Source: Trinickia sp. (lineage in GTDB: Bacteria > Pseudomonadota > Gammaproteobacteria > Burkholderiales > Burkholderiaceae). From it: DNA of 64,000 nucleotides. The notes below the pieces were generated by a model that saw only the letters and a list, made by a program, of their open reading frames with translations, did no database searches and was not told where the DNA came from. Made by a program: the position numbers and the translations under genes. The DNA lies in NCBI RefSeq assembly GCF_051954495.1, contig NZ_JBQCHR010000082.1, forward strand, positions 5,874 to 69,873. The letters are read 5' to 3'. Shown here one piece after another: positions 1 through 64,000 of this stretch (position 1 is its first letter; every line of letters begins with the position of its first letter).

Positions 1-801
1 CGTGAGCGCCATCGCGCCTTTGAGGTCCAGCTTGCGCGCCACGGCCTCGCGCCCGCGATCGAGCAGCGTCGTGACGAAGTCGCGCGTATAGCCGATGCCC
101 GCTTTGACTTGCTCGGAATCGATCAGTGCGGGGCCTCGGCCCGGCACGAGCTTCTCGGCGCCCAGCGCATCGAGCGCGTCGAGCGTCGTGGGCCATGCCG
201 CAAGCTGCGCATCGCCGCAATAGCATGCGGCATCGTATTCGACGAGGTCGCCGGAAAACAGCACCTTCTGCGACGGCAGCCAAACGACCGTATCGCCCTT
301 CGTATGGCCTGCGCCCAGGTGCAGGATCTTGACCTCGAGCTTGCCCAGATAGAGCGTGATTTCACGTTCGAATACGAGGGTGGGCCACGTCAGCCCGGGC
401 ACCGTCTCCACACCGGCGAACAGCCGGGGAAAACGCTCGATTTCCGATTTCATGTCGGCTTCGCCGCGCTCGACGATCATCTCGTACGTGCCGCGGCTCG
501 CAATGATGTTTTGCGCGCCCTCGGCAAAGTACGCCGAAGCGCCGAGCACGCGCACCGCGTGGTAGTGCGACAGCACGACGTGTTTGATCGGCTTGTCGGT
601 CACCGTACGAATCTTGGCGATCAAATCGCCCGCCATGGCCGGCGTGGCCGTCGTATCGACGATCAGCACGCTGTCGTCGCCGATGATCACGCCCGAGTTC
701 GGATCGCCTTCGGCCGTGTAAGCGTAGGCATTTTCGGAAAGCTGCGTGAACGTGACCTTCTTTTGTTCGAGATCGGCTTGGGATGCGAAGGCTTTTGCCA
801 T
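1..801 (-). CDS. MBL-fold metallo-hydrolase (3' end lies outside the window)
   Basis: Manual translation from ATG at 801: MAKAFASQADLEQKKVTFTQLSENAYAYTAEGDPNSGVIIGDDSVLIVDT...VVLSHYHAVRVLG...GHTKGD...SGDLV. The frame stays open to base 1 and is not in the ORF track. Confidence 0.85.
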   Translation of the reverse strand, partial: MAKAFASQADLEQKKVTFTQLSENAYAYTAEGDPNSGVIIGDDSVLIVDTTATPAMAGDLIAKIRTVTDKPIKHVVLSHYHAVRVLGASAYFAEGAQNIIASRGTYEMIVERGEADMKSEIERFPRLFAGVETVPGLTWPTLVFEREITLYLGKLEVKILHLGAGHTKGDTVVWLPSQKVLFSGDLVEYDAACYCGDAQLAAWPTTLDALDALGAEKLVPGRGPALIDSEQVKAGIGYTRDFVTTLLDRGREAVARKLDLKGAMALT

Positions 802-993
802 GTTTGTCTCGCTGGGGTGGGAAGCGTCTAGCGACGCGGGCACGAGCACGGCACGACACGCGCACGAGCAAAGGCTCGCGCGGCTTGCATGGCGTCTCGC
901 TCCATCGTTTTATCGGACTGCTTACTCTTACTGATCGGCTCCGGCTGCACGCCGAGTCGAAACCATAGTAGGCCTCCACCGGACGCTTTGTCA

Positions 994-1013
994 ATAGCAA
1001 ATCGATTTGCTAT
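994..1013. promoter_or_regulatory. Perfect 20-bp palindrome, candidate IclR operator
   Basis: ATAGCAAATCGATTTGCTAT lies between the divergent MBL hydrolase and IclR genes. Confidence 0.55.
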
Positions 1014-1106
1014 ATGCAAATCACTTCAAGACCGCATGCGGTTTCGTCGGATAAGATCGGGGCTTTCGATTCTGGAGAGGTCGGCTTGACCACGGATTCC
1101 CTTCCC

Positions 1107-2738
1107 ATGTCGCCGGGCAAAGCATCGCGCGGCGTGCAAAGCGTCGAGGTCAGCGGCAAGCTGCTCGACGTGCTCGCGCGCCAAGGCTGCGTGGGCTTGG
1201 CGGAGCTGGCCGCCGCCGCCGACATCGCGCCCGCGCAAGTCCACACCTATCTGGTGAGCCTCGTGCGGCTCGGGCTCGTCAAGCGCGAAGCCATGCTTGG
1301 CGACTACGAACCCGGCCCGCTGTCGCTACGGCTCGCGCTGCAGCACCTCGAACACCAGAGCGCCTATCGCGCCGCGCTCGACGAAGTGGCCGCGCTAGCG
1401 CAGCACTGCGGATGTTGCGTGGCCATCTGCACGGCGGGGCCGCACGGGCCTACGATCGTCCATTACGAAAACGCCGGTGCGCCGCTGCACGTGAATTTGC
1501 ATGTCGGGTCGGTGATGTCGCTGACGTCGACGTCGACGGGCCGTGTGTTTTCCGCGTTTCTGGACACCTCGCAGCGCGAGGCGATGCAGCCGCCGGTCCA
1601 TTCCAAGCCCGCCGAACGCAAATCGTTCGAACGTAGCCTTGAAACGATCCGTGCCCGTGGGCTGGAACGAGGCATCGATGCGCCGACGCCCGCGATCAGC
1701 AGCATGAGCGTCCCTGTGCTGGACGCGTCGGGCGCATTGCAATTGACGCTCACGGCGATCGGGCCGTCGAGCACGATCGATGTCGGATGGGACAGCCGTG
1801 TTGCCCAGGCGCTTCGTTCATCGGCAACGCGCATCGCCGAAAGGCTCGGTTCGGCTGCGTATGAAAGCCGCGTTGAATGCGGCCGCGAATGGGATGTCGA
1901 GCCAGGCGTAGAAGATACGGGGCAACGCGGCATTCGAACGCTCGACACGACCGGCGAGCTGCTCAATGGGCTAGTGCGCGCGGGGCGCCCTCTGATTCTG
2001 CGCGATCTAGCGGCTTGCGCGAACATGCCGGCCGCCAAGGCGTTTCCTCATCTGGTCAGCCTCGTCGCCATCGGCCTGCTCGCGCGCGACGAAGCCGGCG
2101 CGTTCAATACGGGCCCGTTGGGTCTTCAGCTGGGATTGATGGCGTTGCAGCGGCAAGCGCCCGAGCGCGACGCCGATCATGAAATCGCACGGCTGGCGTC
2201 GGAGACCGGCTTGACGGTGGCCGCCGCGGTGCTCGGCCCGCTCGGGCCTACCGTCATCCGCCTTGCGGAGTCCACGCAGCCGGTCCATGTCAGCTTGCGC
2301 GTGGGGACCGTTCTGTCGCTGCTGCACACGGCGATCGGGCGCGTATTCGCCGCCTACCTCGGCGAAGAACCGCTGCGCGACATGCTCGCCCTCGAAGCGC
2401 TGCGTCTTGCAGGTTCGGAGCAAGGCTCAACCGTCGATGCGCAACGAAAGGGTAAGCCGCAGGCGGACATGCTTGGGAGTCCTGATCGATCGCTGCTCGA
2501 GCGCATTCGCCGCGAAGGGATCGATGCCGCGCTCGGCGCGCCGATTCCGGGTATCGACGCCCTGGCGGCGCCCGTGTTCGATCACACGGGCGCGGTTCGC
2601 CTCGTTCTTGCGCTCATCGGATCGACTGGAAGCTTCGAGAGCGGCTTTGAGGGGATGCCTGCGCGGCGGCTGGTGCGGGCGACGCGTCAATTGTCGTGGC
2701 GCCTCGGTTGGGCGCCTGTTGCGACGGTTGCCGTTTGA
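1107..2738 (+). CDS. Tandem double IclR-family transcriptional regulator
   Basis: Two IclR units in one frame (RGVQSVEVSGKLL...HTYLVSL...GPL and RGIRTLDTTGELL...FPHLVSL...GPL), each followed by an IclR effector domain. Likely start is ATG 1107. Confidence 0.85.
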   Translation: MSPGKASRGVQSVEVSGKLLDVLARQGCVGLAELAAAADIAPAQVHTYLVSLVRLGLVKREAMLGDYEPGPLSLRLALQHLEHQSAYRAALDEVAALAQHCGCCVAICTAGPHGPTIVHYENAGAPLHVNLHVGSVMSLTSTSTGRVFSAFLDTSQREAMQPPVHSKPAERKSFERSLETIRARGLERGIDAPTPAISSMSVPVLDASGALQLTLTAIGPSSTIDVGWDSRVAQALRSSATRIAERLGSAAYESRVECGREWDVEPGVEDTGQRGIRTLDTTGELLNGLVRAGRPLILRDLAACANMPAAKAFPHLVSLVAIGLLARDEAGAFNTGPLGLQLGLMALQRQAPERDADHEIARLASETGLTVAAAVLGPLGPTVIRLAESTQPVHVSLRVGTVLSLLHTAIGRVFAAYLGEEPLRDMLALEALRLAGSEQGSTVDAQRKGKPQADMLGSPDRSLLERIRREGIDAALGAPIPGIDALAAPVFDHTGAVRLVLALIGSTGSFESGFEGMPARRLVRATRQLSWRLGWAPVATVAV

Positions 2739-4002
2739 CCTCTTCGCTGGGCACCGGGCGCCCGAAGATCGCACCGAGCAAACCCGTGCGCCACGCGAAA
2801 ATCAGCAGCGTCGTCGATAGCGTGCCCTCGCCGATCACGCGCGCCGTCGCCATGCCGATCGCGCCGAAATGCGGCGCAAGCAGCAGCGCGGACGTGAGGT
2901 TGGCTCCCGCCGACATCAAACCCGCCACGGCCATCAGCCGATCCTTCTTACGCGGCAGAAACACGTAGAAACCCACGAACTGATTGAACGCCGAGAACGG
3001 AAACATGAAGGCGAAACGCTGGAGCACGTGTGCGCTGGGCGTGAAGGCCGCCCCCAAGATCAGCGGAAGAATCAACGGCGAGAGAATGAGCGCACCGCCC
3101 AGTGCAAGAAAGCCATAGCTGAACAGCAACGCGGCGCCCCGACGCGACGTCGCACGCGCGCCTTGGTGGTCGTTCTGCGCGATTTGCCGAGAGATCGTCG
3201 GAATGAACACCTGCGCGGCCGGCCCCATGAGACTGAGGCCAATCGTCGCAAACCGCTCGGCCGCGCCGTAGTAGCCGACTTGCGTCGGCGTGGACAGCAG
3301 CGTGAGCAAGTACGTCGATGCCGACGTCAACACGACCGAACCCGTCGAGTACAAGAACAGCATCGTCGAATCGCGCATGAGCCCGGGCACGCCGCGCCAG
3401 TCGAGCCGCGGCCGGCCGACATCCCTCAACGTCAGCCAATAGGCGATGGACGTCGAGCAAACGCAAGCCATCAGCAGGCTCGCGAGCACCCAGGTCGAAT
3501 CGGCGGGGCCTCGCACGAGCGACAGCACGAGCACGAGACTCAACGCGAAGCCCACCACCTCGAGAATGATCGGCGTGCGGAATTGATGGCGCCCTTGGAA
3601 CAGCCAGCTCAAATTCCATCCGTTGAGAATGCCGAGCAGCATTGCAAGTATGCCGATGAGCGGGCGCTGCGACAGCACCGGGGAACAGAACGTAGCCGTG
3701 AGCCCGACGATGCCGCCGAGCGTGCCCATCATCAAGCGCGCACTCAAATGCAGCGAAAAGATCTCGTTGTACTCGCGCCGCTCATGCGCTCTGGACACCT
3801 CGCGCATGCCGACGAACGTGAAGCCGAAGCTTACGAGCATCCAGATGACGTTCATCAACGACATGGCCGCGAGCACGCGGCCGTACTCGGTCACGCCGAG
3901 CACTCGCCCATAAAACGGGATGACCACCAAGAGGTACAAGTACCTCATGATGTAACCGCCGTACACGAAAACGAGTACGCGCGTGTTCTCTTTTTTGTCC
4001 AT
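2614..4002 (-). CDS. wzx: Polysaccharide flippase (Wzx/RfbX family)
   Basis: Multi-TM protein with YGRVLG..YG and VGYYGAAERF motifs typical of Wzx, in an EPS context. Confidence 0.8.
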   Translation of the reverse strand: MDKKENTRVLVFVYGGYIMRYLYLLVVIPFYGRVLGVTEYGRVLAAMSLMNVIWMLVSFGFTFVGMREVSRAHERREYNEIFSLHLSARLMMGTLGGIVGLTATFCSPVLSQRPLIGILAMLLGILNGWNLSWLFQGRHQFRTPIILEVVGFALSLVLVLSLVRGPADSTWVLASLLMACVCSTSIAYWLTLRDVGRPRLDWRGVPGLMRDSTMLFLYSTGSVVLTSASTYLLTLLSTPTQVGYYGAAERFATIGLSLMGPAAQVFIPTISRQIAQNDHQGARATSRRGAALLFSYGFLALGGALILSPLILPLILGAAFTPSAHVLQRFAFMFPFSAFNQFVGFYVFLPRKKDRLMAVAGLMSAGANLTSALLLAPHFGAIGMATARVIGEGTLSTTLLIFAWRTGLLGAIFGRPVPSEEVKRQPSQQAPNRGATTIDASPAPAAAQASPQSRSRSFQSIR

Positions 4003-4068
4003 AGCAATAGTTCATAGTCCGCCGCCCTTGAAGCGACGCATACGCGAAAGGGCTCAACCGCGCCGGCA

Positions 4069-5082
4069 TCAGGGCGCGGCGCTGCCTCTGCGTGCTAACG
4101 GATTGGAGATGAAGCGCACCACATAGTTCGACAGCGGCGCGTACGGGACGAGGCACAGGCACGAGAGGCCGAGCGTGCCGATTTTTTTCACCGGTCCCCA
4201 AAACGGGTTGGCGAGGATGGAGTGCAAGTAGTCGCGCGACTCGAACGCGAACCAGCGCCACCGATCGGAGAGCGGCGCGCCATAAACCTCGCTGCAAAAA
4301 ATAGCTTTCTCGTGCGAAAAATCATGAAACGACGGCGGCAACTGGACGTTCAGTCGATTGTTCGCCACATGCCGCAAGATATTCCAGCGCGCCGTGTAGG
4401 CTTTGGGCGCCTTGTTGGTTTTTTCCGAATTGGCGAAGGAGACATCCTCGGGAGCGGAATTATGTACTCGATATGCGCCAAGAGGAAACGAAATAGAGGC
4501 AACTTGACCGACAAGCGCCACGCCATAAATCGCGAAAAAATCCGCGCCGTAGCGACCTTCGGTGGTTTCGGGCATCGGGAAGATCTTGCACAGCGCGCTC
4601 TTCTTGTACGCATTGCCCGATGCGGGCGGCGAAGGGTACAACCAACCCGCGCGCAGCAGGCTGCCGCAATCCTTCGGCGCGTCCGAATGCGGCACGGTGA
4701 CGCCCATGCCGGCGCCGTCCTGGGAAATGACGTCGAGCCGGAACTGGACCTTGGCGTAGTCCCCCGACGAGAAGCACCGCATGACTTCCGTCACGGCGGT
4801 GGGATACAGCAGATCGTCGGCATCGAGCAAGATCAGGTACTCGGTGTCGACCTCTTCCAGTGCACGGTTGTACGCCGACACTTGTCCGCCGTTCGGTTTG
4901 AACACGGCGCGAATACGGGAACCGTACCCTTCGATGATCGCACGCGAGCGGTCCGTGGAACCGTCGTCGACGACGAGCACCTGGGTTGCGGGGTAGTCCT
5001 GCGCCAGGGCTGAGTCAATGGCATCGGCAAGATACCGCTCGTAATTGTAGGTGCAGATCGCGATCGTTACGGCCTTCATCAT
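4069..5082 (-). CDS. GT2 glycosyltransferase
   Basis: IAICTYNYERYLADAIDSAL, VVDDGSTD and LLDADD motifs. Confidence 0.9.
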   Translation of the reverse strand: MMKAVTIAICTYNYERYLADAIDSALAQDYPATQVLVVDDGSTDRSRAIIEGYGSRIRAVFKPNGGQVSAYNRALEEVDTEYLILLDADDLLYPTAVTEVMRCFSSGDYAKVQFRLDVISQDGAGMGVTVPHSDAPKDCGSLLRAGWLYPSPPASGNAYKKSALCKIFPMPETTEGRYGADFFAIYGVALVGQVASISFPLGAYRVHNSAPEDVSFANSEKTNKAPKAYTARWNILRHVANNRLNVQLPPSFHDFSHEKAIFCSEVYGAPLSDRWRWFAFESRDYLHSILANPFWGPVKKIGTLGLSCLCLVPYAPLSNYVVRFISNPLARRGSAAP

Positions 5083-5345
5083 CTGAAGCTACTCCTCTTG
5101 GCAATCGATAACTAAAGGATCATTATTCGTCGGCAGTCTCCGCGTCGCCGCGCTCGCTATCCTCGCCCAAGCGGATAATCGCAGCCCCTCTTGTGTTGCA
5201 CTGCAGAATAAACGACAAAAAAAGGTGCGGTACGAAGCGGGCTGAAAATCCCGAGGTCTTGACCGAATAGGTTGACAGTTCCCGCTCGATTGCACAAAAG
5301 GGGAGCAGCGAAAATAGCGCGGCCATTTCACCCTCGGGGTTATCG

Positions 5346-7679
5346 ATGAATCACACGATGTTTATCGCGCGCTCAAGTGAGCCCGTCGCATTGCGCAGCC
5401 CGCGCCTCATGCTCAGGCCCATTTCACTTTCGATTCTTTCCGCCCTTTCGCTGTGCGTTCCCGCAGCCTATGCAGGCCCCTTGCCAACCGGCGGCAACTT
5501 CGTTGCCGGCGCGGGGTCCATCGCAACGACAGGCACGACCGTGACCATCAACCAAACGTCGAGCCGAGGGGTCGTCGATTGGACGAGCTTCTCGATCGGC
5601 AGCGGCAATCACGTCGTCTTCAGCAACGGCACAGGCGCCACGCTCAATCGCGTCACCGGCACGAGCGCATCGAATCTGTACGGCGCACTATCGGCCACGG
5701 GCAGCGTCTATCTAATCAATCCGCACGGTGTCGTGGTCGGTTCGAGCGGCGTCGTCTCGACAGGCGGACGATTCGTCGCATCGACGCTCGACACCCCGAA
5801 TTCCGCGTTCATGCAAGGCGGCTCCCTGACCTTCGCAGGCAATTCCAATGCCCGCGTCGTCAACTTCGGCAAGATCGGTTCGAGCGGCGGCGACGTCATT
5901 CTCATTTCGCGCAATGAAGCCGCGAATATGGGCTCGATCAGTGCACCAAAGGGCACCGCGGAGCTTGCCGCCGGCCAACAGATTCTGTTGCAAGACTCAT
6001 CCAGCGGCAAGCAAGTTTTCGTGCAGTCGGGTAGCGGCGGAACCGTGTTCGACACCGGCGCAATCTCGGCCGCTCAAGTCAATCTTCAGGCCGCGGACGG
6101 CAACGTCTTCGCCCTCGCGGGCACGCATAGCGCGATCCGCGCCACCGGCACCACGACGCGCGACGGCCACGTGTGGCTCGTTGCCGATCGCGGCAACGTG
6201 GTCATCGGCGGCGCCGTCGGTGCGGTCAACGCGAACGGCAAGGGAGGCGTCGTCGATTCATCGGCGCAAACGCTGTCTCTGTGCGATTGCAATACGCCGA
6301 CGGTGACCGCGGGGCAATGGAACCTCACTACCCCTTCTTTCACGGTCGATTCTGAAGCGGCGAGCGTACTTTCCCGCAGCCTCGGCGCCGGTACGTCGGT
6401 CAACGTCACGACGACGGGCGCGTCAGGCGATGCGGGCGACCTCGAAATCGGATCCGATCTGCGTTGGCAGGGATCGGCTTCGCTTACGCTTGGCGCACAA
6501 CACAACGTCGTCGTCGATCAAGGCGCGACGATCCAGAACCGGGGCAACGGCAATCTGACGCTGCGCGCCGACGCATCGGGAATCGACAACGGCGGCAGCA
6601 TACTCAATCAAGGCACGATCGACTGGTCGGGCAGCATGGGTATCGTCAGCGCGCTGTACGACATGAACGGAACGTACTCGCCCGGCGCCTTGCTCTCGAA
6701 TACGGGATGGGTCGCGGCTCCCTATAGCGGATTGCTCTCGCAGATCACGGCCTACAAGCTCGTCAATTCGCTGGCCGATCTGCAAAACGTCTCGCTCGAT
6801 TTGACGGGCACGTACGCGCTCGGCAAAGACATCGAAGCGTCGGGGGCGGACTTCACGCCGCTTGGCGATACCACCACCGCATTCACAGGCCAGTTCGACG
6901 GCATGGGCCATACGATCGACAAGATATCGCCGCAGCAGCAGGCATTCTGGCAGCCCACGGGCTTGTTCGGCGTCGTGGGCCAAGCGGGCGTCTTACGCAA
7001 CGTAGGCGTCACCAACAGCAACGTCGGCTACGACGATGCCCCCGCGGGCATACTCGTCGGCGACAACAAGGGGCTTGTGACGAACAGCTACACGAGCGGC
7101 ATCCTGTACGCAACCAATGAAGATTCGACGACCACGGGCGGCCTCGTCGGCCAAAACGACGGCACGATCACCCGCTCGTGGAGCAGCGCCACGTCCGATA
7201 CGCAAGGATTGGCCGGCGGCCTCGTGGGTGAAAACACCGGCAGCATCGTCCAGTCGTATGCCACCGGCGACGTCACCGGCCCGCTTCATGTCGCACCGGG
7301 CGGTCTCGTCGGCGACAACAAAGGTCTTATTTCGCAGTCCTATTCAACCGGTATGGTGAAGGGCGGCATGGGCGGCGGCGGCCTCGTCTACTCCAACGAA
7401 GGCACGATCGACGAATCGTTCGACGTCGGCAATGTGAACATGTGGTCGCCGGCCGGCGTGGCTTATATCAATACCGGTACGATCAAATCCGTGTATTGGA
7501 ACGTGGAGACCACGGGGCAAACGAACGGCGGCAACGGCGTGCCCTCGCAGAATGGACTGACCACGGCGCAGATGAGCAATCCGGCAAGCTTCGCCTCGTG
7601 GAATTTCGGCCCCGGCGGTGCGTGGTCCATGCCGACCGGCGCGACACATCCGGTGTTGAGCTGGCAAGCCTCGCAATAA
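5346..7679 (+). CDS. TpsA-type secreted protein (haemagglutination/TPS domain plus GLUG-like repeats)
   Basis: Signal peptide ending AYA, TPS domain (LNRVTG...LINPHGVVVG), and C-terminal GGLVG.N.G.I..SY repeats. Confidence 0.85.
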   Translation: MNHTMFIARSSEPVALRSPRLMLRPISLSILSALSLCVPAAYAGPLPTGGNFVAGAGSIATTGTTVTINQTSSRGVVDWTSFSIGSGNHVVFSNGTGATLNRVTGTSASNLYGALSATGSVYLINPHGVVVGSSGVVSTGGRFVASTLDTPNSAFMQGGSLTFAGNSNARVVNFGKIGSSGGDVILISRNEAANMGSISAPKGTAELAAGQQILLQDSSSGKQVFVQSGSGGTVFDTGAISAAQVNLQAADGNVFALAGTHSAIRATGTTTRDGHVWLVADRGNVVIGGAVGAVNANGKGGVVDSSAQTLSLCDCNTPTVTAGQWNLTTPSFTVDSEAASVLSRSLGAGTSVNVTTTGASGDAGDLEIGSDLRWQGSASLTLGAQHNVVVDQGATIQNRGNGNLTLRADASGIDNGGSILNQGTIDWSGSMGIVSALYDMNGTYSPGALLSNTGWVAAPYSGLLSQITAYKLVNSLADLQNVSLDLTGTYALGKDIEASGADFTPLGDTTTAFTGQFDGMGHTIDKISPQQQAFWQPTGLFGVVGQAGVLRNVGVTNSNVGYDDAPAGILVGDNKGLVTNSYTSGILYATNEDSTTTGGLVGQNDGTITRSWSSATSDTQGLAGGLVGENTGSIVQSYATGDVTGPLHVAPGGLVGDNKGLISQSYSTGMVKGGMGGGGLVYSNEGTIDESFDVGNVNMWSPAGVAYINTGTIKSVYWNVETTGQTNGGNGVPSQNGLTTAQMSNPASFASWNFGPGGAWSMPTGATHPVLSWQASQ

Positions 7680-7705
7680 CCCTGCAATGATTTTCCGATG
7701 ACGAT

Positions 7706-7732
7706 CGGCGGCGCGCATATCGCGCGCCGCCG
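7706..7732. terminator. GC-rich hairpin between convergent genes
   Basis: CGGCGGCGCGC-ATATC-GCGCGCCGCCG, an 11-bp perfect stem with a weak U tail. Confidence 0.5.
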
Positions 7733-7741
7733 CTTCCTACC

Positions 7742-7852
7742 TCAATGCGCGATACACATGAAGTGCGCGGGCGCGACCGAACCGCTCGACAATGAAGCAG
7801 TCAAGGCGCCTACCCCCAACACAGCCGCGACAAAATAGACTAAAAGTGGCAT
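7742..7852 (-). CDS. Small hydrophobic peptide (36 aa), unknown function
   Basis: Manual translation MPLLVYFVAAVLGVGALTASLSSGSVAPAHFMCIAH. GGAG lies 7 nt upstream of the ATG, with an AT-rich region upstream of that. Confidence 0.5.
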   Translation of the reverse strand: MPLLVYFVAAVLGVGALTASLSSGSVAPAHFMCIAH

Positions 7853-8118
7853 TGTGTGACTCCGTTACGTTGATTAATTAATCGTTTGCTTTCCAACGCA
7901 ATCGCTACCAAAGACCGGTTCGCCATCTAACACCCCGATGAACCAGTCCTTTTAATACCGGCAATATCTCGCGACATGCCTAGGCGAGATTAACCAGGCA
8001 ATTTCGAGCCAATTTTTCCGCGGTCGTTAAAATACGATGAATTGGCGGTTTACCTCGATACGCGCATGGAACGCGGCAGCGGCGCGCCAGCCGATGGACG
8101 GTCGCCGCGCGGCAGACG

Positions 8119-9186
8119 CTACAATCCTGCCCTACGCATCCGCTCAAAGCCTTCCATCGACTCTTTCAACATACGCCCCCATTCGTAGTCGTGACTGTCG
8201 GGCGTGAAGCGCAACATCCCCGCTCCGGGCGTAAACGTGAGTTCGCCGAAATACACTTCTTTGCCGATCGAATACAAGTCCACGCGGACGTAGCCGAAAT
8301 CCTCGGCGAGCCGCAGCCCGACGCGTTCGATTTCCGCCCAGTTTTCGGGCCGCGGCACGGGCGCTTCGCTCGGCAAATATGGTCCGAACGTCACGTTCAT
8401 TCGACGCCACCGCTCGTCGTACAGATCGCCGCGGCAGTCGCCGAAGCGATCGGTGACCACCATCGTATGAACGCGGGGGCCCTCGGGGCGGCCGCCGAAG
8501 ATATGCAGCTTGAGGTCCGACGGTATCTTGCCCGTGCTCTCGTCGATCAAAAGCTTTTCAAAATAAATCCGAGGCTTGATGTAGCGATAGTGCCGCTCGC
8601 GCGACGATCGAGAAAAATCGATCGACAACCAATGCTCGGCGAGCTGGCTCAATTCCTCGAACGTCGTGGTCGACTTATCGTGCACGACCTTGACGTACGC
8701 GCAGCCATGATTGGCCTTCATGACAAAAGCCGTAGGCAGTGCGTCGAAAACTTCGCGAGTAAATCGATCCGGCGCGGCGATCAGTGGAATCAGATGCGCC
8801 TCGCCCACCTTTTCCCGCACGTAGTCGCGTACAGCGAGCTTATCGGTCAGCTCGACCCATCGCATGTCCGGATGCAGACATCGAAGCAAAACCCGCTCGT
8901 TGAATGCCCTCGGCCGCCGCATATTCGGCCAACGCCCAATCAGCCGGCGATGCTGAATGAGCATGAAAGCATAGTCGGGTAAGAGCCGTTTGGCGCCATG
9001 CCACATTGCTTTGAGCACGCCATGCAGCGCCGTATGGCCGGCGGCCGGTGCGTGAGCCCCGCTCGCGCCTGCCCCCGGCTGCGCGGCCCTTGCCGCGCGT
9101 GTCGCCCCGCCGCGCTCGCTGCGGACGCGCGGAGCGTGGCCCGCGGCGAGACCGCCGGGGCGCTGTCGTACTTCGACTTCGTTCAC
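8119..9186 (-). CDS. TupA-like ATP-grasp protein
   Basis: FNERVL, TDKLAVRDYV, FVMKANHGC, PRIYFEKLL, DLK and RVDLY...YFGELTFTPGAG motifs. Confidence 0.85.
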   Translation of the reverse strand: MNEVEVRQRPGGLAAGHAPRVRSERGGATRAARAAQPGAGASGAHAPAAGHTALHGVLKAMWHGAKRLLPDYAFMLIQHRRLIGRWPNMRRPRAFNERVLLRCLHPDMRWVELTDKLAVRDYVREKVGEAHLIPLIAAPDRFTREVFDALPTAFVMKANHGCAYVKVVHDKSTTTFEELSQLAEHWLSIDFSRSSRERHYRYIKPRIYFEKLLIDESTGKIPSDLKLHIFGGRPEGPRVHTMVVTDRFGDCRGDLYDERWRRMNVTFGPYLPSEAPVPRPENWAEIERVGLRLAEDFGYVRVDLYSIGKEVYFGELTFTPGAGMLRFTPDSHDYEWGRMLKESMEGFERMRRAGL

Positions 9187-9252
9187 GTCGCTCCTCCGTT
9201 ATAGTCGGCGCGTACTGCCCGCATCGCATCAGTCACGCTCGATTCGCCCCGC

Positions 9253-10692
9253 TCATGCACGCTGCGAGACGACGAGATAGGCGAGATGCATAGGCGCGCC
9301 GCGCCCTCCACCATTGACCGCTTCCGGAACGCGAAACGCGATCGAGAGCCCATCCGGGCTCGAGCGAGCCGAGATCGCGCTTGCATCGGCGCTCTCGCCC
9401 GTCAATGCATCGATCATCGCCACACCCAAGCGTTCCGGCTGTACGCCGGTTAAACCGCTGACCGTCACTGTCCGCGGCCCTGGACTCGCCCGCACTTGCA
9501 GAACAAGATCCGAGCCCGCACGCAATGCCATGCCGGATGCGTTCGGGCCAAATGCCAAATGTCCATCGAAACGCGAGAGCGCGCCGCCCACAGTTTTGTT
9601 GAGCACGATCAGCGACTTGCCCGACACGTTGTACGTGCGAGGGTTGCCGCGATGAGTCAAGCGATACGGTTCGACGCCGTCCCAGTGATAAACCATCGAT
9701 ACGTACTTGTTCGGATCGTCCCATCCGTGCGCCAGCGCCCACGTTGCAAACTTGAAGAAATACATCGGCAGATAGTGCGGATCGTTCATGTATCGATCGC
9801 CGATCTCCGTCTGCCAGATTCCGCGCGCGGCGCCAGTCGCCACATAGCGCTCGTAAAGCGGCGTCAACGCGTCGACGCCTAGGTAGTGCGTGTCGAGGTA
9901 ATCGACCCAATCGATCATCCTTGCGTTGACGACGGGGCTGCGATATTCGAGCCATTTCATGAAGGTCTCGATTCCGCCCTGATCGGGCCAGCCTCCGTAC
10001 ACCACATAGCCGCCGTACTTGCGCACGATGCGTGCCGCGGGGACATGGACGAGCTCGACGTAGTCCTGCATGGCCCGATCGTAGGGTCGTGCCTGCTCGC
10101 GGTGGACGTTGTAGTTTTGACCATGCCAAAACGTCGCTTGCGGGGAGCCCCCGGTCAAGCGGCCCGCCGCCTCGTTCCAAATCTGGAAATGACGGACGTT
10201 GTACGGCGGCGCGACGTAGGTGCGCACGACGGCCTCGACGTACCGTTGCCACACCGTGTCGTCCTTCGGCGCCGAACGCGAATCGCCGTCGACCGTCGCA
10301 TTCCATTTGGGCGTATAGCCCAGCAGCAGCAACGAGTGAATGCCGTTCTGATTGTTCGCCAAAATGGCGGGCGCCAAGTCGTGGTCGAACGCGGCGCCGG
10401 TCTTGTCTACCCGGATCGGCTCGTCGGGCGAATTGCGCTGGCCGGGGCCGACCGAATCGCGGCCCCACGTGATGCCCATCTCTTTCCACATGGCGATGTT
10501 CGCCGGCGTCACAGGCCAACCGTTCGCGCCGATCAGTTGCGTCATCCGCCTTTCTCCGCCCGAGCCGCCCGATACGCTCACCTTGCGCGCGGCTTGCGCG
10601 ACCGAAGCACCGACACTCGAACTCACGCCGGCAGCGGCGATCGCGGCCAGCATGGCGCGCCGCCGTTCCGAAAATTCGAAGCGATCCGTCAT
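9253..10692 (-). CDS. Tat-exported clan GH-A glycoside hydrolase (GH39/GH5-like)
   Basis: RRRAML twin-arginine leader; FQIWNE acid/base and IWQTEIG nucleophile motifs. Confidence 0.75.
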   Translation of the reverse strand: MTDRFEFSERRRAMLAAIAAAGVSSSVGASVAQAARKVSVSGGSGGERRMTQLIGANGWPVTPANIAMWKEMGITWGRDSVGPGQRNSPDEPIRVDKTGAAFDHDLAPAILANNQNGIHSLLLLGYTPKWNATVDGDSRSAPKDDTVWQRYVEAVVRTYVAPPYNVRHFQIWNEAAGRLTGGSPQATFWHGQNYNVHREQARPYDRAMQDYVELVHVPAARIVRKYGGYVVYGGWPDQGGIETFMKWLEYRSPVVNARMIDWVDYLDTHYLGVDALTPLYERYVATGAARGIWQTEIGDRYMNDPHYLPMYFFKFATWALAHGWDDPNKYVSMVYHWDGVEPYRLTHRGNPRTYNVSGKSLIVLNKTVGGALSRFDGHLAFGPNASGMALRAGSDLVLQVRASPGPRTVTVSGLTGVQPERLGVAMIDALTGESADASAISARSSPDGLSIAFRVPEAVNGGGRGAPMHLAYLVVSQRA

Positions 10693-10719
10693 GCGCCGAA
10701 CCCCTTTTTGGCGAACGCG

Positions 10720-11853
10720 CTACGCGGCCGAACGAACGGCAATCGCAGGTTCCGTTTCATACGTCTCCCCTCTCAAAATCTTCATCAATTCGCGTGCAGC
10801 CCGGTCCCAACCATACTCATGCGCGTGCCGCAGGCCTTTCTCCTTGTACTGCGCGCGGAGCGCATCGTCGGTCAGCATCTGTTCGATCTTGCCCGCGATG
10901 TCGTCGACCGAGCGCGCGTCGCAGTACATGGCTGCGTCCCCGCAGGCCTCGGCTACCGCCGGGTGTGTGGAGACGATCGCGGGACAACCGCAGAACATCG
11001 CTTCAAGCGGCGGCAGCCCGAATCCTTCGTACAACGAAGGAAACGCGAGGCAAGCGGCGTGCTCGTAGAGCGCCTTCAGTTCGGCATCCGACACATACCC
11101 GGCGCGCACGATCTGCGGGTTGGTCTCGTTCGTCGAACCTTCCCCAGGCGTTTGCGACGCCGCGCCGCGAGCGAATACCCGAGCGTTCGCACCGCCGACG
11201 ACGACGAACTTCACCTCGCGCAGATGTCCGAGTTGCGCCACCGCCTCGAGCACGCGCTGCAAGTTCTTGCGCGGGTCCAGACTGCCGACGATCACGCAAT
11301 ACTTGACGTTCGTCAGCGACAACCGCTCGACGATCGACCGGTCCGACGGAATGCGCCGGAAATGATCGGCGCCCGGGCGCACGACGCGCACGCGCGATTC
11401 CTCGGCCCCGAGCAGCGCACAAATGCGCGCCTTGGAAAACGCCGATACGGTCAACAAGATCGGCGCGCGCCGGATGAGCATCGCGAACTTGACGCGATAC
11501 CAGGTGCGAAACAGCCAAGAGAATGTGTGGGGCGTATCGTAGACCGCCATGTCGTGAACCATCACGACATGACGTCGCTTGAAGATGGGGCCGCTGTTGC
11601 ACAGGCTCAGCAGCAGTTCGCCGCGCGTGGCGAGCGGCAAGGCGATCTGCTCCCACAAATCGCCCTTGAGCCAAGGCACTTGCCGTTGCCGATCGATCGG
11701 CGAGGCCGACTCGATCGCGTTGCCGGGTACGGCTATTTCGATATCGTCCCCTGCTGCGTGGGCTGATCGGACGGCGCGCATCAGTTCGTAAGCCACGCGC
11801 TGGACACCGGTCAGGCGCTGCGCCGTGAACTTACCATTGACGACGAGATGCAT
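10720..11853 (-). CDS. GT4 glycosyltransferase (mannosyltransferase-like)
   Basis: Start MHLVVNGKF...TGVQRVAYE at 11853; PRKN and FPSLYEGFGLPPLEAM motifs. Confidence 0.9.
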   Translation of the reverse strand: MHLVVNGKFTAQRLTGVQRVAYELMRAVRSAHAAGDDIEIAVPGNAIESASPIDRQRQVPWLKGDLWEQIALPLATRGELLLSLCNSGPIFKRRHVVMVHDMAVYDTPHTFSWLFRTWYRVKFAMLIRRAPILLTVSAFSKARICALLGAEESRVRVVRPGADHFRRIPSDRSIVERLSLTNVKYCVIVGSLDPRKNLQRVLEAVAQLGHLREVKFVVVGGANARVFARGAASQTPGEGSTNETNPQIVRAGYVSDAELKALYEHAACLAFPSLYEGFGLPPLEAMFCGCPAIVSTHPAVAEACGDAAMYCDARSVDDIAGKIEQMLTDDALRAQYKEKGLRHAHEYGWDRAARELMKILRGETYETEPAIAVRSAA

Positions 11854-11908
11854 AGTTCTCCCGAATAAACGAAACGACGCGGCCGCGCACGCACGCGGCC
11901 TCTCTCGG

Positions 11909-14230
11909 TCAGGCTGTCGCGTCGAACATCGGCTCCATGTCGTCGCCCGATCCGTAGTACCCGTAGTAGCGATGGCTTCGCGAAAGCGGGATGGCGTTGA
12001 ACACCGCGCCCGTGACGCGCGCTTCGGATCGTTCGAGCTTGCGCACCGTCTCGGCAATTTCCTCTTCGCTTTGCATACCCGAGCGCAGCACGAGCACCGT
12101 CGCACCCGCGTCGCCCGCGATGATCGCCGCATCGGTCACGACCAGGAACGGCGGAGTATCGACGATGACGAGGTCGTACTCGTGCGAGAACCGCTGCAGG
12201 AGCTCGCGGAAGTTGTGACGCATGAGCATCGCCGCCGGGTTCGTGATGCGGCTGCCGCACGAGAGCAGCGTCAGCCCTTCCACGCTGGTACGGCGCAGCG
12301 CCTCGTGCGGCTGCATCGCGCCCTTGAGCACTTCCGACAAACCGCCGCGGTTCGGCTGGCCGAAGAAATACGCGAGGTGGCCGTTGCGCATGTCCGCGTC
12401 GATCAACAGAACGCGCGAACCGACTTCGGCGTGCAACACCGCCATGTTGGCCGCGACGAAGCTCTTGCCGGCCGCCGGCGTCGGGCCCGCCATCATGACG
12501 ATGTTGTTGGGCGCATGAGCCAGGTCGAGCGACAGCGCGGTGCGCACGCTGCGCAATGCCTCGATCGACGGATCGTCGGGGTAGCGGTCCGCAAGCACCT
12601 TCGACACCCCGCCGCCCGTGGCGGCCACGCGACCGTCCACCGCGACCGCGCTTTGCGGACGCGCCGGCAACCCCGGCGTCGAACTGCGCGAGGCCAGCGA
12701 GCGGCGTTGCAACGCCCCGATTTCCTGATTCAAACGCGCTTGCTGCTGACTGTAGAGCACCTCGCCCATCAACGGCACGCCAAGACGCGCTTCGACGAAC
12801 AGGGGATCGGTCACGCCCCTCAGCACGTGGCGGCGCACGAACACCGAGCCCACGCCGAGCAGCAGGCCGAGGAAGGCGCCGCCTGGCAGGATCAGCAGCG
12901 GTTCAGGCTTGACCGGACGGAACGGCACCACCGCGGCGTCGAGGATGTGCGCGCCGCCCGTCGTGCTCGCGCGGCGCACCGACAGCTCTTCGGCCTTTTG
13001 CATCATGCCGAGATAGACTTGCTCCGCCACCTTCGCATCGCGCGTCAGGTCGACGTTCTTGCGCTCCGATGCCGGCATGGCGTTGAAGCGCGAATTGAAC
13101 TCGCTCTTTTGCGCTTGCAATTGACGCAACTGATCGTCGATATTGCGCACCCACCGGCTGTCGGGTGTGTAGCGATCGAGCAATTGCGTGCGCTGGATCT
13201 GCAGATCGGCAATGCGGCGATCGAAGTCGATTCCGCCTTGCAAGTAGGCTTGCGCCTCGCTCGTCGGCTGCATCGACTGAGCCGTCGTTTGATAGGACGA
13301 CAGCGCTTGCTCGGCCTTCTCGAGTTCGGTGTGCAGGCGCGGCAGTTCCTTGTTGATGAACGCGAGCGTCGCATTGTCGTTTTGCTGCTTGGCGGCCACG
13401 GACGTCGTCATGTACTGCTGCGAGATCGCGTTGGCCACTTCGGCCGCCTTTTCCGGCGACGAATTGGAATACGTAATGTCGACGAGGCCCGTATCCTTGA
13501 CCTTGTCGCTCACCTTCAAATCGTCGCTAAAGCGCTTGATCGCATCGAGCATGGCCCAGTGCTTGACTTCGAACTCCGTGCCGGGGCGCGCCGCGAGCTG
13601 CGTCACGAGCATCGTCACGCCGTTGCTCGAATGCGCCACCTCGCCCACCTTGCCGGTCAGAATCGATTCGCCGCTCGGGCCGCGCAACTCGTAGCGCCCG
13701 CCTTCGAGCGCCGTCAGTTTCAGCTTGCGCTCCTCCAACGTAGGCGGCACGTCGAGCTGGCCAATATGCATCTGCTCGCCGCCCCAGGCGTAAGAGCTCA
13801 TGCCGAACCAGGCGCCCGACGGCTGTCCGGGCTTGGCGAACTTCTGCGCGAGGTTGCCGATGATCGGGAGTGTCTTCGGCTTGATCGTGACGTCGAACCG
13901 ATAGCGGTTGATGATCGGCTCCAGGACCGCCCGGCTCTGCATCACGGCCATTTCCGTCGACGGCGACGGCGCGGGCGGCGCGTACTGCGGCCCTGTGGAC
14001 GAGATACCGAGTGCGTTCGGCTCGGGGGGGTCCACCCGCATGACCACGTCCGCCTCGTAGATCGGGGTGGCGAGGAACACGTACGCCAGCGCGAGCGCGG
14101 TCACGGCCAGCGCTACGCCGAGCACCTCGAAGATGTGATCGCGCAACAGCTTGAGCATGTCGCGCCCCGACAGTTGGCCACGTTCGCCGCCTGTCTGCAC
14201 GTAGAGAGAGTTGAGAGCCAAGTCGTTCAC
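11909..14230 (-). CDS. wzc: Wzc tyrosine autokinase / chain-length regulator
   Basis: Wzz-like N-terminus, Walker A GPTPAAGKS, LIDADMR, DTPP and a C-terminal YYGYY cluster. Confidence 0.92.
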   Translation of the reverse strand: MNDLALNSLYVQTGGERGQLSGRDMLKLLRDHIFEVLGVALAVTALALAYVFLATPIYEADVVMRVDPPEPNALGISSTGPQYAPPAPSPSTEMAVMQSRAVLEPIINRYRFDVTIKPKTLPIIGNLAQKFAKPGQPSGAWFGMSSYAWGGEQMHIGQLDVPPTLEERKLKLTALEGGRYELRGPSGESILTGKVGEVAHSSNGVTMLVTQLAARPGTEFEVKHWAMLDAIKRFSDDLKVSDKVKDTGLVDITYSNSSPEKAAEVANAISQQYMTTSVAAKQQNDNATLAFINKELPRLHTELEKAEQALSSYQTTAQSMQPTSEAQAYLQGGIDFDRRIADLQIQRTQLLDRYTPDSRWVRNIDDQLRQLQAQKSEFNSRFNAMPASERKNVDLTRDAKVAEQVYLGMMQKAEELSVRRASTTGGAHILDAAVVPFRPVKPEPLLILPGGAFLGLLLGVGSVFVRRHVLRGVTDPLFVEARLGVPLMGEVLYSQQQARLNQEIGALQRRSLASRSSTPGLPARPQSAVAVDGRVAATGGGVSKVLADRYPDDPSIEALRSVRTALSLDLAHAPNNIVMMAGPTPAAGKSFVAANMAVLHAEVGSRVLLIDADMRNGHLAYFFGQPNRGGLSEVLKGAMQPHEALRRTSVEGLTLLSCGSRITNPAAMLMRHNFRELLQRFSHEYDLVIVDTPPFLVVTDAAIIAGDAGATVLVLRSGMQSEEEIAETVRKLERSEARVTGAVFNAIPLSRSHRYYGYYGSGDDMEPMFDATA

Positions 14231-14276
14231 TGGCGTGGTCCTCGAAAAGGTAGCGTTGTGTGGATCGCGTCCGTCT

Positions 14277-14447
14277 TCATTGCGCTTTTTGTTGCGTACT
14301 GCTCTGCCGTTCGCGGATCGCGTCTTCCAGCATTTCGAGCAGCAGCTTTAGATCGGAAACGAGGATGGCGCAGGACTTCAGTCCCAACACTTCCGCGGTC
14401 CCGATCGAATTTCGGACATGCTCCAGCGCAGCGTCATAAACGTTCAT
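14277..14447 (-). CDS. Small hypothetical protein (56 aa)
   Basis: Manual translation MNVYDAALEHVRNSIGTAEVLGLKSCAILVSDLKLLLEMLEDAIRERQSSTQQKAQ. It is co-oriented between manC and wzc; the RBS is weak. Confidence 0.45.
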   Translation of the reverse strand: MNVYDAALEHVRNSIGTAEVLGLKSCAILVSDLKLLLEMLEDAIRERQSSTQQKAQ

Positions 14448-14534
14448 GGATCGAGATCAAAAACGGTTGCCACGTATGCTCCGCCGGAAAACGCGCCGCG
14501 GCCGCCCGCAAGACATCGCTCGCGGCCGCGCACT

Positions 14535-16070
14535 TCAGTTCGCGCGTCCGTAGACATCCTCGAAGCGGACGATGTCGTCCTCGCCGAGGTAGGCGCCCGA
14601 CTGAACTTCGATCAGTTCGAGCGGTACCTTTCCCGGGTTTTCGAGCCGATGCTTGACGCCGAGCGGAATGTACGTCGATTGATTTTCTCCGAGCAGGAAC
14701 TGCTCTTCGCCGCGCGTGACGAGCGCCGTCCCGCGAACGACGATCCAATGCTCGGCGCGATGGTGGTGAAGCTGAAGCGACAGCTGCGCGCCCGCGTCCA
14801 CCACGATGTGCTTGACCTGGAAGCGCTCGCCCTTGTCGATCGAGTCGTAGCAGCCCCACGGGCGCTGCACCTTGCGGTGTGCGTCGACCTCGGGGCCTTG
14901 CTGATCGGCGATGCGTCCGACGATGCGCTTGACGTCTTGCACGCGCGAGCGATCGACGACGAGCACCGCATCGGCCGTTTCGACCACCACGAGGTCGGAC
15001 ACGCCGACGCACGTCACGAGCCGGCTCTCGGCGCGCACGTAGCACGTGCTCGCATCTTCCATCAGCACACGGCCGGAAGCCACATTGCCGTTCGCATCCT
15101 TGCCGAGCGCGTCCCAGACCGAGTCCCACGAACCGAGATCCGACCATGCCGCATCGAGCGGCACGACGACGCCTTCGACATCTCCGCCACGTGCGAGATT
15201 CTCCATCACGGCGTAGTCGATCGAATCGGACGGCACGTTCGCGAACATGTCTTCGTGCGGCGTAAAGCCCGTTGCGCTATCCTGACCCGCTTCGTACGCG
15301 GCCGCGCAGGCCGTATACGTATCGGGTTGCATCTGCTGCAAGGTCGAGAGCCACACGCTTGCACGCAGCACGAAAATCCCGCTGTTCCAGAAGTATTTGC
15401 CCGATGCCAAGTAGGAGCGGGCGACTTCGAGCGGCGGTTTTTCCACGAAGCGCGAGATCTTGCGTGCGGTGCCGTCGACATCGTCGCCCGGCTCGATATA
15501 GCCGTAGCCAGTTTCCGCGCGCGTGGGCCGAATGCCGAGGGTGACGATTGCGCCGCGCTCGGCGTGACGCGTGGCGACGGCCACGGCACGCTGAAACGCC
15601 GCCACGTCGCCGATCATATGATCGGCCGGCATCACGACGAGCACGGCGTCGCCTCCGTCCTCCAGCGCATGCATCGCGGCGAGCGACAGCGCCGGAGCCG
15701 TATTGCGTCCGCTCGGTTCGATGATGAACCGCGCACCGATACCGAGTTGCTCGAGCTGCTGCGCACTGATTGCGCGATGCTCGGAACCGCAGACGATGAT
15801 CGGCGCAGCGTCGATGTCGAGCTCGACGTCGGCCAACCGCTGCAGCCGTCGGACCGTCATCTGCAGCAGCGACCCCGCGCCCAGCACATCGACGAGCTGC
15901 TTGGGGAAATGCTTGCGCGAGAGCGGCCAAAGCCGCGTACCCGAGCCGCCCGCGAGCACGACGGCCCGCGTGCGCAGCGCCGACTGCGGCGCCAATGTAT
16001 GCGGCGCACGTAGATGCGTCGCGACTCCGACCGCGCGCGGTCGCTCCCTCGTTTCAACAGGAGTACTCAT
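14535..16070 (-). CDS. manC: Mannose-1-phosphate guanylyltransferase / mannose-6-phosphate isomerase
   Basis: LAGGSGTRLWPLSR, RFVEKP, WSDLGSW and a C-terminal cupin (RPWG...SLQLHHHRAEHW). Confidence 0.95.
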   Translation of the reverse strand: MSTPVETRERPRAVGVATHLRAPHTLAPQSALRTRAVVLAGGSGTRLWPLSRKHFPKQLVDVLGAGSLLQMTVRRLQRLADVELDIDAAPIIVCGSEHRAISAQQLEQLGIGARFIIEPSGRNTAPALSLAAMHALEDGGDAVLVVMPADHMIGDVAAFQRAVAVATRHAERGAIVTLGIRPTRAETGYGYIEPGDDVDGTARKISRFVEKPPLEVARSYLASGKYFWNSGIFVLRASVWLSTLQQMQPDTYTACAAAYEAGQDSATGFTPHEDMFANVPSDSIDYAVMENLARGGDVEGVVVPLDAAWSDLGSWDSVWDALGKDANGNVASGRVLMEDASTCYVRAESRLVTCVGVSDLVVVETADAVLVVDRSRVQDVKRIVGRIADQQGPEVDAHRKVQRPWGCYDSIDKGERFQVKHIVVDAGAQLSLQLHHHRAEHWIVVRGTALVTRGEEQFLLGENQSTYIPLGVKHRLENPGKVPLELIEVQSGAYLGEDDIVRFEDVYGRAN

Positions 16071-16537
16071 CTGCTTGTTCTCCTAGTGGGTCCGAAACCA
16101 TGAAGAGCGGCAAGAAGCGCAAAAACGAGCCCGCCACCGGCCGCTTCGGTTCATGTTGCTGTGAAGCATAGCGACACAACCGAAGGCGAAATCCCGAAGG
16201 TCGCAAAAGCCCGAGGTGTTGGCGGATTTCGTTGAAACAGGACAAACATTACGAACGGCCTAACGCTTAACATCGGTAAATGGCAGCCGGATGCAATTAT
16301 GCGAATCGACAATATTTCTGATTAATAGTCGATATTTTTTACCGACCCCGCCGGCACAAGGCCGTCAGCCCTGTCCCTTACTGCCGCAAGGGGGTGCACG
16401 AAAAAAATAGTCGTTTGTAAATTTTTATAACAAAAATATAAAAAATACTTCAGCGAATATCTTTCGAAGAGACGACGTGTCGCGCCAAATACACGGCGAT
16501 TTACGCCAGCTTTTTCTACAAAAATCGACATGGCATC

Positions 16538-17557
16538 ATGATGATTACGATGATGCACCGCAACACTCAATGTGTTCACCATGCGGAGGAAAGCTTCGTG
16601 GATCACGCCACTGTCTTTGCCACACCGCACGTCATGCGACGGGAGATGACCTCGCTCGCCGACGCGCGCCATATCGGGATCCTTATCTTCGACGGTCACT
16701 GCCTGTTCACGACAGGCGTGATCAGCGAGGTCTTTCAATTGGCCAACGCACTCATGCGCTTCTCGAGCGGCCAGCCCCCTTATCGGGTGTCGCTGCTCTC
16801 CAAGCTCGGCGGTCCGGTCACGAGTTCGTCGTCCATCGCCGTCATGACGCAACGGCTCGACGCGTATTCGGTAGGCGACTTTCATGCGTTATACGTCGCG
16901 AGCAACGACGTGCGCGTGACATCGGGCTTCGACGTTCAGCTCGCGCGCTGGCTCTCGGGCTCGGGCGCCCCTTTACACACCGGCGCGGACCGGCATGCGT
17001 CGCCGTTCGGCGTGGATGTCGGTGCGCGCCCGCGCCCGAGCGTGCCCGTCTTCTGGATCGGCTCGGGCTCGATGCCGGCCTGGGCGCTCAATCAAAAGGC
17101 CGCGCAGATGGCGCTGACCCAGATCGCGTCCGATCACGGCGAGGACATGTCGCTGAGGATCGCGAGCAGCCTGCCGCCCTCCGTGGGCGAGGTCGTCAAG
17201 ACACGTGTCGAAACGACGAGCCTGAATACGACCGTCGACAAGATTCACGAATCGACGCGTTGGATGCGCGAGAACTTCGGCAGCGACATTTCCGTATCGG
17301 ATGCCGCGGCAGTGGCCGCGATGAGCGTGCGCAATTATCTGCGCCGTTTCAAGAGCGAGTTCGGCGTCACGCCGCTCGAATATTTGATGCAGCTCAGGTT
17401 CGAAGCGATCTGCGCCATGCTCGTGGGCACCAAGCTGCCCGTCGACAAGATTGCGCGACGCTGCGGCATGGGCAACGGCGATCGCCTCGGCCGATTGTTC
17501 CGCAAGCGGTACGGCGTGTCGCCCACCGTGTATCGCAAACACGCGTTGAGCCAGTAG
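16538..17557 (+). CDS. GlxA-like AraC-family regulator
   Basis: N-terminal DJ-1-like segment and C-terminal double HTH (MSVRNYLRRFK...IARRCG...LFRKRYGVSP). Confidence 0.85.
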   Translation: MMITMMHRNTQCVHHAEESFVDHATVFATPHVMRREMTSLADARHIGILIFDGHCLFTTGVISEVFQLANALMRFSSGQPPYRVSLLSKLGGPVTSSSSIAVMTQRLDAYSVGDFHALYVASNDVRVTSGFDVQLARWLSGSGAPLHTGADRHASPFGVDVGARPRPSVPVFWIGSGSMPAWALNQKAAQMALTQIASDHGEDMSLRIASSLPPSVGEVVKTRVETTSLNTTVDKIHESTRWMRENFGSDISVSDAAAVAAMSVRNYLRRFKSEFGVTPLEYLMQLRFEAICAMLVGTKLPVDKIARRCGMGNGDRLGRLFRKRYGVSPTVYRKHALSQ

Positions 17558-17752
17558 CGCCGCGCATCCGATCGGATGCGCCCGGCTGCAGGCGAAACGC
17601 TTGACTGCTCGGGAAGAGAACGTATGCAGCTTTATTACCCTTCGCGTCGTCGATGACCTCGTCGCTGCGCGAGCCGCCTCGCGCGTGCGGGATGCCGTTC
17701 GCGGCGCCGCTTGGGCGTGGCGGACGAACGAACAACGATTGGGAGTGAAGAA

Positions 17753-19135
17753 ATGCGAGGACTACAAGATCTATGGGCGCGCGTATACGACGTCGGCATC
17801 ATCGCGCTCGGGGGCCTCATCGCATCGCAATTGCGGTTCGAAGATGTGGCCGACGGCCGGCTTTATTGGGCGTTCGTCGCTTTCTCGGCTACGTTGTCGC
17901 TGCTCGTGTTTCCGTCGTTCGGGGTGTACGAATCGTGGCGCGGACGCTCCAAGATCGCGCTCGTGAGGCAACTCGCCCTCGCCTGGGCCGTCGTGCAGGT
18001 GGGCGCGATGGCGCTGATGTTTTCGCTGCACATGGTCAACCTCGTTTCGCGCCTGTGGTTCGGCTACTGGACGATGCTTTCCGGCGCGGCGATGATCGCA
18101 GGTCGAATCTGGATGCATGCGCTTTTGGGCCGCATGCGCACCGCGGGCATGAACCTGCACCAGGTGGCGATCGCCGGTTGCGGCGGCCACTGCGATGAAT
18201 TGATCCGCAAGATCGAAACATCGCCGACGACAGGCTTTCGCGCTTCGGCAATCTACAACACGAAAGCTGGCGGCGCACCGATCGCGCACCCGGAAATTCC
18301 GGTGTTCGAAGACCATGTGGCGTTTGCCGCGTTCGTGCGCGAACACGAACTCGACGAAGTGTGGCTTGCGCTGCCGCTGAGCGAGGAATCGGCCATCATG
18401 ACGCTGTTCAACGAGTTCAGAAACGACCTCGTCAACATCCGATTCATGCCCGACGTGCGCACGCTTTCTCTGTTCGAAGGCAGCGTCACGAACCTGCTCG
18501 GGCTGCCGACGATCAACCTGATCGCCTCGCCCGTGCCGCCGAGCGCGCTGATCAAAAAGGATCTGTTCGACCGCTTGTTCGCAGCCGCCGCACTCTTGGC
18601 GCTGGCCCCGGTGATGATCGCGATCGCCATCGCCGTCAAGCTCAGTTCCGAAGGCCCGGTGTTCTTCAAGCAACGCCGCAAGGGCGTGGACGGCCGAGTC
18701 TTCACGATCTACAAGTTCCGCTCCATGCGCGTGCATCAGCCGAAAGCCGGCGTGATCGAACAGGCCAAGCGCGGCGATCCGCGCGTCACCCGCGTGGGCG
18801 CCTTCCTGCGGCGCACGAGCTTGGACGAACTTCCGCAGTTCATCAACGTGCTGCGCGGCGAGATGTCGGTCGTAGGCCCGCGTCCGCACGCGATCGAGCA
18901 CGACAACCTTTATCAGCCGATCGTTCAGGGCTACATCCATCGCTACCGCATCAAGCCGGGCATCACGGGCTGGGCGCAAGTCAACGGCTTTCGCGGAGAG
19001 ACGGAGCGCGTGGAAAAGATGGAGCAGCGCGTTGCCCACGATCTTTATTACCTACGCAACTGGTCGTTCCGGCTCGACATGCGGATCATCCTCGCGACGA
19101 TCTTCAAGGGCCTGCGCCATACCAATGCGTATTGA
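17753..19135 (+). CDS. Undecaprenyl-phosphate glucose phosphotransferase (WcaJ/BceB/GumD-like)
   Basis: [28 protein letters not shown] and [12 protein letters not shown] motifs. Confidence 0.92.
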
Positions 19136-19166
19136 AGCAATGCCTACCGAAGCACGGAGTCCGACA

Positions 19167-27129: not shown

Positions 27130-29130
27130 TCACGCGGCATCCCGCTGTGTCCCTTCTATTTCCGTCACAACCTTCTTAGCACGTAGGATAGCCGCAGGGC
27201 TCATGCTCAATTCATCGACACCGAGCCGGATGAGCGTCGGTATCATCTCCGGCCGGGACGCAGCCTCACCGCAGACACCAACGCTGATCTTCGCGCGTCG
27301 CGCCGCATCGCATACGATACGGATCGCTTGAAGCACGGCGAGATGATCCGTCCGGTACAACGAAGCCAGACGAGAATTCATTCGATCGACGGCCATGATG
27401 TATTGCGTGAGATCGTTCGTGCCGATGGAGAAGAAATCGGCCTCTTTCGCCAAGAGGTCCGCCGTGAGCACGGCCGCCGGCGTCTCGATCATGATGCCCA
27501 ATTTCGGCTTGCCGTGAGCGACGCCTTGTTCCGTCAACTCGCGCGACAGGCGCGCCATGATCGCTTTCGTCCGGCGGACTTCTTCGATATCGTCCACCAT
27601 TGGAAGCATGACACTCAGGTTGCCATGCACCGCGGCTCGCAATAGCGCACGCAATTGCGGCTCAAAGATCTCGGGGCAGTCCAGGCACATGCGAATCCCT
27701 CGCCAGCCGAGAAAAGGGTTTTCTTCTTCGGGGAAGCGAACGCCGGGCAACGGTTTATCGGCACCCGCATCCAACGTGCGGATAATGACGGGCCACGGGG
27801 CGAATGCGCGGGCAAGCGTCGTATACACCTCACGCTGTTCCTCTTCCGACGGCACCCTGCGCTGATCCATGAACAGCAGTTCGGTGCGAAACAAGCCCAC
27901 ACCCATTGCCCCGGCAAGCTGAGCCGCCTCGATCTCGGCGAGCGACCCTAGGTTTGCCGCGACCTGTATTTTCTGACCCTCCTGCGTCCGCGGTTCAACA
28001 TCACGGTATGCGAGCAGGCTCGCTTGTACTTCGCGCTGCGCATCGAGCCGCCTAGACATCGCCTCCTCGAATTCGGGCGAATGATCGAGCCATAGTTCGC
28101 CGCTTCCACCATCGATCGCTATCCTCGCCGCCGAGCGCAGTATGTCGCGATCCGCCGCCACGCCGAGAATGGCCGGGATACCGTGCGCGCGCGCGATGAT
28201 TGCAACGTGAGATGTTGCGCTTCCCGACGTGCAGACAATACCGAGAATATTTCGCAAATCGGCGCGTGCGAGATCGGGCGCACAAAGTTCCTCGGCAAGG
28301 ACGATGCTAGGGCCCGGCAGTTCGCTGAGCGTGGGTAGCGGCTTGCCGAGCAGCGATGCAGCCACGGCCCGCGTCAGCCCGCGAATATCATCAGCGCGGC
28401 TGCGCAGGTACTCGTCGGGCAACGTCGCAAATGCCACCGCCAGATCGAGCCCGCACTTCAGCGTGGCGGCTTCGGCGCTCCACTGCGAAGACACCAGCGC
28501 GCGGATCGCACCGGCGAAATCATCGCTTCGCGCCACTTCGGCGATCGCCTCGAAGATCTCGTCATGCTCGGCAGCGTCACCGCGCGGCGCGAGCATTGCG
28601 CGCAACGTATCCTCGAGCGCCGCGCCGAAGCGGTGCAATTCGCCGGCTACCTCGTGTGGCGCGACGGATTGTCTATCGGCGACGATCTCCTCTCGGAAAT
28701 AGGCATACGCCTGTCCGAACGCCAAGCCTTCGCTCGCCGGAACGCCCTTGAACGAAAGACCCGCTGCATCGGTGGACAGCGCGCGGGCAGCGCCTGCGTT
28801 CGGCGTCGCACCCGGCTGTTCGACAGCAACAGCGGGAACGCCGCCCCCAGCATCGCCCGTAGCCGGCAATGAAATACTCGCATCGGCGAGAAAGTCCGCC
28901 AGCCGCCCCAGCGCCTCGCATTCGTCGTCGCCGTCCGCACGTAAGACGATCTGCTCGTTTTGCTTGATACCCAACAGCATGAGTTTCACCGCGCTTTTCG
29001 CGTCGGCCCACGCATCGCCTCGCCCGATCTGCAGCGAGCAAGTAAAACTCTTGGCGAGCTTGGCGAATTGCGTGGCGGGACGCGCGTGCAGTCCCTCATG
29101 TACTTTGACAACGACCGGTGTCTCCAGCAT
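27130..29130 (-). CDS. HPr-Enzyme I fusion PEP-protein phosphotransferase
   Basis: N-terminal EGLHARPA (HPr His), Ala/Gly linker, then EI motifs TSHVAI, GVGLFRTE and FSIGTNDLTQY. Confidence 0.92.
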   Translation of the reverse strand: MLETPVVVKVHEGLHARPATQFAKLAKSFTCSLQIGRGDAWADAKSAVKLMLLGIKQNEQIVLRADGDDECEALGRLADFLADASISLPATGDAGGGVPAVAVEQPGATPNAGAARALSTDAAGLSFKGVPASEGLAFGQAYAYFREEIVADRQSVAPHEVAGELHRFGAALEDTLRAMLAPRGDAAEHDEIFEAIAEVARSDDFAGAIRALVSSQWSAEAATLKCGLDLAVAFATLPDEYLRSRADDIRGLTRAVAASLLGKPLPTLSELPGPSIVLAEELCAPDLARADLRNILGIVCTSGSATSHVAIIARAHGIPAILGVAADRDILRSAARIAIDGGSGELWLDHSPEFEEAMSRRLDAQREVQASLLAYRDVEPRTQEGQKIQVAANLGSLAEIEAAQLAGAMGVGLFRTELLFMDQRRVPSEEEQREVYTTLARAFAPWPVIIRTLDAGADKPLPGVRFPEEENPFLGWRGIRMCLDCPEIFEPQLRALLRAAVHGNLSVMLPMVDDIEEVRRTKAIMARLSRELTEQGVAHGKPKLGIMIETPAAVLTADLLAKEADFFSIGTNDLTQYIMAVDRMNSRLASLYRTDHLAVLQAIRIVCDAARRAKISVGVCGEAASRPEMIPTLIRLGVDELSMSPAAILRAKKVVTEIEGTQRDAA

Positions 29131-29184
29131 GACGTACCCTTTCTAGGATTCGGCAAAACAATCGATTCAATCACTGCTCAGGTA

Positions 29185-29562
29185 TCAAGCGTCGACGATC
29201 TCAATGATCGTGCCGCTCTTCATCCCCTCGAACAGACTTGCGCAGTCGACTTCCGACACGCATATCTCGCCCGGACGATCCGCATTGCGCGAGCCGTTGA
29301 AATTCAGCACGACGTGGCCCAGTTCGCTGACTTTGTTCCATGCCGTCGGCCCCACCGCCGTCACGATCGCCGAGCCTCCGCCGATACGCAGAATGGCCCC
29401 GATCCGCGGCACGTCACGGCTCGCCTGCTCCACGCGGTGCAAGACGGAGACTTCAGCAAGCTCCGGCGGCGCACCGTCGGCGTACAGGATGAGTACGCCA
29501 CCCTCCAGCAAGGCTTGAACTTCTTCTCCGATCGACGAGATCACAGTCTTGTAGTAGTGCAT
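29185..29562 (-). CDS. srlB: PTS glucitol/sorbitol-family EIIA
   Basis: APPELAEVSVLH and ELGHVVLNFNG motifs. Confidence 0.85.
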   Translation of the reverse strand: MHYYKTVISSIGEEVQALLEGGVLILYADGAPPELAEVSVLHRVEQASRDVPRIGAILRIGGGSAIVTAVGPTAWNKVSELGHVVLNFNGSRNADRPGEICVSEVDCASLFEGMKSGTIIEIVDA

Positions 29563-29580
29563 AGTCGTTCCCGAAATGAA

Positions 29581-30585
29581 TCAAAGGGCGAAACTCGCAA
29601 CCCATGCGATGAGGACCGAGACCGGCCCCATGATTTGACGGCTGATGAGCACTGCGGGGACACCGATGCGGATCGTGTCCGGCTTCGCCTCTCCCAGCGC
29701 CATCCCTACTGGCACGAAATCGCAGCCGACTTGCGTGTCATAAGCGAACAAGGCCGGCAGCGCCATCTGCGGCGGCACGGTGCCGTTGCCGATGGCGGGC
29801 CCGATAATGGCGGCCCCGATGACTTGAGCGATCACGGCGCCCGGGCCTAGAACGGGAGAGAGGAAGGGCAGCCCGCAAATCGCCGACAGGATCACGAGCC
29901 CGATGATATTGCCGGCCAGCGGCGACAACACGTGGGCGAGCCCGACGCCAACCCCCGTCGAGTTGATGATACCGATCAGCATCGTGACGAACGCCATGAA
30001 CGGCAGGACGTTCCTGATCACGGTATCGATGGACTTTCGGCCGCTGTTGAACAGCACATTGACCACACCGCCCATCCCGCGCCCAATCGCAGTGATCCAA
30101 CCGACGATTCCGCCCGAATGCGCGGGATCCGCAGCGGCGACGGCCGCCGCGCCAGGCTCGGCAAAAGGCGCCGCCACGGCGGGGGAAACGGGTGCAGCCG
30201 CATCCTCGTCGATCGAATGAAGACTCGCGAGATCGACACCCGAGACATAGACGTCTTCGGTAATGAACTGCGCCAGCGGCCCGGACTGCCCAACGGGGCT
30301 GAGATTGACCGTCGGAATGCGCTTGCGCGGGTAAACGCCGCATCGTGCCGTGCCACCGCAATCGATGACCACAGCTGCAATTTCTGATTCGAGCGGCGGA
30401 TTGCGGAAACCGTCGACCACGACACCGCCCGTCATTTCCGCAAGCCGCGTGGCCACCTTCGGGATGTCGCCGCCGGTCACGGCCACGATTTTGTTGCGCT
30501 CCAGCGTCGGCGTAATGGTGAGCGGGCCGCCCCAACCGTTCGGTCCCTTCTCGATCCGTACGGCGCGATAGGTACGTGTATCCAT
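29581..30585 (-). CDS. srlE: PTS glucitol/sorbitol-family EIIBC
   Basis: [41 protein letters not shown] and [10 protein letters not shown] motifs. Confidence 0.9.
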
Positions 30586-30619
30586 GTCTTCCTCCAGTGC
30601 CTTTTGTGTTTGGTGGTGA

Positions 30620-31174
30620 TCAGAGCTTGATCCCTTCGCGCTTCGCGATCATCCGAGTAATCCCTTCGGTCACGATGCCCTTCAACAGGTTCACCACCAA
30701 GCCGACACCGAGGTAAAACAGTGCAAGCTTCGGAAGAGAGAATGGAGCGGCGTGATTCTCGGCGAGTTTAGTAATGCCTGCCGCCACCCCGAGCCACACG
30801 AACAGCTCTCCAGGATTGCAGTGCGGAAAGAGTCCTGTAATAGGATGGCAAAGCGATACAGCCGAGTCATAAAAGGCCGGTTTGTGCTTTTCTTCGAGGA
30901 AAACGCCGAAGGTATAAGCCATTGGGTTGGTCAGGAAGAACATCGCCAGCAACGGCAACAGCGTATAGCGCGTGATCACGTTCTTTGAGAAGAAGCGCGC
31001 GAGACCTTGAATGCGTTGCTCGCCGACAAGTGCGATGATGGTATAAACAGCCGTCAACAGCACGATCAATGTCGGCAAAATTCCGGTCACGAAACCGACG
31101 AAGGTTTTACCACCCGCATTGAATACACCGATAAACGCCTCGGCGGCGTGAGTCAGAAAATCCAAAGGATTCAT
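30620..31174 (-). CDS. srlA: PTS glucitol/sorbitol-family EIIC
   Basis: [15 protein letters not shown] and [16 protein letters not shown] motifs. Confidence 0.9.
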
Positions 31175-31262
31175 GCTGTTCTCCTGATATGGAACACCGT
31201 ACTTAATGAGTTATTGTGTAATTACCGAACGAAAACCAACACGGAAAAGCTAAAAATCTGGA

Positions 31263-31679
31263 TTAAGACGCCTTCGACAACGACGGCTCCCGACGTTCGT
31301 CTGCCGTCCGGCATGCCACTTCAAACGCTTTTCCCAGTGCCTGCTTGACGCTCATGGGAAGCGCAGAGACATCGACACGCTCATTGAACTCCGCGGCCCC
31401 CACACGCAAATCATCGAGCGCCTTGAAACGCGCAAAAACGGAGAGGCCAGACATGCTGAGCACCTTGCGCACTCGCGCCTCGTTGTCGATCACGATAATC
31501 GCAATGGCGCCCCGTCCCAGCCTGGCTTTGAATGAGCTCGCCCCGAGATATCCACTGTTCCACTCTGCCGCCGTTCTTCGAACGACGCTGCGGTAGTGGC
31601 GCACCTGCACCCACGAAGCGATGACCTGCAAGGCCCACATCAATGCAAGCAGCAACAAACCAAGTCGGACGAGTTCCAT
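31263..31679 (-). CDS. gutM: GutM-family activator
   Basis: LQVIASWVQVRHY and MSGLSVFARFK motifs; sits upstream of srlAEB. Confidence 0.75.
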   Translation of the reverse strand: MELVRLGLLLLALMWALQVIASWVQVRHYRSVVRRTAAEWNSGYLGASSFKARLGRGAIAIIVIDNEARVRKVLSMSGLSVFARFKALDDLRVGAAEFNERVDVSALPMSVKQALGKAFEVACRTADERREPSLSKAS

Positions 31680-31818
31680 TGCCTATCTCCTTGCCGTCTC
31701 GGCCGCTGGCCGGACTCGGCGGGGGCCGGGCTCGCACCCGGCTGTTGAGCGTTGGGTCTACTTATTAATGCAAATATCGATGAGGATGTATCGGGGAAGA
31801 CGCGCAATGCACGCGCCG

Positions 31819-33117
31819 CTAACGTCTCGTCTGCTCGCCGATCACGCGTGCCACGTCATCGGCCGCCTCGATTTGCGGAAGGTGTCCGACGCCCGCGAAT
31901 CGATGTTGCGCAACCGTACGCGGAAGGCGATCGGCGTGCGCGATCGGCAAGATTCGATCGGCTGCGCCCCAAACCGCACGGACCGGCATTCGCAAGTCCG
32001 ACAACAGCGGGGCGAGATCGACCTGCAGCCGGCCGTCGCGGAAAAAGGCCGTAGCCATGCGCTCGAGTGTCTGCCTCCTGCCGGGGCGGCCAAGCTGCTG
32101 CTCCGCCGTGGTAACGAACCCCTCATCGATGAACGATGCGTCTTGCACGAGTTCCTCCAGCCATGGCCTTAGCGTTGCACGATCGGTTGCTTTCGTCAGG
32201 CCGTTCATGAATGCCCAATTGCAACTTTCCCCGATGCCGGCCGGTGCGATCAAGGTAAGAGACCGCACCGCGAGCCGCGAAGACGCGGCGAGTTGCGACG
32301 CCACCGCACCACCAAACGAGTGACCGACAAGGTGCGCCGGCTCGGCATATTCTTCCCGCAACACGGCTTCGATTGCTTCCGCAATCGAACGCAGCGAAAG
32401 CGCGTCGCAGTCGGGCGATTTTCCATGCCCGGGCAAATCGATGGCAAGCACGCCGATATCGGCAAGCACCCCGGCCTCGCGCATCGCGTGCACGAGTGGC
32501 CGCCAACTGTTCAATTCGGCCGCAAAACCGTGGACCAAGACGATCGTAGCCGCATTTCCCTCATGCAGCCATAGGCGATTGAGGCGTAGGGACGATTCCA
32601 CCACCGCGGGCACTTGCCGCAAAAACGACAGCACGTCGTTCTTGACAATGCGCCCGTGCGGGCCGGAGCCGCTGACTTCCGCCAGTTCGATATGGCTTTC
32701 GCGCGCGACCTTGCGTGCAGCGGGGCTCGCCCGCGTTCCCGTCCGCGCTTCGGCCGCACAGGCCGCTGCCAGCTCGCGCGCAACCGGTGCGGCAGGCGAC
32801 TCCGCAATCGTCGACGAAAGCTCAGGCGCTTGCGCCGCTGCGGCTTGCACCGCCTCTTCCGGCTCCTGCACCGCCTCGCCGCTCGCATAGATCCAAGCGA
32901 TAACGGTGCCGACCGGCACAGTGTCTCCGACGCTCGCGGAAACCTTGCGCACGATGCCGGACGCGGGCGACTCCACTTCCATCGTCGCCTTGCTGGTCTC
33001 GATGTCGAACAGCGGCTCGCCCTCTTTCACCGAATCGCCTTCGCGCGCATACCACGCCGTAATCGAGCCCTCCGTCATATCCATATCGACGCGCGGAAGA
33101 ATGACCTCGGTCGGCAT
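31819..33117 (-). CDS. AcoC-like protein: lipoyl domain, subunit-binding domain and alpha/beta hydrolase
   Basis: ETSKATMEVE lipoyl-Lys motif, ASPAARKVA...GSGPHGRI binding domain, GHSFGG nucleophile and GHLPQIE. Confidence 0.85.
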   Translation of the reverse strand: MPTEVILPRVDMDMTEGSITAWYAREGDSVKEGEPLFDIETSKATMEVESPASGIVRKVSASVGDTVPVGTVIAWIYASGEAVQEPEEAVQAAAAQAPELSSTIAESPAAPVARELAAACAAEARTGTRASPAARKVARESHIELAEVSGSGPHGRIVKNDVLSFLRQVPAVVESSLRLNRLWLHEGNAATIVLVHGFAAELNSWRPLVHAMREAGVLADIGVLAIDLPGHGKSPDCDALSLRSIAEAIEAVLREEYAEPAHLVGHSFGGAVASQLAASSRLAVRSLTLIAPAGIGESCNWAFMNGLTKATDRATLRPWLEELVQDASFIDEGFVTTAEQQLGRPGRRQTLERMATAFFRDGRLQVDLAPLLSDLRMPVRAVWGAADRILPIAHADRLPRTVAQHRFAGVGHLPQIEAADDVARVIGEQTRR

Positions 33118-33118
33118 G

Positions 33119-34126
33119 TCAGATCCTCCCGCCGACGAGCCGCCGCGCCGCATCCACGATATCGGCAACTTGCGGCACCGCAGCCCTTTCGAGCTGCGGG
33201 TTGTAGGGAAGCGGACAGTCCGCGCCGCCAAGCCGGACGATCGGCGCATCGAGTGCGTCGAATGCCTCGCCCTCGCTCACGATCGCCGCGACTTCCGAAC
33301 CGATGCCCAGTTGCTGCACGCCCTCATACACGCAGATCAGCCGCGATGTTTTCCGCACGCTATCGATGATCGCCTGACGATCGATGGGACGGATACTGCG
33401 CAGATCGACGACTTCGACGTCGATCCCGTCCTGCGCCAGCGCCTCCGCGGCTTCGAGCGCCCGCACGCTCATGATCGATGTTGCGACGATTGTCACGTCC
33501 GTCCCTAGCCGCCGAACCACGGCCTTCCCGAGCGGTTCGACGTAGTAGCCCTCCGGGACGACGCCCTTGCTCTTGTACAGCAGCTTATGCTCGAAAATCA
33601 TCACCGGATCGGGATCGTCGAGCGCGGCGAGCAGCATCCCCTTCGCGTCGTGCGGTGTGCTGGGTTGAACGACCTTGAGGCCCGGCACATGCGCAAACCA
33701 CGCTTCGAGGCTCTGGCTGTGTTGCGCCGCGGCACCCGTCCCCGAGCCCGCGGGGAAACGCATGACGACCGGCACAGAGACACCGCCGCCCAACATGTAT
33801 CGCATCTTCGCGGCCTGATTGACGATTTGCTCCATCGCCAGCGTGGCGAAATCCGAGAACTGAAATTCATAGACGGGCCGCGAGCCGGTCATGGCGGCAC
33901 CCACCGCAATGCCCGCGCCGGCAAGCTCGGCAATCGGCGTATCCATCACGCGCTCTGGGCCAAAACGCTCGAAAAGCCCCCCCGTCACCTGAAACGCACC
34001 ACCGTATACGCCGATATCCTCGCCCATCAGAAAGACACGATCGTCACGTTCAAGCGCAATCGCAAGCGCTTCGTTGATCGCCTGCGCGTACGTCAGTTCG
34101 CGCGGCTGGCTCATTGCCGTAGTCAT
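33119..34126 (-). CDS. TPP-dependent dehydrogenase E1 beta (AcoB/PdhB-like)
   Basis: GEDIG.YGGAF, DTPIAE, QHSQS and DPVMIFEHK motifs. Confidence 0.9.
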
Positions 34127-35160
34127 TGCAGTATTCCTTGTGGCGTCGGTTCCAGTGCACCGGTATAGACATCGCGCGTGAGTTCGTCGATGTGGGGCGA
34201 AGGACTTTCTTGTGCGAATTCAAGGCCGGCCTTGATCTCGTCCTCGACGCTCGCCCGCATGGCTTGCACCGCGGCGGCATCGACCACCCCCCATTCGAGC
34301 AATTGCTTTTCCAAATGCGTGATCGGATCGCGCCCCCCCCACGATTCGATTTCTTCGCGCGTGCGATAGCGGTTGCGGTCGCTTTTCGAATGACCGCGAA
34401 TGCGATAAGTCTCACACTCGATCAGCGTCGGCCCGCCGCCCCGCGCTCGCGAAATGGCTTCGTCGGCCGCTTGCAGCACATCGCTCAAGCGGTTGCCGTC
34501 GATGGTCACACCGGGCATGTCGTACGACGCCGCGCGTTGCGATACGTGGCTCACCGCCGTGGAGCGCTCGACCGACATCGACATCCCATATCGATTGTTT
34601 TCGCAGACGAAGATGACGGGCAGATTCCAGATCGCCGCGAAGTTCAGCGACTCGTGGAAGGCGCCTTCATTGTTCGCGCCGTCCCCGAAAAAACACACCA
34701 CGACCGAATTGCGGCCCTGCTTCTTGATCGAAAGCCCGGCGCCCACCGCAATCGGAAGTCCGCCGCCCACGATGCCGTTGGCGCCGAGGTTCCCGCGGCT
34801 GACGTCGGCGATATGCATCGAACCGCCGCGGCCATGGCAATAACCCGTTTCCTTGCCGAAGAACTCGGCGAACATCCGCTTCGGATCCGCGCCTTTACCG
34901 ATGCAATGGCCGTGGCCACGATGCGTGGACGTGATGTAGTCGTCGTCGTTCAGCAGCATCGTCATGCCGATCGCCGACGCTTCTTGTCCGATCGACAAGT
35001 GCATCGTGCCGTGAATGAGCCCGCGCATGTAAGCCTGCTCCGCGCTCTCCTCGAAGCGACGCACGAGGATCATCTTTCGGAGCGCATCGCGCAACGCTGC
35101 CTCCGGAACGCTCCGGAATATGGCGGGCATGCCGTCGACCTTGTCTTCAACGTATCCCAT
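34123..35160 (-). CDS. TPP-dependent dehydrogenase E1 alpha (AcoA/PdhA-like)
   Basis: [19 protein letters not shown]...ENN TPP motif and YRIRGHS. Confidence 0.9.
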
Positions 35161-35170
35161 GAATCGCTCC

Positions 35171-36502
35171 TTATGCGGCGGCGCGACGCGCGCCGAGTAC
35201 CACCTCGTCCTGCAACTGACGCAGACGCACGATGGCCGAATTCGGATCGACAGCGCAGTTTTGCCGCGTGAGAAGCTCGCCTTTTTTTATCGGCTGCTTG
35301 ACCGTGCCGCCTTCGAGCAATCCGCACGGAACCGCGTCCTCCGCCAGGGCATCGTCGGCGCCCAGGGCCCACGCGCGATAGGTGTATTCGCCGATCGCAT
35401 CGAGGTGTTCGCCGGGTTTGAGATCGCGTTTCGCCACGGCACACACTTCCACGACGGGTACCGGTAGCGGCCGCATGTCGGATTTGCCATAGAGTGCCGC
35501 GCGCGCGCAACTGAGCGGCACCTCGAGACTCGTCAGGTGATAGGGACGATAGAAGGTGTAGTACGGTCCCTTGCCGAGCTTGAGATCGTGCATGCGCTCA
35601 CGTAGCCGCGGGTGCGCCAGTTCGGCCACGACGAACACGCCCGGCGCCACGCCCTTGCCGATCGTATAGTCGACCACCCCTTTGCGGCTAAGAATGCCGC
35701 CATCCGCAACGGGGCATAGCACGTCGTGAAGTTGGTCCAGCGTGGCCGACGGGCCATGCATGCCCGGAACGTCCGGCACGAGCCCCGTCGCATTGCCGAT
35801 GGCGGCCATTTCCACCGCCGTCTTCGAACCGTCGACGAATTCCACGAGCATGCGAGGGTTCATATTGCGAGCTTTCGCTTCCGCGGCGTAGTCGTCGGGC
35901 GTCGCATCGACGTTCAGCGGATTGTTCTTCCCTTTGCCGGCAGCGACGATCGGATAACCTAGTGCGCTGACGAAATCGATCAGCTCGATAGTCGAACTCG
36001 GCTCATCGCCCGCGCCGAGCGTGTACACGACACCGAGGCGTTCGGCCTCGCGGCGCAGGTAGGCGCCGATCGTCACATCCGCCTCGACGTTCATCATGAC
36101 GAGATGCTTGCCATGCTCCATCGCGAGCAGGCCGATTTGCGCGCCCACGGCCGGCTTGCCGGTGGCATCGATGACGACATCGATCTGGTCATGCGTGCAA
36201 ATCGAAGCCGCGTCCTGAGTAATGGCGATGGCGCCCGACTCGATCGCCTTCGAGATGCCGCTACCGCTATCGACCACCCGATAACCCTCATCGGCCTGAC
36301 GGGCCACGCGCACCGCGTCGCATGCCGCATCGAGGCGCAGATCCGCGATCGCACCGATCTCGAGTCCTTGCATGTGTTGCACCTGCGTGACGATGTCCGT
36401 CCCCATTTCGCCGGAGCCAATCAAGCCGATCCGGACGGGCTTGCCCGCTTCCGCGCGAGCCTGCAGAGAGGCGGCAAGGCCGCTTGGGATGATATTCAAC
36501 AT
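35171..36502 (-). CDS. Homoserine-dehydrogenase-like NAD(P) oxidoreductase with C-terminal SAF domain
   Basis: GLIGSGEMG Rossmann motif, MMNVEADVTIG, AGKGKNNP and C-terminal AVAKRDLKPGEHLD; RBS CAGGAG upstream. Confidence 0.8.
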   Translation of the reverse strand: MLNIIPSGLAASLQARAEAGKPVRIGLIGSGEMGTDIVTQVQHMQGLEIGAIADLRLDAACDAVRVARQADEGYRVVDSGSGISKAIESGAIAITQDAASICTHDQIDVVIDATGKPAVGAQIGLLAMEHGKHLVMMNVEADVTIGAYLRREAERLGVVYTLGAGDEPSSTIELIDFVSALGYPIVAAGKGKNNPLNVDATPDDYAAEAKARNMNPRMLVEFVDGSKTAVEMAAIGNATGLVPDVPGMHGPSATLDQLHDVLCPVADGGILSRKGVVDYTIGKGVAPGVFVVAELAHPRLRERMHDLKLGKGPYYTFYRPYHLTSLEVPLSCARAALYGKSDMRPLPVPVVEVCAVAKRDLKPGEHLDAIGEYTYRAWALGADDALAEDAVPCGLLEGGTVKQPIKKGELLTRQNCAVDPNSAIVRLRQLQDEVVLGARRAAA

Positions 36503-36608
36503 CAGCAAAATCTCCTGAAAATTAGGGCCCATGCAGGCGCCGAACCGAGCTTCGACCGAGGAGGCGGCACGGGATCTTCAGCGCGCTCCGCCATGTCGGC
36601 TTCCGAGT

Positions 36609-36656
36609 TGTTGAGTGTACATTTGTCTTTTATACTAGTGATATGTTCACTCAACA
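36609..36656. promoter_or_regulatory. Inverted-repeat operator overlapping a putative promoter of the PTS/aco operon
   Basis: TGTTGAGTGTACAT-N20-ATGTTCACTCAACA (13/14 match); minus-strand TTGCTG-N17-TAGTAT overlaps it. Confidence 0.55.
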
Positions 36657-36792
36657 GCAAGCGCCAACACGACGAAAAAGTCGTTTCTCAGGGTAAGTTC
36701 GGATGGGTAGGGAAATGCGAGGAAGCGCGGGAAGGACGTCGCGCGCCGCCGAGAGGGGCGGCGCGGCGGGATATGACCGGTTCGGATTGGGC

Positions 36793-37767
36793 CTAGTTCA
36801 GCAGCTCGGCCGCCGCATATTGATCGGTGATCAGCGTGGTGGGGGCAAAGAGCCTGATCGATGCGCGAAGCGCGCGCACCTTCGTCATGCCGCCCGCAGC
36901 GAGGATTCGCTGCGGCACCTCTTTAACGATGGGCAACGGCACGGACATGACGCGGCCGTTGATGGGGTGATCGACGATGCCACCTTCCGCGTCGAGGAAG
37001 TTGAACAGCAGATCCCCGATCGCGCCGGCGGCAATCAACGACTCGCGATCGCTGTCCGAAATGAATTGCGAGCGATAGGCCGTCGCATCCTTACCCATTC
37101 CGGCCGCCCCGAGCACCACCGCGTCGAGCGTGCGCGCCATGTCGAAGACATCGCGCAGCCCGCAGCGTTCGATCAATGTCGTGCGCGTCTCCGGGCTGTC
37201 TACCACGATCGGCGCGGTCATCAGATGGCAGTCGGCTTGATAAAGCGCGGCGAAACGCCATGCGAATTCGGCGGGGTTGAATGCGCGTGCTTTCATGATG
37301 CCGCCGAGCAACGACACCACCGAGACATTTTCCACCGGCTTTTCGCTCATGTACGCGAGTGCATTCACGAGTGTGCGGCCCCAGCCCACACCGATGCGCA
37401 TGTCGGAACGTACGAGATCGGACAAATAGGCTCCCGCAGCGGCGCTGACGGGCCCCGTGGCATCCGCGTCGGGCGAGGACAAAGGCGCGACGATCGCCTC
37501 ACCCAAACCGAACCGTTGCTCGAGCCTGCGCTCGAGCTCCACGCACTCGGCCAGCCGATCCTGAATAACGATTCTGACTTCGTTGCGCTCGCGTGCTTGC
37601 GCGAGCATGCGCACGACGGTGACGCGCCCGACACCCAGGCGTTGCGCGATTTCCTGCTGCGTCATCTCTTCGACGTAATACATCCAGGAAGCGCGCAAAC
37701 GCAGCCGCTGGGCCGGACTTCGATCGTCGGCATCGTCTTGGCGCAGCTTGTTCGTCGCTTTCGGCAC
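36793..37767 (-). CDS. SorC/DeoR-type sugar-binding transcriptional regulator
   Basis: ASWMYYVEEMTQQEIAQRLG HTH, IGVGWGRTL and GAIGD motifs. Confidence 0.88.
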   Translation of the reverse strand: MPKATNKLRQDDADDRSPAQRLRLRASWMYYVEEMTQQEIAQRLGVGRVTVVRMLAQARERNEVRIVIQDRLAECVELERRLEQRFGLGEAIVAPLSSPDADATGPVSAAAGAYLSDLVRSDMRIGVGWGRTLVNALAYMSEKPVENVSVVSLLGGIMKARAFNPAEFAWRFAALYQADCHLMTAPIVVDSPETRTTLIERCGLRDVFDMARTLDAVVLGAAGMGKDATAYRSQFISDSDRESLIAAGAIGDLLFNFLDAEGGIVDHPINGRVMSVPLPIVKEVPQRILAAGGMTKVRALRASIRLFAPTTLITDQYAAAELLN

Positions 37768-37850
37768 TCCGTTTTCTCCCTATTGAAAGTGACAGTCGAA
37801 TCTGAACAATCGTGCTATCTTAACTTCGAACGCTGCATCGCCGAGGTCAC

Positions 37851-38699
37851 ATGGAAGCGAAGCCCTTGATTTCCCGTCATATCGGCCCCGACTTAAACCA
37901 GATCCATCTCGCGCTTGTCGATTGCGCCAGGCAGTTTCGGTACGCGGCGCGCAACGTTCCGGGCACAGACTCGGCCGCGACGGAAACTCTGCATCGTCAA
38001 TCGCCCCTCCCGCACCCGCCGCTGCCGCGCTTTCTCGGCTCGGTCGGACACTTGGCCGACTCCCTGCTCGAAACGGCCGAGACGTATGCGGGACATGCGA
38101 TTCCTCCCCTACAGGATCATTGGAAGCTTCCCGTCGATGTCGACATCGACGCCGAATCGCTCACTCATTGCCCTGCCGACACGAAACGTATTCGAAGTTA
38201 TTCCGCTGTCTATTACGCCGCCGCCAAGCGATTCATGCTTCGTGCCGGCGCGGCGGACGTCCTCATCTTCGAACATCGCATCAACGAAAGCTTCATCGCG
38301 TTTTGTGAGACTTCTCGCGCCTTGTCATCGGCCGAGCCAGTCATTGTTGCACCGCAACTGTGTGCTGTGTCCGACGTTTGCCAGATGTTCGCGCGGCTTG
38401 GCCTGTCGCTGATCGACAAACATCCGATCCGCAGCGCGCGGTTCGTCGAACTTCCCGATGTCGTGGCGCCGTGGTGGCTAATAGCGGAGCCGAATGCTTA
38501 TGTGTTCTTGCTGCTCGGGCTCCTCGGCTGCGCGAAACGCCTCTGCCCCGACGCGCTGCCGGCCGAACCCGACAAAGCCTTGAGTCTCGCAGCCGACATT
38601 TTAGGCACGCGTGAGTCGAAATTTCGTGAGCTTCTGCGTGAGCGCGCACCGGAGGCTGCGCTCACGCAAGAATTTGCATCGATCGTCAAATTCCTTTGA
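37851..38699 (+). CDS. Hypothetical protein
   Basis: 282-aa ORF overlapping the next ORF (GTG/TGA); no motif recognised. Confidence 0.6.
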   Translation: MEAKPLISRHIGPDLNQIHLALVDCARQFRYAARNVPGTDSAATETLHRQSPLPHPPLPRFLGSVGHLADSLLETAETYAGHAIPPLQDHWKLPVDVDIDAESLTHCPADTKRIRSYSAVYYAAAKRFMLRAGAADVLIFEHRINESFIAFCETSRALSSAEPVIVAPQLCAVSDVCQMFARLGLSLIDKHPIRSARFVELPDVVAPWWLIAEPNAYVFLLLGLLGCAKRLCPDALPAEPDKALSLAADILGTRESKFRELLRERAPEAALTQEFASIVKFL

Positions 38700-39316
38700 G
38701 GGTGTTCGGCATGAGCAAGCGCTGCGCAACGATTGAGGGCCGCGGACGAAACCTATGGCAAGCCGCAACCAGACTCTCGTCATTCAATGAGTTGCTTGGC
38801 GAACACTGCAGAGCGCTAACGTCGGAATTCGGCATTCCAGTCGAGATCAAAGACCGCGCGCTCACGGCCGCGTTCTTTGCCTGGGCTCGAATCGTCGAAA
38901 ACCACGAGGCAGATCCTCATCGGAAAAGCCCGGATTATTTTCAATTTCTGATCGGGTCTCTCCTCGCACAACTGCTCGCGACCCATACGATCGACACGGT
39001 GCCGCGTACCGAGGGACATCGGTCTGGAGAAGATGACAACGCGATCGCCAACTGGTGGCCAACCGGGTTCGCCACGACAACGTACTGCGTTGAACTCGTG
39101 CGCAAAGTCATCGCTCAAGAATGCGGCCAGATCGTCACGACATCGGAGAAATTTGGCGATATCAAGATCTGGCAATCGTTCCGCGAAAATCTGCTCGAAG
39201 AACCATCGATCGCCATCGCGTACTTCGATGACTTCATGGGGCTGGAACCGAACTGGCGCAATCCGTCTTTTTTTCGCGAACGTACCGCCAACCTATCCAG
39301 AACACTCATCCGCTAA
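38696..39316 (+). CDS. Hypothetical protein
   Basis: ~200-aa ORF ending in WQSFRENLLEEPSIAIAYFDDFMGLEPNW, which looks like a conserved block; no family recognised. Confidence 0.6.
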   Translation: MRVFGMSKRCATIEGRGRNLWQAATRLSSFNELLGEHCRALTSEFGIPVEIKDRALTAAFFAWARIVENHEADPHRKSPDYFQFLIGSLLAQLLATHTIDTVPRTEGHRSGEDDNAIANWWPTGFATTTYCVELVRKVIAQECGQIVTTSEKFGDIKIWQSFRENLLEEPSIAIAYFDDFMGLEPNWRNPSFFRERTANLSRTLIR

Positions 39317-39402
39317 AGCGGCGTGAAGTGCGCCGTAGCGCGGTATCGGCATCGTTTGCACCTGGACCGGCGCGGAAATGCACACTACGGCCACGACCGG
39401 AG

Positions 39403-40941
39403 CTAAACCGATAGATTGAACGTGGAAACGGCCGCGTGCAGAGTATCCGCCTGCCTTTCGAGCGAATGCGTGACGACGGCCGTTTGTTCGACCATCGCCG
39501 CATTCCGCTGTGTTGCTTCATCCATCAACGCAACGGCACGACTCACTTCGGCGATACTCTGGCTTTGGTCGCCGCAAGCCGACGCAATCGCGGTGACTAA
39601 GACAGCGACCCGCTCGATCGCTTGCATCGCACCGTCCACAGAGCGGTTAACTTCCGTCGCTTGTCCCGCACTGTCACGAATGACCTGTACAGACGAATCG
39701 ATCAGACCGCTGATTTCTTTGGCGGCGGCCGCGCACCGCTGCGCCAGGGCTCTCACTTCGCCCGCCACGACAGCGAAGCCACGCCCTTGCTCGCCCGCTC
39801 GCGCCGCCTCCACTGCGGCATTGAGTGCCAGGATATTCGTCTGGAACGCAATGGCTTCGATGATGTCAGTGATCTCGGAGATCTTGCCTGCCCGCTCGCC
39901 CACGCGTTCGATGGTGCCGACCAGCCTCTGCGTCGCCTCATCGCCTGCGCGGGCAAGGCCCGACGCCTCGTTGGCCAAGCGGTTGGCCTGGAGCGCGTCA
40001 TCGGCATTGCGCTTCACAGTATCCGACAGTTGCGCCATGGCAGCCGCGGTTCGTTCGAGCGATGCCGCTTGCTGCTGCGTTCGTGCCGTTAGATCCGTCT
40101 GGCCCGAGACAATTTCGGCCGTCGCCGTCCGCATATCTTGCGCCGCTTGCTGTATCAAGCCGATCTCGCGTTCGATTCGCGTCAGCAATACGTTGAACGC
40201 CCCAGCCGTTCGCCCGATCTCGTCCGCTCGCTCGTCCGACGCTCGCAGGCTTAAGTCGAGCGAACGGCTCACATCATCGAGGGTTGTTTCGATCGCACCA
40301 AGGCCGCCGTTCAACGAACGCATCTGCCGCCACACGCCGGCGCCCAGGAAACCGCCACCGATACCGAGAGTGGCGATCATCACGATCAGCAGAAGGTGCG
40401 CCGCGTTCGCACCGGTGTCGCGGGCCTGACGAGACTCGGCTGTGAGGCGTTGAATAAGTTCACCAATGTCTTGTCCTTCTGACATCCCCGGTGGCCGAAG
40501 CCGCTGCTGTACGGTCATGAGCGCTGCCGCGCCATCGCCATTTCTTACCTGATCAATGGCTGCCGTCATGGCGCTCATCGCCGCCGATCGGTCCTGGGTG
40601 AACCGATCGGCCGCCGCCATCGCATCCTCGTGTTTCTCAGCGCCACTGAATAGTTGCGCTTGCTCATCGGAGGCGTGTTGCATGAGCACGGCGAAGTCGG
40701 CGCTTTTCTGACGTGCAACCGGATCAACGTTCGATATGGCTTCCATCAGCGCGAGCGCAGCCAACAGCTGGAAGCGATACGTCTCCTCCAAATACTGGAT
40801 GGAAAGCGTGATCGTTCGATAGTTATCCTCAGCGCGCCGCTCGGATGCCGACACGCCCCATATACCCATCGCCGCGGCGATCGCACACAGCAATCCCAAG
40901 CCAGCGAAAAGCAGGGCAATCCGAGTTCTCAAGTCTTTCAT
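39403..40941 (-). CDS. Methyl-accepting chemotaxis protein
   Basis: Two TM segments, HAMP (DEIGRTAGAFN) and IAFQTNILALNAAVEAARAGEQGRGFAVVA signalling hairpin. Confidence 0.95.
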   Translation of the reverse strand: MKDLRTRIALLFAGLGLLCAIAAAMGIWGVSASERRAEDNYRTITLSIQYLEETYRFQLLAALALMEAISNVDPVARQKSADFAVLMQHASDEQAQLFSGAEKHEDAMAAADRFTQDRSAAMSAMTAAIDQVRNGDGAAALMTVQQRLRPPGMSEGQDIGELIQRLTAESRQARDTGANAAHLLLIVMIATLGIGGGFLGAGVWRQMRSLNGGLGAIETTLDDVSRSLDLSLRASDERADEIGRTAGAFNVLLTRIEREIGLIQQAAQDMRTATAEIVSGQTDLTARTQQQAASLERTAAAMAQLSDTVKRNADDALQANRLANEASGLARAGDEATQRLVGTIERVGERAGKISEITDIIEAIAFQTNILALNAAVEAARAGEQGRGFAVVAGEVRALAQRCAAAAKEISGLIDSSVQVIRDSAGQATEVNRSVDGAMQAIERVAVLVTAIASACGDQSQSIAEVSRAVALMDEATQRNAAMVEQTAVVTHSLERQADTLHAAVSTFNLSV

Positions 40942-41002
40942 CCCTTTCCCCGTTCAGGCGTGCTGTCTTCTCCGACAGCACGCGCAGCGCGCTGCCGAAG
41001 CA

Positions 41003-42262
41003 TCATGCTGCTTGCCGAGGTTCTTCGGCCGACAACGAGAGAGCGCCCTTACGTCTAGGTGCGGTTTCGACAAGCGCAAGCACGACGACTACCCCCAGCG
41101 CGAGGCCGCCCAGCGCAAAGTCGAAGACGTGAGGCAGCCCGAAATTCTGAGCGACGTAGCCGGCGATAACGGGCGCCACACCTCCGCCAAAGATCTCGCC
41201 GATCCCCGAAATCAAACCGATCGTCGAAGCGACGAGTCCTGCGGGAGCCGCTTCCGTCGCAATGGGGCCGCACAACAAACTCAGCAAGCCGATCGAACAC
41301 ATCGAGATGCCGAACAGGAGTGCGAAGAGCTTCACGGGATCCGCGCCCGTCCTGGCGAACACGAACAGTAGAACCGCAGCAACAGCGAACGCACCGATCG
41401 CCGCGACCTTGCGCCCCACGTAGTCGGAGATCCCAGACAAGCTGAACGAGCCGATGAAGCCGCCGAAACCCAGCGCTGAAGCAACGAAGCCCATGCTTTG
41501 CGCGTTCAAATGCAGCACGGCGATGAGGTACGTCGGCACCATCGCGCCGATGACAAAAATTCCGGACATTGCGCAAAGCATCGCTGCGATTGCCACAATG
41601 ACATTCCGATTGGCAAAAATCGAACGCCACTGGACTTTGGGACGATTGATCGAGTTCGCGCGCACCGTCGCCGTCCGCGGGCGATCGCGAAGGATCTTGG
41701 CATACAGCGCCGCCACGATCAGGCCCGGCACAGCGGAAACCATGAAAACCCAATGCCACGAGGGCATGACACGCAGCAACTGGGTGGCGAGAATTGGGGC
41801 GACGCCAAGCCCGAGCAACGAAAACATGCTCATTTGGAAGCCGAGGTTGAAACCACGCCTAGAAGCGAGCGACGCTTCGCTCGTAGCCGCCACGCTAGCC
41901 GGCGTGAAGGCGCCCTCAGCAATCCCCATGATCCCCCGGATCAGCATCAGGCTGGCGAAACCCGTCGCGAGGCCCGAAAAACTCGAGAGCAATGAGAAGG
42001 CGATCATCGTCCACACTAAGATCTTCTTACGGCCGATTCGATCCGAGATCGGCCCGCTCGCGATTGCCCACGCTCCCCATGCAACCGCCAGCACGCCGAT
42101 CAGATTGCCGAGCTGCTGAAAATTCAATCCCAAGTCACGCATCATGTACGGAAACAATGGCGCGACCATCCATCGATCCAATCCGACCAACCCAAAACCA
42201 ACCGCCAACAGCAATACCGTCTTGAACTCGTAAGCACTATCGTGCCTTCCCGGCGTATCCAT
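41003..42262 (-). CDS. MFS transporter
   Basis: GPISDRIGRKK motif A and a 12-TM pattern. Confidence 0.9.
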   Translation of the reverse strand: MDTPGRHDSAYEFKTVLLLAVGFGLVGLDRWMVAPLFPYMMRDLGLNFQQLGNLIGVLAVAWGAWAIASGPISDRIGRKKILVWTMIAFSLLSSFSGLATGFASLMLIRGIMGIAEGAFTPASVAATSEASLASRRGFNLGFQMSMFSLLGLGVAPILATQLLRVMPSWHWVFMVSAVPGLIVAALYAKILRDRPRTATVRANSINRPKVQWRSIFANRNVIVAIAAMLCAMSGIFVIGAMVPTYLIAVLHLNAQSMGFVASALGFGGFIGSFSLSGISDYVGRKVAAIGAFAVAAVLLFVFARTGADPVKLFALLFGISMCSIGLLSLLCGPIATEAAPAGLVASTIGLISGIGEIFGGGVAPVIAGYVAQNFGLPHVFDFALGGLALGVVVVLALVETAPRRKGALSLSAEEPRQAA

Positions 42263-42470
42263 GTTCTCGTCTCCTCCAGTGATGCATTCGAAAGGGTTTC
42301 CTTCAGCTCGGCCCAGCGATGCTTCCTCCAATTTATTTATTTAGTAGTACTAAGTACATTTGTCGAATTCAGATGAAGTATTCACTCCCGCTCTGCAGGC
42401 AGTCGCACCGCGACCAAAGTTCGTGAACGAAACACTATCGTCCCGGGCTCGATAGCGTTCTTAGGGCGAG

Positions 42471-43100
42471 CTACACGATCGTGCAAGCTTCGTCAAATTC
42501 CAGCCGCGGACTGCGTGGAAAGAGCCCAGCCGGATCGCCATAGCCGAGGCAGCAGAGGAAATTGACGCGCAACGACGTGCCTTCGAAAAACAGCGCATTG
42601 ACGACAGGCGCATCGAACCCCGACAACGGTCCGCAGTCGAGCCCCAGCATCCGCGCCGCGAGAATGAAGTAACCGCCCTGAAGTGAGCTGTTTCGCAAGC
42701 ACGTCTCTTCGGCCAGGGCGGGTCGATCTCGAAAGAGATCCCCCGCATTCGGGCGATGCGGAAATAGCTTGGGCAGTTGCTCGTAAAACGCCGTGTCGTG
42801 TGCGACGATCGCGACAACGGGGGCCGTTCGGACTTTCTCGGCGTTGCCGGGCAGGACCGTCGACAACAGCCGTGTTCGTGCCTCCGTCGAACGCACGAAC
42901 ATCACGCGCATGGGCGAGCAATTCATGCTCGTCGGCCCCCACTTGGCGAGTTCGTAGAGCTCGCGAAGCAATTCGTCGGATACCGGGCGAGAAAGCCACG
43001 CGTTCTGACTCCGCGCATGCGTCAACAATTGCGCTCGAGTACGGCTATCAAGAAGGAGAGACTCCGTCATCGGTGCATACTCCAGTTCAACGTGACTCAC
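42471..43100 (-). CDS. Nitroreductase-family protein (RutE/malonic semialdehyde reductase-like)
   Basis: ARSQNAW, GPTSMNCSP, RNSSLQGGY and GLDCGP motifs. Confidence 0.85.
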   Translation of the reverse strand: MSHVELEYAPMTESLLLDSRTRAQLLTHARSQNAWLSRPVSDELLRELYELAKWGPTSMNCSPMRVMFVRSTEARTRLLSTVLPGNAEKVRTAPVVAIVAHDTAFYEQLPKLFPHRPNAGDLFRDRPALAEETCLRNSSLQGGYFILAARMLGLDCGPLSGFDAPVVNALFFEGTSLRVNFLCCLGYGDPAGLFPRSPRLEFDEACTIV

Positions 43101-43654
43101 AACGCCGCCCCACCCTGCCGACCGCTTGCGCCCACCATGAAAAACGCCACGACCGCGGGCGCATCACTCTTGTTGCGCCATGCGTGCCGCGTGCCCTGCT
43201 GCACGACGACATCCGTCGGACGTAGCAATGTCTCGTTTCCATCATCGACCTCCAACCAAATCTCTCCCGACAGAACAATCCCGTAATCGACCGTATCGGT
43301 CCTATGCATGCCCGGGCACTGTGGTTCGAACGTGCGAGCGAGGTCGGGCATTCGCGCCAGGCACTCCTCGCCAGCAGCGACCGGATCGAAGCCCGGCGCA
43401 CTCATCGTGCTGTCTGGCGGAAAGGTGACGATCAAAAGGCTCGTGCCGCCCGCCGGAGGCAGTAAATCGATGTGTTCGTCGGTAGGATCCGTATTGCCGG
43501 AAGGCACGACAGGCGTAGCCGATGTCGTCCAAACCTGTGCGAATGCATGACCGGGGATCGATTCGAAGTTAACAGTGCGAGGCGTTGCACCGTCGGATAC
43601 CACCACGGAGCGGCCGTGGGAGTCGTGACCGGTTACCACTCGTCGGATAGCCAT
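43097..43654 (-). CDS. Cupin-domain protein
   Basis: RRVVTGHD start; MHRTDTVDYGIVLSGE and VVQQGTRHAWRN motifs. Confidence 0.85.
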   Translation of the reverse strand: MAIRRVVTGHDSHGRSVVVSDGATPRTVNFESIPGHAFAQVWTTSATPVVPSGNTDPTDEHIDLLPPAGGTSLLIVTFPPDSTMSAPGFDPVAAGEECLARMPDLARTFEPQCPGMHRTDTVDYGIVLSGEIWLEVDDGNETLLRPTDVVVQQGTRHAWRNKSDAPAVVAFFMVGASGRQGGAAL

Positions 43655-43735
43655 GAGTACTCTCGATGCAAGGGATAAAGAAACGCAATGCGCCCGGCCG
43701 GATCGTCATGTGCCGGCCAGGCGCCTATGCCATGC

Positions 43736-44848
43736 TCAAGGGCAAATCACGTAATTGCTGAAACCGCCGTTGCGGTTCTCGATCCCGCCGAGTGCGGTGT
43801 TGATGTCCTCGAGTTTGAACGTGCAATGCTCGAACACCGACAGATCGACAACGCCAGACTCGACCATATCGGCCATTTCCTGCCCCTGCCCCGCCGTGAA
43901 CCACGCAGACCCGCTGAAGCGCTGATCATTGTCCATCATGTAGTGCAGATTCATGGGCACTTCGCCGGCCACGGCCCCGATATTGACGAGATGGCCGCCG
44001 CGCCGCAGCGTCCTCAAGGTCTCGCGCAGCGTCTCTTGAGGCGCGCCCGGTCCCAGTGCGTCGATGACCGCGTCGACACCCGCGCCTTGCGTCACGCGCG
44101 TGGCCCATTCGCTGACCGAACCGTCATCGAGCGACATCACTTCGATGCGATCGGGCGCGATAGCCTTGACGCGCTGCAGGAGTTCCCGGTTCCGTGCCGT
44201 ACCGAGAATCTTCTTCGCGCCCATCGCGAGGCCGAAGAGCGCAACGCCAATACCCAGCGTCCCGCTGATGCCACTCACCAGTATCGTGCTGCTGGGGCCG
44301 ACCTCTGCCTTCTTCAGCGCTCGATAAGCCGTACCCAAATAGCCGAACCGCGCGGCTGTTTCGTGACTGAGATTGTCCGGAATGTTCACGAGGCTGTATT
44401 GTGGCGCCGTCATGTACTCACACAACCCGCCGTACGGGTAGTCGTCGAACATCGCCTGCGAACGTTGGCTGAAGCCGAAGTAGCCGTTGAACGGGTAGTA
44501 AGGGCACGCCGTCGTATCGCCGGAGCGGCAAGCGCGACAGCCGCCGCAGTAGCGCGCGGGATTCACGTACACGCGATCGCCCGGCTTGAATGCATGAACC
44601 TGGCTGCCTACCTCTTCGATCACGCCCGTGGCATCTAGGCCGAAGATCGCCGGCAGTTTCGGCAACGGAAGATGAGGGAACCATTTCTCCCAATTGCTCA
44701 GGACGTTGCCGAGATTCGGCACGATGCCGCATGCCTTCACTTTCACGAGCACGTCGGTCGGGCGCGGCGACGGAACCGGGATGCCCTCCACCACCATCGG
44801 CTCGCCCACGTTGTGCATGCGTGCCGCCCGCATCATCTTCGTCGTCAT
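43736..44848 (-). CDS. MDR/Zn-binding dehydrogenase-family oxidoreductase (ene-reductase candidate)
   Basis: GroES fold, structural Zn motif CGGCRAC...C and GISGTLG; catalytic Zn ligands not seen. Confidence 0.85.
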   Translation of the reverse strand: MTTKMMRAARMHNVGEPMVVEGIPVPSPRPTDVLVKVKACGIVPNLGNVLSNWEKWFPHLPLPKLPAIFGLDATGVIEEVGSQVHAFKPGDRVYVNPARYCGGCRACRSGDTTACPYYPFNGYFGFSQRSQAMFDDYPYGGLCEYMTAPQYSLVNIPDNLSHETAARFGYLGTAYRALKKAEVGPSSTILVSGISGTLGIGVALFGLAMGAKKILGTARNRELLQRVKAIAPDRIEVMSLDDGSVSEWATRVTQGAGVDAVIDALGPGAPQETLRETLRTLRRGGHLVNIGAVAGEVPMNLHYMMDNDQRFSGSAWFTAGQGQEMADMVESGVVDLSVFEHCTFKLEDINTALGGIENRNGGFSNYVICP

Positions 44849-44923
44849 TGTGTGTCTCCTGTCTATCGATACGTGCACGATATTTATTTTTGTGCACAAA
44901 GCAAATCCGCGTTTACCTGAACG

Positions 44924-45505
44924 TCAGCGCAGCCCGTCCAGCCCTTTGATTTCCGATACCTGCAATCCGCCGAGTCGCGCATGAACGCGTCCGCCCGTTG
45001 CCATGGCCAGCGCAAAGGCGATTTCGTTGCGGCGCGGAGCGTCCCATACCGTGACCTCGCATGTTCCGAAGTGGCTCCGGACGTAGGACGCTTGAATGTG
45101 GCCGAGCGGGACCATCAGACGCGTTCCCACGCCGCCGATCGTCTTGGCGGACGGCACGATCGCTTTCGGCCCGCCCAGGGTTTCCCGCATGGCCCATCCG
45201 CCTGCCTCATGCCAGACGGCACCGTGTTCGAGTTCCCCGTCTTCGCCGACGATCGCGCCCTTTCCATATGCCTGTACCTTCGGCGTGCCGCCGAGCTGCG
45301 CCACGAGGCGAGCCGACAGATCCGCGCCGAGCTGACGTAATTCGCTCATGAACGGCAGCAGGTCGGGCTCGTATCGCCCCGCATAAGGATTCGCGACGAT
45401 CGCCGTCGCCACGGCAATCACCAACGGCTCGCCGAGCCGCTCTCCGCCTTCGTGCCAGACCTCTTCGACATCCAGCTTGATCTTTCTTACATTGACTAGC
45501 GACAT
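44924..45505 (-). CDS. Amino acid synthesis (AA_synth) family protein
   Basis: ANPYAGRY, YGKGAIVGEDGELEHGA and DAPRRNEI motifs. Confidence 0.8.
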   Translation of the reverse strand: MSLVNVRKIKLDVEEVWHEGGERLGEPLVIAVATAIVANPYAGRYEPDLLPFMSELRQLGADLSARLVAQLGGTPKVQAYGKGAIVGEDGELEHGAVWHEAGGWAMRETLGGPKAIVPSAKTIGGVGTRLMVPLGHIQASYVRSHFGTCEVTVWDAPRRNEIAFALAMATGGRVHARLGGLQVSEIKGLDGLR

Positions 45506-45634
45506 CCGCTGCTCCGAGGAAATGGTTCGCATCGACTACTGACCTGGCGTCATCTCACACGCCGGCGCTTGCATTATATCCAACGCGGTGTAATATGCAC
45601 AAACATATCTTTTATGCCCATCAGGAGCAAGCAC

Positions 45635-46489
45635 ATGAAACTGGTCTCATACAGACACCAAGGCCAAGCGGGATTCGGCGCAGTCAAGGGTGAAGGCATT
45701 GTCGATCTCGCGACCCGGCTGCCGGCCGTCGCCGATCTCGCGGCGCTCGTATCGAACACGGCTGCACTCGAAGAGGCGCGGCGGCTCATCGACGTGGCCG
45801 AGGCCAACGACTTCGCGCTTGCCGCGGTGGACCTCGAACCAGTCATTCCTCGCCCGAACAAGATCATTTGTGTCGGGATCAACTATGTCGCGCACGCCGC
45901 GGAAGCCGGACGCACGGTGGGACAGTACCCTGTCATCTTCCATCGATTCGCGCAAACGCTCGTGGCGCACGGCGCGCCGATCATCCGCCCGCGTGTCTCG
46001 GAGCATTTCGATTTCGAAGCCGAACTCGCAGTCGTGATCGGCAAGGGTGGGTCGCACATCAAAGCGGAAGCCGCGATGAATCACGTCGCCGGCTATACCT
46101 GCTTCAACGATGCGAGCGTGCGCGATTGGCAGTTTCATACGCATCAGTACGGGATGGGCAAAAACTTCCGCGGCACGGGCTCGCTCGGTCCGTGGCTCGT
46201 GACGGCCGACGAAATCCGTGACTATCGCGAGTTATCGATTCAGGGGCTGCTTAACGGCGAACCCATGCAGACGGGCAGGCTCTCCGAACTCGCGTTCGAC
46301 ATCCCGGCCCTGATCGCATACGTCTCACAGGCCCTCGATTGGGAACCAGGCGACATCTTGGCAACGGGCACGCCGAGCGGAATCGGTTTTAAACGTCAGC
46401 CGCCGATCTTCCTGAAGCCCGGCGACACATTCGACGTTGTCATCCCGAGCATCGGAACGCTGTCGAATTCCGTCGTAGACGAGGCGTAA
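45635..46489 (+). CDS. Fumarylacetoacetate hydrolase family protein
   Basis: KIICVGINY, DFEAEL, FNDASVRDWQ, GKNF and GDILATGTPSG motifs. Confidence 0.92.
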   Translation: MKLVSYRHQGQAGFGAVKGEGIVDLATRLPAVADLAALVSNTAALEEARRLIDVAEANDFALAAVDLEPVIPRPNKIICVGINYVAHAAEAGRTVGQYPVIFHRFAQTLVAHGAPIIRPRVSEHFDFEAELAVVIGKGGSHIKAEAAMNHVAGYTCFNDASVRDWQFHTHQYGMGKNFRGTGSLGPWLVTADEIRDYRELSIQGLLNGEPMQTGRLSELAFDIPALIAYVSQALDWEPGDILATGTPSGIGFKRQPPIFLKPGDTFDVVIPSIGTLSNSVVDEA

Positions 46490-46537
46490 ACACCAAAACG
46501 TCTGACGAAAACGCAAACGAGACATCCGGAGACATCC

Positions 46538-47101
46538 ATGGCAGCCTTGCCGAAAATTCAGTTCACGCACTGCGGGATTTTTTGCAGCGACCTCGAAATG
46601 ATGGTCAACTACTATCGAAAATTCCTGGGCTTCGTCGTCAGTGATAGGGGTGTCGCCTCGACAGGGCATCATTTGTACTTCATGACGCAGGATCCCGAGA
46701 TTCACCATCAACTCGTCCTGTTCGATGGAAAGCCGACGGATTTGCCGTTCAACCCCGTCAACCAACTGTCGCTGCTGCTCGACTCCATCGCCGATTTGCA
46801 GTCGTACTATCGGCGAGCCGTGAAAGCCGGAGTTAAAGGCATCGAGCAAGTCGATCATGGCAACGCCTGGTCGATCTATTTCAAGGATCCAGAAGGCAAC
46901 CCTATCGAGTTGTACGTCGACAGCCCGTTCTTCACCGCTCAGCCGTGCCGCGAGCCGCTCAACCTCGACCTTTCGATAGACGAAATTCTGAAGCAGACCG
47001 AAGCCATGTGTCTGCGCCGCCCCGGCTTCTTATCGCGCAAGGCTTGGATTGCCGAGATGCGCGAGCGGATTGCCGCTCAGCGCGTCGCGTTCGACGCTTG
47101 A
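46538..47101 (+). CDS. VOC-family protein (single-domain extradiol dioxygenase-like)
   Basis: THCGI, HHQLVL and HGNAWSIYFKDPEGNPIE motifs supply His/His/Glu metal ligands. Confidence 0.85.
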   Translation: MAALPKIQFTHCGIFCSDLEMMVNYYRKFLGFVVSDRGVASTGHHLYFMTQDPEIHHQLVLFDGKPTDLPFNPVNQLSLLLDSIADLQSYYRRAVKAGVKGIEQVDHGNAWSIYFKDPEGNPIELYVDSPFFTAQPCREPLNLDLSIDEILKQTEAMCLRRPGFLSRKAWIAEMRERIAAQRVAFDA

Positions 47102-47120
47102 CTGCCAACCGGGTCCTCAC

Positions 47121-48560
47121 ATGAAGCGTAATTTCATCAGCGGTCACTGGCAGGAAAGCACGGCATCGCGCAGGGACATGAATCCGTCCGACCTGGACGA
47201 TGTCGTCGGGGAGTATGCCCAAGCCGATGCCGACGACGCGAGGGCAGCCATCGAAGCGGCTCGCGCGGCACAAGCAGCATGGGCGCATAGCGGCATCCAG
47301 GCGCGCTCGACGTCACTCGATTTCATCGGCTCTGAGCTACTGGCAAGGCAAACGGAACTCGGCACGCTGCTTTCCCGAGAGGAAGGCAAAACGCTTGCCG
47401 AAGGAATGGCGGAAGTGGCTCGTGCCGGCCAAATCTTCAAGTTCTTCGCCGGAGAGGTGCTGCGCACGGGAGGCGAAAAGCTGCCGTCCGTTCGTCCCCT
47501 GGTGGCAGTGGAAGTCACACGCGAGCCAGTAGGCGTCATCGGCATCATCACGCCCTGGAATTTCCCGGTCGCCATTCCGGCGTGGAAGATCGCCCCGGCC
47601 CTTGCCTACGCAAACTGCGTCGTCTTCAAGCCGGCGGATCTCGTCCCTGCATCGGCATGGGCCCTCGCCGAAATCATTTCTCGCAGCGGGATTCCCGCAG
47701 GCGTATTCAACCTTGTCATGGGACGCGGCAGCGTCGTCGGCAATGCGATCGTCTCGTCACCCGACGTCAATGCCGTTTCGTTCACGGGCTCGGTCGAAAC
47801 CGGACGCACGCTATTGCAGCGCGGCGCGCAACAGTTCAAGCGCATGCAGCTCGAGATGGGCGGCAAGAACCCGCTCGTCGTACTCGACGACGCGGATCTC
47901 GACGTCGCGATCGATTGCGCCGTTCAGGGTGCCTACTATTCGACGGGACAACGGTGCACTGCTTCGTCGCGATTCATCGTTCAAAAGGGAATCTATCCCC
48001 GGTTCGTTTCGCGTCTGACCGAAGCGGTCGAAAACCTTCGCGTCGGTCATGCGCTCGATCCGCAAACGCAGATCGGCCCGGTAGTCGACGAGTCGCAATT
48101 GCGGCACGACGAGGGCTATTTGGGCATCGGTAAGAACGAAGGGGCAAAACTCGTCTGCGGAGGTCAGATTCTGTCGAGACGTACCCGTGGGCACTACCTA
48201 TCGCCTGCGCTATTCGTCGATGCGACACCGAAGATGCGCATCGCGCGTGAAGAAATCTTTGGCCCGATCGCGTGCGCCATCGCCGTGGACAGCTATGAGG
48301 AGGCGTTAGCGGTCGCGAACGACAGCCCGTTCGGGCTCTCGTCGGGCATCTGCACCACATCGCTCAAATACGCGGCGCATTTCAAGCGTCATGTGAACAG
48401 CGGTATGACGATGGTGAACGTGCCGACCGCCGGCGTCGATTATCACGTTCCGTTCGGCGGAACGAAGGCGTCCAGCTACGGGCCGCGCGAACAAGGCACG
48501 TATGCGGTCGATTTCTTCACGACCGTCAAAACCGCTTACACGAAGGCATACTTCGATTAA
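47121..48560 (+). CDS. Aldehyde dehydrogenase
   Basis: ITPWNFP, FTGS, LEMGGKNP, GQRCTA and EEIFGP motifs. Confidence 0.93.
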   Translation: MKRNFISGHWQESTASRRDMNPSDLDDVVGEYAQADADDARAAIEAARAAQAAWAHSGIQARSTSLDFIGSELLARQTELGTLLSREEGKTLAEGMAEVARAGQIFKFFAGEVLRTGGEKLPSVRPLVAVEVTREPVGVIGIITPWNFPVAIPAWKIAPALAYANCVVFKPADLVPASAWALAEIISRSGIPAGVFNLVMGRGSVVGNAIVSSPDVNAVSFTGSVETGRTLLQRGAQQFKRMQLEMGGKNPLVVLDDADLDVAIDCAVQGAYYSTGQRCTASSRFIVQKGIYPRFVSRLTEAVENLRVGHALDPQTQIGPVVDESQLRHDEGYLGIGKNEGAKLVCGGQILSRRTRGHYLSPALFVDATPKMRIAREEIFGPIACAIAVDSYEEALAVANDSPFGLSSGICTTSLKYAAHFKRHVNSGMTMVNVPTAGVDYHVPFGGTKASSYGPREQGTYAVDFFTTVKTAYTKAYFD

Positions 48561-48643
48561 TACATGTGCCGGCCAAGCCGGCCGGCACGCTGCAAGCGCC
48601 GCCTCATGCACGCCTGCGCAACAGCATTCCATAGGGAGGAGAC

Positions 48644-50263
48644 GTGGACTTCGATTTGATCATCGTCGGGCTAGGACCGGTTGGCGCGGTAGCGGCCAAT
48701 TTGGCCGGCGAGGCCGGACTGCGCACGCTCGTGCTCGAAAAGTCCCTAACGGTTTTCGATAAGCCTCGCGCAATGGGTTTCGATCAGGAAATCATGCGGA
48801 TCTTCGGCGATCTCGGACTCGCCGATAAAATCGCACCTTACGTGATGCCCTATCGGCCTTCCGAATATCGCACGACCGATTCCAGCCTGATTCGCCGCAT
48901 CGAGGCTGCCGAGCCGCCGTTCCAACTCGGTTGGGCGCCCAACTACGTTTTCATGCAGCCTCAGATCGAAAGCCTGTTGCGTGAAAATCTTGCCCGCTTT
49001 CCATCGGTGACCGTCAAGCTAGGCGCGCAAGTCGATGCCGTGGTGTCCGGCGAAGATGGCGCTTGCGTCACCGTGGCCGAGCCGAACGTGCCAAGCGCAG
49101 CGCGCACGTACCGATCACACTATCTGCTCGCATGCGACGGCGGCACGAGCCCGATCCGCATGGGGCTCGGCTTGGAGATGGAAGACCTCGATTTCGACGA
49201 ACCGTGGCTCGTAGTCGATGTCGTCCTCAAGGACGGATGCGGCGCAAACCTGCCGACGACCAACGTCCAATACTGTGAGATCGAGCGCCCTTGCACATTC
49301 GTAGTCGGGCCGGGTCAAGTCCGGCGCTGGGAGTTCATGATCAACGCCGACGAAACGCCGGCACAAGCGACGGAGCCCGCGTTCGTCCGCCGGCTCATCT
49401 CGCGCTGGCTCGACGAGAGCGAATATGACATCTGGCGCGCCTCGGCCTATCGCTTCCATGCCCTCGTCCTGCGTGAATGGCGGTCGGATCGTGTGTTCTT
49501 CCTAGGCGACGCTGCGCACATGACACCCCCGTTTCTGGCCCAAGGGATGTGCCAAGGGATCCGTGATGCAGCCAACCTCGTCTGGAAGCTGGCCCTCGTC
49601 AACCGTGGCGCGGCCAGTCCCGATCTGCTCGACACCTATCAGGCCGAACGGCTGCCGCACGTGAAGCAAACCACGCTCGTGACGAAATCGCTCGGCAAGG
49701 TGATCTGCGAACGCGATCCCGCAGCCGCACGCGAGCGGGACAAACGCTTGCTCGAAGAAATGGCTGCCAATCCGCGAGGAACTGTCCGGCAATCGTTGAT
49801 TCCAGGGCTCAGCGCGGGCCTTCTGTCCGCATCGAATGAGGGCCCGCGCGGTCAATTGTTTCCGCAACCGCTCGTCAGGACTGCGGAAGGCCGCAAATGC
49901 CTGCTCGACGAAGCAACCGGCATGACGTTTCGTATCGTCGTCAGGGATAACACCGATGCAGCCGTCATCGAACGCATGGCGGCGGAATGGAGTGTCCTGT
50001 GCGATGTTCCGTTGGAGCGGGTCGTGATCAGGACAGAGGCGCTGACGTCAGGCGCGCCTTCGTATGCCTACCAGGACGTCGACGGGGTACTCGTCAACTG
50101 GATGCACCAGCATGATTGCGCCGCCGTGATCGTGCGGCCCGATCACTACGTGTACGGCGGCTGCCGTAAGGCGGAAGACGCGGTCACGATGATCCGTGAG
50201 TTGGCCGCCGCGCTGCCGGCAGGCAAGGCGCACGAACATCCGAGAAGAGCCGCCTGCGCTTGA
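48644..50263 (+). CDS. MhpA-like FAD-dependent aromatic hydroxylase
   Basis: VGLGPVG, LACDGG, LGDAAHMTPPFLAQGMCQGIRDA and VRPDHYV motifs. Confidence 0.9.
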   Translation: MDFDLIIVGLGPVGAVAANLAGEAGLRTLVLEKSLTVFDKPRAMGFDQEIMRIFGDLGLADKIAPYVMPYRPSEYRTTDSSLIRRIEAAEPPFQLGWAPNYVFMQPQIESLLRENLARFPSVTVKLGAQVDAVVSGEDGACVTVAEPNVPSAARTYRSHYLLACDGGTSPIRMGLGLEMEDLDFDEPWLVVDVVLKDGCGANLPTTNVQYCEIERPCTFVVGPGQVRRWEFMINADETPAQATEPAFVRRLISRWLDESEYDIWRASAYRFHALVLREWRSDRVFFLGDAAHMTPPFLAQGMCQGIRDAANLVWKLALVNRGAASPDLLDTYQAERLPHVKQTTLVTKSLGKVICERDPAAARERDKRLLEEMAANPRGTVRQSLIPGLSAGLLSASNEGPRGQLFPQPLVRTAEGRKCLLDEATGMTFRIVVRDNTDAAVIERMAAEWSVLCDVPLERVVIRTEALTSGAPSYAYQDVDGVLVNWMHQHDCAAVIVRPDHYVYGGCRKAEDAVTMIRELAAALPAGKAHEHPRRAACA

Positions 50264-50283
50264 TCGACAAGGCATTCTGTGCA

Positions 50284-50315
50284 GCGCGAGGGGTCGTCAC
50301 CCTCGCGCTTTTTTT
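50284..50315 (+). terminator. Intrinsic terminator
   Basis: GCGCGAGGG-GTCGTCA-CCCTCGCGC followed by TTTTTTT. Confidence 0.85.
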
Positions 50316-50405
50316 GTTTGCTCGACGAAGAATTCGATCTTGCATATCGGCATATTTTGCGCATAAAATCTATCTCATCGACAAATCCGCAGTCAACTCA
50401 CGCCC

Positions 50406-51101
50406 ATGGACTCAACATCCGCTTCGAACGGTGTACCGCTGATCGACGTCGCTTTCGCCCGAATGAAGACGTCGATCATCCGATGCGAACTCGCACCGGG
50501 TACGCGGCTGAAGGTCGAAAGCCTCTCCAAGGCATACGGGCTGAGCAGTTCGCCGATCCGTGAGGCCTTGAACCGGCTTGCGCAAGACGGCATCGTCCAA
50601 GCGACGGAAAACCGTGGGTTCTGGGTCGCTCCGATCAGCATCGAAGATTTTAAGGACATCACGCGGCTGCGCGTGCTCCTGGAACTAGAGGCTCTCAGCG
50701 ATTCGATCGTGCATGGCGACGAAGAATGGGAAGTGGCCGTGCTCACGGCCTTTCATCGATTGAGCCTCGCGGAGAAACGTCTCGGCTCCGGCCCGGTGGC
50801 ACTCGACGACGACTGGTCCGAACGCCACCGCGCCTATCATATGGCGTTGCTGTCGGCCACGCCCAGCGCCCTGCTCTCCAATATGGTGGCTTCGCTCTTC
50901 GATCGCGCCGAGCGGTATCGTCGCTATTCCGCTCTATATCGAACCGAAGAGCGCCATAAGAACAGCGAGCACGAAGGACTCATGAAGGCCGCGATCGATC
51001 GAGACGCTGAAAAAGCTACACGTCTGCTGCGCAAGCATATCGAAGGTACGCTGACACGTGTGACAGCGGCGCTCGAGCGCCAATTAGCTACCGTCCAATA
51101 A
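50406..51101 (+). CDS. GntR/FCD-family regulator
   Basis: LAPGTRL...SSSPIREAL wHTH and an FCD domain (HRAYH...EH). Confidence 0.9.
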   Translation: MDSTSASNGVPLIDVAFARMKTSIIRCELAPGTRLKVESLSKAYGLSSSPIREALNRLAQDGIVQATENRGFWVAPISIEDFKDITRLRVLLELEALSDSIVHGDEEWEVAVLTAFHRLSLAEKRLGSGPVALDDDWSERHRAYHMALLSATPSALLSNMVASLFDRAERYRRYSALYRTEERHKNSEHEGLMKAAIDRDAEKATRLLRKHIEGTLTRVTAALERQLATVQ

Positions 51102-51208
51102 AGTCCAATAAACAAGCGCCGCGCTGGTGATAAACCGCGCGGCGTCTTCCTTTTCTGCGAGTATCGACGAGGCAACGTATTGCCTCGCCTTCCCGATACT
51201 CGCCTTCC

Positions 51209-52327
51209 TCAAAACACCGTTTGCATCCCGATCCGGCCAATGAACTGCGAGCGGCCGCTCGACGGGCCGAACGTTCCGTTGATGACCGCCGTCGCGCCAG
51301 AGTTAGTCAACTGATAGGCGCCTTGGACATAAACCGCCGTCCGTTTGGACAGGAAATACTTGGCAACGGCAGCAACTTGATGCGCGTGGTTATGATCCAC
51401 CCCGGCATTGCCCCACATGTAGGTGTAGGCGAGGCTCGTTGCGAACGCAGGCGTGAAGCGATAGAGCGCGCCCGCTTCCGCGGCATTCACTGCCGCACCG
51501 TTCTGAGTATTGCGCGTATTAGTGAAGAGCGCCGTTAGCAGCAGTTTCTGCCCTTTGTATTTCGCACCGAAGCCGAAGTTTCGAATGCTGTCACCGAGCA
51601 TCGCCGCGTAGCGAACGTCGGTATAGGCCGCACCGAACGCGAACGGCCCGGTGGTGTAGCTCGCACCAAGACTATCCGCACTATTCTGACGAAAGTTTCC
51701 GGCAGTGCCGCCAAAGGCGTACATGCCCCCGAACCGCAGCCCCCCGAAGAGCGGGCTCGTGTATTTAACCGAGTTATTCAAGGGGGTGTCGCCGTTCATG
51801 CGATCGAAATCGAACGCCTCGTCCGGTGGCGAATCCGGAATGCCCAACTTGGCAAACGGACCATCGCGGAACTGATAAAAGCCGCCGCCATACATCGCCA
51901 TATCGGCGCCCACGTCGGCAAACAGCGTGTCGACCATGAAGTCGTATTGACGGCCGAGCGAGAGCTTCCCGTACCGATCGTTATCGAGGCCTACCCACGC
52001 ATTGCGCGCGAACAGACCGACTCCTGAGCCGCTGCCGTTCGATTTCTGAGAAACGAGCGTTCCATTCAACGAGAACTGTGTCGTCAACTGAAAAACCGCC
52101 CGCGTGCCGTTACCCAAGTCTTCCGTGCCCTTGAACCCCATCAGGTTCGGCAGCGCGATGCCGTCGTCCATCCTCCATGCGGAATGTCCCCCGATATTGC
52201 TGATGTACGACACCCCGGCATCGAGCAAGCCCCACAGCGTCACACTGCTTTGAGCGTGCGCACTCGGCACGACGCCGACACACGTTCCCACCGCGACTGT
52301 CGCAGCGGCCATGATGCGCTTCTTCAC
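51209..52327 (-). CDS. Gram-negative trimeric porin
   Basis: AHA-QSSVTLWGLLDAG, GFKGTEDLG, NNSVKY, YFLSKRT and terminal F; GTG start with GGAGGAG RBS. Confidence 0.92.
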   Translation of the reverse strand: MKKRIMAAATVAVGTCVGVVPSAHAQSSVTLWGLLDAGVSYISNIGGHSAWRMDDGIALPNLMGFKGTEDLGNGTRAVFQLTTQFSLNGTLVSQKSNGSGSGVGLFARNAWVGLDNDRYGKLSLGRQYDFMVDTLFADVGADMAMYGGGFYQFRDGPFAKLGIPDSPPDEAFDFDRMNGDTPLNNSVKYTSPLFGGLRFGGMYAFGGTAGNFRQNSADSLGASYTTGPFAFGAAYTDVRYAAMLGDSIRNFGFGAKYKGQKLLLTALFTNTRNTQNGAAVNAAEAGALYRFTPAFATSLAYTYMWGNAGVDHNHAHQVAAVAKYFLSKRTAVYVQGAYQLTNSGATAVINGTFGPSSGRSQFIGRIGMQTVF

Positions 52328-52716
52328 TTTCGTCTCCTCCGATTGCATTGCTTGGATCACATTTGACGCACACATCAACTACACATACACATTTCACTCT
52401 TTTATGCATATTCCATCAAACGCCTGTGATGGTCAATGCCGGTGTGGGCAAATCGGGCTCAGTGTTTACACGCGTGTGCGTCGCGGAAAAACAGGAGGAT
52501 TGAACTTGCTAAGGAGAGAAAGCGAGAAGGCGAGTCACGTCGCGAGCGGAAAGCCTCGCATGTGGAGGGCTACGATGAGGAATGGGACAGGATGAGGGGA
52601 TGCACGCTATGAGGCGCCGCGTCTTGCCGCGGGATCGGCCATGTCACCACATCCGCAATGCCGTGGCAGTACAAGTTCGGCACCGAAGGCGCGAATGATG
52701 CCTAGTAGAGATGAAG

Positions 52717-53043
52717 CTAGTTCTGAGCTTGTTGCTCAAGGTGGGGAGCCCCGGAACGGGCCCTCCGTGTTCGCGATCGTTCGGAAGACCGACCAAGTCC
52801 GCGCCGATCGACTTCATCTTTAGCGGCTCGAATTGCATCGTAGAACGTGCGCTCAGTGGCGACACATGTTCGATCGACGTTCACCACCCAGCGATCGAAC
52901 ATGTAGCGCCAGCGGATCCGACGCTCCTCGAGCAGCTCAGAGAACCAACGCCAGACCGACGCATCTTCGGCGTTGACAGCGGCAGCTGCGTTGACGCGAA
53001 CGCGTTGCATGGGGTCCATCGGATTACGCTCGCTCGAACCCAT
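52717..53043 (-). CDS. Small hypothetical protein
   Basis: AEDASVWRWFSELLEERRIRW block looks protein-like; start codon uncertain. Confidence 0.5.
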   Translation of the reverse strand: MGSSERNPMDPMQRVRVNAAAAVNAEDASVWRWFSELLEERRIRWRYMFDRWVVNVDRTCVATERTFYDAIRAAKDEVDRRGLGRSSERSRTRRARSGAPHLEQQAQN

Positions 53044-53069
53044 TTGTTATCGACATGTCGGCGCAACGC

Positions 53070-53933
53070 TCACGCCCGAGCGTCGGAGTAAACATAAAAG
53101 CCCCGCCCGCTCTTTCGTCCCAGATAGCCGGCATCGACCATCTCCCTGAGCAACGGCGCGGGGCGATACTTCGGATCGTTGAAATCGCGGCACAGCACAT
53201 CCATGATCGCCAGCGTCGTATCCAACCCGATCAGATCGGCCAATGCGAGCGGCCCAATGGGATGATTCGCTCCGAGCTTCATACCCGCATCGATCTGTTC
53301 GGCGCTCGCGAGCCCTTCATGTAACGAGAAAATCGCTTCGTTGATCATCGGTGCGAGAATCCGGTTGACCGCGAAGCCCGGCGAGTTCTTCACGTCGATC
53401 GGCGTCTTGCCGAGTCGCTCTGCGAATCGGACAACCGTATCGAATGTCGCATCGCTCGTCTGCAAGCCGCGAATGACTTCGACGAGTTCCATGACGGGTA
53501 CGGGGTTGAAGAAATGCAGTCCTACGAAGCGGCTGGGGTGTGCAAGCACGGCCCCGAGTTTCGTCACCGATACCGATGACGTATTGGTCGCGATGATGGC
53601 ATCGGATCGAACAATGCCGTCGAGCGCCTTGAGAATGTCCTGCTTGATCTGCAAGCGCTCAGTCGCGGCCTCGATGACCAGCTCGCAGGCTGCAAGTTGT
53701 CGCACTTCGGTGCTTCCGTTTACTCGCGCGCGTATCGAGCTCGCTTCGCTATCCGAGATCGTTCCCTTCGACACCATGCGCGCGAGGCCGGCCTCGACAC
53801 CGAGCAAACCACGACATATCGCTTCGTCGTCGATATCATTGAGAATGACGTTCCATCCCGCGACAGCACAGACCTGCGCGATGCCGCGCCCCATCTGCCC
53901 GGCGCCGATAATCCCTACCATCTGTATGTTCAT
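53070..53933 (-). CDS. 3-hydroxybutyryl-CoA dehydrogenase
   Basis: [32 protein letters not shown] and [15 protein letters not shown] motifs. Confidence 0.92.
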
Positions 53934-55168
53934 ATCGCTTTCTTCGTGCGCAACGCGTCGATCTCCGCTGCGCTCGCTGCAAGCCAATCCGACAACACCT
54001 CTTCCGTATGCTGCCCGAGCGTCGGTGGTGCGTTCCGATACTGCACGGGCGACTCCGACAAGCGAATCGGATTCGCCACGAGCGGCACGTCCTTCGCGAC
54101 TGGATGAGGCATCTCGATCCGTGTGCCACGAGCCTGCACGTGAGGATCCGCGAACACTCGATCGAGGGTATTGATCGGGCCGCAGGGCACACCGGCCGCC
54201 TCCATCGCGGCAACCCATTCATCGGTCGTCCGGCGCACTGTCATGCCGTGAATCAGCGCGATCAATTCGTTCCGATGCTTGACGCGCTGCGGATTCGTGG
54301 CGAAGCGTTCGTCGCTCGACCATTCCGGTTTGCCCAGCGTCTTGCACAAATTCGCAAATTGACTGTCGTTGCCGACGGCCACGATCATGTATCCATCAGC
54401 TGTCGGAAACTCCTGGTACGGCACGATGTTCGGATGCGCATTCCCCATGCGTCGAGGCACGACGCCGCCGATCAAATAATTCGCTGCTTGGTTAGCAAGG
54501 CACGCGATCTGAACATCAAGCAGCGCCAGATCGATATGCTGCCCTTCGCCTGATTGTTCCCGACGCTTCAATGCAGCCAGGACTGCAACCGTCGCGTACA
54601 GCCCCGTCATGATGTCGGTCAGCGCAACGCCGACCTTGATCGGGCCAGCGCCTTCCGTGCCGTCGGGACGGCCGGTCAAGCTCATCAGGCCGCCCATGCC
54701 CTGAATCAGAAAGTCGTAGCCGGCGCGCGACGCGTAAGGGCCGGTCTGGCCAAACCCGGTGATCGAGCAATAGACGAGTCGCGGATTGATTGCCTTCAGG
54801 CTTGCGTAATCGAGCCCATACTGTGCCAGGCCGCCCACCTTGAAATTCTCGAGTACGACGTCGGCCTTCGCCGCCAACTGCCGCACAACGCGCTGCCCTT
54901 CCGCACTCGCGATATCGATCGTTACCGATCGCTTATTGCGGTTGGCGCTCAGGTAGTAGGCTGATTCGCCGGTCGAATGACCTTCGGGATCATTCAACCA
55001 GGGCGGGCCCCAAGCGCGCGTCTCGTCGCCCGCACGCGGGCGCTCCACCTTGATGACGTCGGCGCCGAGATCGGCCAGCAACTGCCCCGCCCACGGGCCC
55101 GCGAGCACGCGAGAAAGATCGAGGACGCGCACGCCCGCGAGCGCGCCCGGTTGCAAGGTATCGTTCAT
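53930..55168 (-). CDS. CaiB/BaiF class III CoA-transferase (glutarate CoA-transferase-like)
   Basis: [17 protein letters not shown] and [15 protein letters not shown] motifs. Confidence 0.9.
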
Positions 55169-55178
55169 GGCCGTCGGA

Positions 55179-56363
55179 TTAGAACGCGGCGATGCCGGTC
55201 ATGGCGCGCCCGAGAATCAGCGCGTGGACGTCGTGCGTCCCTTCATAGGTGTTGACGACTTCGAGATTCACGAGATGGCGGGCGACGCCGAACTCATCGC
55301 TGATGCCGTTGCCGCCGAGCATGTCGCGCGCCATGCGAGCGATGTCGAGCGCCTTGCCGCACGAATTGCGCTTCATGATCGACGTGATTTCAACCGTGGC
55401 CGTCCCTTCGTCCTTCATGCGGCCGAGCCGCAAGCAGCCTTGCAGACCGAGCGTGATTTCCGTTTGCATGTCGGCCAGTTTCTTTTGAATCAATTGGTTC
55501 GCCGCAAGCGGCTTGCCGAATTGCTTACGATCGAGCACGTATTGGCGGGCACGGTGCCAGCAATCCTCGGCCGCTCCGAGGGCGCCCCAAGCGATCCCGT
55601 AGCGCGCGCTGTTCAGGCAGGTGAACGGCCCTTTCAAGCCGCGCACATCGGCGAAGGCATTCTCTTCCGGGCAGAACACTTCGTCCATGACGATTTCGCC
55701 CGTAATCGACGCCCGCAGTCCCACCTTCCCGTGAATGGCGGGAGCCGACAATCCCTTCCAGCCTTTCTCCAGCACGAAGCCGCGAATTGCACCTTCGTCG
55801 TCCTTTGCCCAGACGACGAACACGTCGGCGATCGGACTGTTCGTGATCCACATCTTATTGCCGGTCAGCTGGTAACCGCCCGCCACTTTCCGCGCGCGCG
55901 TCACCATGCTTCCCGGATCCGAGCCGTGATTCGGCTCGGTCAATCCGAAGCAGCCGATCCACTCGCCCGCCGCGAGCTTCGGCAGATATTTCTGTTTGAG
56001 GGCCGCGCTGCCGAATTCGTTGATCGGCACCATCACGAGCGAAGACTGGACGCTCATCATCGAGCGATAGCCCGAATCGACGCGCTCCACTTCGCGCGCC
56101 ACGAGACCGTAGCTGACATAGTTAAGGCCCGCGCCACCGTAGGCTTCGGGAATCGTCACGCCCAGCAGCCCCAGGTCACCCATCTCGCGGAAAATTCCGG
56201 GCTCCGTCTGCTCGTTGCGGAATGCCTCCAGCACGCGCGGCGCGAGCCGCTCCTGGCTGTAGACACGTGCCGATTCGGCGACCATCCGCTCTTCGTCGCT
56301 CAACTGCTGCGCGAGCAGTAACGGATCATCCCATTGAAACGACGACTTGTGCTGTTTGCTCAT
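55179..56363 (-). CDS. gcdH: Glutaryl-CoA dehydrogenase
   Basis: [35 protein letters not shown] and [15 protein letters not shown] motifs. Confidence 0.93.
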
Positions 56364-56485
56364 TTCTGGCTCGGAAGGTATTGATCGTGGCGGCCAATTT
56401 ATCGGCCATTCCGCGCTTGATCAAACGATTTATTGTCAGTCTCTTGTGCAAAAATCGCACAATTCAGCGACCAAAGGATTGCATC

Positions 56486-57397
56486 ATGCGTCGAAAGATT
56501 CCATCCACCCTAGCACTGTCCGCGTTCGAAGCGGCGGCACGCCACCAGAGTTTTACGAAAGCCGCCGACGAGCTTGCCGTAACGCAAAGCGCTATTTGCA
56601 GACAAATTGCTTCGTTGGAGGACTTTCTAGGACTCAAGCTGTTTCGCAGCGATCGGCGAGGGGTAGCACTGACTGAAGCCGGCGTTGCTTACAGTCGCAA
56701 GGTGGCCTCCCGCCTCGACGACGTCGAACGGGACGCTGTGGAATTGATGGGCCGCGCCGGCAAGGGCGGTGCGCTCGAAGTCGCGGTCGTGCCGACGTTC
56801 GCTACCAAGTGGCTGCTCCCGCGCATGCCGAAGTTCATGGCGGCCCATCCGGACATCACGATCAACCTCACGACGCGCACACGCCCATTTCTATTCGGCG
56901 ACACAGAATTCGACGCCGCCCTCTACGCGGGTCCCGCGACGTGGCCTGGCACCGGAAGCCAATTCCTGATGCGAGAGAGCCTGATCGCCGTGTGCAGTCC
57001 CAACCTCATTGCGCCCCGACAAAAGCTGAAGGCCGCCGACTGGTCTCGCCATCGTCTATTGCAACAGAGCACACGGCCGTATGCGTGGCGCGAATGGTTC
57101 GCATCACGCGATATGCAGGTCGAAGGCGATATGTCAGGGCCGAGGTACGAGCTGTTTTCGATGCATACGGAAGCAGCCATCCAGGGAATTGGCATTGCCC
57201 TGCTCCCTCGCCTTCTGATCGAGGACGAACTGCAGCGAGGCGTTTTGATTCCGGTTGCTCAGCATGACTATCTGAGCGACCGATCATATTACCTCATCTA
57301 TCCGGAGCAGAAGTCGGACAGCGCACCACTCAGAATCTTTCGCGAGTGGATCGGCGAGGAGGCGCAAAGCTGCCCGGAGCGGCTAGAGTTGGGGTGA
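56486..57397 (+). CDS. LysR-family regulator (GcdR-like)
   Basis: MRRKIPST.AL.AFEAAARHQSFT; divergent from gcdH. Confidence 0.9.
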   Translation: MRRKIPSTLALSAFEAAARHQSFTKAADELAVTQSAICRQIASLEDFLGLKLFRSDRRGVALTEAGVAYSRKVASRLDDVERDAVELMGRAGKGGALEVAVVPTFATKWLLPRMPKFMAAHPDITINLTTRTRPFLFGDTEFDAALYAGPATWPGTGSQFLMRESLIAVCSPNLIAPRQKLKAADWSRHRLLQQSTRPYAWREWFASRDMQVEGDMSGPRYELFSMHTEAAIQGIGIALLPRLLIEDELQRGVLIPVAQHDYLSDRSYYLIYPEQKSDSAPLRIFREWIGEEAQSCPERLELG

Positions 57398-57693
57398 TGC
57401 TTACGCGCTCCATCCAACGGCCACCGCGAGCATGGCCCTTACACGCTCGAATAGTGTTCTCGGCATGAATAATACCCCGGGGCGTGGTCTTCCCCCGATG
57501 CATGCGTAGGAGTCGCAGACCATGGCGTGTCCGGATAACTCTTGGGGCAAGCCCTTCTCCGCGAGGACCTGTCGCTTTTGTGCTACAGAAGTCAGAGAAT
57601 TTTCTAGCGAGATGCCGCCGAGTACAGCCACGAGTATATTCGGCAGCACCGAATTTAAACTCTTCTTTGTAATTCAATGCCTTACATCCGTTA

Positions 57694-57716
57694 TTCGAGT
57701 CCTCTCCTGGGCACCA
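57694..57716 (+). repeat. att core, copy 2 (island end), followed by a terminator-like hairpin at 57722-57747
   Basis: Exact 23-bp match to 26873-26895. Confidence 0.9.
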
Positions 57717-57751
57717 TATTTAAAAGGTCAGCTTTAGCTGGCCTTTTTTCA

Positions 57752-64000: not shown

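Follow-up and report, generated by a model that had tools for sequence, protein, structure and literature searches.

A 64,000-nucleotide stretch of the Trinickia sp. genome (here called the window) carries a glucitol-family PTS next to an oxidoreductase and genes resembling those for acetoin dehydrogenase, and this raises the question of which compound such a combination would import and break down. The initial annotation proposed a generic route in which the substrate is imported and phosphorylated, oxidised to a ketol-phosphate and cleaved at a C-C bond by a TPP enzyme, after which the acyl group is released; matching genes were found for each step, with acyl hand-off as the last. [quoted passage not shown]

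Results

Organization of the cluster

Pfam and NCBIfam searches recovered all of the initially annotated genes, each in its assigned place. Ten co-directional genes occupy positions 27130-37767 of the minus strand (Table 1), in the order SorC regulator, oxidoreductase (DXR-II, see below), E1 alpha, E1 beta, AcoC-type E2, GutM, EIIC, EIIBC, EIIA and HPr-EI. Gaps from DXR-II to E1 alpha, E1 beta and E2 are 10, -4 and 1 nt. Two of the called reading frames are probably too long: that of DXR-II (35171-36532) probably begins at 36502, giving 443 aa, as indicated by the 443-aa length of homologues and by a ribosome-binding site, GGAGA, and that of E2 (31819-33249) probably begins at 33117 (MPTEVILPR). 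The operon probably ends at a hairpin that lies between the tRNA-Leu gene and the end of HPr-EI.

Table 1. Features of the cluster and its flanks (positions within the window).
Feature	Position	Strand	Basis
tRNA-Leu(CAG) gene	26809-26895		
15-bp-stem hairpin flanked on either side by A and T runs	26902..26936	.	terminator scan
HPr-EI fusion, 666 aa, general PTS phosphoryl carriers dedicated to the cluster	27130..29130	-	Pfam PTS-HPr 3-82, PEP-utilisers_N, PEP-utilizers, PEP-utilizers_C; TIGR01417
EIIA, glucitol family, SrlB-like, 125 aa	29185..29562	-	PF03829 PTSIIA_gutA, E 8e-28
EIIBC, glucitol family, SrlE-like, 334 aa	29581..30585	-	PF03612 + PF07663; NF049924
EIIC, glucitol family, SrlA-like, 184 aa	30620..31174	-	PF03608 EII-GUT, E 1e-72; NF049923
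GutM-like protein, 138 aa	31263..31679	-	PF06923 GutM, E 8e-17
AcoC-type E2, ~432 aa from likely start	31819..33117	-	PF00364, PF02817, PF00561; NF011457
E1 beta, TPP-dependent dehydrogenase, 335 aa	33119..34126	-	PF02779 + PF02780
E1 alpha, TPP-dependent dehydrogenase, 345 aa	34123..35160	-	PF00676, E 1e-86
DXR-II (DRL_cat/NAD_binding_3/SAF), 443 aa from likely start	35171..36502	-	PF21135 DRL_cat, 228 bits
Candidate operator, inverted repeat	36611..36654	-	half-site scan of the 64-kb window + conservation
SorC/DeoR-type regulator, 324 aa	36793..37767	-	PF04198 Sugar-bind, E 2e-54 + N-terminal HTH
Orphan protein c21, 282 aa, divergent from sorC	37851..38699	+	without Pfam or NCBIfam match
Orphan protein c6, 206 aa	38696..39316	+	without Pfam or NCBIfam match

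Three PTS proteins score above their NCBIfam cut-offs: HPr-EI (TIGR01417, 443 bits against 341.7), EIIBC (NF049924, 438 against 400), which is the sole copy in the genome, and EIIC (NF049923, 223 against 150). EIIA falls below the NCBIfam equivalog cut-offs. In PTS-type sister loci the position of HPr-EI is kept, and GutM lies upstream of the EII genes. Homologues of SrlA, SrlE and SrlB, together with GutM, are shared with the enterobacterial srlAEBD-gutM-srlR-gutQ operon, but srlD, srlR and gutQ are not; the cluster has in addition a dedicated HPr-EI fusion, a regulator of SorC type and linked DXR-II and E1/E2 genes. As originally remarked for srlD, no short-chain dehydrogenase is encoded among the open reading frames of the 26.9-39.4 kb region, and neither SrlR nor GutQ was found there. 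This PTS type is indeed uncommon in the family, with a glucitol-type EIIBC in 9 of 201 sampled Burkholderiaceae genomes; at 8 of these 9 loci the same contig carries a DXR-II gene at a distance of 5-7 kb. The sorbitol PTS of Salmonella reportedly transports methylerythritol, to go by the title of a 2004 paper by Testa, Cornish and Poulter (J Bacteriol 186:473).

The oxidoreductase belongs to the DXR-II family

The oxidoreductase was first described as a SAF enzyme of unknown function, a description that does not hold: its sequence places it among the type II DXP reductoisomerases (DXR-II/DRL), a family that has been characterised experimentally, and activity on MEP and DXP is predicted here. 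It aligns with Brucella DRL (PDB 3UPY/3UPL) with 64% identity over 433 residues (E 4e-185). A DRL_cat domain (PF21135, 228 bits) is accompanied by PF03447 and PF08666, corresponding to an NAD(P)-binding N-terminus and a SAF-like C-terminus. Residues separating DXR-II from DLO1 and DLO2 include K191, K193, T229, H250, R320, Y322, E174, F178, G121 and V351 (Carretero-Paulet 2013, PMC3847144), and all 24 signature positions, among them the fosmidomycin anchors K191, K193 and T229, are identical to those of Brucella DRL. In a phylogenetic tree the enzyme falls inside the DXR-II clade, which separates from DLO with an SH-aLRT support of 100%. Across 301 Burkholderiales genomes identity is bimodal, at 60-100% (3 genomes) versus 31-42% (DLO-like). 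Copies linked to E1 genes and biosynthetic copies interleave in a single tight clade with 54-70% identity.

Because the enzyme belongs to a family that interconverts MEP and DXP, the ketol-phosphate of the route is most likely DXP and the imported polyol ME. HPr-EI and the glucitol-family EIIA, EIIBC and EIIC would take up ME with phosphorylation at one of its primary hydroxyls, yielding MEP, which DXR-II, acting in reverse, would oxidise to DXP. E1 alpha/beta would then attack the C2 carbonyl of DXP, which like acetoin is a methyl acyloin, releasing glyceraldehyde 3-phosphate and retaining hydroxyethyl-TPP. Oxidation would load the two-carbon unit onto the lipoyl arm of the AcoC-type E2, from which CoA would accept it. 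The cluster has no E3 gene; a housekeeping E3 with its gene elsewhere in the genome would re-oxidise the arm. The DXR equilibrium lies towards MEP, and therefore the cleavage step would have to pull the reverse flux.

The cluster DXR-II is dispensable for biosynthesis, since the genome also encodes DXR-I and, elsewhere, DXS. In the sampled genomes that were checked, an E1-linked DXR-II is always accompanied by DXR-I or by a second, standalone DXR-II; DXR-I is absent from five sampled genomes whose DXR-II is standalone only. The position at the end of beta-2 is occupied by Asp or Glu in 65 of 65 E1-linked enzymes (D64 here). An acidic residue here is the classical mark of NAD use; in copies that are clearly biosynthetic, and in Brucella DRL, the position reads T/A-R-R (Ala-Arg-Arg in Brucella). 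This predicted NAD-type cofactor fingerprint of E1-linked DXR-II enzymes is new, and as an argument it is only partial because 16 of 21 standalone copies also retain the acidic residue. The cluster enzyme shares three domains (NAD_binding_3, DRL_cat and the SAF-like C-terminus) and a clade with Brucella abortus DRL (PDB 3UPL, 3UPY; PMC3847144), but differs from it in being redundant with DXR-I, in its setting within a regulated uptake and breakdown operon, in the Asp at the NAD/NADP-discriminating position, and in its proposed physiological direction, MEP to DXP.

Linkage of DXR-II to E1 genes across genomes

The PTS and aco-like genes had been regarded as one unit, and the neighborhood of DXR-II in other genomes bears this out. 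E1 alpha and E1 beta come immediately after DXR-II in 65 of the 87 DXR-II loci examined, a grouping far beyond chance. The 80 sister loci are the closest relatives of the query and not a random sample. Uptake and phosphorylation fall to a PTS of glucitol type at 22 loci and to an ABC importer with a PfkB kinase at 20. Their E2 is of AcoC type or canonical, and E3, a Zn-dependent alcohol dehydrogenase or a HAD phosphatase is added in some. The same gene set recurs in different order at a locus (L090) from another Burkholderiales family. Paraburkholderia sp. C35, a close relative, also has the cluster.

This gene set is also compatible with import of 1-deoxy-D-xylulose instead of ME. DXP would then be the immediate product of the PTS, or of the ABC importer and kinase; E1/E2 would degrade it to acetyl-CoA and GAP, with a portion channelled by DXR-II to MEP as salvage, in the direction that is proven for DXR-II (DXP to MEP; PMC3847144). 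We regard this as unlikely: catabolism could then proceed without DXR-II, although no partner of E1 is linked more tightly and the DXR-II gene usually comes first; DXR-I is already available for DXP to MEP; and E1-linked enzymes carry the NAD-type acidic residue, not the NADPH-type T/A-R-R of biosynthetic copies.

Two conserved orphan proteins

Divergent from sorC lie two genes, the second of which (c6) overlaps the end of the first (c21) by 4 nt. Neither protein has a Pfam or NCBIfam match, and we report them as new orphan partners of the cluster. c21 is distantly related to c17, a protein found inside the ABC-transporter operons of sister loci; the two align end to end with an invariant E-H-R motif. 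c6 is present at 26 of 81 loci, adjoining PTS-type and ABC-type clusters alike, and all of its relatives are named 'hypothetical'. AF2 models of c21 (all-helical, pLDDT 70.8) and c6 (pLDDT 86.6) gave no PDB fold matches at E < 1. Both proteins are conserved and have no role in the scheme proposed above.

That these two proteins go unexplained would fit a substrate other than ME, such as a methyltetrol isomer or another polyol or branched sugar alcohol, on whose phosphate a DXR-II paralogue and E1 would act. Specificity is unreadable from sequence alone, EIIA scores under the glucitol equivalog cut-offs, and the alcohol dehydrogenase or phosphatase of some sister loci could be accommodated as well. 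The complete match to Brucella DRL at signature and substrate-anchoring positions, and the interleaving of E1-linked with biosynthetic copies in one clade, nevertheless make such a substrate improbable, about as much so as deoxyxylulose.

E1 forms a distinct subfamily

E1 alpha identities in a 401-genome phylum sample split into two groups, at 64-68% and at no more than 48%. All nine proteins with at least 64% identity are encoded within 60 bp downstream of DXR-II, while those from probable true acoA loci, which have AcoC-type E2 partners, are 45-48% identical. E1 beta of the cluster is 71-89% identical to its counterparts at DXR-II-linked loci and 41-53% identical to non-linked E1 beta. The cluster E1 alpha forms a separate group, and the E1 alpha/beta pair is not orthologous to acetoin-cleaving AcoA/AcoB. 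E1 alpha has subfamily-specific residues R46, H50, T52 and R262: T52 is invariant and replaces the Phe/Leu aligned with alpha-F61 of the human enzyme, and R262 is an invariant Arg 5 residues past the catalytic His. Q89 stands in place of Met at human beta-81, and Glu67 and His136 of E1 beta align with human beta-Glu59 and beta-His128. By comparison with the human PDH E1 structure, these residues would line the active site. The substitutions, which appear to be a new set of subfamily-specific active-site residues, are compatible with a larger, anionic substrate.

The lipoyl-hydrolase of the initial annotation is present, but it is an established AcoC-type E2 (NF011457, 371.8 bits, cut-off 307) with lipoyl, E3-binding and alpha/beta-hydrolase domains, a lipoyl lysine within ETSKAT and the nucleophile motif GHSFG. 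Hydrolytic release appears less likely than acyl transfer to CoA, because a canonical E2 acyltransferase (2-oxoacid_dh) replaces the AcoC-type E2 in 33 sister loci. Like acetoin dehydrogenase (AcoA/AcoB/AcoC, with or without AcoL), the cluster combines a heterotetramer-type E1 alpha/beta with a lipoyl/E3-binding/hydrolase E2, and it would use the same chemistry, in which a TPP enzyme cleaves a methyl acyloin and the two-carbon fragment is transferred oxidatively to lipoamide. It differs in that E1 alpha is a separate subfamily with its own invariant near-active-site residues, in the missing E3, and in the proposed substrate, phosphorylated DXP and not acetoin.

The proposed E1 step would also be the reverse of the carboligation by DXS (hydroxyethyl-TPP + GAP / DXP), a TPP enzyme of the same superfamily; DXS, however, is a single chain that decarboxylates pyruvate, whereas the cluster E1 has two subunits and would hand its two-carbon unit to lipoamide. 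A DXS-like E1 could in principle make DXP from pyruvate and GAP and feed it through DXR-II to MEP as a second entry to the MEP pathway, and pyruvate dehydrogenase E1 is related to DXS, with aceE mutants reported to be able to supply DXP in E. coli (PMC3424233). We consider this very unlikely, given that a lipoyl-bearing E2 with an E3-binding domain, which serves oxidative transfer and not carboligation, is always attached, that the module comes with transporters, a kinase and a repressor of sugar-phosphate type, and that DXS and DXR-I are already in the genome. Chance adjacency of an ordinary sorbitol PTS (with srlD elsewhere) and an ordinary acetoin acoABC operon would suit the NCBIfam names (glucitol/sorbitol subunits for SrlA/SrlE, acetoin dehydrogenase for E2) and the lack of any other AcoC-type cluster in the genome, but is scarcely credible when this E1 alpha subfamily is never found away from DXR-II (9/9) and is at most 48% identical to probable true acoA, when 8 of 9 family PTS loci adjoin DXR-II, and when the set recurs reordered in another family.

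A candidate operator upstream of DXR-II

The SorC/DeoR-type regulator has an HTH at residues 21-65 and a C-terminal PF04198 sugar-binding domain, and occurs in 30 sister loci with both transporter types. Upstream of DXR-II, the inverted repeat TTGAGTGAACAT-N20-ATGTACACTCAA overlaps a TATAAA element, and its two half-sites are the only perfect ones in the window. The block GTGAACAT...CTA.TATAAAA.ACAAATGTGCA is kept upstream of DXR-II at four Burkholderia and Paraburkholderia loci. This repeat is a putative, conserved operator that is new here; the regulator would probably act on it and release upon binding a pathway phosphate.

Discussion

The pathway was initially flagged as a candidate undescribed route for a polyol, and within the literature searched we found neither a paper describing an ME catabolic route nor a report of DXP cleavage by an Aco-type E1. 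A broader view, which we offer tentatively and with less confidence than the ME route itself, is that DXR-II is primarily catabolic, the first dedicated step of a widespread ME-burning pathway that reverses the first two reactions of the MEP pathway and includes two new-fold families (c6 and c21/c17). The NAD-type, E1-linked form may then be ancestral; Brucella, Bartonella and Mesorhizobium may have recruited the enzyme for biosynthesis later, with a switch to the NADPH-type motif once DXR-I had been lost. If true, the ME route would explain the odd scatter of DXR-II among bacteria.

A one-directional gene cluster

Ten genes, all oriented the same way on the minus strand, make up the cluster listed in the table below. 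The initial annotation had described it correctly as carrying a PTS, E1 alpha/beta genes, a lipoyl-hydrolase and a SorC regulator. No srlD-like gene was found in the cluster. Intergenic gaps from the oxidoreductase through E2 are 10, -4 and 1 nt, with wider gaps of 139 nt before GutM and 88 nt before EIIC, and the hairpin downstream of the last gene is a strong one. Three lpd genes lie elsewhere in the genome and none in the cluster. Rfam gave no match to a riboswitch or leader within the cluster, and the flanking tRNA was the sole match above gathering score.

Features of the methylerythritol candidate cluster and its surroundings
Feature	Position	Strand	Basis or remark
tRNA-Leu(CAG)	26809-26895		235 bp from cluster end
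Hairpin	26902-26936		downstream of last gene
Whole cluster	27130-37767	-	ORF calls, Pfam, NCBIfam
HPr-EI fusion	within cluster, last gene	-	Pfam, NCBIfam
EIIA, EIIBC, EIIC, glucitol-family	within cluster	-	Pfam, NCBIfam
GutM	within cluster	-	Pfam, NCBIfam
E2, lipoyl + E3-binding + alpha/beta-hydrolase	within cluster	-	Pfam, NCBIfam
E1 alpha and E1 beta, TPP-dependent dehydrogenase	within cluster	-	Pfam, NCBIfam
Oxidoreductase (DXR-II), NAD_binding_3 + DRL_cat + SAF	within cluster; likely start 36502	-	Pfam, NCBIfam
Inverted repeat	36611-36654		candidate SorC operator
SorC/DeoR-type regulator	within cluster	-	Pfam, NCBIfam
c21	37851-38699		ORF, divergent from sorC
c6	38696-39316		ORF, divergent from sorC; overlaps c21 by 4 nt
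Methyl-accepting chemotaxis protein, TarH/4HB sensor domain	39403-40941	-	convergent with c6
Exact repeat of last 23 bases of tRNA-Leu	57694-57716		candidate att-like site
Degenerate copy of tRNA-Leu end	near 63468-63519		

The oxidoreductase is a type II DXP reductoisomerase

The central domain of the oxidoreductase is Pfam DRL_cat, and the protein matches the crystallised Brucella abortus enzyme DRL (PDB 3UPY, 3UPL) with an E-value of 4e-185 and 64% identity over 433 aligned residues. [quoted passage not shown] 2013, PMC3847144). All 24 of the 24 positions checked are identical in the window protein, including the fosmidomycin/substrate anchors K191, K193 and T229 and the dimer residues E174, F178, R320 and Y322. 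With these matches, what had been annotated as a SAF enzyme of unknown function can be placed in the DXR-II family. Its true start is likely the one in the table, which is preceded by a GGAGA site and gives 443 aa as in the homologues.

Matches to this protein across 301 Burkholderiales genomes are sharply bimodal, with 60–100% identity in three and 31–42% in about 92; the latter group is DLO-like. In a tree of 92 sequences DXR-II separates from DLO-like outgroups at 100% support, and the window protein falls within a seven-member Burkholderiaceae clade at 99%; with its basal polytomy and long outgroup branch, the tree does not give the order of copies followed directly by E1 alpha and E1 beta (E1-linked) and copies that are not (standalone).

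The genome also holds the canonical enzyme, DXR-I, on contig C110 and DXS on contig C148, and DXR-II here is not needed for isoprenoid synthesis. DXR-II is carried by 15 genomes of a 401-genome phylum sample. Every E1-linked genome checked also holds DXR-I or a second, standalone DXR-II, whereas DXR-I is absent from the five genomes having only standalone DXR-II; E1-linked copies are therefore an add-on and standalone copies the housekeeping enzyme. Seven genomes of one Mesorhizobium-like genus (G361, G380, G392, G412, G475, G548 and G668) lack DXR-I but have DXR-II in two copies. The copy in front of E1 alpha is 68–70% identical to the window protein; the other is standalone, 64–66% identical, and bears a Thr-Arg-Arg cofactor motif in the three genomes read (G392, G412 and G548). 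The most divergent DXR-II (locus L094, G439:C2; 54% identical) does not fall neatly into either class: its neighbour is a SorC-type regulator, E1 genes are missing beside it, and the genome lacks DXR-I.

DXR-II travels with a dedicated E1 subfamily

We compared 80 loci of the closest DXR-II relatives and 10 from the genome samples, 87 of them usable, applying a codon-position GC filter against antisense ORFs when calling genes in GC-rich DNA. E1 alpha and E1 beta lie directly behind DXR-II in 65 of the 87, spanning Burkholderiaceae, Comamonadaceae, Sphaerotilaceae and many Hyphomicrobiales, among the last Brucella (ex-Ochrobactrum), Mesorhizobium, Phyllobacterium, Ensifer and Aestuariivirga. 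Cultured strains with the cluster include Paraburkholderia sp. C35, P. solisilvae, P. dipogonis and Burkholderia sp. WTPI3. In the phylum sample nine E1 alpha matches stand at 64–68% identity and all others at 48% or less, and all nine are found no more than 60 bp downstream of DXR-II. Loci with an E1 alpha of 45–48% identity and an AcoC-type E2 exist without DXR-II and look like ordinary acetoin operons.

The PTS is linked in the same way. Glucitol-type EIIBC occurs in only 9 genomes of a 201-genome family sample, and in 8 of these DXR-II is on the same contig at a distance of 5–7 kb. The ninth match (G837:C2:332326-332877), in a genome without DXR-II, is interrupted by an in-frame TAG and is perhaps what remains of a decaying gene. 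A locus from another Burkholderiales family (L090) has the same genes reordered: GutM, EIIC, EIIBC, EIIA, HPr-EI, HAD, DXR-II, E1 alpha, E1 beta, AcoC.

Around a constant core of DXR-II, E1 alpha, E1 beta, an E2 and usually SorC, the remaining functions are exchanged. Uptake and phosphorylation fall to a glucitol-family PTS in 22 loci and, in 20, to an ABC importer (binding protein, two permeases, MalK-type ATPase) with a PfkB-family kinase. The E2 is of AcoC type in 15 loci and a canonical lipoyl/E3-binding/2-oxoacid_dh acyltransferase in 33, and four loci add a dihydrolipoamide dehydrogenase. Such swaps are as expected for uptake of a neutral compound, its phosphorylation, conversion by DXR-II and oxidative cleavage. 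Taken as a whole, the cluster very probably forms a coherent unit for catabolism, with DXR-II and a dedicated E1 subfamily as its basis.

Four Brucella/Ochrobactrum-type loci (L027, L036, L074 and L079), which also have a glucitol-type PTS nearby, carry two extra conserved genes just upstream of DXR-II; by eye these are a putative galactitol-type PTS EIIC (~481 aa, polytopic) and EIIB (~101 aa). The window genome has only one other E1 alpha/beta pair (G000:C189:11824-14937; 29% and 44% identical), which is followed by a canonical E2-like match and probably belongs to a complex of pyruvate or branched-chain type. Nor did the genome yield a separate acetoin-type cluster carrying an AcoC-type E2.

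Cofactor-site and E1 active-site fingerprints

Where strand beta-2 ends, 20 residues past GxGxxG, 65 of 65 E1-linked DXR-II proteins have Asp or Glu (D64 in the window protein) followed by Leu or Ile. An acidic residue at this site is the classical NAD-preferring pattern. Brucella DRL reads Ala-Arg-Arg here, and standalone DXR-II of genomes lacking DXR-I reads Thr-Arg-Arg or Thr-Arg-Thr, an NADP-type pattern that looks derived because DLO outgroups also have the acidic residue. This cofactor evidence is partial, since 16 of 21 standalone copies keep the acidic residue.

For E1, 64–65 DXR-II-linked sequences were set against 14 non-linked ones. In alpha 10 positions and in beta 23 reach 95% conservation or more among the linked sequences while occurring in at most one non-linked sequence. 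Among the replacements, T52 of E1 alpha takes the place of the Phe/Leu aligned with human PDH E1 alpha-F61, and Q89 of E1 beta that of the Met aligned with beta-M81; R262 of E1 alpha follows the catalytic His, H257 (which aligns with alpha-H263), by five residues. We take all three sites to line the active site, going by the human PDH E1 structure. The gain of an Arg and of a smaller polar residue would be consistent with a substrate that is larger and carries a phosphate. Both fingerprints, read from alignments, are indirect evidence for the route proposed below.

A proposed route for methylerythritol, and its alternatives

DXR-II interconverts 2-C-methyl-D-erythritol phosphate (MEP) and DXP. 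Like acetoin, DXP is a methyl acyloin, CH3-CO-CHOH-R, and as such would be open to an Aco-type E1; 2-C-methyl-D-erythritol (ME) is therefore the simplest substrate that needs every gene. In the proposed route, the PTS would import ME as MEP, DXR-II working in reverse would yield DXP and reduced cofactor, and E1/E2/E3 would cleave DXP to acetyl-CoA, glyceraldehyde 3-phosphate (GAP) and NADH. The E1 would attack C2 of DXP and free the remainder as an aldehyde, here GAP, while the two-carbon unit would pass via lipoamide to CoA. The glucitol PTS of Salmonella reportedly carries methylerythritol (Testa, Cornish and Poulter 2004), a precedent for ME transport by this PTS type. The generic route first put forward (import with phosphorylation, oxidation, cleavage) is supported by gene content and linkage and can now be made specific. 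We consider ME, processed via MEP and DXP, the probable substrate, with moderate confidence, and infer both its identity and the direction of flux.

1-Deoxy-D-xylulose could instead be the substrate, with DXR-II a salvage branch, but DXR-II would then be unnecessary for catabolism and the NAD-type motif poorly matched. Another polyol is possible, though it would have to be squared with substrate residues of DXR-II that are completely conserved. A biosynthetic module of DXS-like enzyme plus DXR-II does not explain the locus, leaving the lipoyl E2, transporters, kinase and repressor unaccounted for. The exclusive linkage contradicts the idea that a sorbitol PTS and an acetoin operon lie side by side by chance.

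Regulation, divergent genes and island context

Between sorC and DXR-II lie 290 nt that include a near-perfect inverted repeat, TTGAGTGAACAT-N20-ATGTACACTCAA, around a TATAAA element; apart from its two half-sites, the window has no perfect one. Four Burkholderia and Paraburkholderia loci keep the repeat block upstream of DXR-II, and we regard it as a candidate SorC operator overlapping the promoter.

Two orphan proteins divergent from sorC, c6 and c21, are conserved partners of these clusters. The former is present in 26 loci, some of each transporter type, and its relatives are all named "hypothetical". The latter aligns end to end with c17, an orphan inside ABC-transporter operons, sharing an invariant Glu-His-Arg motif; by hhalign c17 and c21 are weakly related and c6 is related to neither. 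Pfam and NCBIfam searches at relaxed thresholds gave no credible match for any of the three. AlphaFold (AF2) models of c6 (pLDDT 86.6) and c21 (pLDDT 70.8) are all-helical, and Foldseek found no match to either in the PDB at E < 1. The neighbouring chemotaxis gene is not conserved beside the cluster in sister loci.

The 23-base repeat of the tRNA-Leu end suggests that the cluster may lie on an old island of ~30.8 kb, with the repeats as putative att-like sites; an aromatic-compound catabolism cluster falls within the same candidate island. There is no integrase on the contig. Among 16 genomes sampled from the genus, only two have the PTS, this one included. The left flank (tpsB and tRNA-Leu) is conserved in the sampled genomes; in none does it adjoin the right flank, and they offer no clean empty site.

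Significance

Free methylerythritol is supplied by plants, algae and microbes, and isoprene oxidation also yields 2-methyltetrols. In full-text literature searches no paper described methylerythritol catabolism or the gene context of DXR-II. The 2013 study of the DXR-II family did not analyse gene neighbourhoods (PMC3847144), and a 2026 review, which sees no defining pattern so far in how Dxr-II is distributed, treats its scatter among DXR-I-bearing bacteria as open (PMC13001223). The window adds a PTS-type member from Burkholderiaceae, linkage statistics, cofactor and E1 fingerprints, a candidate operator and two orphan families. If the proposed route is true, it would explain the scatter of DXR-II among bacteria that already have DXR-I, and would provide annotation rules for genes named "homoserine dehydrogenase", "acetoin dehydrogenase" and "sorbitol PTS". 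It would also make a phosphorylated acyloin a new substrate class for acetoin-dehydrogenase-type complexes, provide the first physiological case of reversed MEP entry steps, and give bacterial metabolism a new carbon source and pathway.

Follow-up and report, generated by a model that had tools for sequence, protein, structure and literature searches.

A probable Burkholderiaceae counterpart of the Pseudomonas hcd hydroxycoumarin-degradation locus in a Trinickia genome

Judged from its sequence, a gene cluster of Trinickia sp. very probably corresponds, in a Burkholderiaceae (Trinickia/Paraburkholderia-type) version, to the hcd locus with which Pseudomonas mandelii 7HK4 degrades hydroxycoumarin. 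It lies in the window, by which is meant the whole 64,000-nucleotide stretch of contig NZ_JBQCHR010000082.1 that was analysed. The cluster is syntenic with the entire published hcdGFED / hcdCBA / hcdR locus, a stronger relation than the family-level likeness to the 7-hydroxycoumarin pathway claimed in a preliminary description of this DNA. To our knowledge, hcd of 7HK4 is the only described bacterial pathway degrading the plant compound 7-hydroxycoumarin (umbelliferone). The Trinickia locus is a solid yet ordinary extension of that pathway, with a few accessory genes swapped or extra.

The 7HK4 locus consists of hcdGFED, hcdCBA, hcdR and hp4 (Krikstaponis & Meskys 2018, PMC6222606; Krikstaponis et al. 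2021, PMC7913881). It codes for a DUF1185 protein (hcdD), a Zn-ADH-type protein (hcdE), a cupin (hcdF) and an FMN reductase (hcdG), and hcdA, hcdB and hcdC code for an FMO, a VOC protein and a 31.2-kDa FAH-family protein (PMC6222606, PMC7913881).

Gene content and orthology

All eleven gene families of the cluster were placed by Pfam scans, with every frame open (Table 1). The families and coordinates given in the preliminary description were each confirmed, and its limits proved to be the stop of the MFS gene (41003) and the start of the porin gene (52327), the latter backed by an RBS. Starts were refined from homolog alignments and RBS positions.

Pseudomonas loci L035 and L041 were used as stand-ins (proxies) for the 7HK4 hcd genes (MW310253, MH346032-34). 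Primer sequences for 7HK4 were taken from the supplements of PMC6222606 and PMC7913881; 10 of 19 fell in the expected L035 genes, with consistent amplicons. Since the primers map in the expected genes, L035 and L041 are close hcd relatives. At the primer sites the proxies share about 90% of bases with 7HK4, and all window identities given here are to the proxies, not to 7HK4. Low identity to Hcd proteins had been named beforehand as a finding that would count against the likeness; the window proteins orthologous to HcdA, B, C, D, E, F and R were 54-78% identical to L035/L041. Gene order and the divergent two-operon layout were the same as in the proxies, and protein sizes of 39.9, 30.5, 21.4 and 59.5 kDa agreed with those of the published Hcd proteins. 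When the strain's own 6.1-Mb genome was queried with proxy HcdA and HcdE, the best matches were the window genes. The host is a betaproteobacterium, unlike 7HK4; the genome is described as that of a soil or root Burkholderiaceae strain.

Table 1. Features of the Trinickia cluster and its flank (window positions; identities are to the Pseudomonas L035/L041 proxies)
Feature	Open frame	Feature or refined gene	Strand	Pfam	Identity	Remarks
Methyl-accepting chemotaxis protein (MCP)		39403-40941	-	MCPsignal/TarH/4HB_MCP/HAMP		4HB/TarH-type sensor
MFS transporter	41003-42331	41003-42262	-	MFS_1		anion:cation symporter type; ATG with GGAGGA RBS
Nitroreductase-fold flavoprotein	42471-43100	42471-43100	-	Nitroreductase		RutE-like; HcdG position
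HcdF-like cupin	43097-43654	43097-43654	-	Cupin_2	54%	
HcdE-like MDR ene-reductase	43736-44899	43736-44848	-	ADH_N/ADH_zinc_N	68%	39.9 kDa
Candidate internal HcdR operator TTTGTGCACAAA		44889-44900	.			perfect palindrome, upstream of hcdE
HcdD-like DUF1185 protein	44924-45532	44924-45505	-	AA_synth (1e-65)	78%	193 aa
Divergent hcdD/hcdC control region		45506-45634	.			-35 TTGCAT (45569), -10 TAATAT (45592)
Putative HcdR box ATATGCACAA before hcdC		45593-45602	.			overlaps -10 TAATAT
HcdC-like FAH-family C-C hydrolase	45569-46489	45635-46489	+	FAA_hydrolase	66%	284 aa, 30.5 kDa
HcdB-like VOC extradiol dioxygenase	46538-47101	46538-47101	+	Glyoxalase/VOC	67%	187 aa, one domain
NAD(P)+ aldehyde dehydrogenase (ALDH)	47049-48560	47121-48560	+	Aldedh		within hcdC-hcdB-aldh-hcdA
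HcdA-like class A FAD monooxygenase	48644-50263	48644-50263	+	FAD_binding_3	58%	539 aa
Intrinsic terminator after hcdA		50283-50309	+			10-bp stem, 8 G-C pairs, then T-run
Putative HcdR box TTTTGCGCATAAAA before hcdR		50355-50368	.			overlaps hcdR -10; -35 TTGCAT at 50340
HcdR-like regulator	50406-51101	50406-51101	+	GntR+FCD	62%	
General porin	51209-52378	51209-52327	-	Porin_4		signal peptide
Putative HcdR box TTATGCATAT		52402-52411	.			at -10 of porin promoter TTGACC-N17-GAATAT

Several genes belong to the published set. The AA_synth and GntR genes, which the preliminary description had counted as additions, correspond to HcdD and HcdR, and the cupin, which it had placed within the set, to HcdF (PMC7913881); the porin and MFS genes are true differences. 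The HcdD-like protein matched PDB entry 3byq (DUF1185) at 1e-68. In the HcdE-like protein the catalytic-zinc ligands are substituted (V43, L71, Y170) and the structural Cys4 site is retained (C101/104/107/115), and these signature substitutions are common to the window, the Pseudomonas proxy and Variovorax. Its C-terminus, NYVICP, is that encoded by the 7HK4 hcdE reverse primer and is also present in the proxy. The G.RHAWRN motif of the HcdF-like cupin is invariant over three families; a role as lactone hydrolase was put forward for HcdF by the authors of the 7HK4 work.

The HcdG slot of the window is occupied by a nitroreductase-fold protein, whereas in the Pseudomonas proxy it holds an FMN_red protein unrelated to this one. 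The preliminary description had listed the enzyme as an addition, but it replaces HcdG and is not extra. It was found in nearly all Burkholderiaceae loci for which the upstream flank was recovered. A role as NAD(P)H-dependent (quinone) reductase is proposed. The nitroreductase-fold TcpB and the FMN_red-type PnpB, likened here by description only, are quinone reductases of hydroxyquinol pathways, and both folds seen in the HcdG slot have precedent as a quinone reductase guarding an autoxidisable triol. The protein scored 280.6 bits with NCBIfam model NF003768 (cutoff 152), and NCBIfam places it among RutE-type malonic semialdehyde reductases.

In the rightward operon, the metal motifs of the HcdC-like enzyme (E-x-E and D) are invariant, as are H11, H56, H57, H107 and E124 of the HcdB-like enzyme (34 sequences). 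An AF2 model of the latter (pLDDT 91.6) had as its best PDB fold match the one-domain L-DOPA extradiol dioxygenase 6on1. The ALDH between hcdB and hcdA had been listed as an addition; it is indeed absent from the 7HK4 lineage, yet that lineage alone lacks it and most hcd-type clusters carry it. In the majority of Burkholderiaceae loci it lies at this point too, as it does in 11 loci of the Pseudomonas lineage (65-69% identity). Its catalytic Cys (GQRC) and Glu (LEMGGK) are both present, its top PDB match was the HpaE-type semialdehyde dehydrogenase 2d4e, and among the NCBIfam equivalog models no cutoff was reached. The 7HK4 hcdA forward primer aligned at the window hcdA start codon with 16 of 20 bases. 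The next paralog of HcdA in the genome is 39% identical; in the HcdA tree it lies far from the clade (SH-aLRT 97) in which the window protein groups with 7HK4-like Pseudomonas sequences. The GxGxxG, DG and GD motifs are present.

Promoters and a candidate HcdR operator

The palindrome TTRTGCAYAA precedes hcdC, hcdE, hcdR and the porin gene, that is, four promoters in the window, and as in Pseudomonas it stands before both hcdC and hcdR. The perfect copy upstream of hcdE is conserved in L001, L002 and L006. The hcdD/hcdC control block is conserved from Burkholderiaceae to Pseudomonas, and the box consensus before hcdR in Burkholderiaceae, Pseudomonas and Comamonadaceae. The box, which was defined post hoc, was found upstream of hcdC in 56/61 and of hcdR in 57/60 phylogenetically related loci (about 55/60 for hcdC plus hcdR). 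With composition-matched control palindromes, 18 of 19 reached no more than 2/60 loci for hcdC, and 18 of 19 no more than 4/60 for hcdC plus hcdR; in each case the 19th overlaps the real motif. As about 55 of 60 related loci have it ahead of hcdC and hcdR, TTRTGCAYAA is likely the HcdR operator. Its overlap with the -10 of the hcdR promoter implies that hcdR would be autoregulated. In the window hcdR is co-oriented with hcdA, while in the Pseudomonas proxy it lies on the opposite strand. The motif also precedes hp4 in Pseudomonas, a gene induced 1000-fold by 7-hydroxycoumarin in 7HK4 (PMC7913881).

Proposed pathway and alternative readings

The GntR/FCD regulator HcdR would repress the two divergent operons, hcdD-hcdE-hcdF-ntr (leftward; ntr, the nitroreductase-fold gene) and hcdC-hcdB-aldh-hcdA (rightward), through TTRTGCAYAA over the -10 regions and let go of it when substrate is present, and the box-controlled porin would carry the compound through the outer membrane. 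HcdE, an MDR enzyme without the catalytic zinc site, is proposed to reduce the C3=C4 double bond of 7-hydroxycoumarin with NADPH; the dihydrocoumarin lactone would open spontaneously, or aided by HcdF or HcdD, to 3-(2,4-dihydroxyphenyl)propionate. HcdA is proposed to ipso-hydroxylate this acid to 3-(2,3,5-trihydroxyphenyl)propionate; given 58% identity, its substrate or regiochemistry could have shifted. Extradiol ring cleavage of the triol would be carried out by HcdB, and hydrolysis of the ring-fission product, a trioxo-diacid, to central metabolites is proposed for the FAH-family HcdC. The nitroreductase-fold protein, as quinone reductase, would probably hold the autoxidisable triol reduced.

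Orcinol/resorcinol-type pathways of Pseudomonas putida, alike in logic, run via 2,3,5-trihydroxytoluene or hydroxyquinol: a flavin hydroxylase yields a 1,2,4-triol, extradiol cleavage turns this into a trioxo acid, and a C-C hydrolysis step releases small acids together with acetylpyruvate or pyruvate. Their substrates differ, and hcd has two further steps, that of the coumarin ene-reductase at the front end and an ipso-hydroxylation with 1,2-shift.

What is established for the window is homology and orthology of the genes, their synteny, conservation of the operator motif and the intactness of the catalytic motifs. In 7HK4 only, others have demonstrated what HcdE, HcdA and HcdB catalyse, that the ring-fission product is consumed if HcdC is present, and that 7-hydroxycoumarin induces hcdABCR, hcdD, hcdE and hp4 (PMC6222606, PMC7913881). 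For the Trinickia strain we infer the substrate, the binding of HcdR and what the reductase, the ALDH, HcdD and HcdF do. Two points that speak against the hydroxycoumarin reading are that the window has no homolog of HcdG and that the published pathway gives the additional ALDH no part to play. The xenA / couC / mhpBCDEFRT route of Pseudomonas sp. NyZ480 likewise begins by reducing the lactone C=C and passes through a hydroxyphenylpropionate, but neither its OYE-type XenA, nor CouC, nor its classical Mhp meta-pathway occurs in the window cluster, which has an MDR protein as reductase and a VOC/FAH lower pathway (PMC13181038).

It is considered unlikely, though it carries some weight, that the same enzyme chassis serves another or broader natural substrate (other hydroxycoumarins, namely esculetin, scopoletin or daphnetin, or resorcinol-type phenylpropanoids), with the ALDH as a dehydrogenative branch for aldehyde-ended ring-fission products and neighbouring CoA enzymes as lower pathway. 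The ALDH, present in most hcd-type clusters, looks ancestral, and the closest relative of solved structure is a ring-fission semialdehyde dehydrogenase; HcdA is just 58% identical to its proxy. Moreover, esculetin and 6-hydroxycoumarin are in vitro substrates of HcdE from 7HK4 (PMC7913881) and the products of HcdC were never identified (PMC6222606), but among the coumarins tested 7HK4 grows on 7-hydroxycoumarin only (PMC6222606). Thiolase, 3-hydroxyacyl-CoA dehydrogenase or CoA-transferase genes recur in or beside hcd clusters in several arrangements; those beside the window cluster, however, look like a self-contained module of glutarate type that has a LysR regulator of its own. Against a changed substrate, orthology extends to all five catalytic or accessory proteins of the core; the regulator and its operator, too, are conserved between the window and the 7HK4 lineage, and this speaks for an inducer of the same class.

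A pathway of the Mhp type for 3-(3-hydroxyphenyl)propionate and 3-hydroxycinnamate, as implied by public annotation of the monooxygenase, is highly improbable. Every ortholog is named MhpA in public records, the protein shares its broad class A FAD family with the E. coli enzyme, and NCBIfam subfamily model PRK06183.1-3 ('bifunctional 3-HPP/3-hydroxycinnamic acid hydroxylase') gave 471 bits (cutoff 390), but none of four MhpA equivalog models reached its cutoff. Pfam scans of the cluster found no MhpB-type (LigB) dioxygenase, MhpC alpha/beta-hydrolase or MhpDEF; the VOC, FAH, MDR, cupin and DUF1185 genes of hcd are there instead. HcdA, under the same public label, experimentally ipso-hydroxylates 3-(2,4-dihydroxyphenyl)propionate (PMC6222606).

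That the genes are unrelated neighbours forming no functional unit, for which only the uncertain membership of the MFS, MCP and downstream acyl-CoA genes speaks, has almost no probability left: about 60 loci of three bacterial families show the core genes in this order, so the grouping is not by chance, and the operons show a 4-nt overlap (nitroreductase start, cupin stop), short internal gaps, a single terminator, after hcdA, and an operator motif common to the four promoters.

Transport and flanking genes

The porin gene, with or without the MFS and MCP genes, stands in place of the hp4/DUF1302-DUF1329-BNR-MMPL genes of the 7HK4 type, at the position of hp4 (DUF1302) in Pseudomonas. It adjoins hcdR in 20 Burkholderiaceae loci, with the box upstream in 16 of them, and is likely the outer-membrane entry route. 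The MFS gene was found in just five related loci (L002, L003, L005, L008 and L010). No HcdR box was found upstream of it, and it has a conserved upstream motif of its own. It is possibly the uptake system for the aromatic acid; its membership in the cluster is uncertain. The same uncertainty holds for the adjoining MCP gene, upstream of which no HcdR box was seen. Trinickia sp. Y13 (L002) has an MCP of 94% identity at the corresponding place, and one of 62% identity adjoins the cluster in P. lacunae (L014).

Gene content and relation to the 7HK4 locus

Pfam scans of the open reading frames between 39 and 57 kb recovered every family named in the preliminary description, each in the place assigned to it and with all reading frames intact. 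The minus strand encodes an MFS transporter, a nitroreductase-fold protein, a cupin, an MDR dehydrogenase and an AA_synth/DUF1185 protein, while the plus strand encodes an FAH-family hydrolase, a one-domain VOC protein, an aldehyde dehydrogenase (ALDH), a class A FAD monooxygenase and a GntR/FCD regulator; a Porin_4 gene lies next, on the minus strand. Gene starts were refined using ribosome-binding site positions and homolog alignments (see table), and the end previously set for the cluster, position 52327, is exactly the refined porin start. The monooxygenase gene (hcdA) is followed by a strong terminator; no RNA families were found by Rfam within 39-57 kb. The AA_synth protein and GntR regulator had been described as additions to the hydroxycoumarin degradation (hcd) genes, but both, like the cupin, belong to the known hcd locus (PMC6222606, PMC7913881).

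Refined gene starts and promoter-region matches to the HcdR box (palindrome TTRTGCAYAA) in the window
Feature	Position	Strand	Basis or location
MFS start	42262	-	RBS positions and homolog alignments
MDR (hcdE) start	44848	-	RBS positions and homolog alignments
AA_synth (hcdD) start	45505	-	RBS positions and homolog alignments
FAH (hcdC) start	45635	+	RBS positions and homolog alignments
ALDH start	47121	+	RBS positions and homolog alignments
Porin start	52327	-	RBS positions and homolog alignments
HcdR box, perfect TTGTGCACAA	44890		Upstream of hcdE
HcdR box	45593		Overlaps the -10 of hcdC
HcdR box	50357		Overlaps the -10 of hcdR
HcdR box	52402		At the -10 of the porin gene

The published products of the Pseudomonas mandelii 7HK4 genes include an FAD hydroxylase (HcdA, ~62 kDa), an extradiol dioxygenase (HcdB, ~20 kDa) and an FAH-family protein (HcdC, 31.2 kDa), and hcdR and hp4 complete the locus (PMC6222606, PMC7913881). 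The genes measured in that strain (hcdABCR, hp4, hcdD and hcdE) were each induced ~1000-fold by 7-hydroxycoumarin or 3-(2,4-dihydroxyphenyl)propionate (PMC6222606, PMC7913881). A protein homolog search for a record named HcdA returned only matches labelled MhpA-like, with no recognisable 7HK4 record among them.

The 19 primers printed in the supplements of the two 7HK4 papers served as a bridge to the actual hcd sequence. They were too diverged to be mapped directly onto the window, where only two fell in meaningful places: hcdA_F, matching at 16/20 bases where the monooxygenase gene starts, and hcdE_XhoR, matching at 17/21 bases at the stop of the MDR gene and encoding the same C-terminus, NYVICP. 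The primers were therefore used to choose Pseudomonas proxy loci. Comparison of the window monooxygenase with species-representative genomes gave 80 loci. In two of these, from Pseudomonas sp. LjRoot277 (L035) and GM41 (L041), 10 of the 19 primers fell within the genes expected for them, at ~90% base identity and giving consistent amplicons. The reading frames that correspond to hcdA-E and hp4 are thereby identified, and the two loci are close proxies.

All identities of Hcd proteins were determined by tblastn between the window and these proxies, not the 7HK4 proteins themselves, and were 58% for HcdA (over 524 aa), 67% for HcdB, 66% for HcdC, 78% for HcdD, 68% for HcdE, 54% for HcdF and 62% for HcdR. 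The gene order is that of the proxies, with (G)-F-E-D and C-B-A lying on opposite strands; hcdD (DUF1185) and hcdF (cupin) flank hcdE on one strand in the order D-E-F, and the GntR+FCD regulator adjoins hcdA. Predicted masses of 39.9 (HcdE), 30.5 (HcdC), 21.4 (HcdB) and 59.5 kDa (HcdA) are in agreement with the published ones. When proxy HcdA and HcdE were searched against the window's own 6.1-Mb genome, the window genes were the top matches (58% and 68%), followed by paralogs at 39% and 55%, respectively. In a maximum-likelihood tree the window monooxygenase was placed within a Trinickia/Paraburkholderia clade; the enclosing group (SH-aLRT 97) also holds the 7HK4-like Pseudomonas sequences, and the own-genome paralog is a distant outgroup. 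By these comparisons the window monooxygenase is an ortholog of HcdA, and its ipso-hydroxylase activity is predicted from that orthology.

Enzyme features and predicted pathway

FAD motifs are present in the HcdA-like protein, FAH E-x-E/D motifs in the HcdC-like protein (284 aa, Pfam FAA_hydrolase), and the catalytic Cys and Glu residues in the ALDH. The HcdE-like protein was aligned to the archaeal alcohol dehydrogenases 2eer and 1jvb, whose catalytic-zinc ligands are Cys38, His68 and Cys154. In the window protein these positions are occupied by Val43, Leu71 and Tyr170, and all four cysteines of the structural-zinc site (C101/104/107/115) are retained. The substitutions, invariant in the Pseudomonas proxy and Variovorax as well, fit an MDR enzyme that is not an alcohol dehydrogenase but transfers hydride to a C=C bond. 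A search of the PDB found no sequence relative of the HcdB-like protein. Its residues H11, H56, H57, H107 and E124 were invariant in a 34-sequence alignment and are His/His/Glu candidates. The best match of its AlphaFold model (pLDDT 91.6) was the one-domain L-DOPA extradiol dioxygenase 6on1, and model and fold match together point to a one-domain extradiol dioxygenase.

In 7HK4, HcdE with NADPH reduces 7-hydroxycoumarin to 7-hydroxy-3,4-dihydrocoumarin, and hydrolysis of this lactone yields 3-(2,4-dihydroxyphenyl)propionate (PMC6222606, PMC7913881). HcdA converts the latter by ipso-hydroxylation and a 1,2-shift to 3-(2,3,5-trihydroxyphenyl)propionate, HcdB cleaves the ring to give 2,4-dihydroxy-6-oxonona-2,4-dienedioate, and HcdC consumes the HcdB product, with succinate and acetylpyruvate suggested by the authors as its products (PMC6222606). 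These reactions, demonstrated in 7HK4 only, were carried over to the window by orthology; we infer the substrate, what HcdD, HcdF, the reductase and the ALDH do, and the binding of HcdR to its candidate operator. Formation of succinate and acetylpyruvate parallels the orcinol pathway; acylpyruvase chemistry, which is typical of FAH-family enzymes, would yield pyruvate and 3-oxoadipate instead. A PcaF-type 3-oxoadipyl-CoA thiolase would have backed the latter products, but the thiolase encoded within some Pseudomonas hcd clusters proved to be of another type: it passed the AtoB-type model (709 > 688) and failed the PcaF model (400 < 597).

The gene after hcdF (the HcdG slot) encodes a PF00881 nitroreductase-fold protein in the window and an unrelated PF03358 FMN_red protein in the Pseudomonas proxy, such that two unrelated reductase folds share one slot across hcd lineages. 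The nitroreductase-fold protein passed the NCBIfam RutE-type model NF003768 (280.6 bits; cutoff 152), and its gene start overlaps the hcdF stop by 4 nt and is therefore translationally coupled to hcdF. A place in the Rut pyrimidine pathway was rejected, no other Rut family being found within 36.7-56.4 kb. In a tblastn search of the related loci with proxy HcdG, no Burkholderiaceae cluster had a match beside hcdF; in other Pseudomonas lineages the slot is filled by a thiolase gene together with FMN_red, or by a gene of the 3-hydroxyacyl-CoA dehydrogenase family. When hcdA is expressed alone, its 1,2,4-triol product autoxidises to a red product (PMC6222606), and for this reason the variable flavoprotein of the HcdG slot is suggested to be a quinone reductase that would keep the triol reduced.

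The ALDH gene between hcdB and hcdA is uniformly absent from the fluorescens/mandelii clade with 7HK4-like loci but occupies the same position in Ralstonia, in the majority of Burkholderiaceae loci and, at 65-69% identity, in 11 loci belonging to the non-fluorescens Pseudomonas clade. Most simply, this distribution would reflect an ancestral ALDH and its loss in the studied 7HK4 lineage. The enzyme may serve aldehyde-type ring-fission products. The idea of a DUF1185-ALDH partnership rests on one sentence of PMC7913881 and is weakened because HcdD is present with or without the ALDH. Other differences concern transport and gene orientation. The porin gene adjoins hcdR (as in 20 Burkholderiaceae loci) and the MFS gene is found in only 5, whereas Pseudomonas hcd loci instead carry DUF1302 (hp4), DUF1329, BNR and MMPL proteins; hcdR is co-oriented with hcdA in the window and opposed to it in Pseudomonas.

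The extra ALDH and an HcdA only 58% identical to the proxy speak for a substrate range different from, or broader than, that of the 7HK4 pathway, which we nevertheless consider unlikely. A rather doubtful reading takes the ALDH-bearing form as the ancestral and majority hcd cluster and the 7HK4 form as reduced. The former would then specify a pathway that is broader than the 7HK4 one or differs from it, in which ring-fission products of the aldehyde type enter a dehydrogenative branch and the lower pathway is CoA-linked. HcdC might act there, for example, as an acylpyruvase giving pyruvate and 3-oxoadipate, and the pathway could reach the iron-mobilising root coumarins esculetin, scopoletin and fraxetin. 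That the window cluster is a variation on the known hcd pathway, not a new kind of system, is well supported.

Public records name the close HcdA orthologs either 'bifunctional 3-(3-hydroxy-phenyl)propionate/3-hydroxycinnamic acid hydroxylase' (MhpA) or 2-polyprenyl-6-methoxyphenol hydroxylase, and an experimentally demonstrated HcdA function is on none of these records. The Mhp-type 3-(3-hydroxyphenyl)propionate pathway, although the public label of every ortholog, fails as an explanation: scores with the MhpA equivalog models were 366, 276, 244 and 242 bits against cutoffs of 546-1135, and the cluster contains no MhpB (LigB-type dioxygenase), MhpC (alpha/beta hydrolase) or MhpDEF family. Chance juxtaposition of the genes is excluded by conserved synteny: in a tally of the 80 loci, the core cupin-MDR-DUF1185 / FAH-VOC-[ALDH]-FMO-GntR (FMO, the HcdA-like monooxygenase) was present in Trinickia, Paraburkholderia, Burkholderia, Ralstonia and many Pseudomonas, and rearranged in Variovorax and Acidovorax.

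Candidate HcdR operator

The hcdD/hcdC intergenic block is kept from Burkholderiaceae to Pseudomonas and contains the core palindrome TTRTGCAYAA (extended form T4-RYGCAY-A4). With at most one mismatch the box matched at five sites in the 64-kb window, four of them in promoter regions of the cluster. Across the related loci, which share kinship and among which the motif was defined after being seen, the box was counted within 160 bp upstream and was found before hcdC in 56/61, hcdR in 57/60, the porin gene in 16/20 and Pseudomonas hp4 in 16/31. Of 19 composition-matched control palindromes, 18 reached no more than 4/60 loci and the 19th overlaps the real motif. Since hp4 is induced by 7-hydroxycoumarin in 7HK4, the box would mark the inducible regulon. 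It is a candidate HcdR operator, at which HcdR would repress by promoter occlusion and would also autoregulate.

The fifth match in the window (56444-56462, TTGTGC-N7-GCACAA) sits where an acyl-CoA dehydrogenase operon and a LysR-type gene starting near 56484 diverge. It was set aside as a LysR-type site (T-N11-A-like) of chance resemblance, outside the hcd regulon. An AT-rich TTAGTACTACTAAATAAAT-like motif is located upstream of the MFS gene (42263-42400), on the minus strand, and is kept in L002, L003, L005, L008 and L010, and the nitroreductase gene is followed by a short hairpin (CTATCG-N9-CGATAG). From these two features the MFS gene and the adjoining chemoreceptor (MCP) gene are suggested to form a separate transcription unit under another regulator.

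Distribution and neighbouring genes

The nearest relative of the window cluster is that of Trinickia sp. Y13 (87-97% per protein), and Paraburkholderia sp. UYCP14C likewise has a near-identical cluster. At a threshold of E <= 1e-150, 5 of 15 other sampled genomes of the genus carry a monooxygenase ortholog, as do 10 of 200 in the family, and the cluster is therefore a patchy accessory trait; many of the carriers are recorded as isolates from roots, nodules or the rhizosphere. Plants exude coumarins as major root products, and these compounds shape both iron nutrition and the root microbiota. Only two routes of bacterial coumarin catabolism have been described genetically, and in the literature searched hcd genes were discussed for a single strain, 7HK4. 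The other route, xenA/couC/mhp (PMC13181038), is unrelated to the hcd cluster, which is common to Burkholderiaceae and many Pseudomonas and occurs rearranged in Comamonadaceae. The comparison yields a predicted HcdR operator, an HcdE signature lacking catalytic zinc and matching ene-reductase chemistry, the apparent loss of the ALDH from the studied strain, and a slot filled by either of two unrelated reductase folds.

Two paralogous clusters are present in the same genome, and the HcdR box is absent from both. The first (L081, C34:6661-23770) contains an MDR gene whose product is an HcdE paralog (55% to the proxy), accompanied by genes for a PAS-MCP, FAH, an enolase-like protein, a two-domain VOC dioxygenase, a CMD-family protein, FMN_red and MFS, and may be a second lactone or coumarin-type pathway. 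The second (L082, C128:58000-77025) is an hcdABC-like module with a porin, MFS, FAD monooxygenase (39% to proxy HcdA), FAH, a divergent one-domain VOC protein and an IclR regulator. A further class A FAD monooxygenase gene (27% to proxy HcdA) lies directly before the window start (C82:4579-5616).

Genes for CoA-thioester enzymes recur in or beside hcd clusters in varied arrangements (window 53070-56363, minus strand; loci L001-L019, L021-23, L036-52 and L046). An AtoB-type thiolase gene lies between hcdF and FMN_red in 8 Pseudomonas-lineage loci, a 3-hydroxyacyl-CoA dehydrogenase (3HCDH) gene directly after hcdF in 5 loci, and a CoA-transferase III gene beside hcdF in Halopseudomonas. In 11 Burkholderiaceae loci an ACAD-CoA-transferase(-3HCDH) operon is located within 1-2 kb, on differing sides of the cluster. 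The copy in the window resembles a glutarate-type module and has a LysR regulator of its own.

A chemoreceptor gene (39403-40941, minus strand) adjoins the cluster, likewise in Trinickia sp. Y13 and P. lacunae, and an unrelated HBM-type MCP gene adjoins hcdR in ALDH-bearing Pseudomonas loci (L039:12655-14580); these genes may reflect chemotaxis towards the substrate. Three consecutive plus-strand reading frames of 388, 282 and 206 aa (36703-39316) had no Pfam match, and gene calls there are provisional, a rival minus-strand frame (36793-37767) overlapping the region. A reading frame of 126 aa (52711-53091, plus strand), with no Pfam or NCBIfam match, has counterparts in the same place in L001, L002 and L012 at 59-74% identity.
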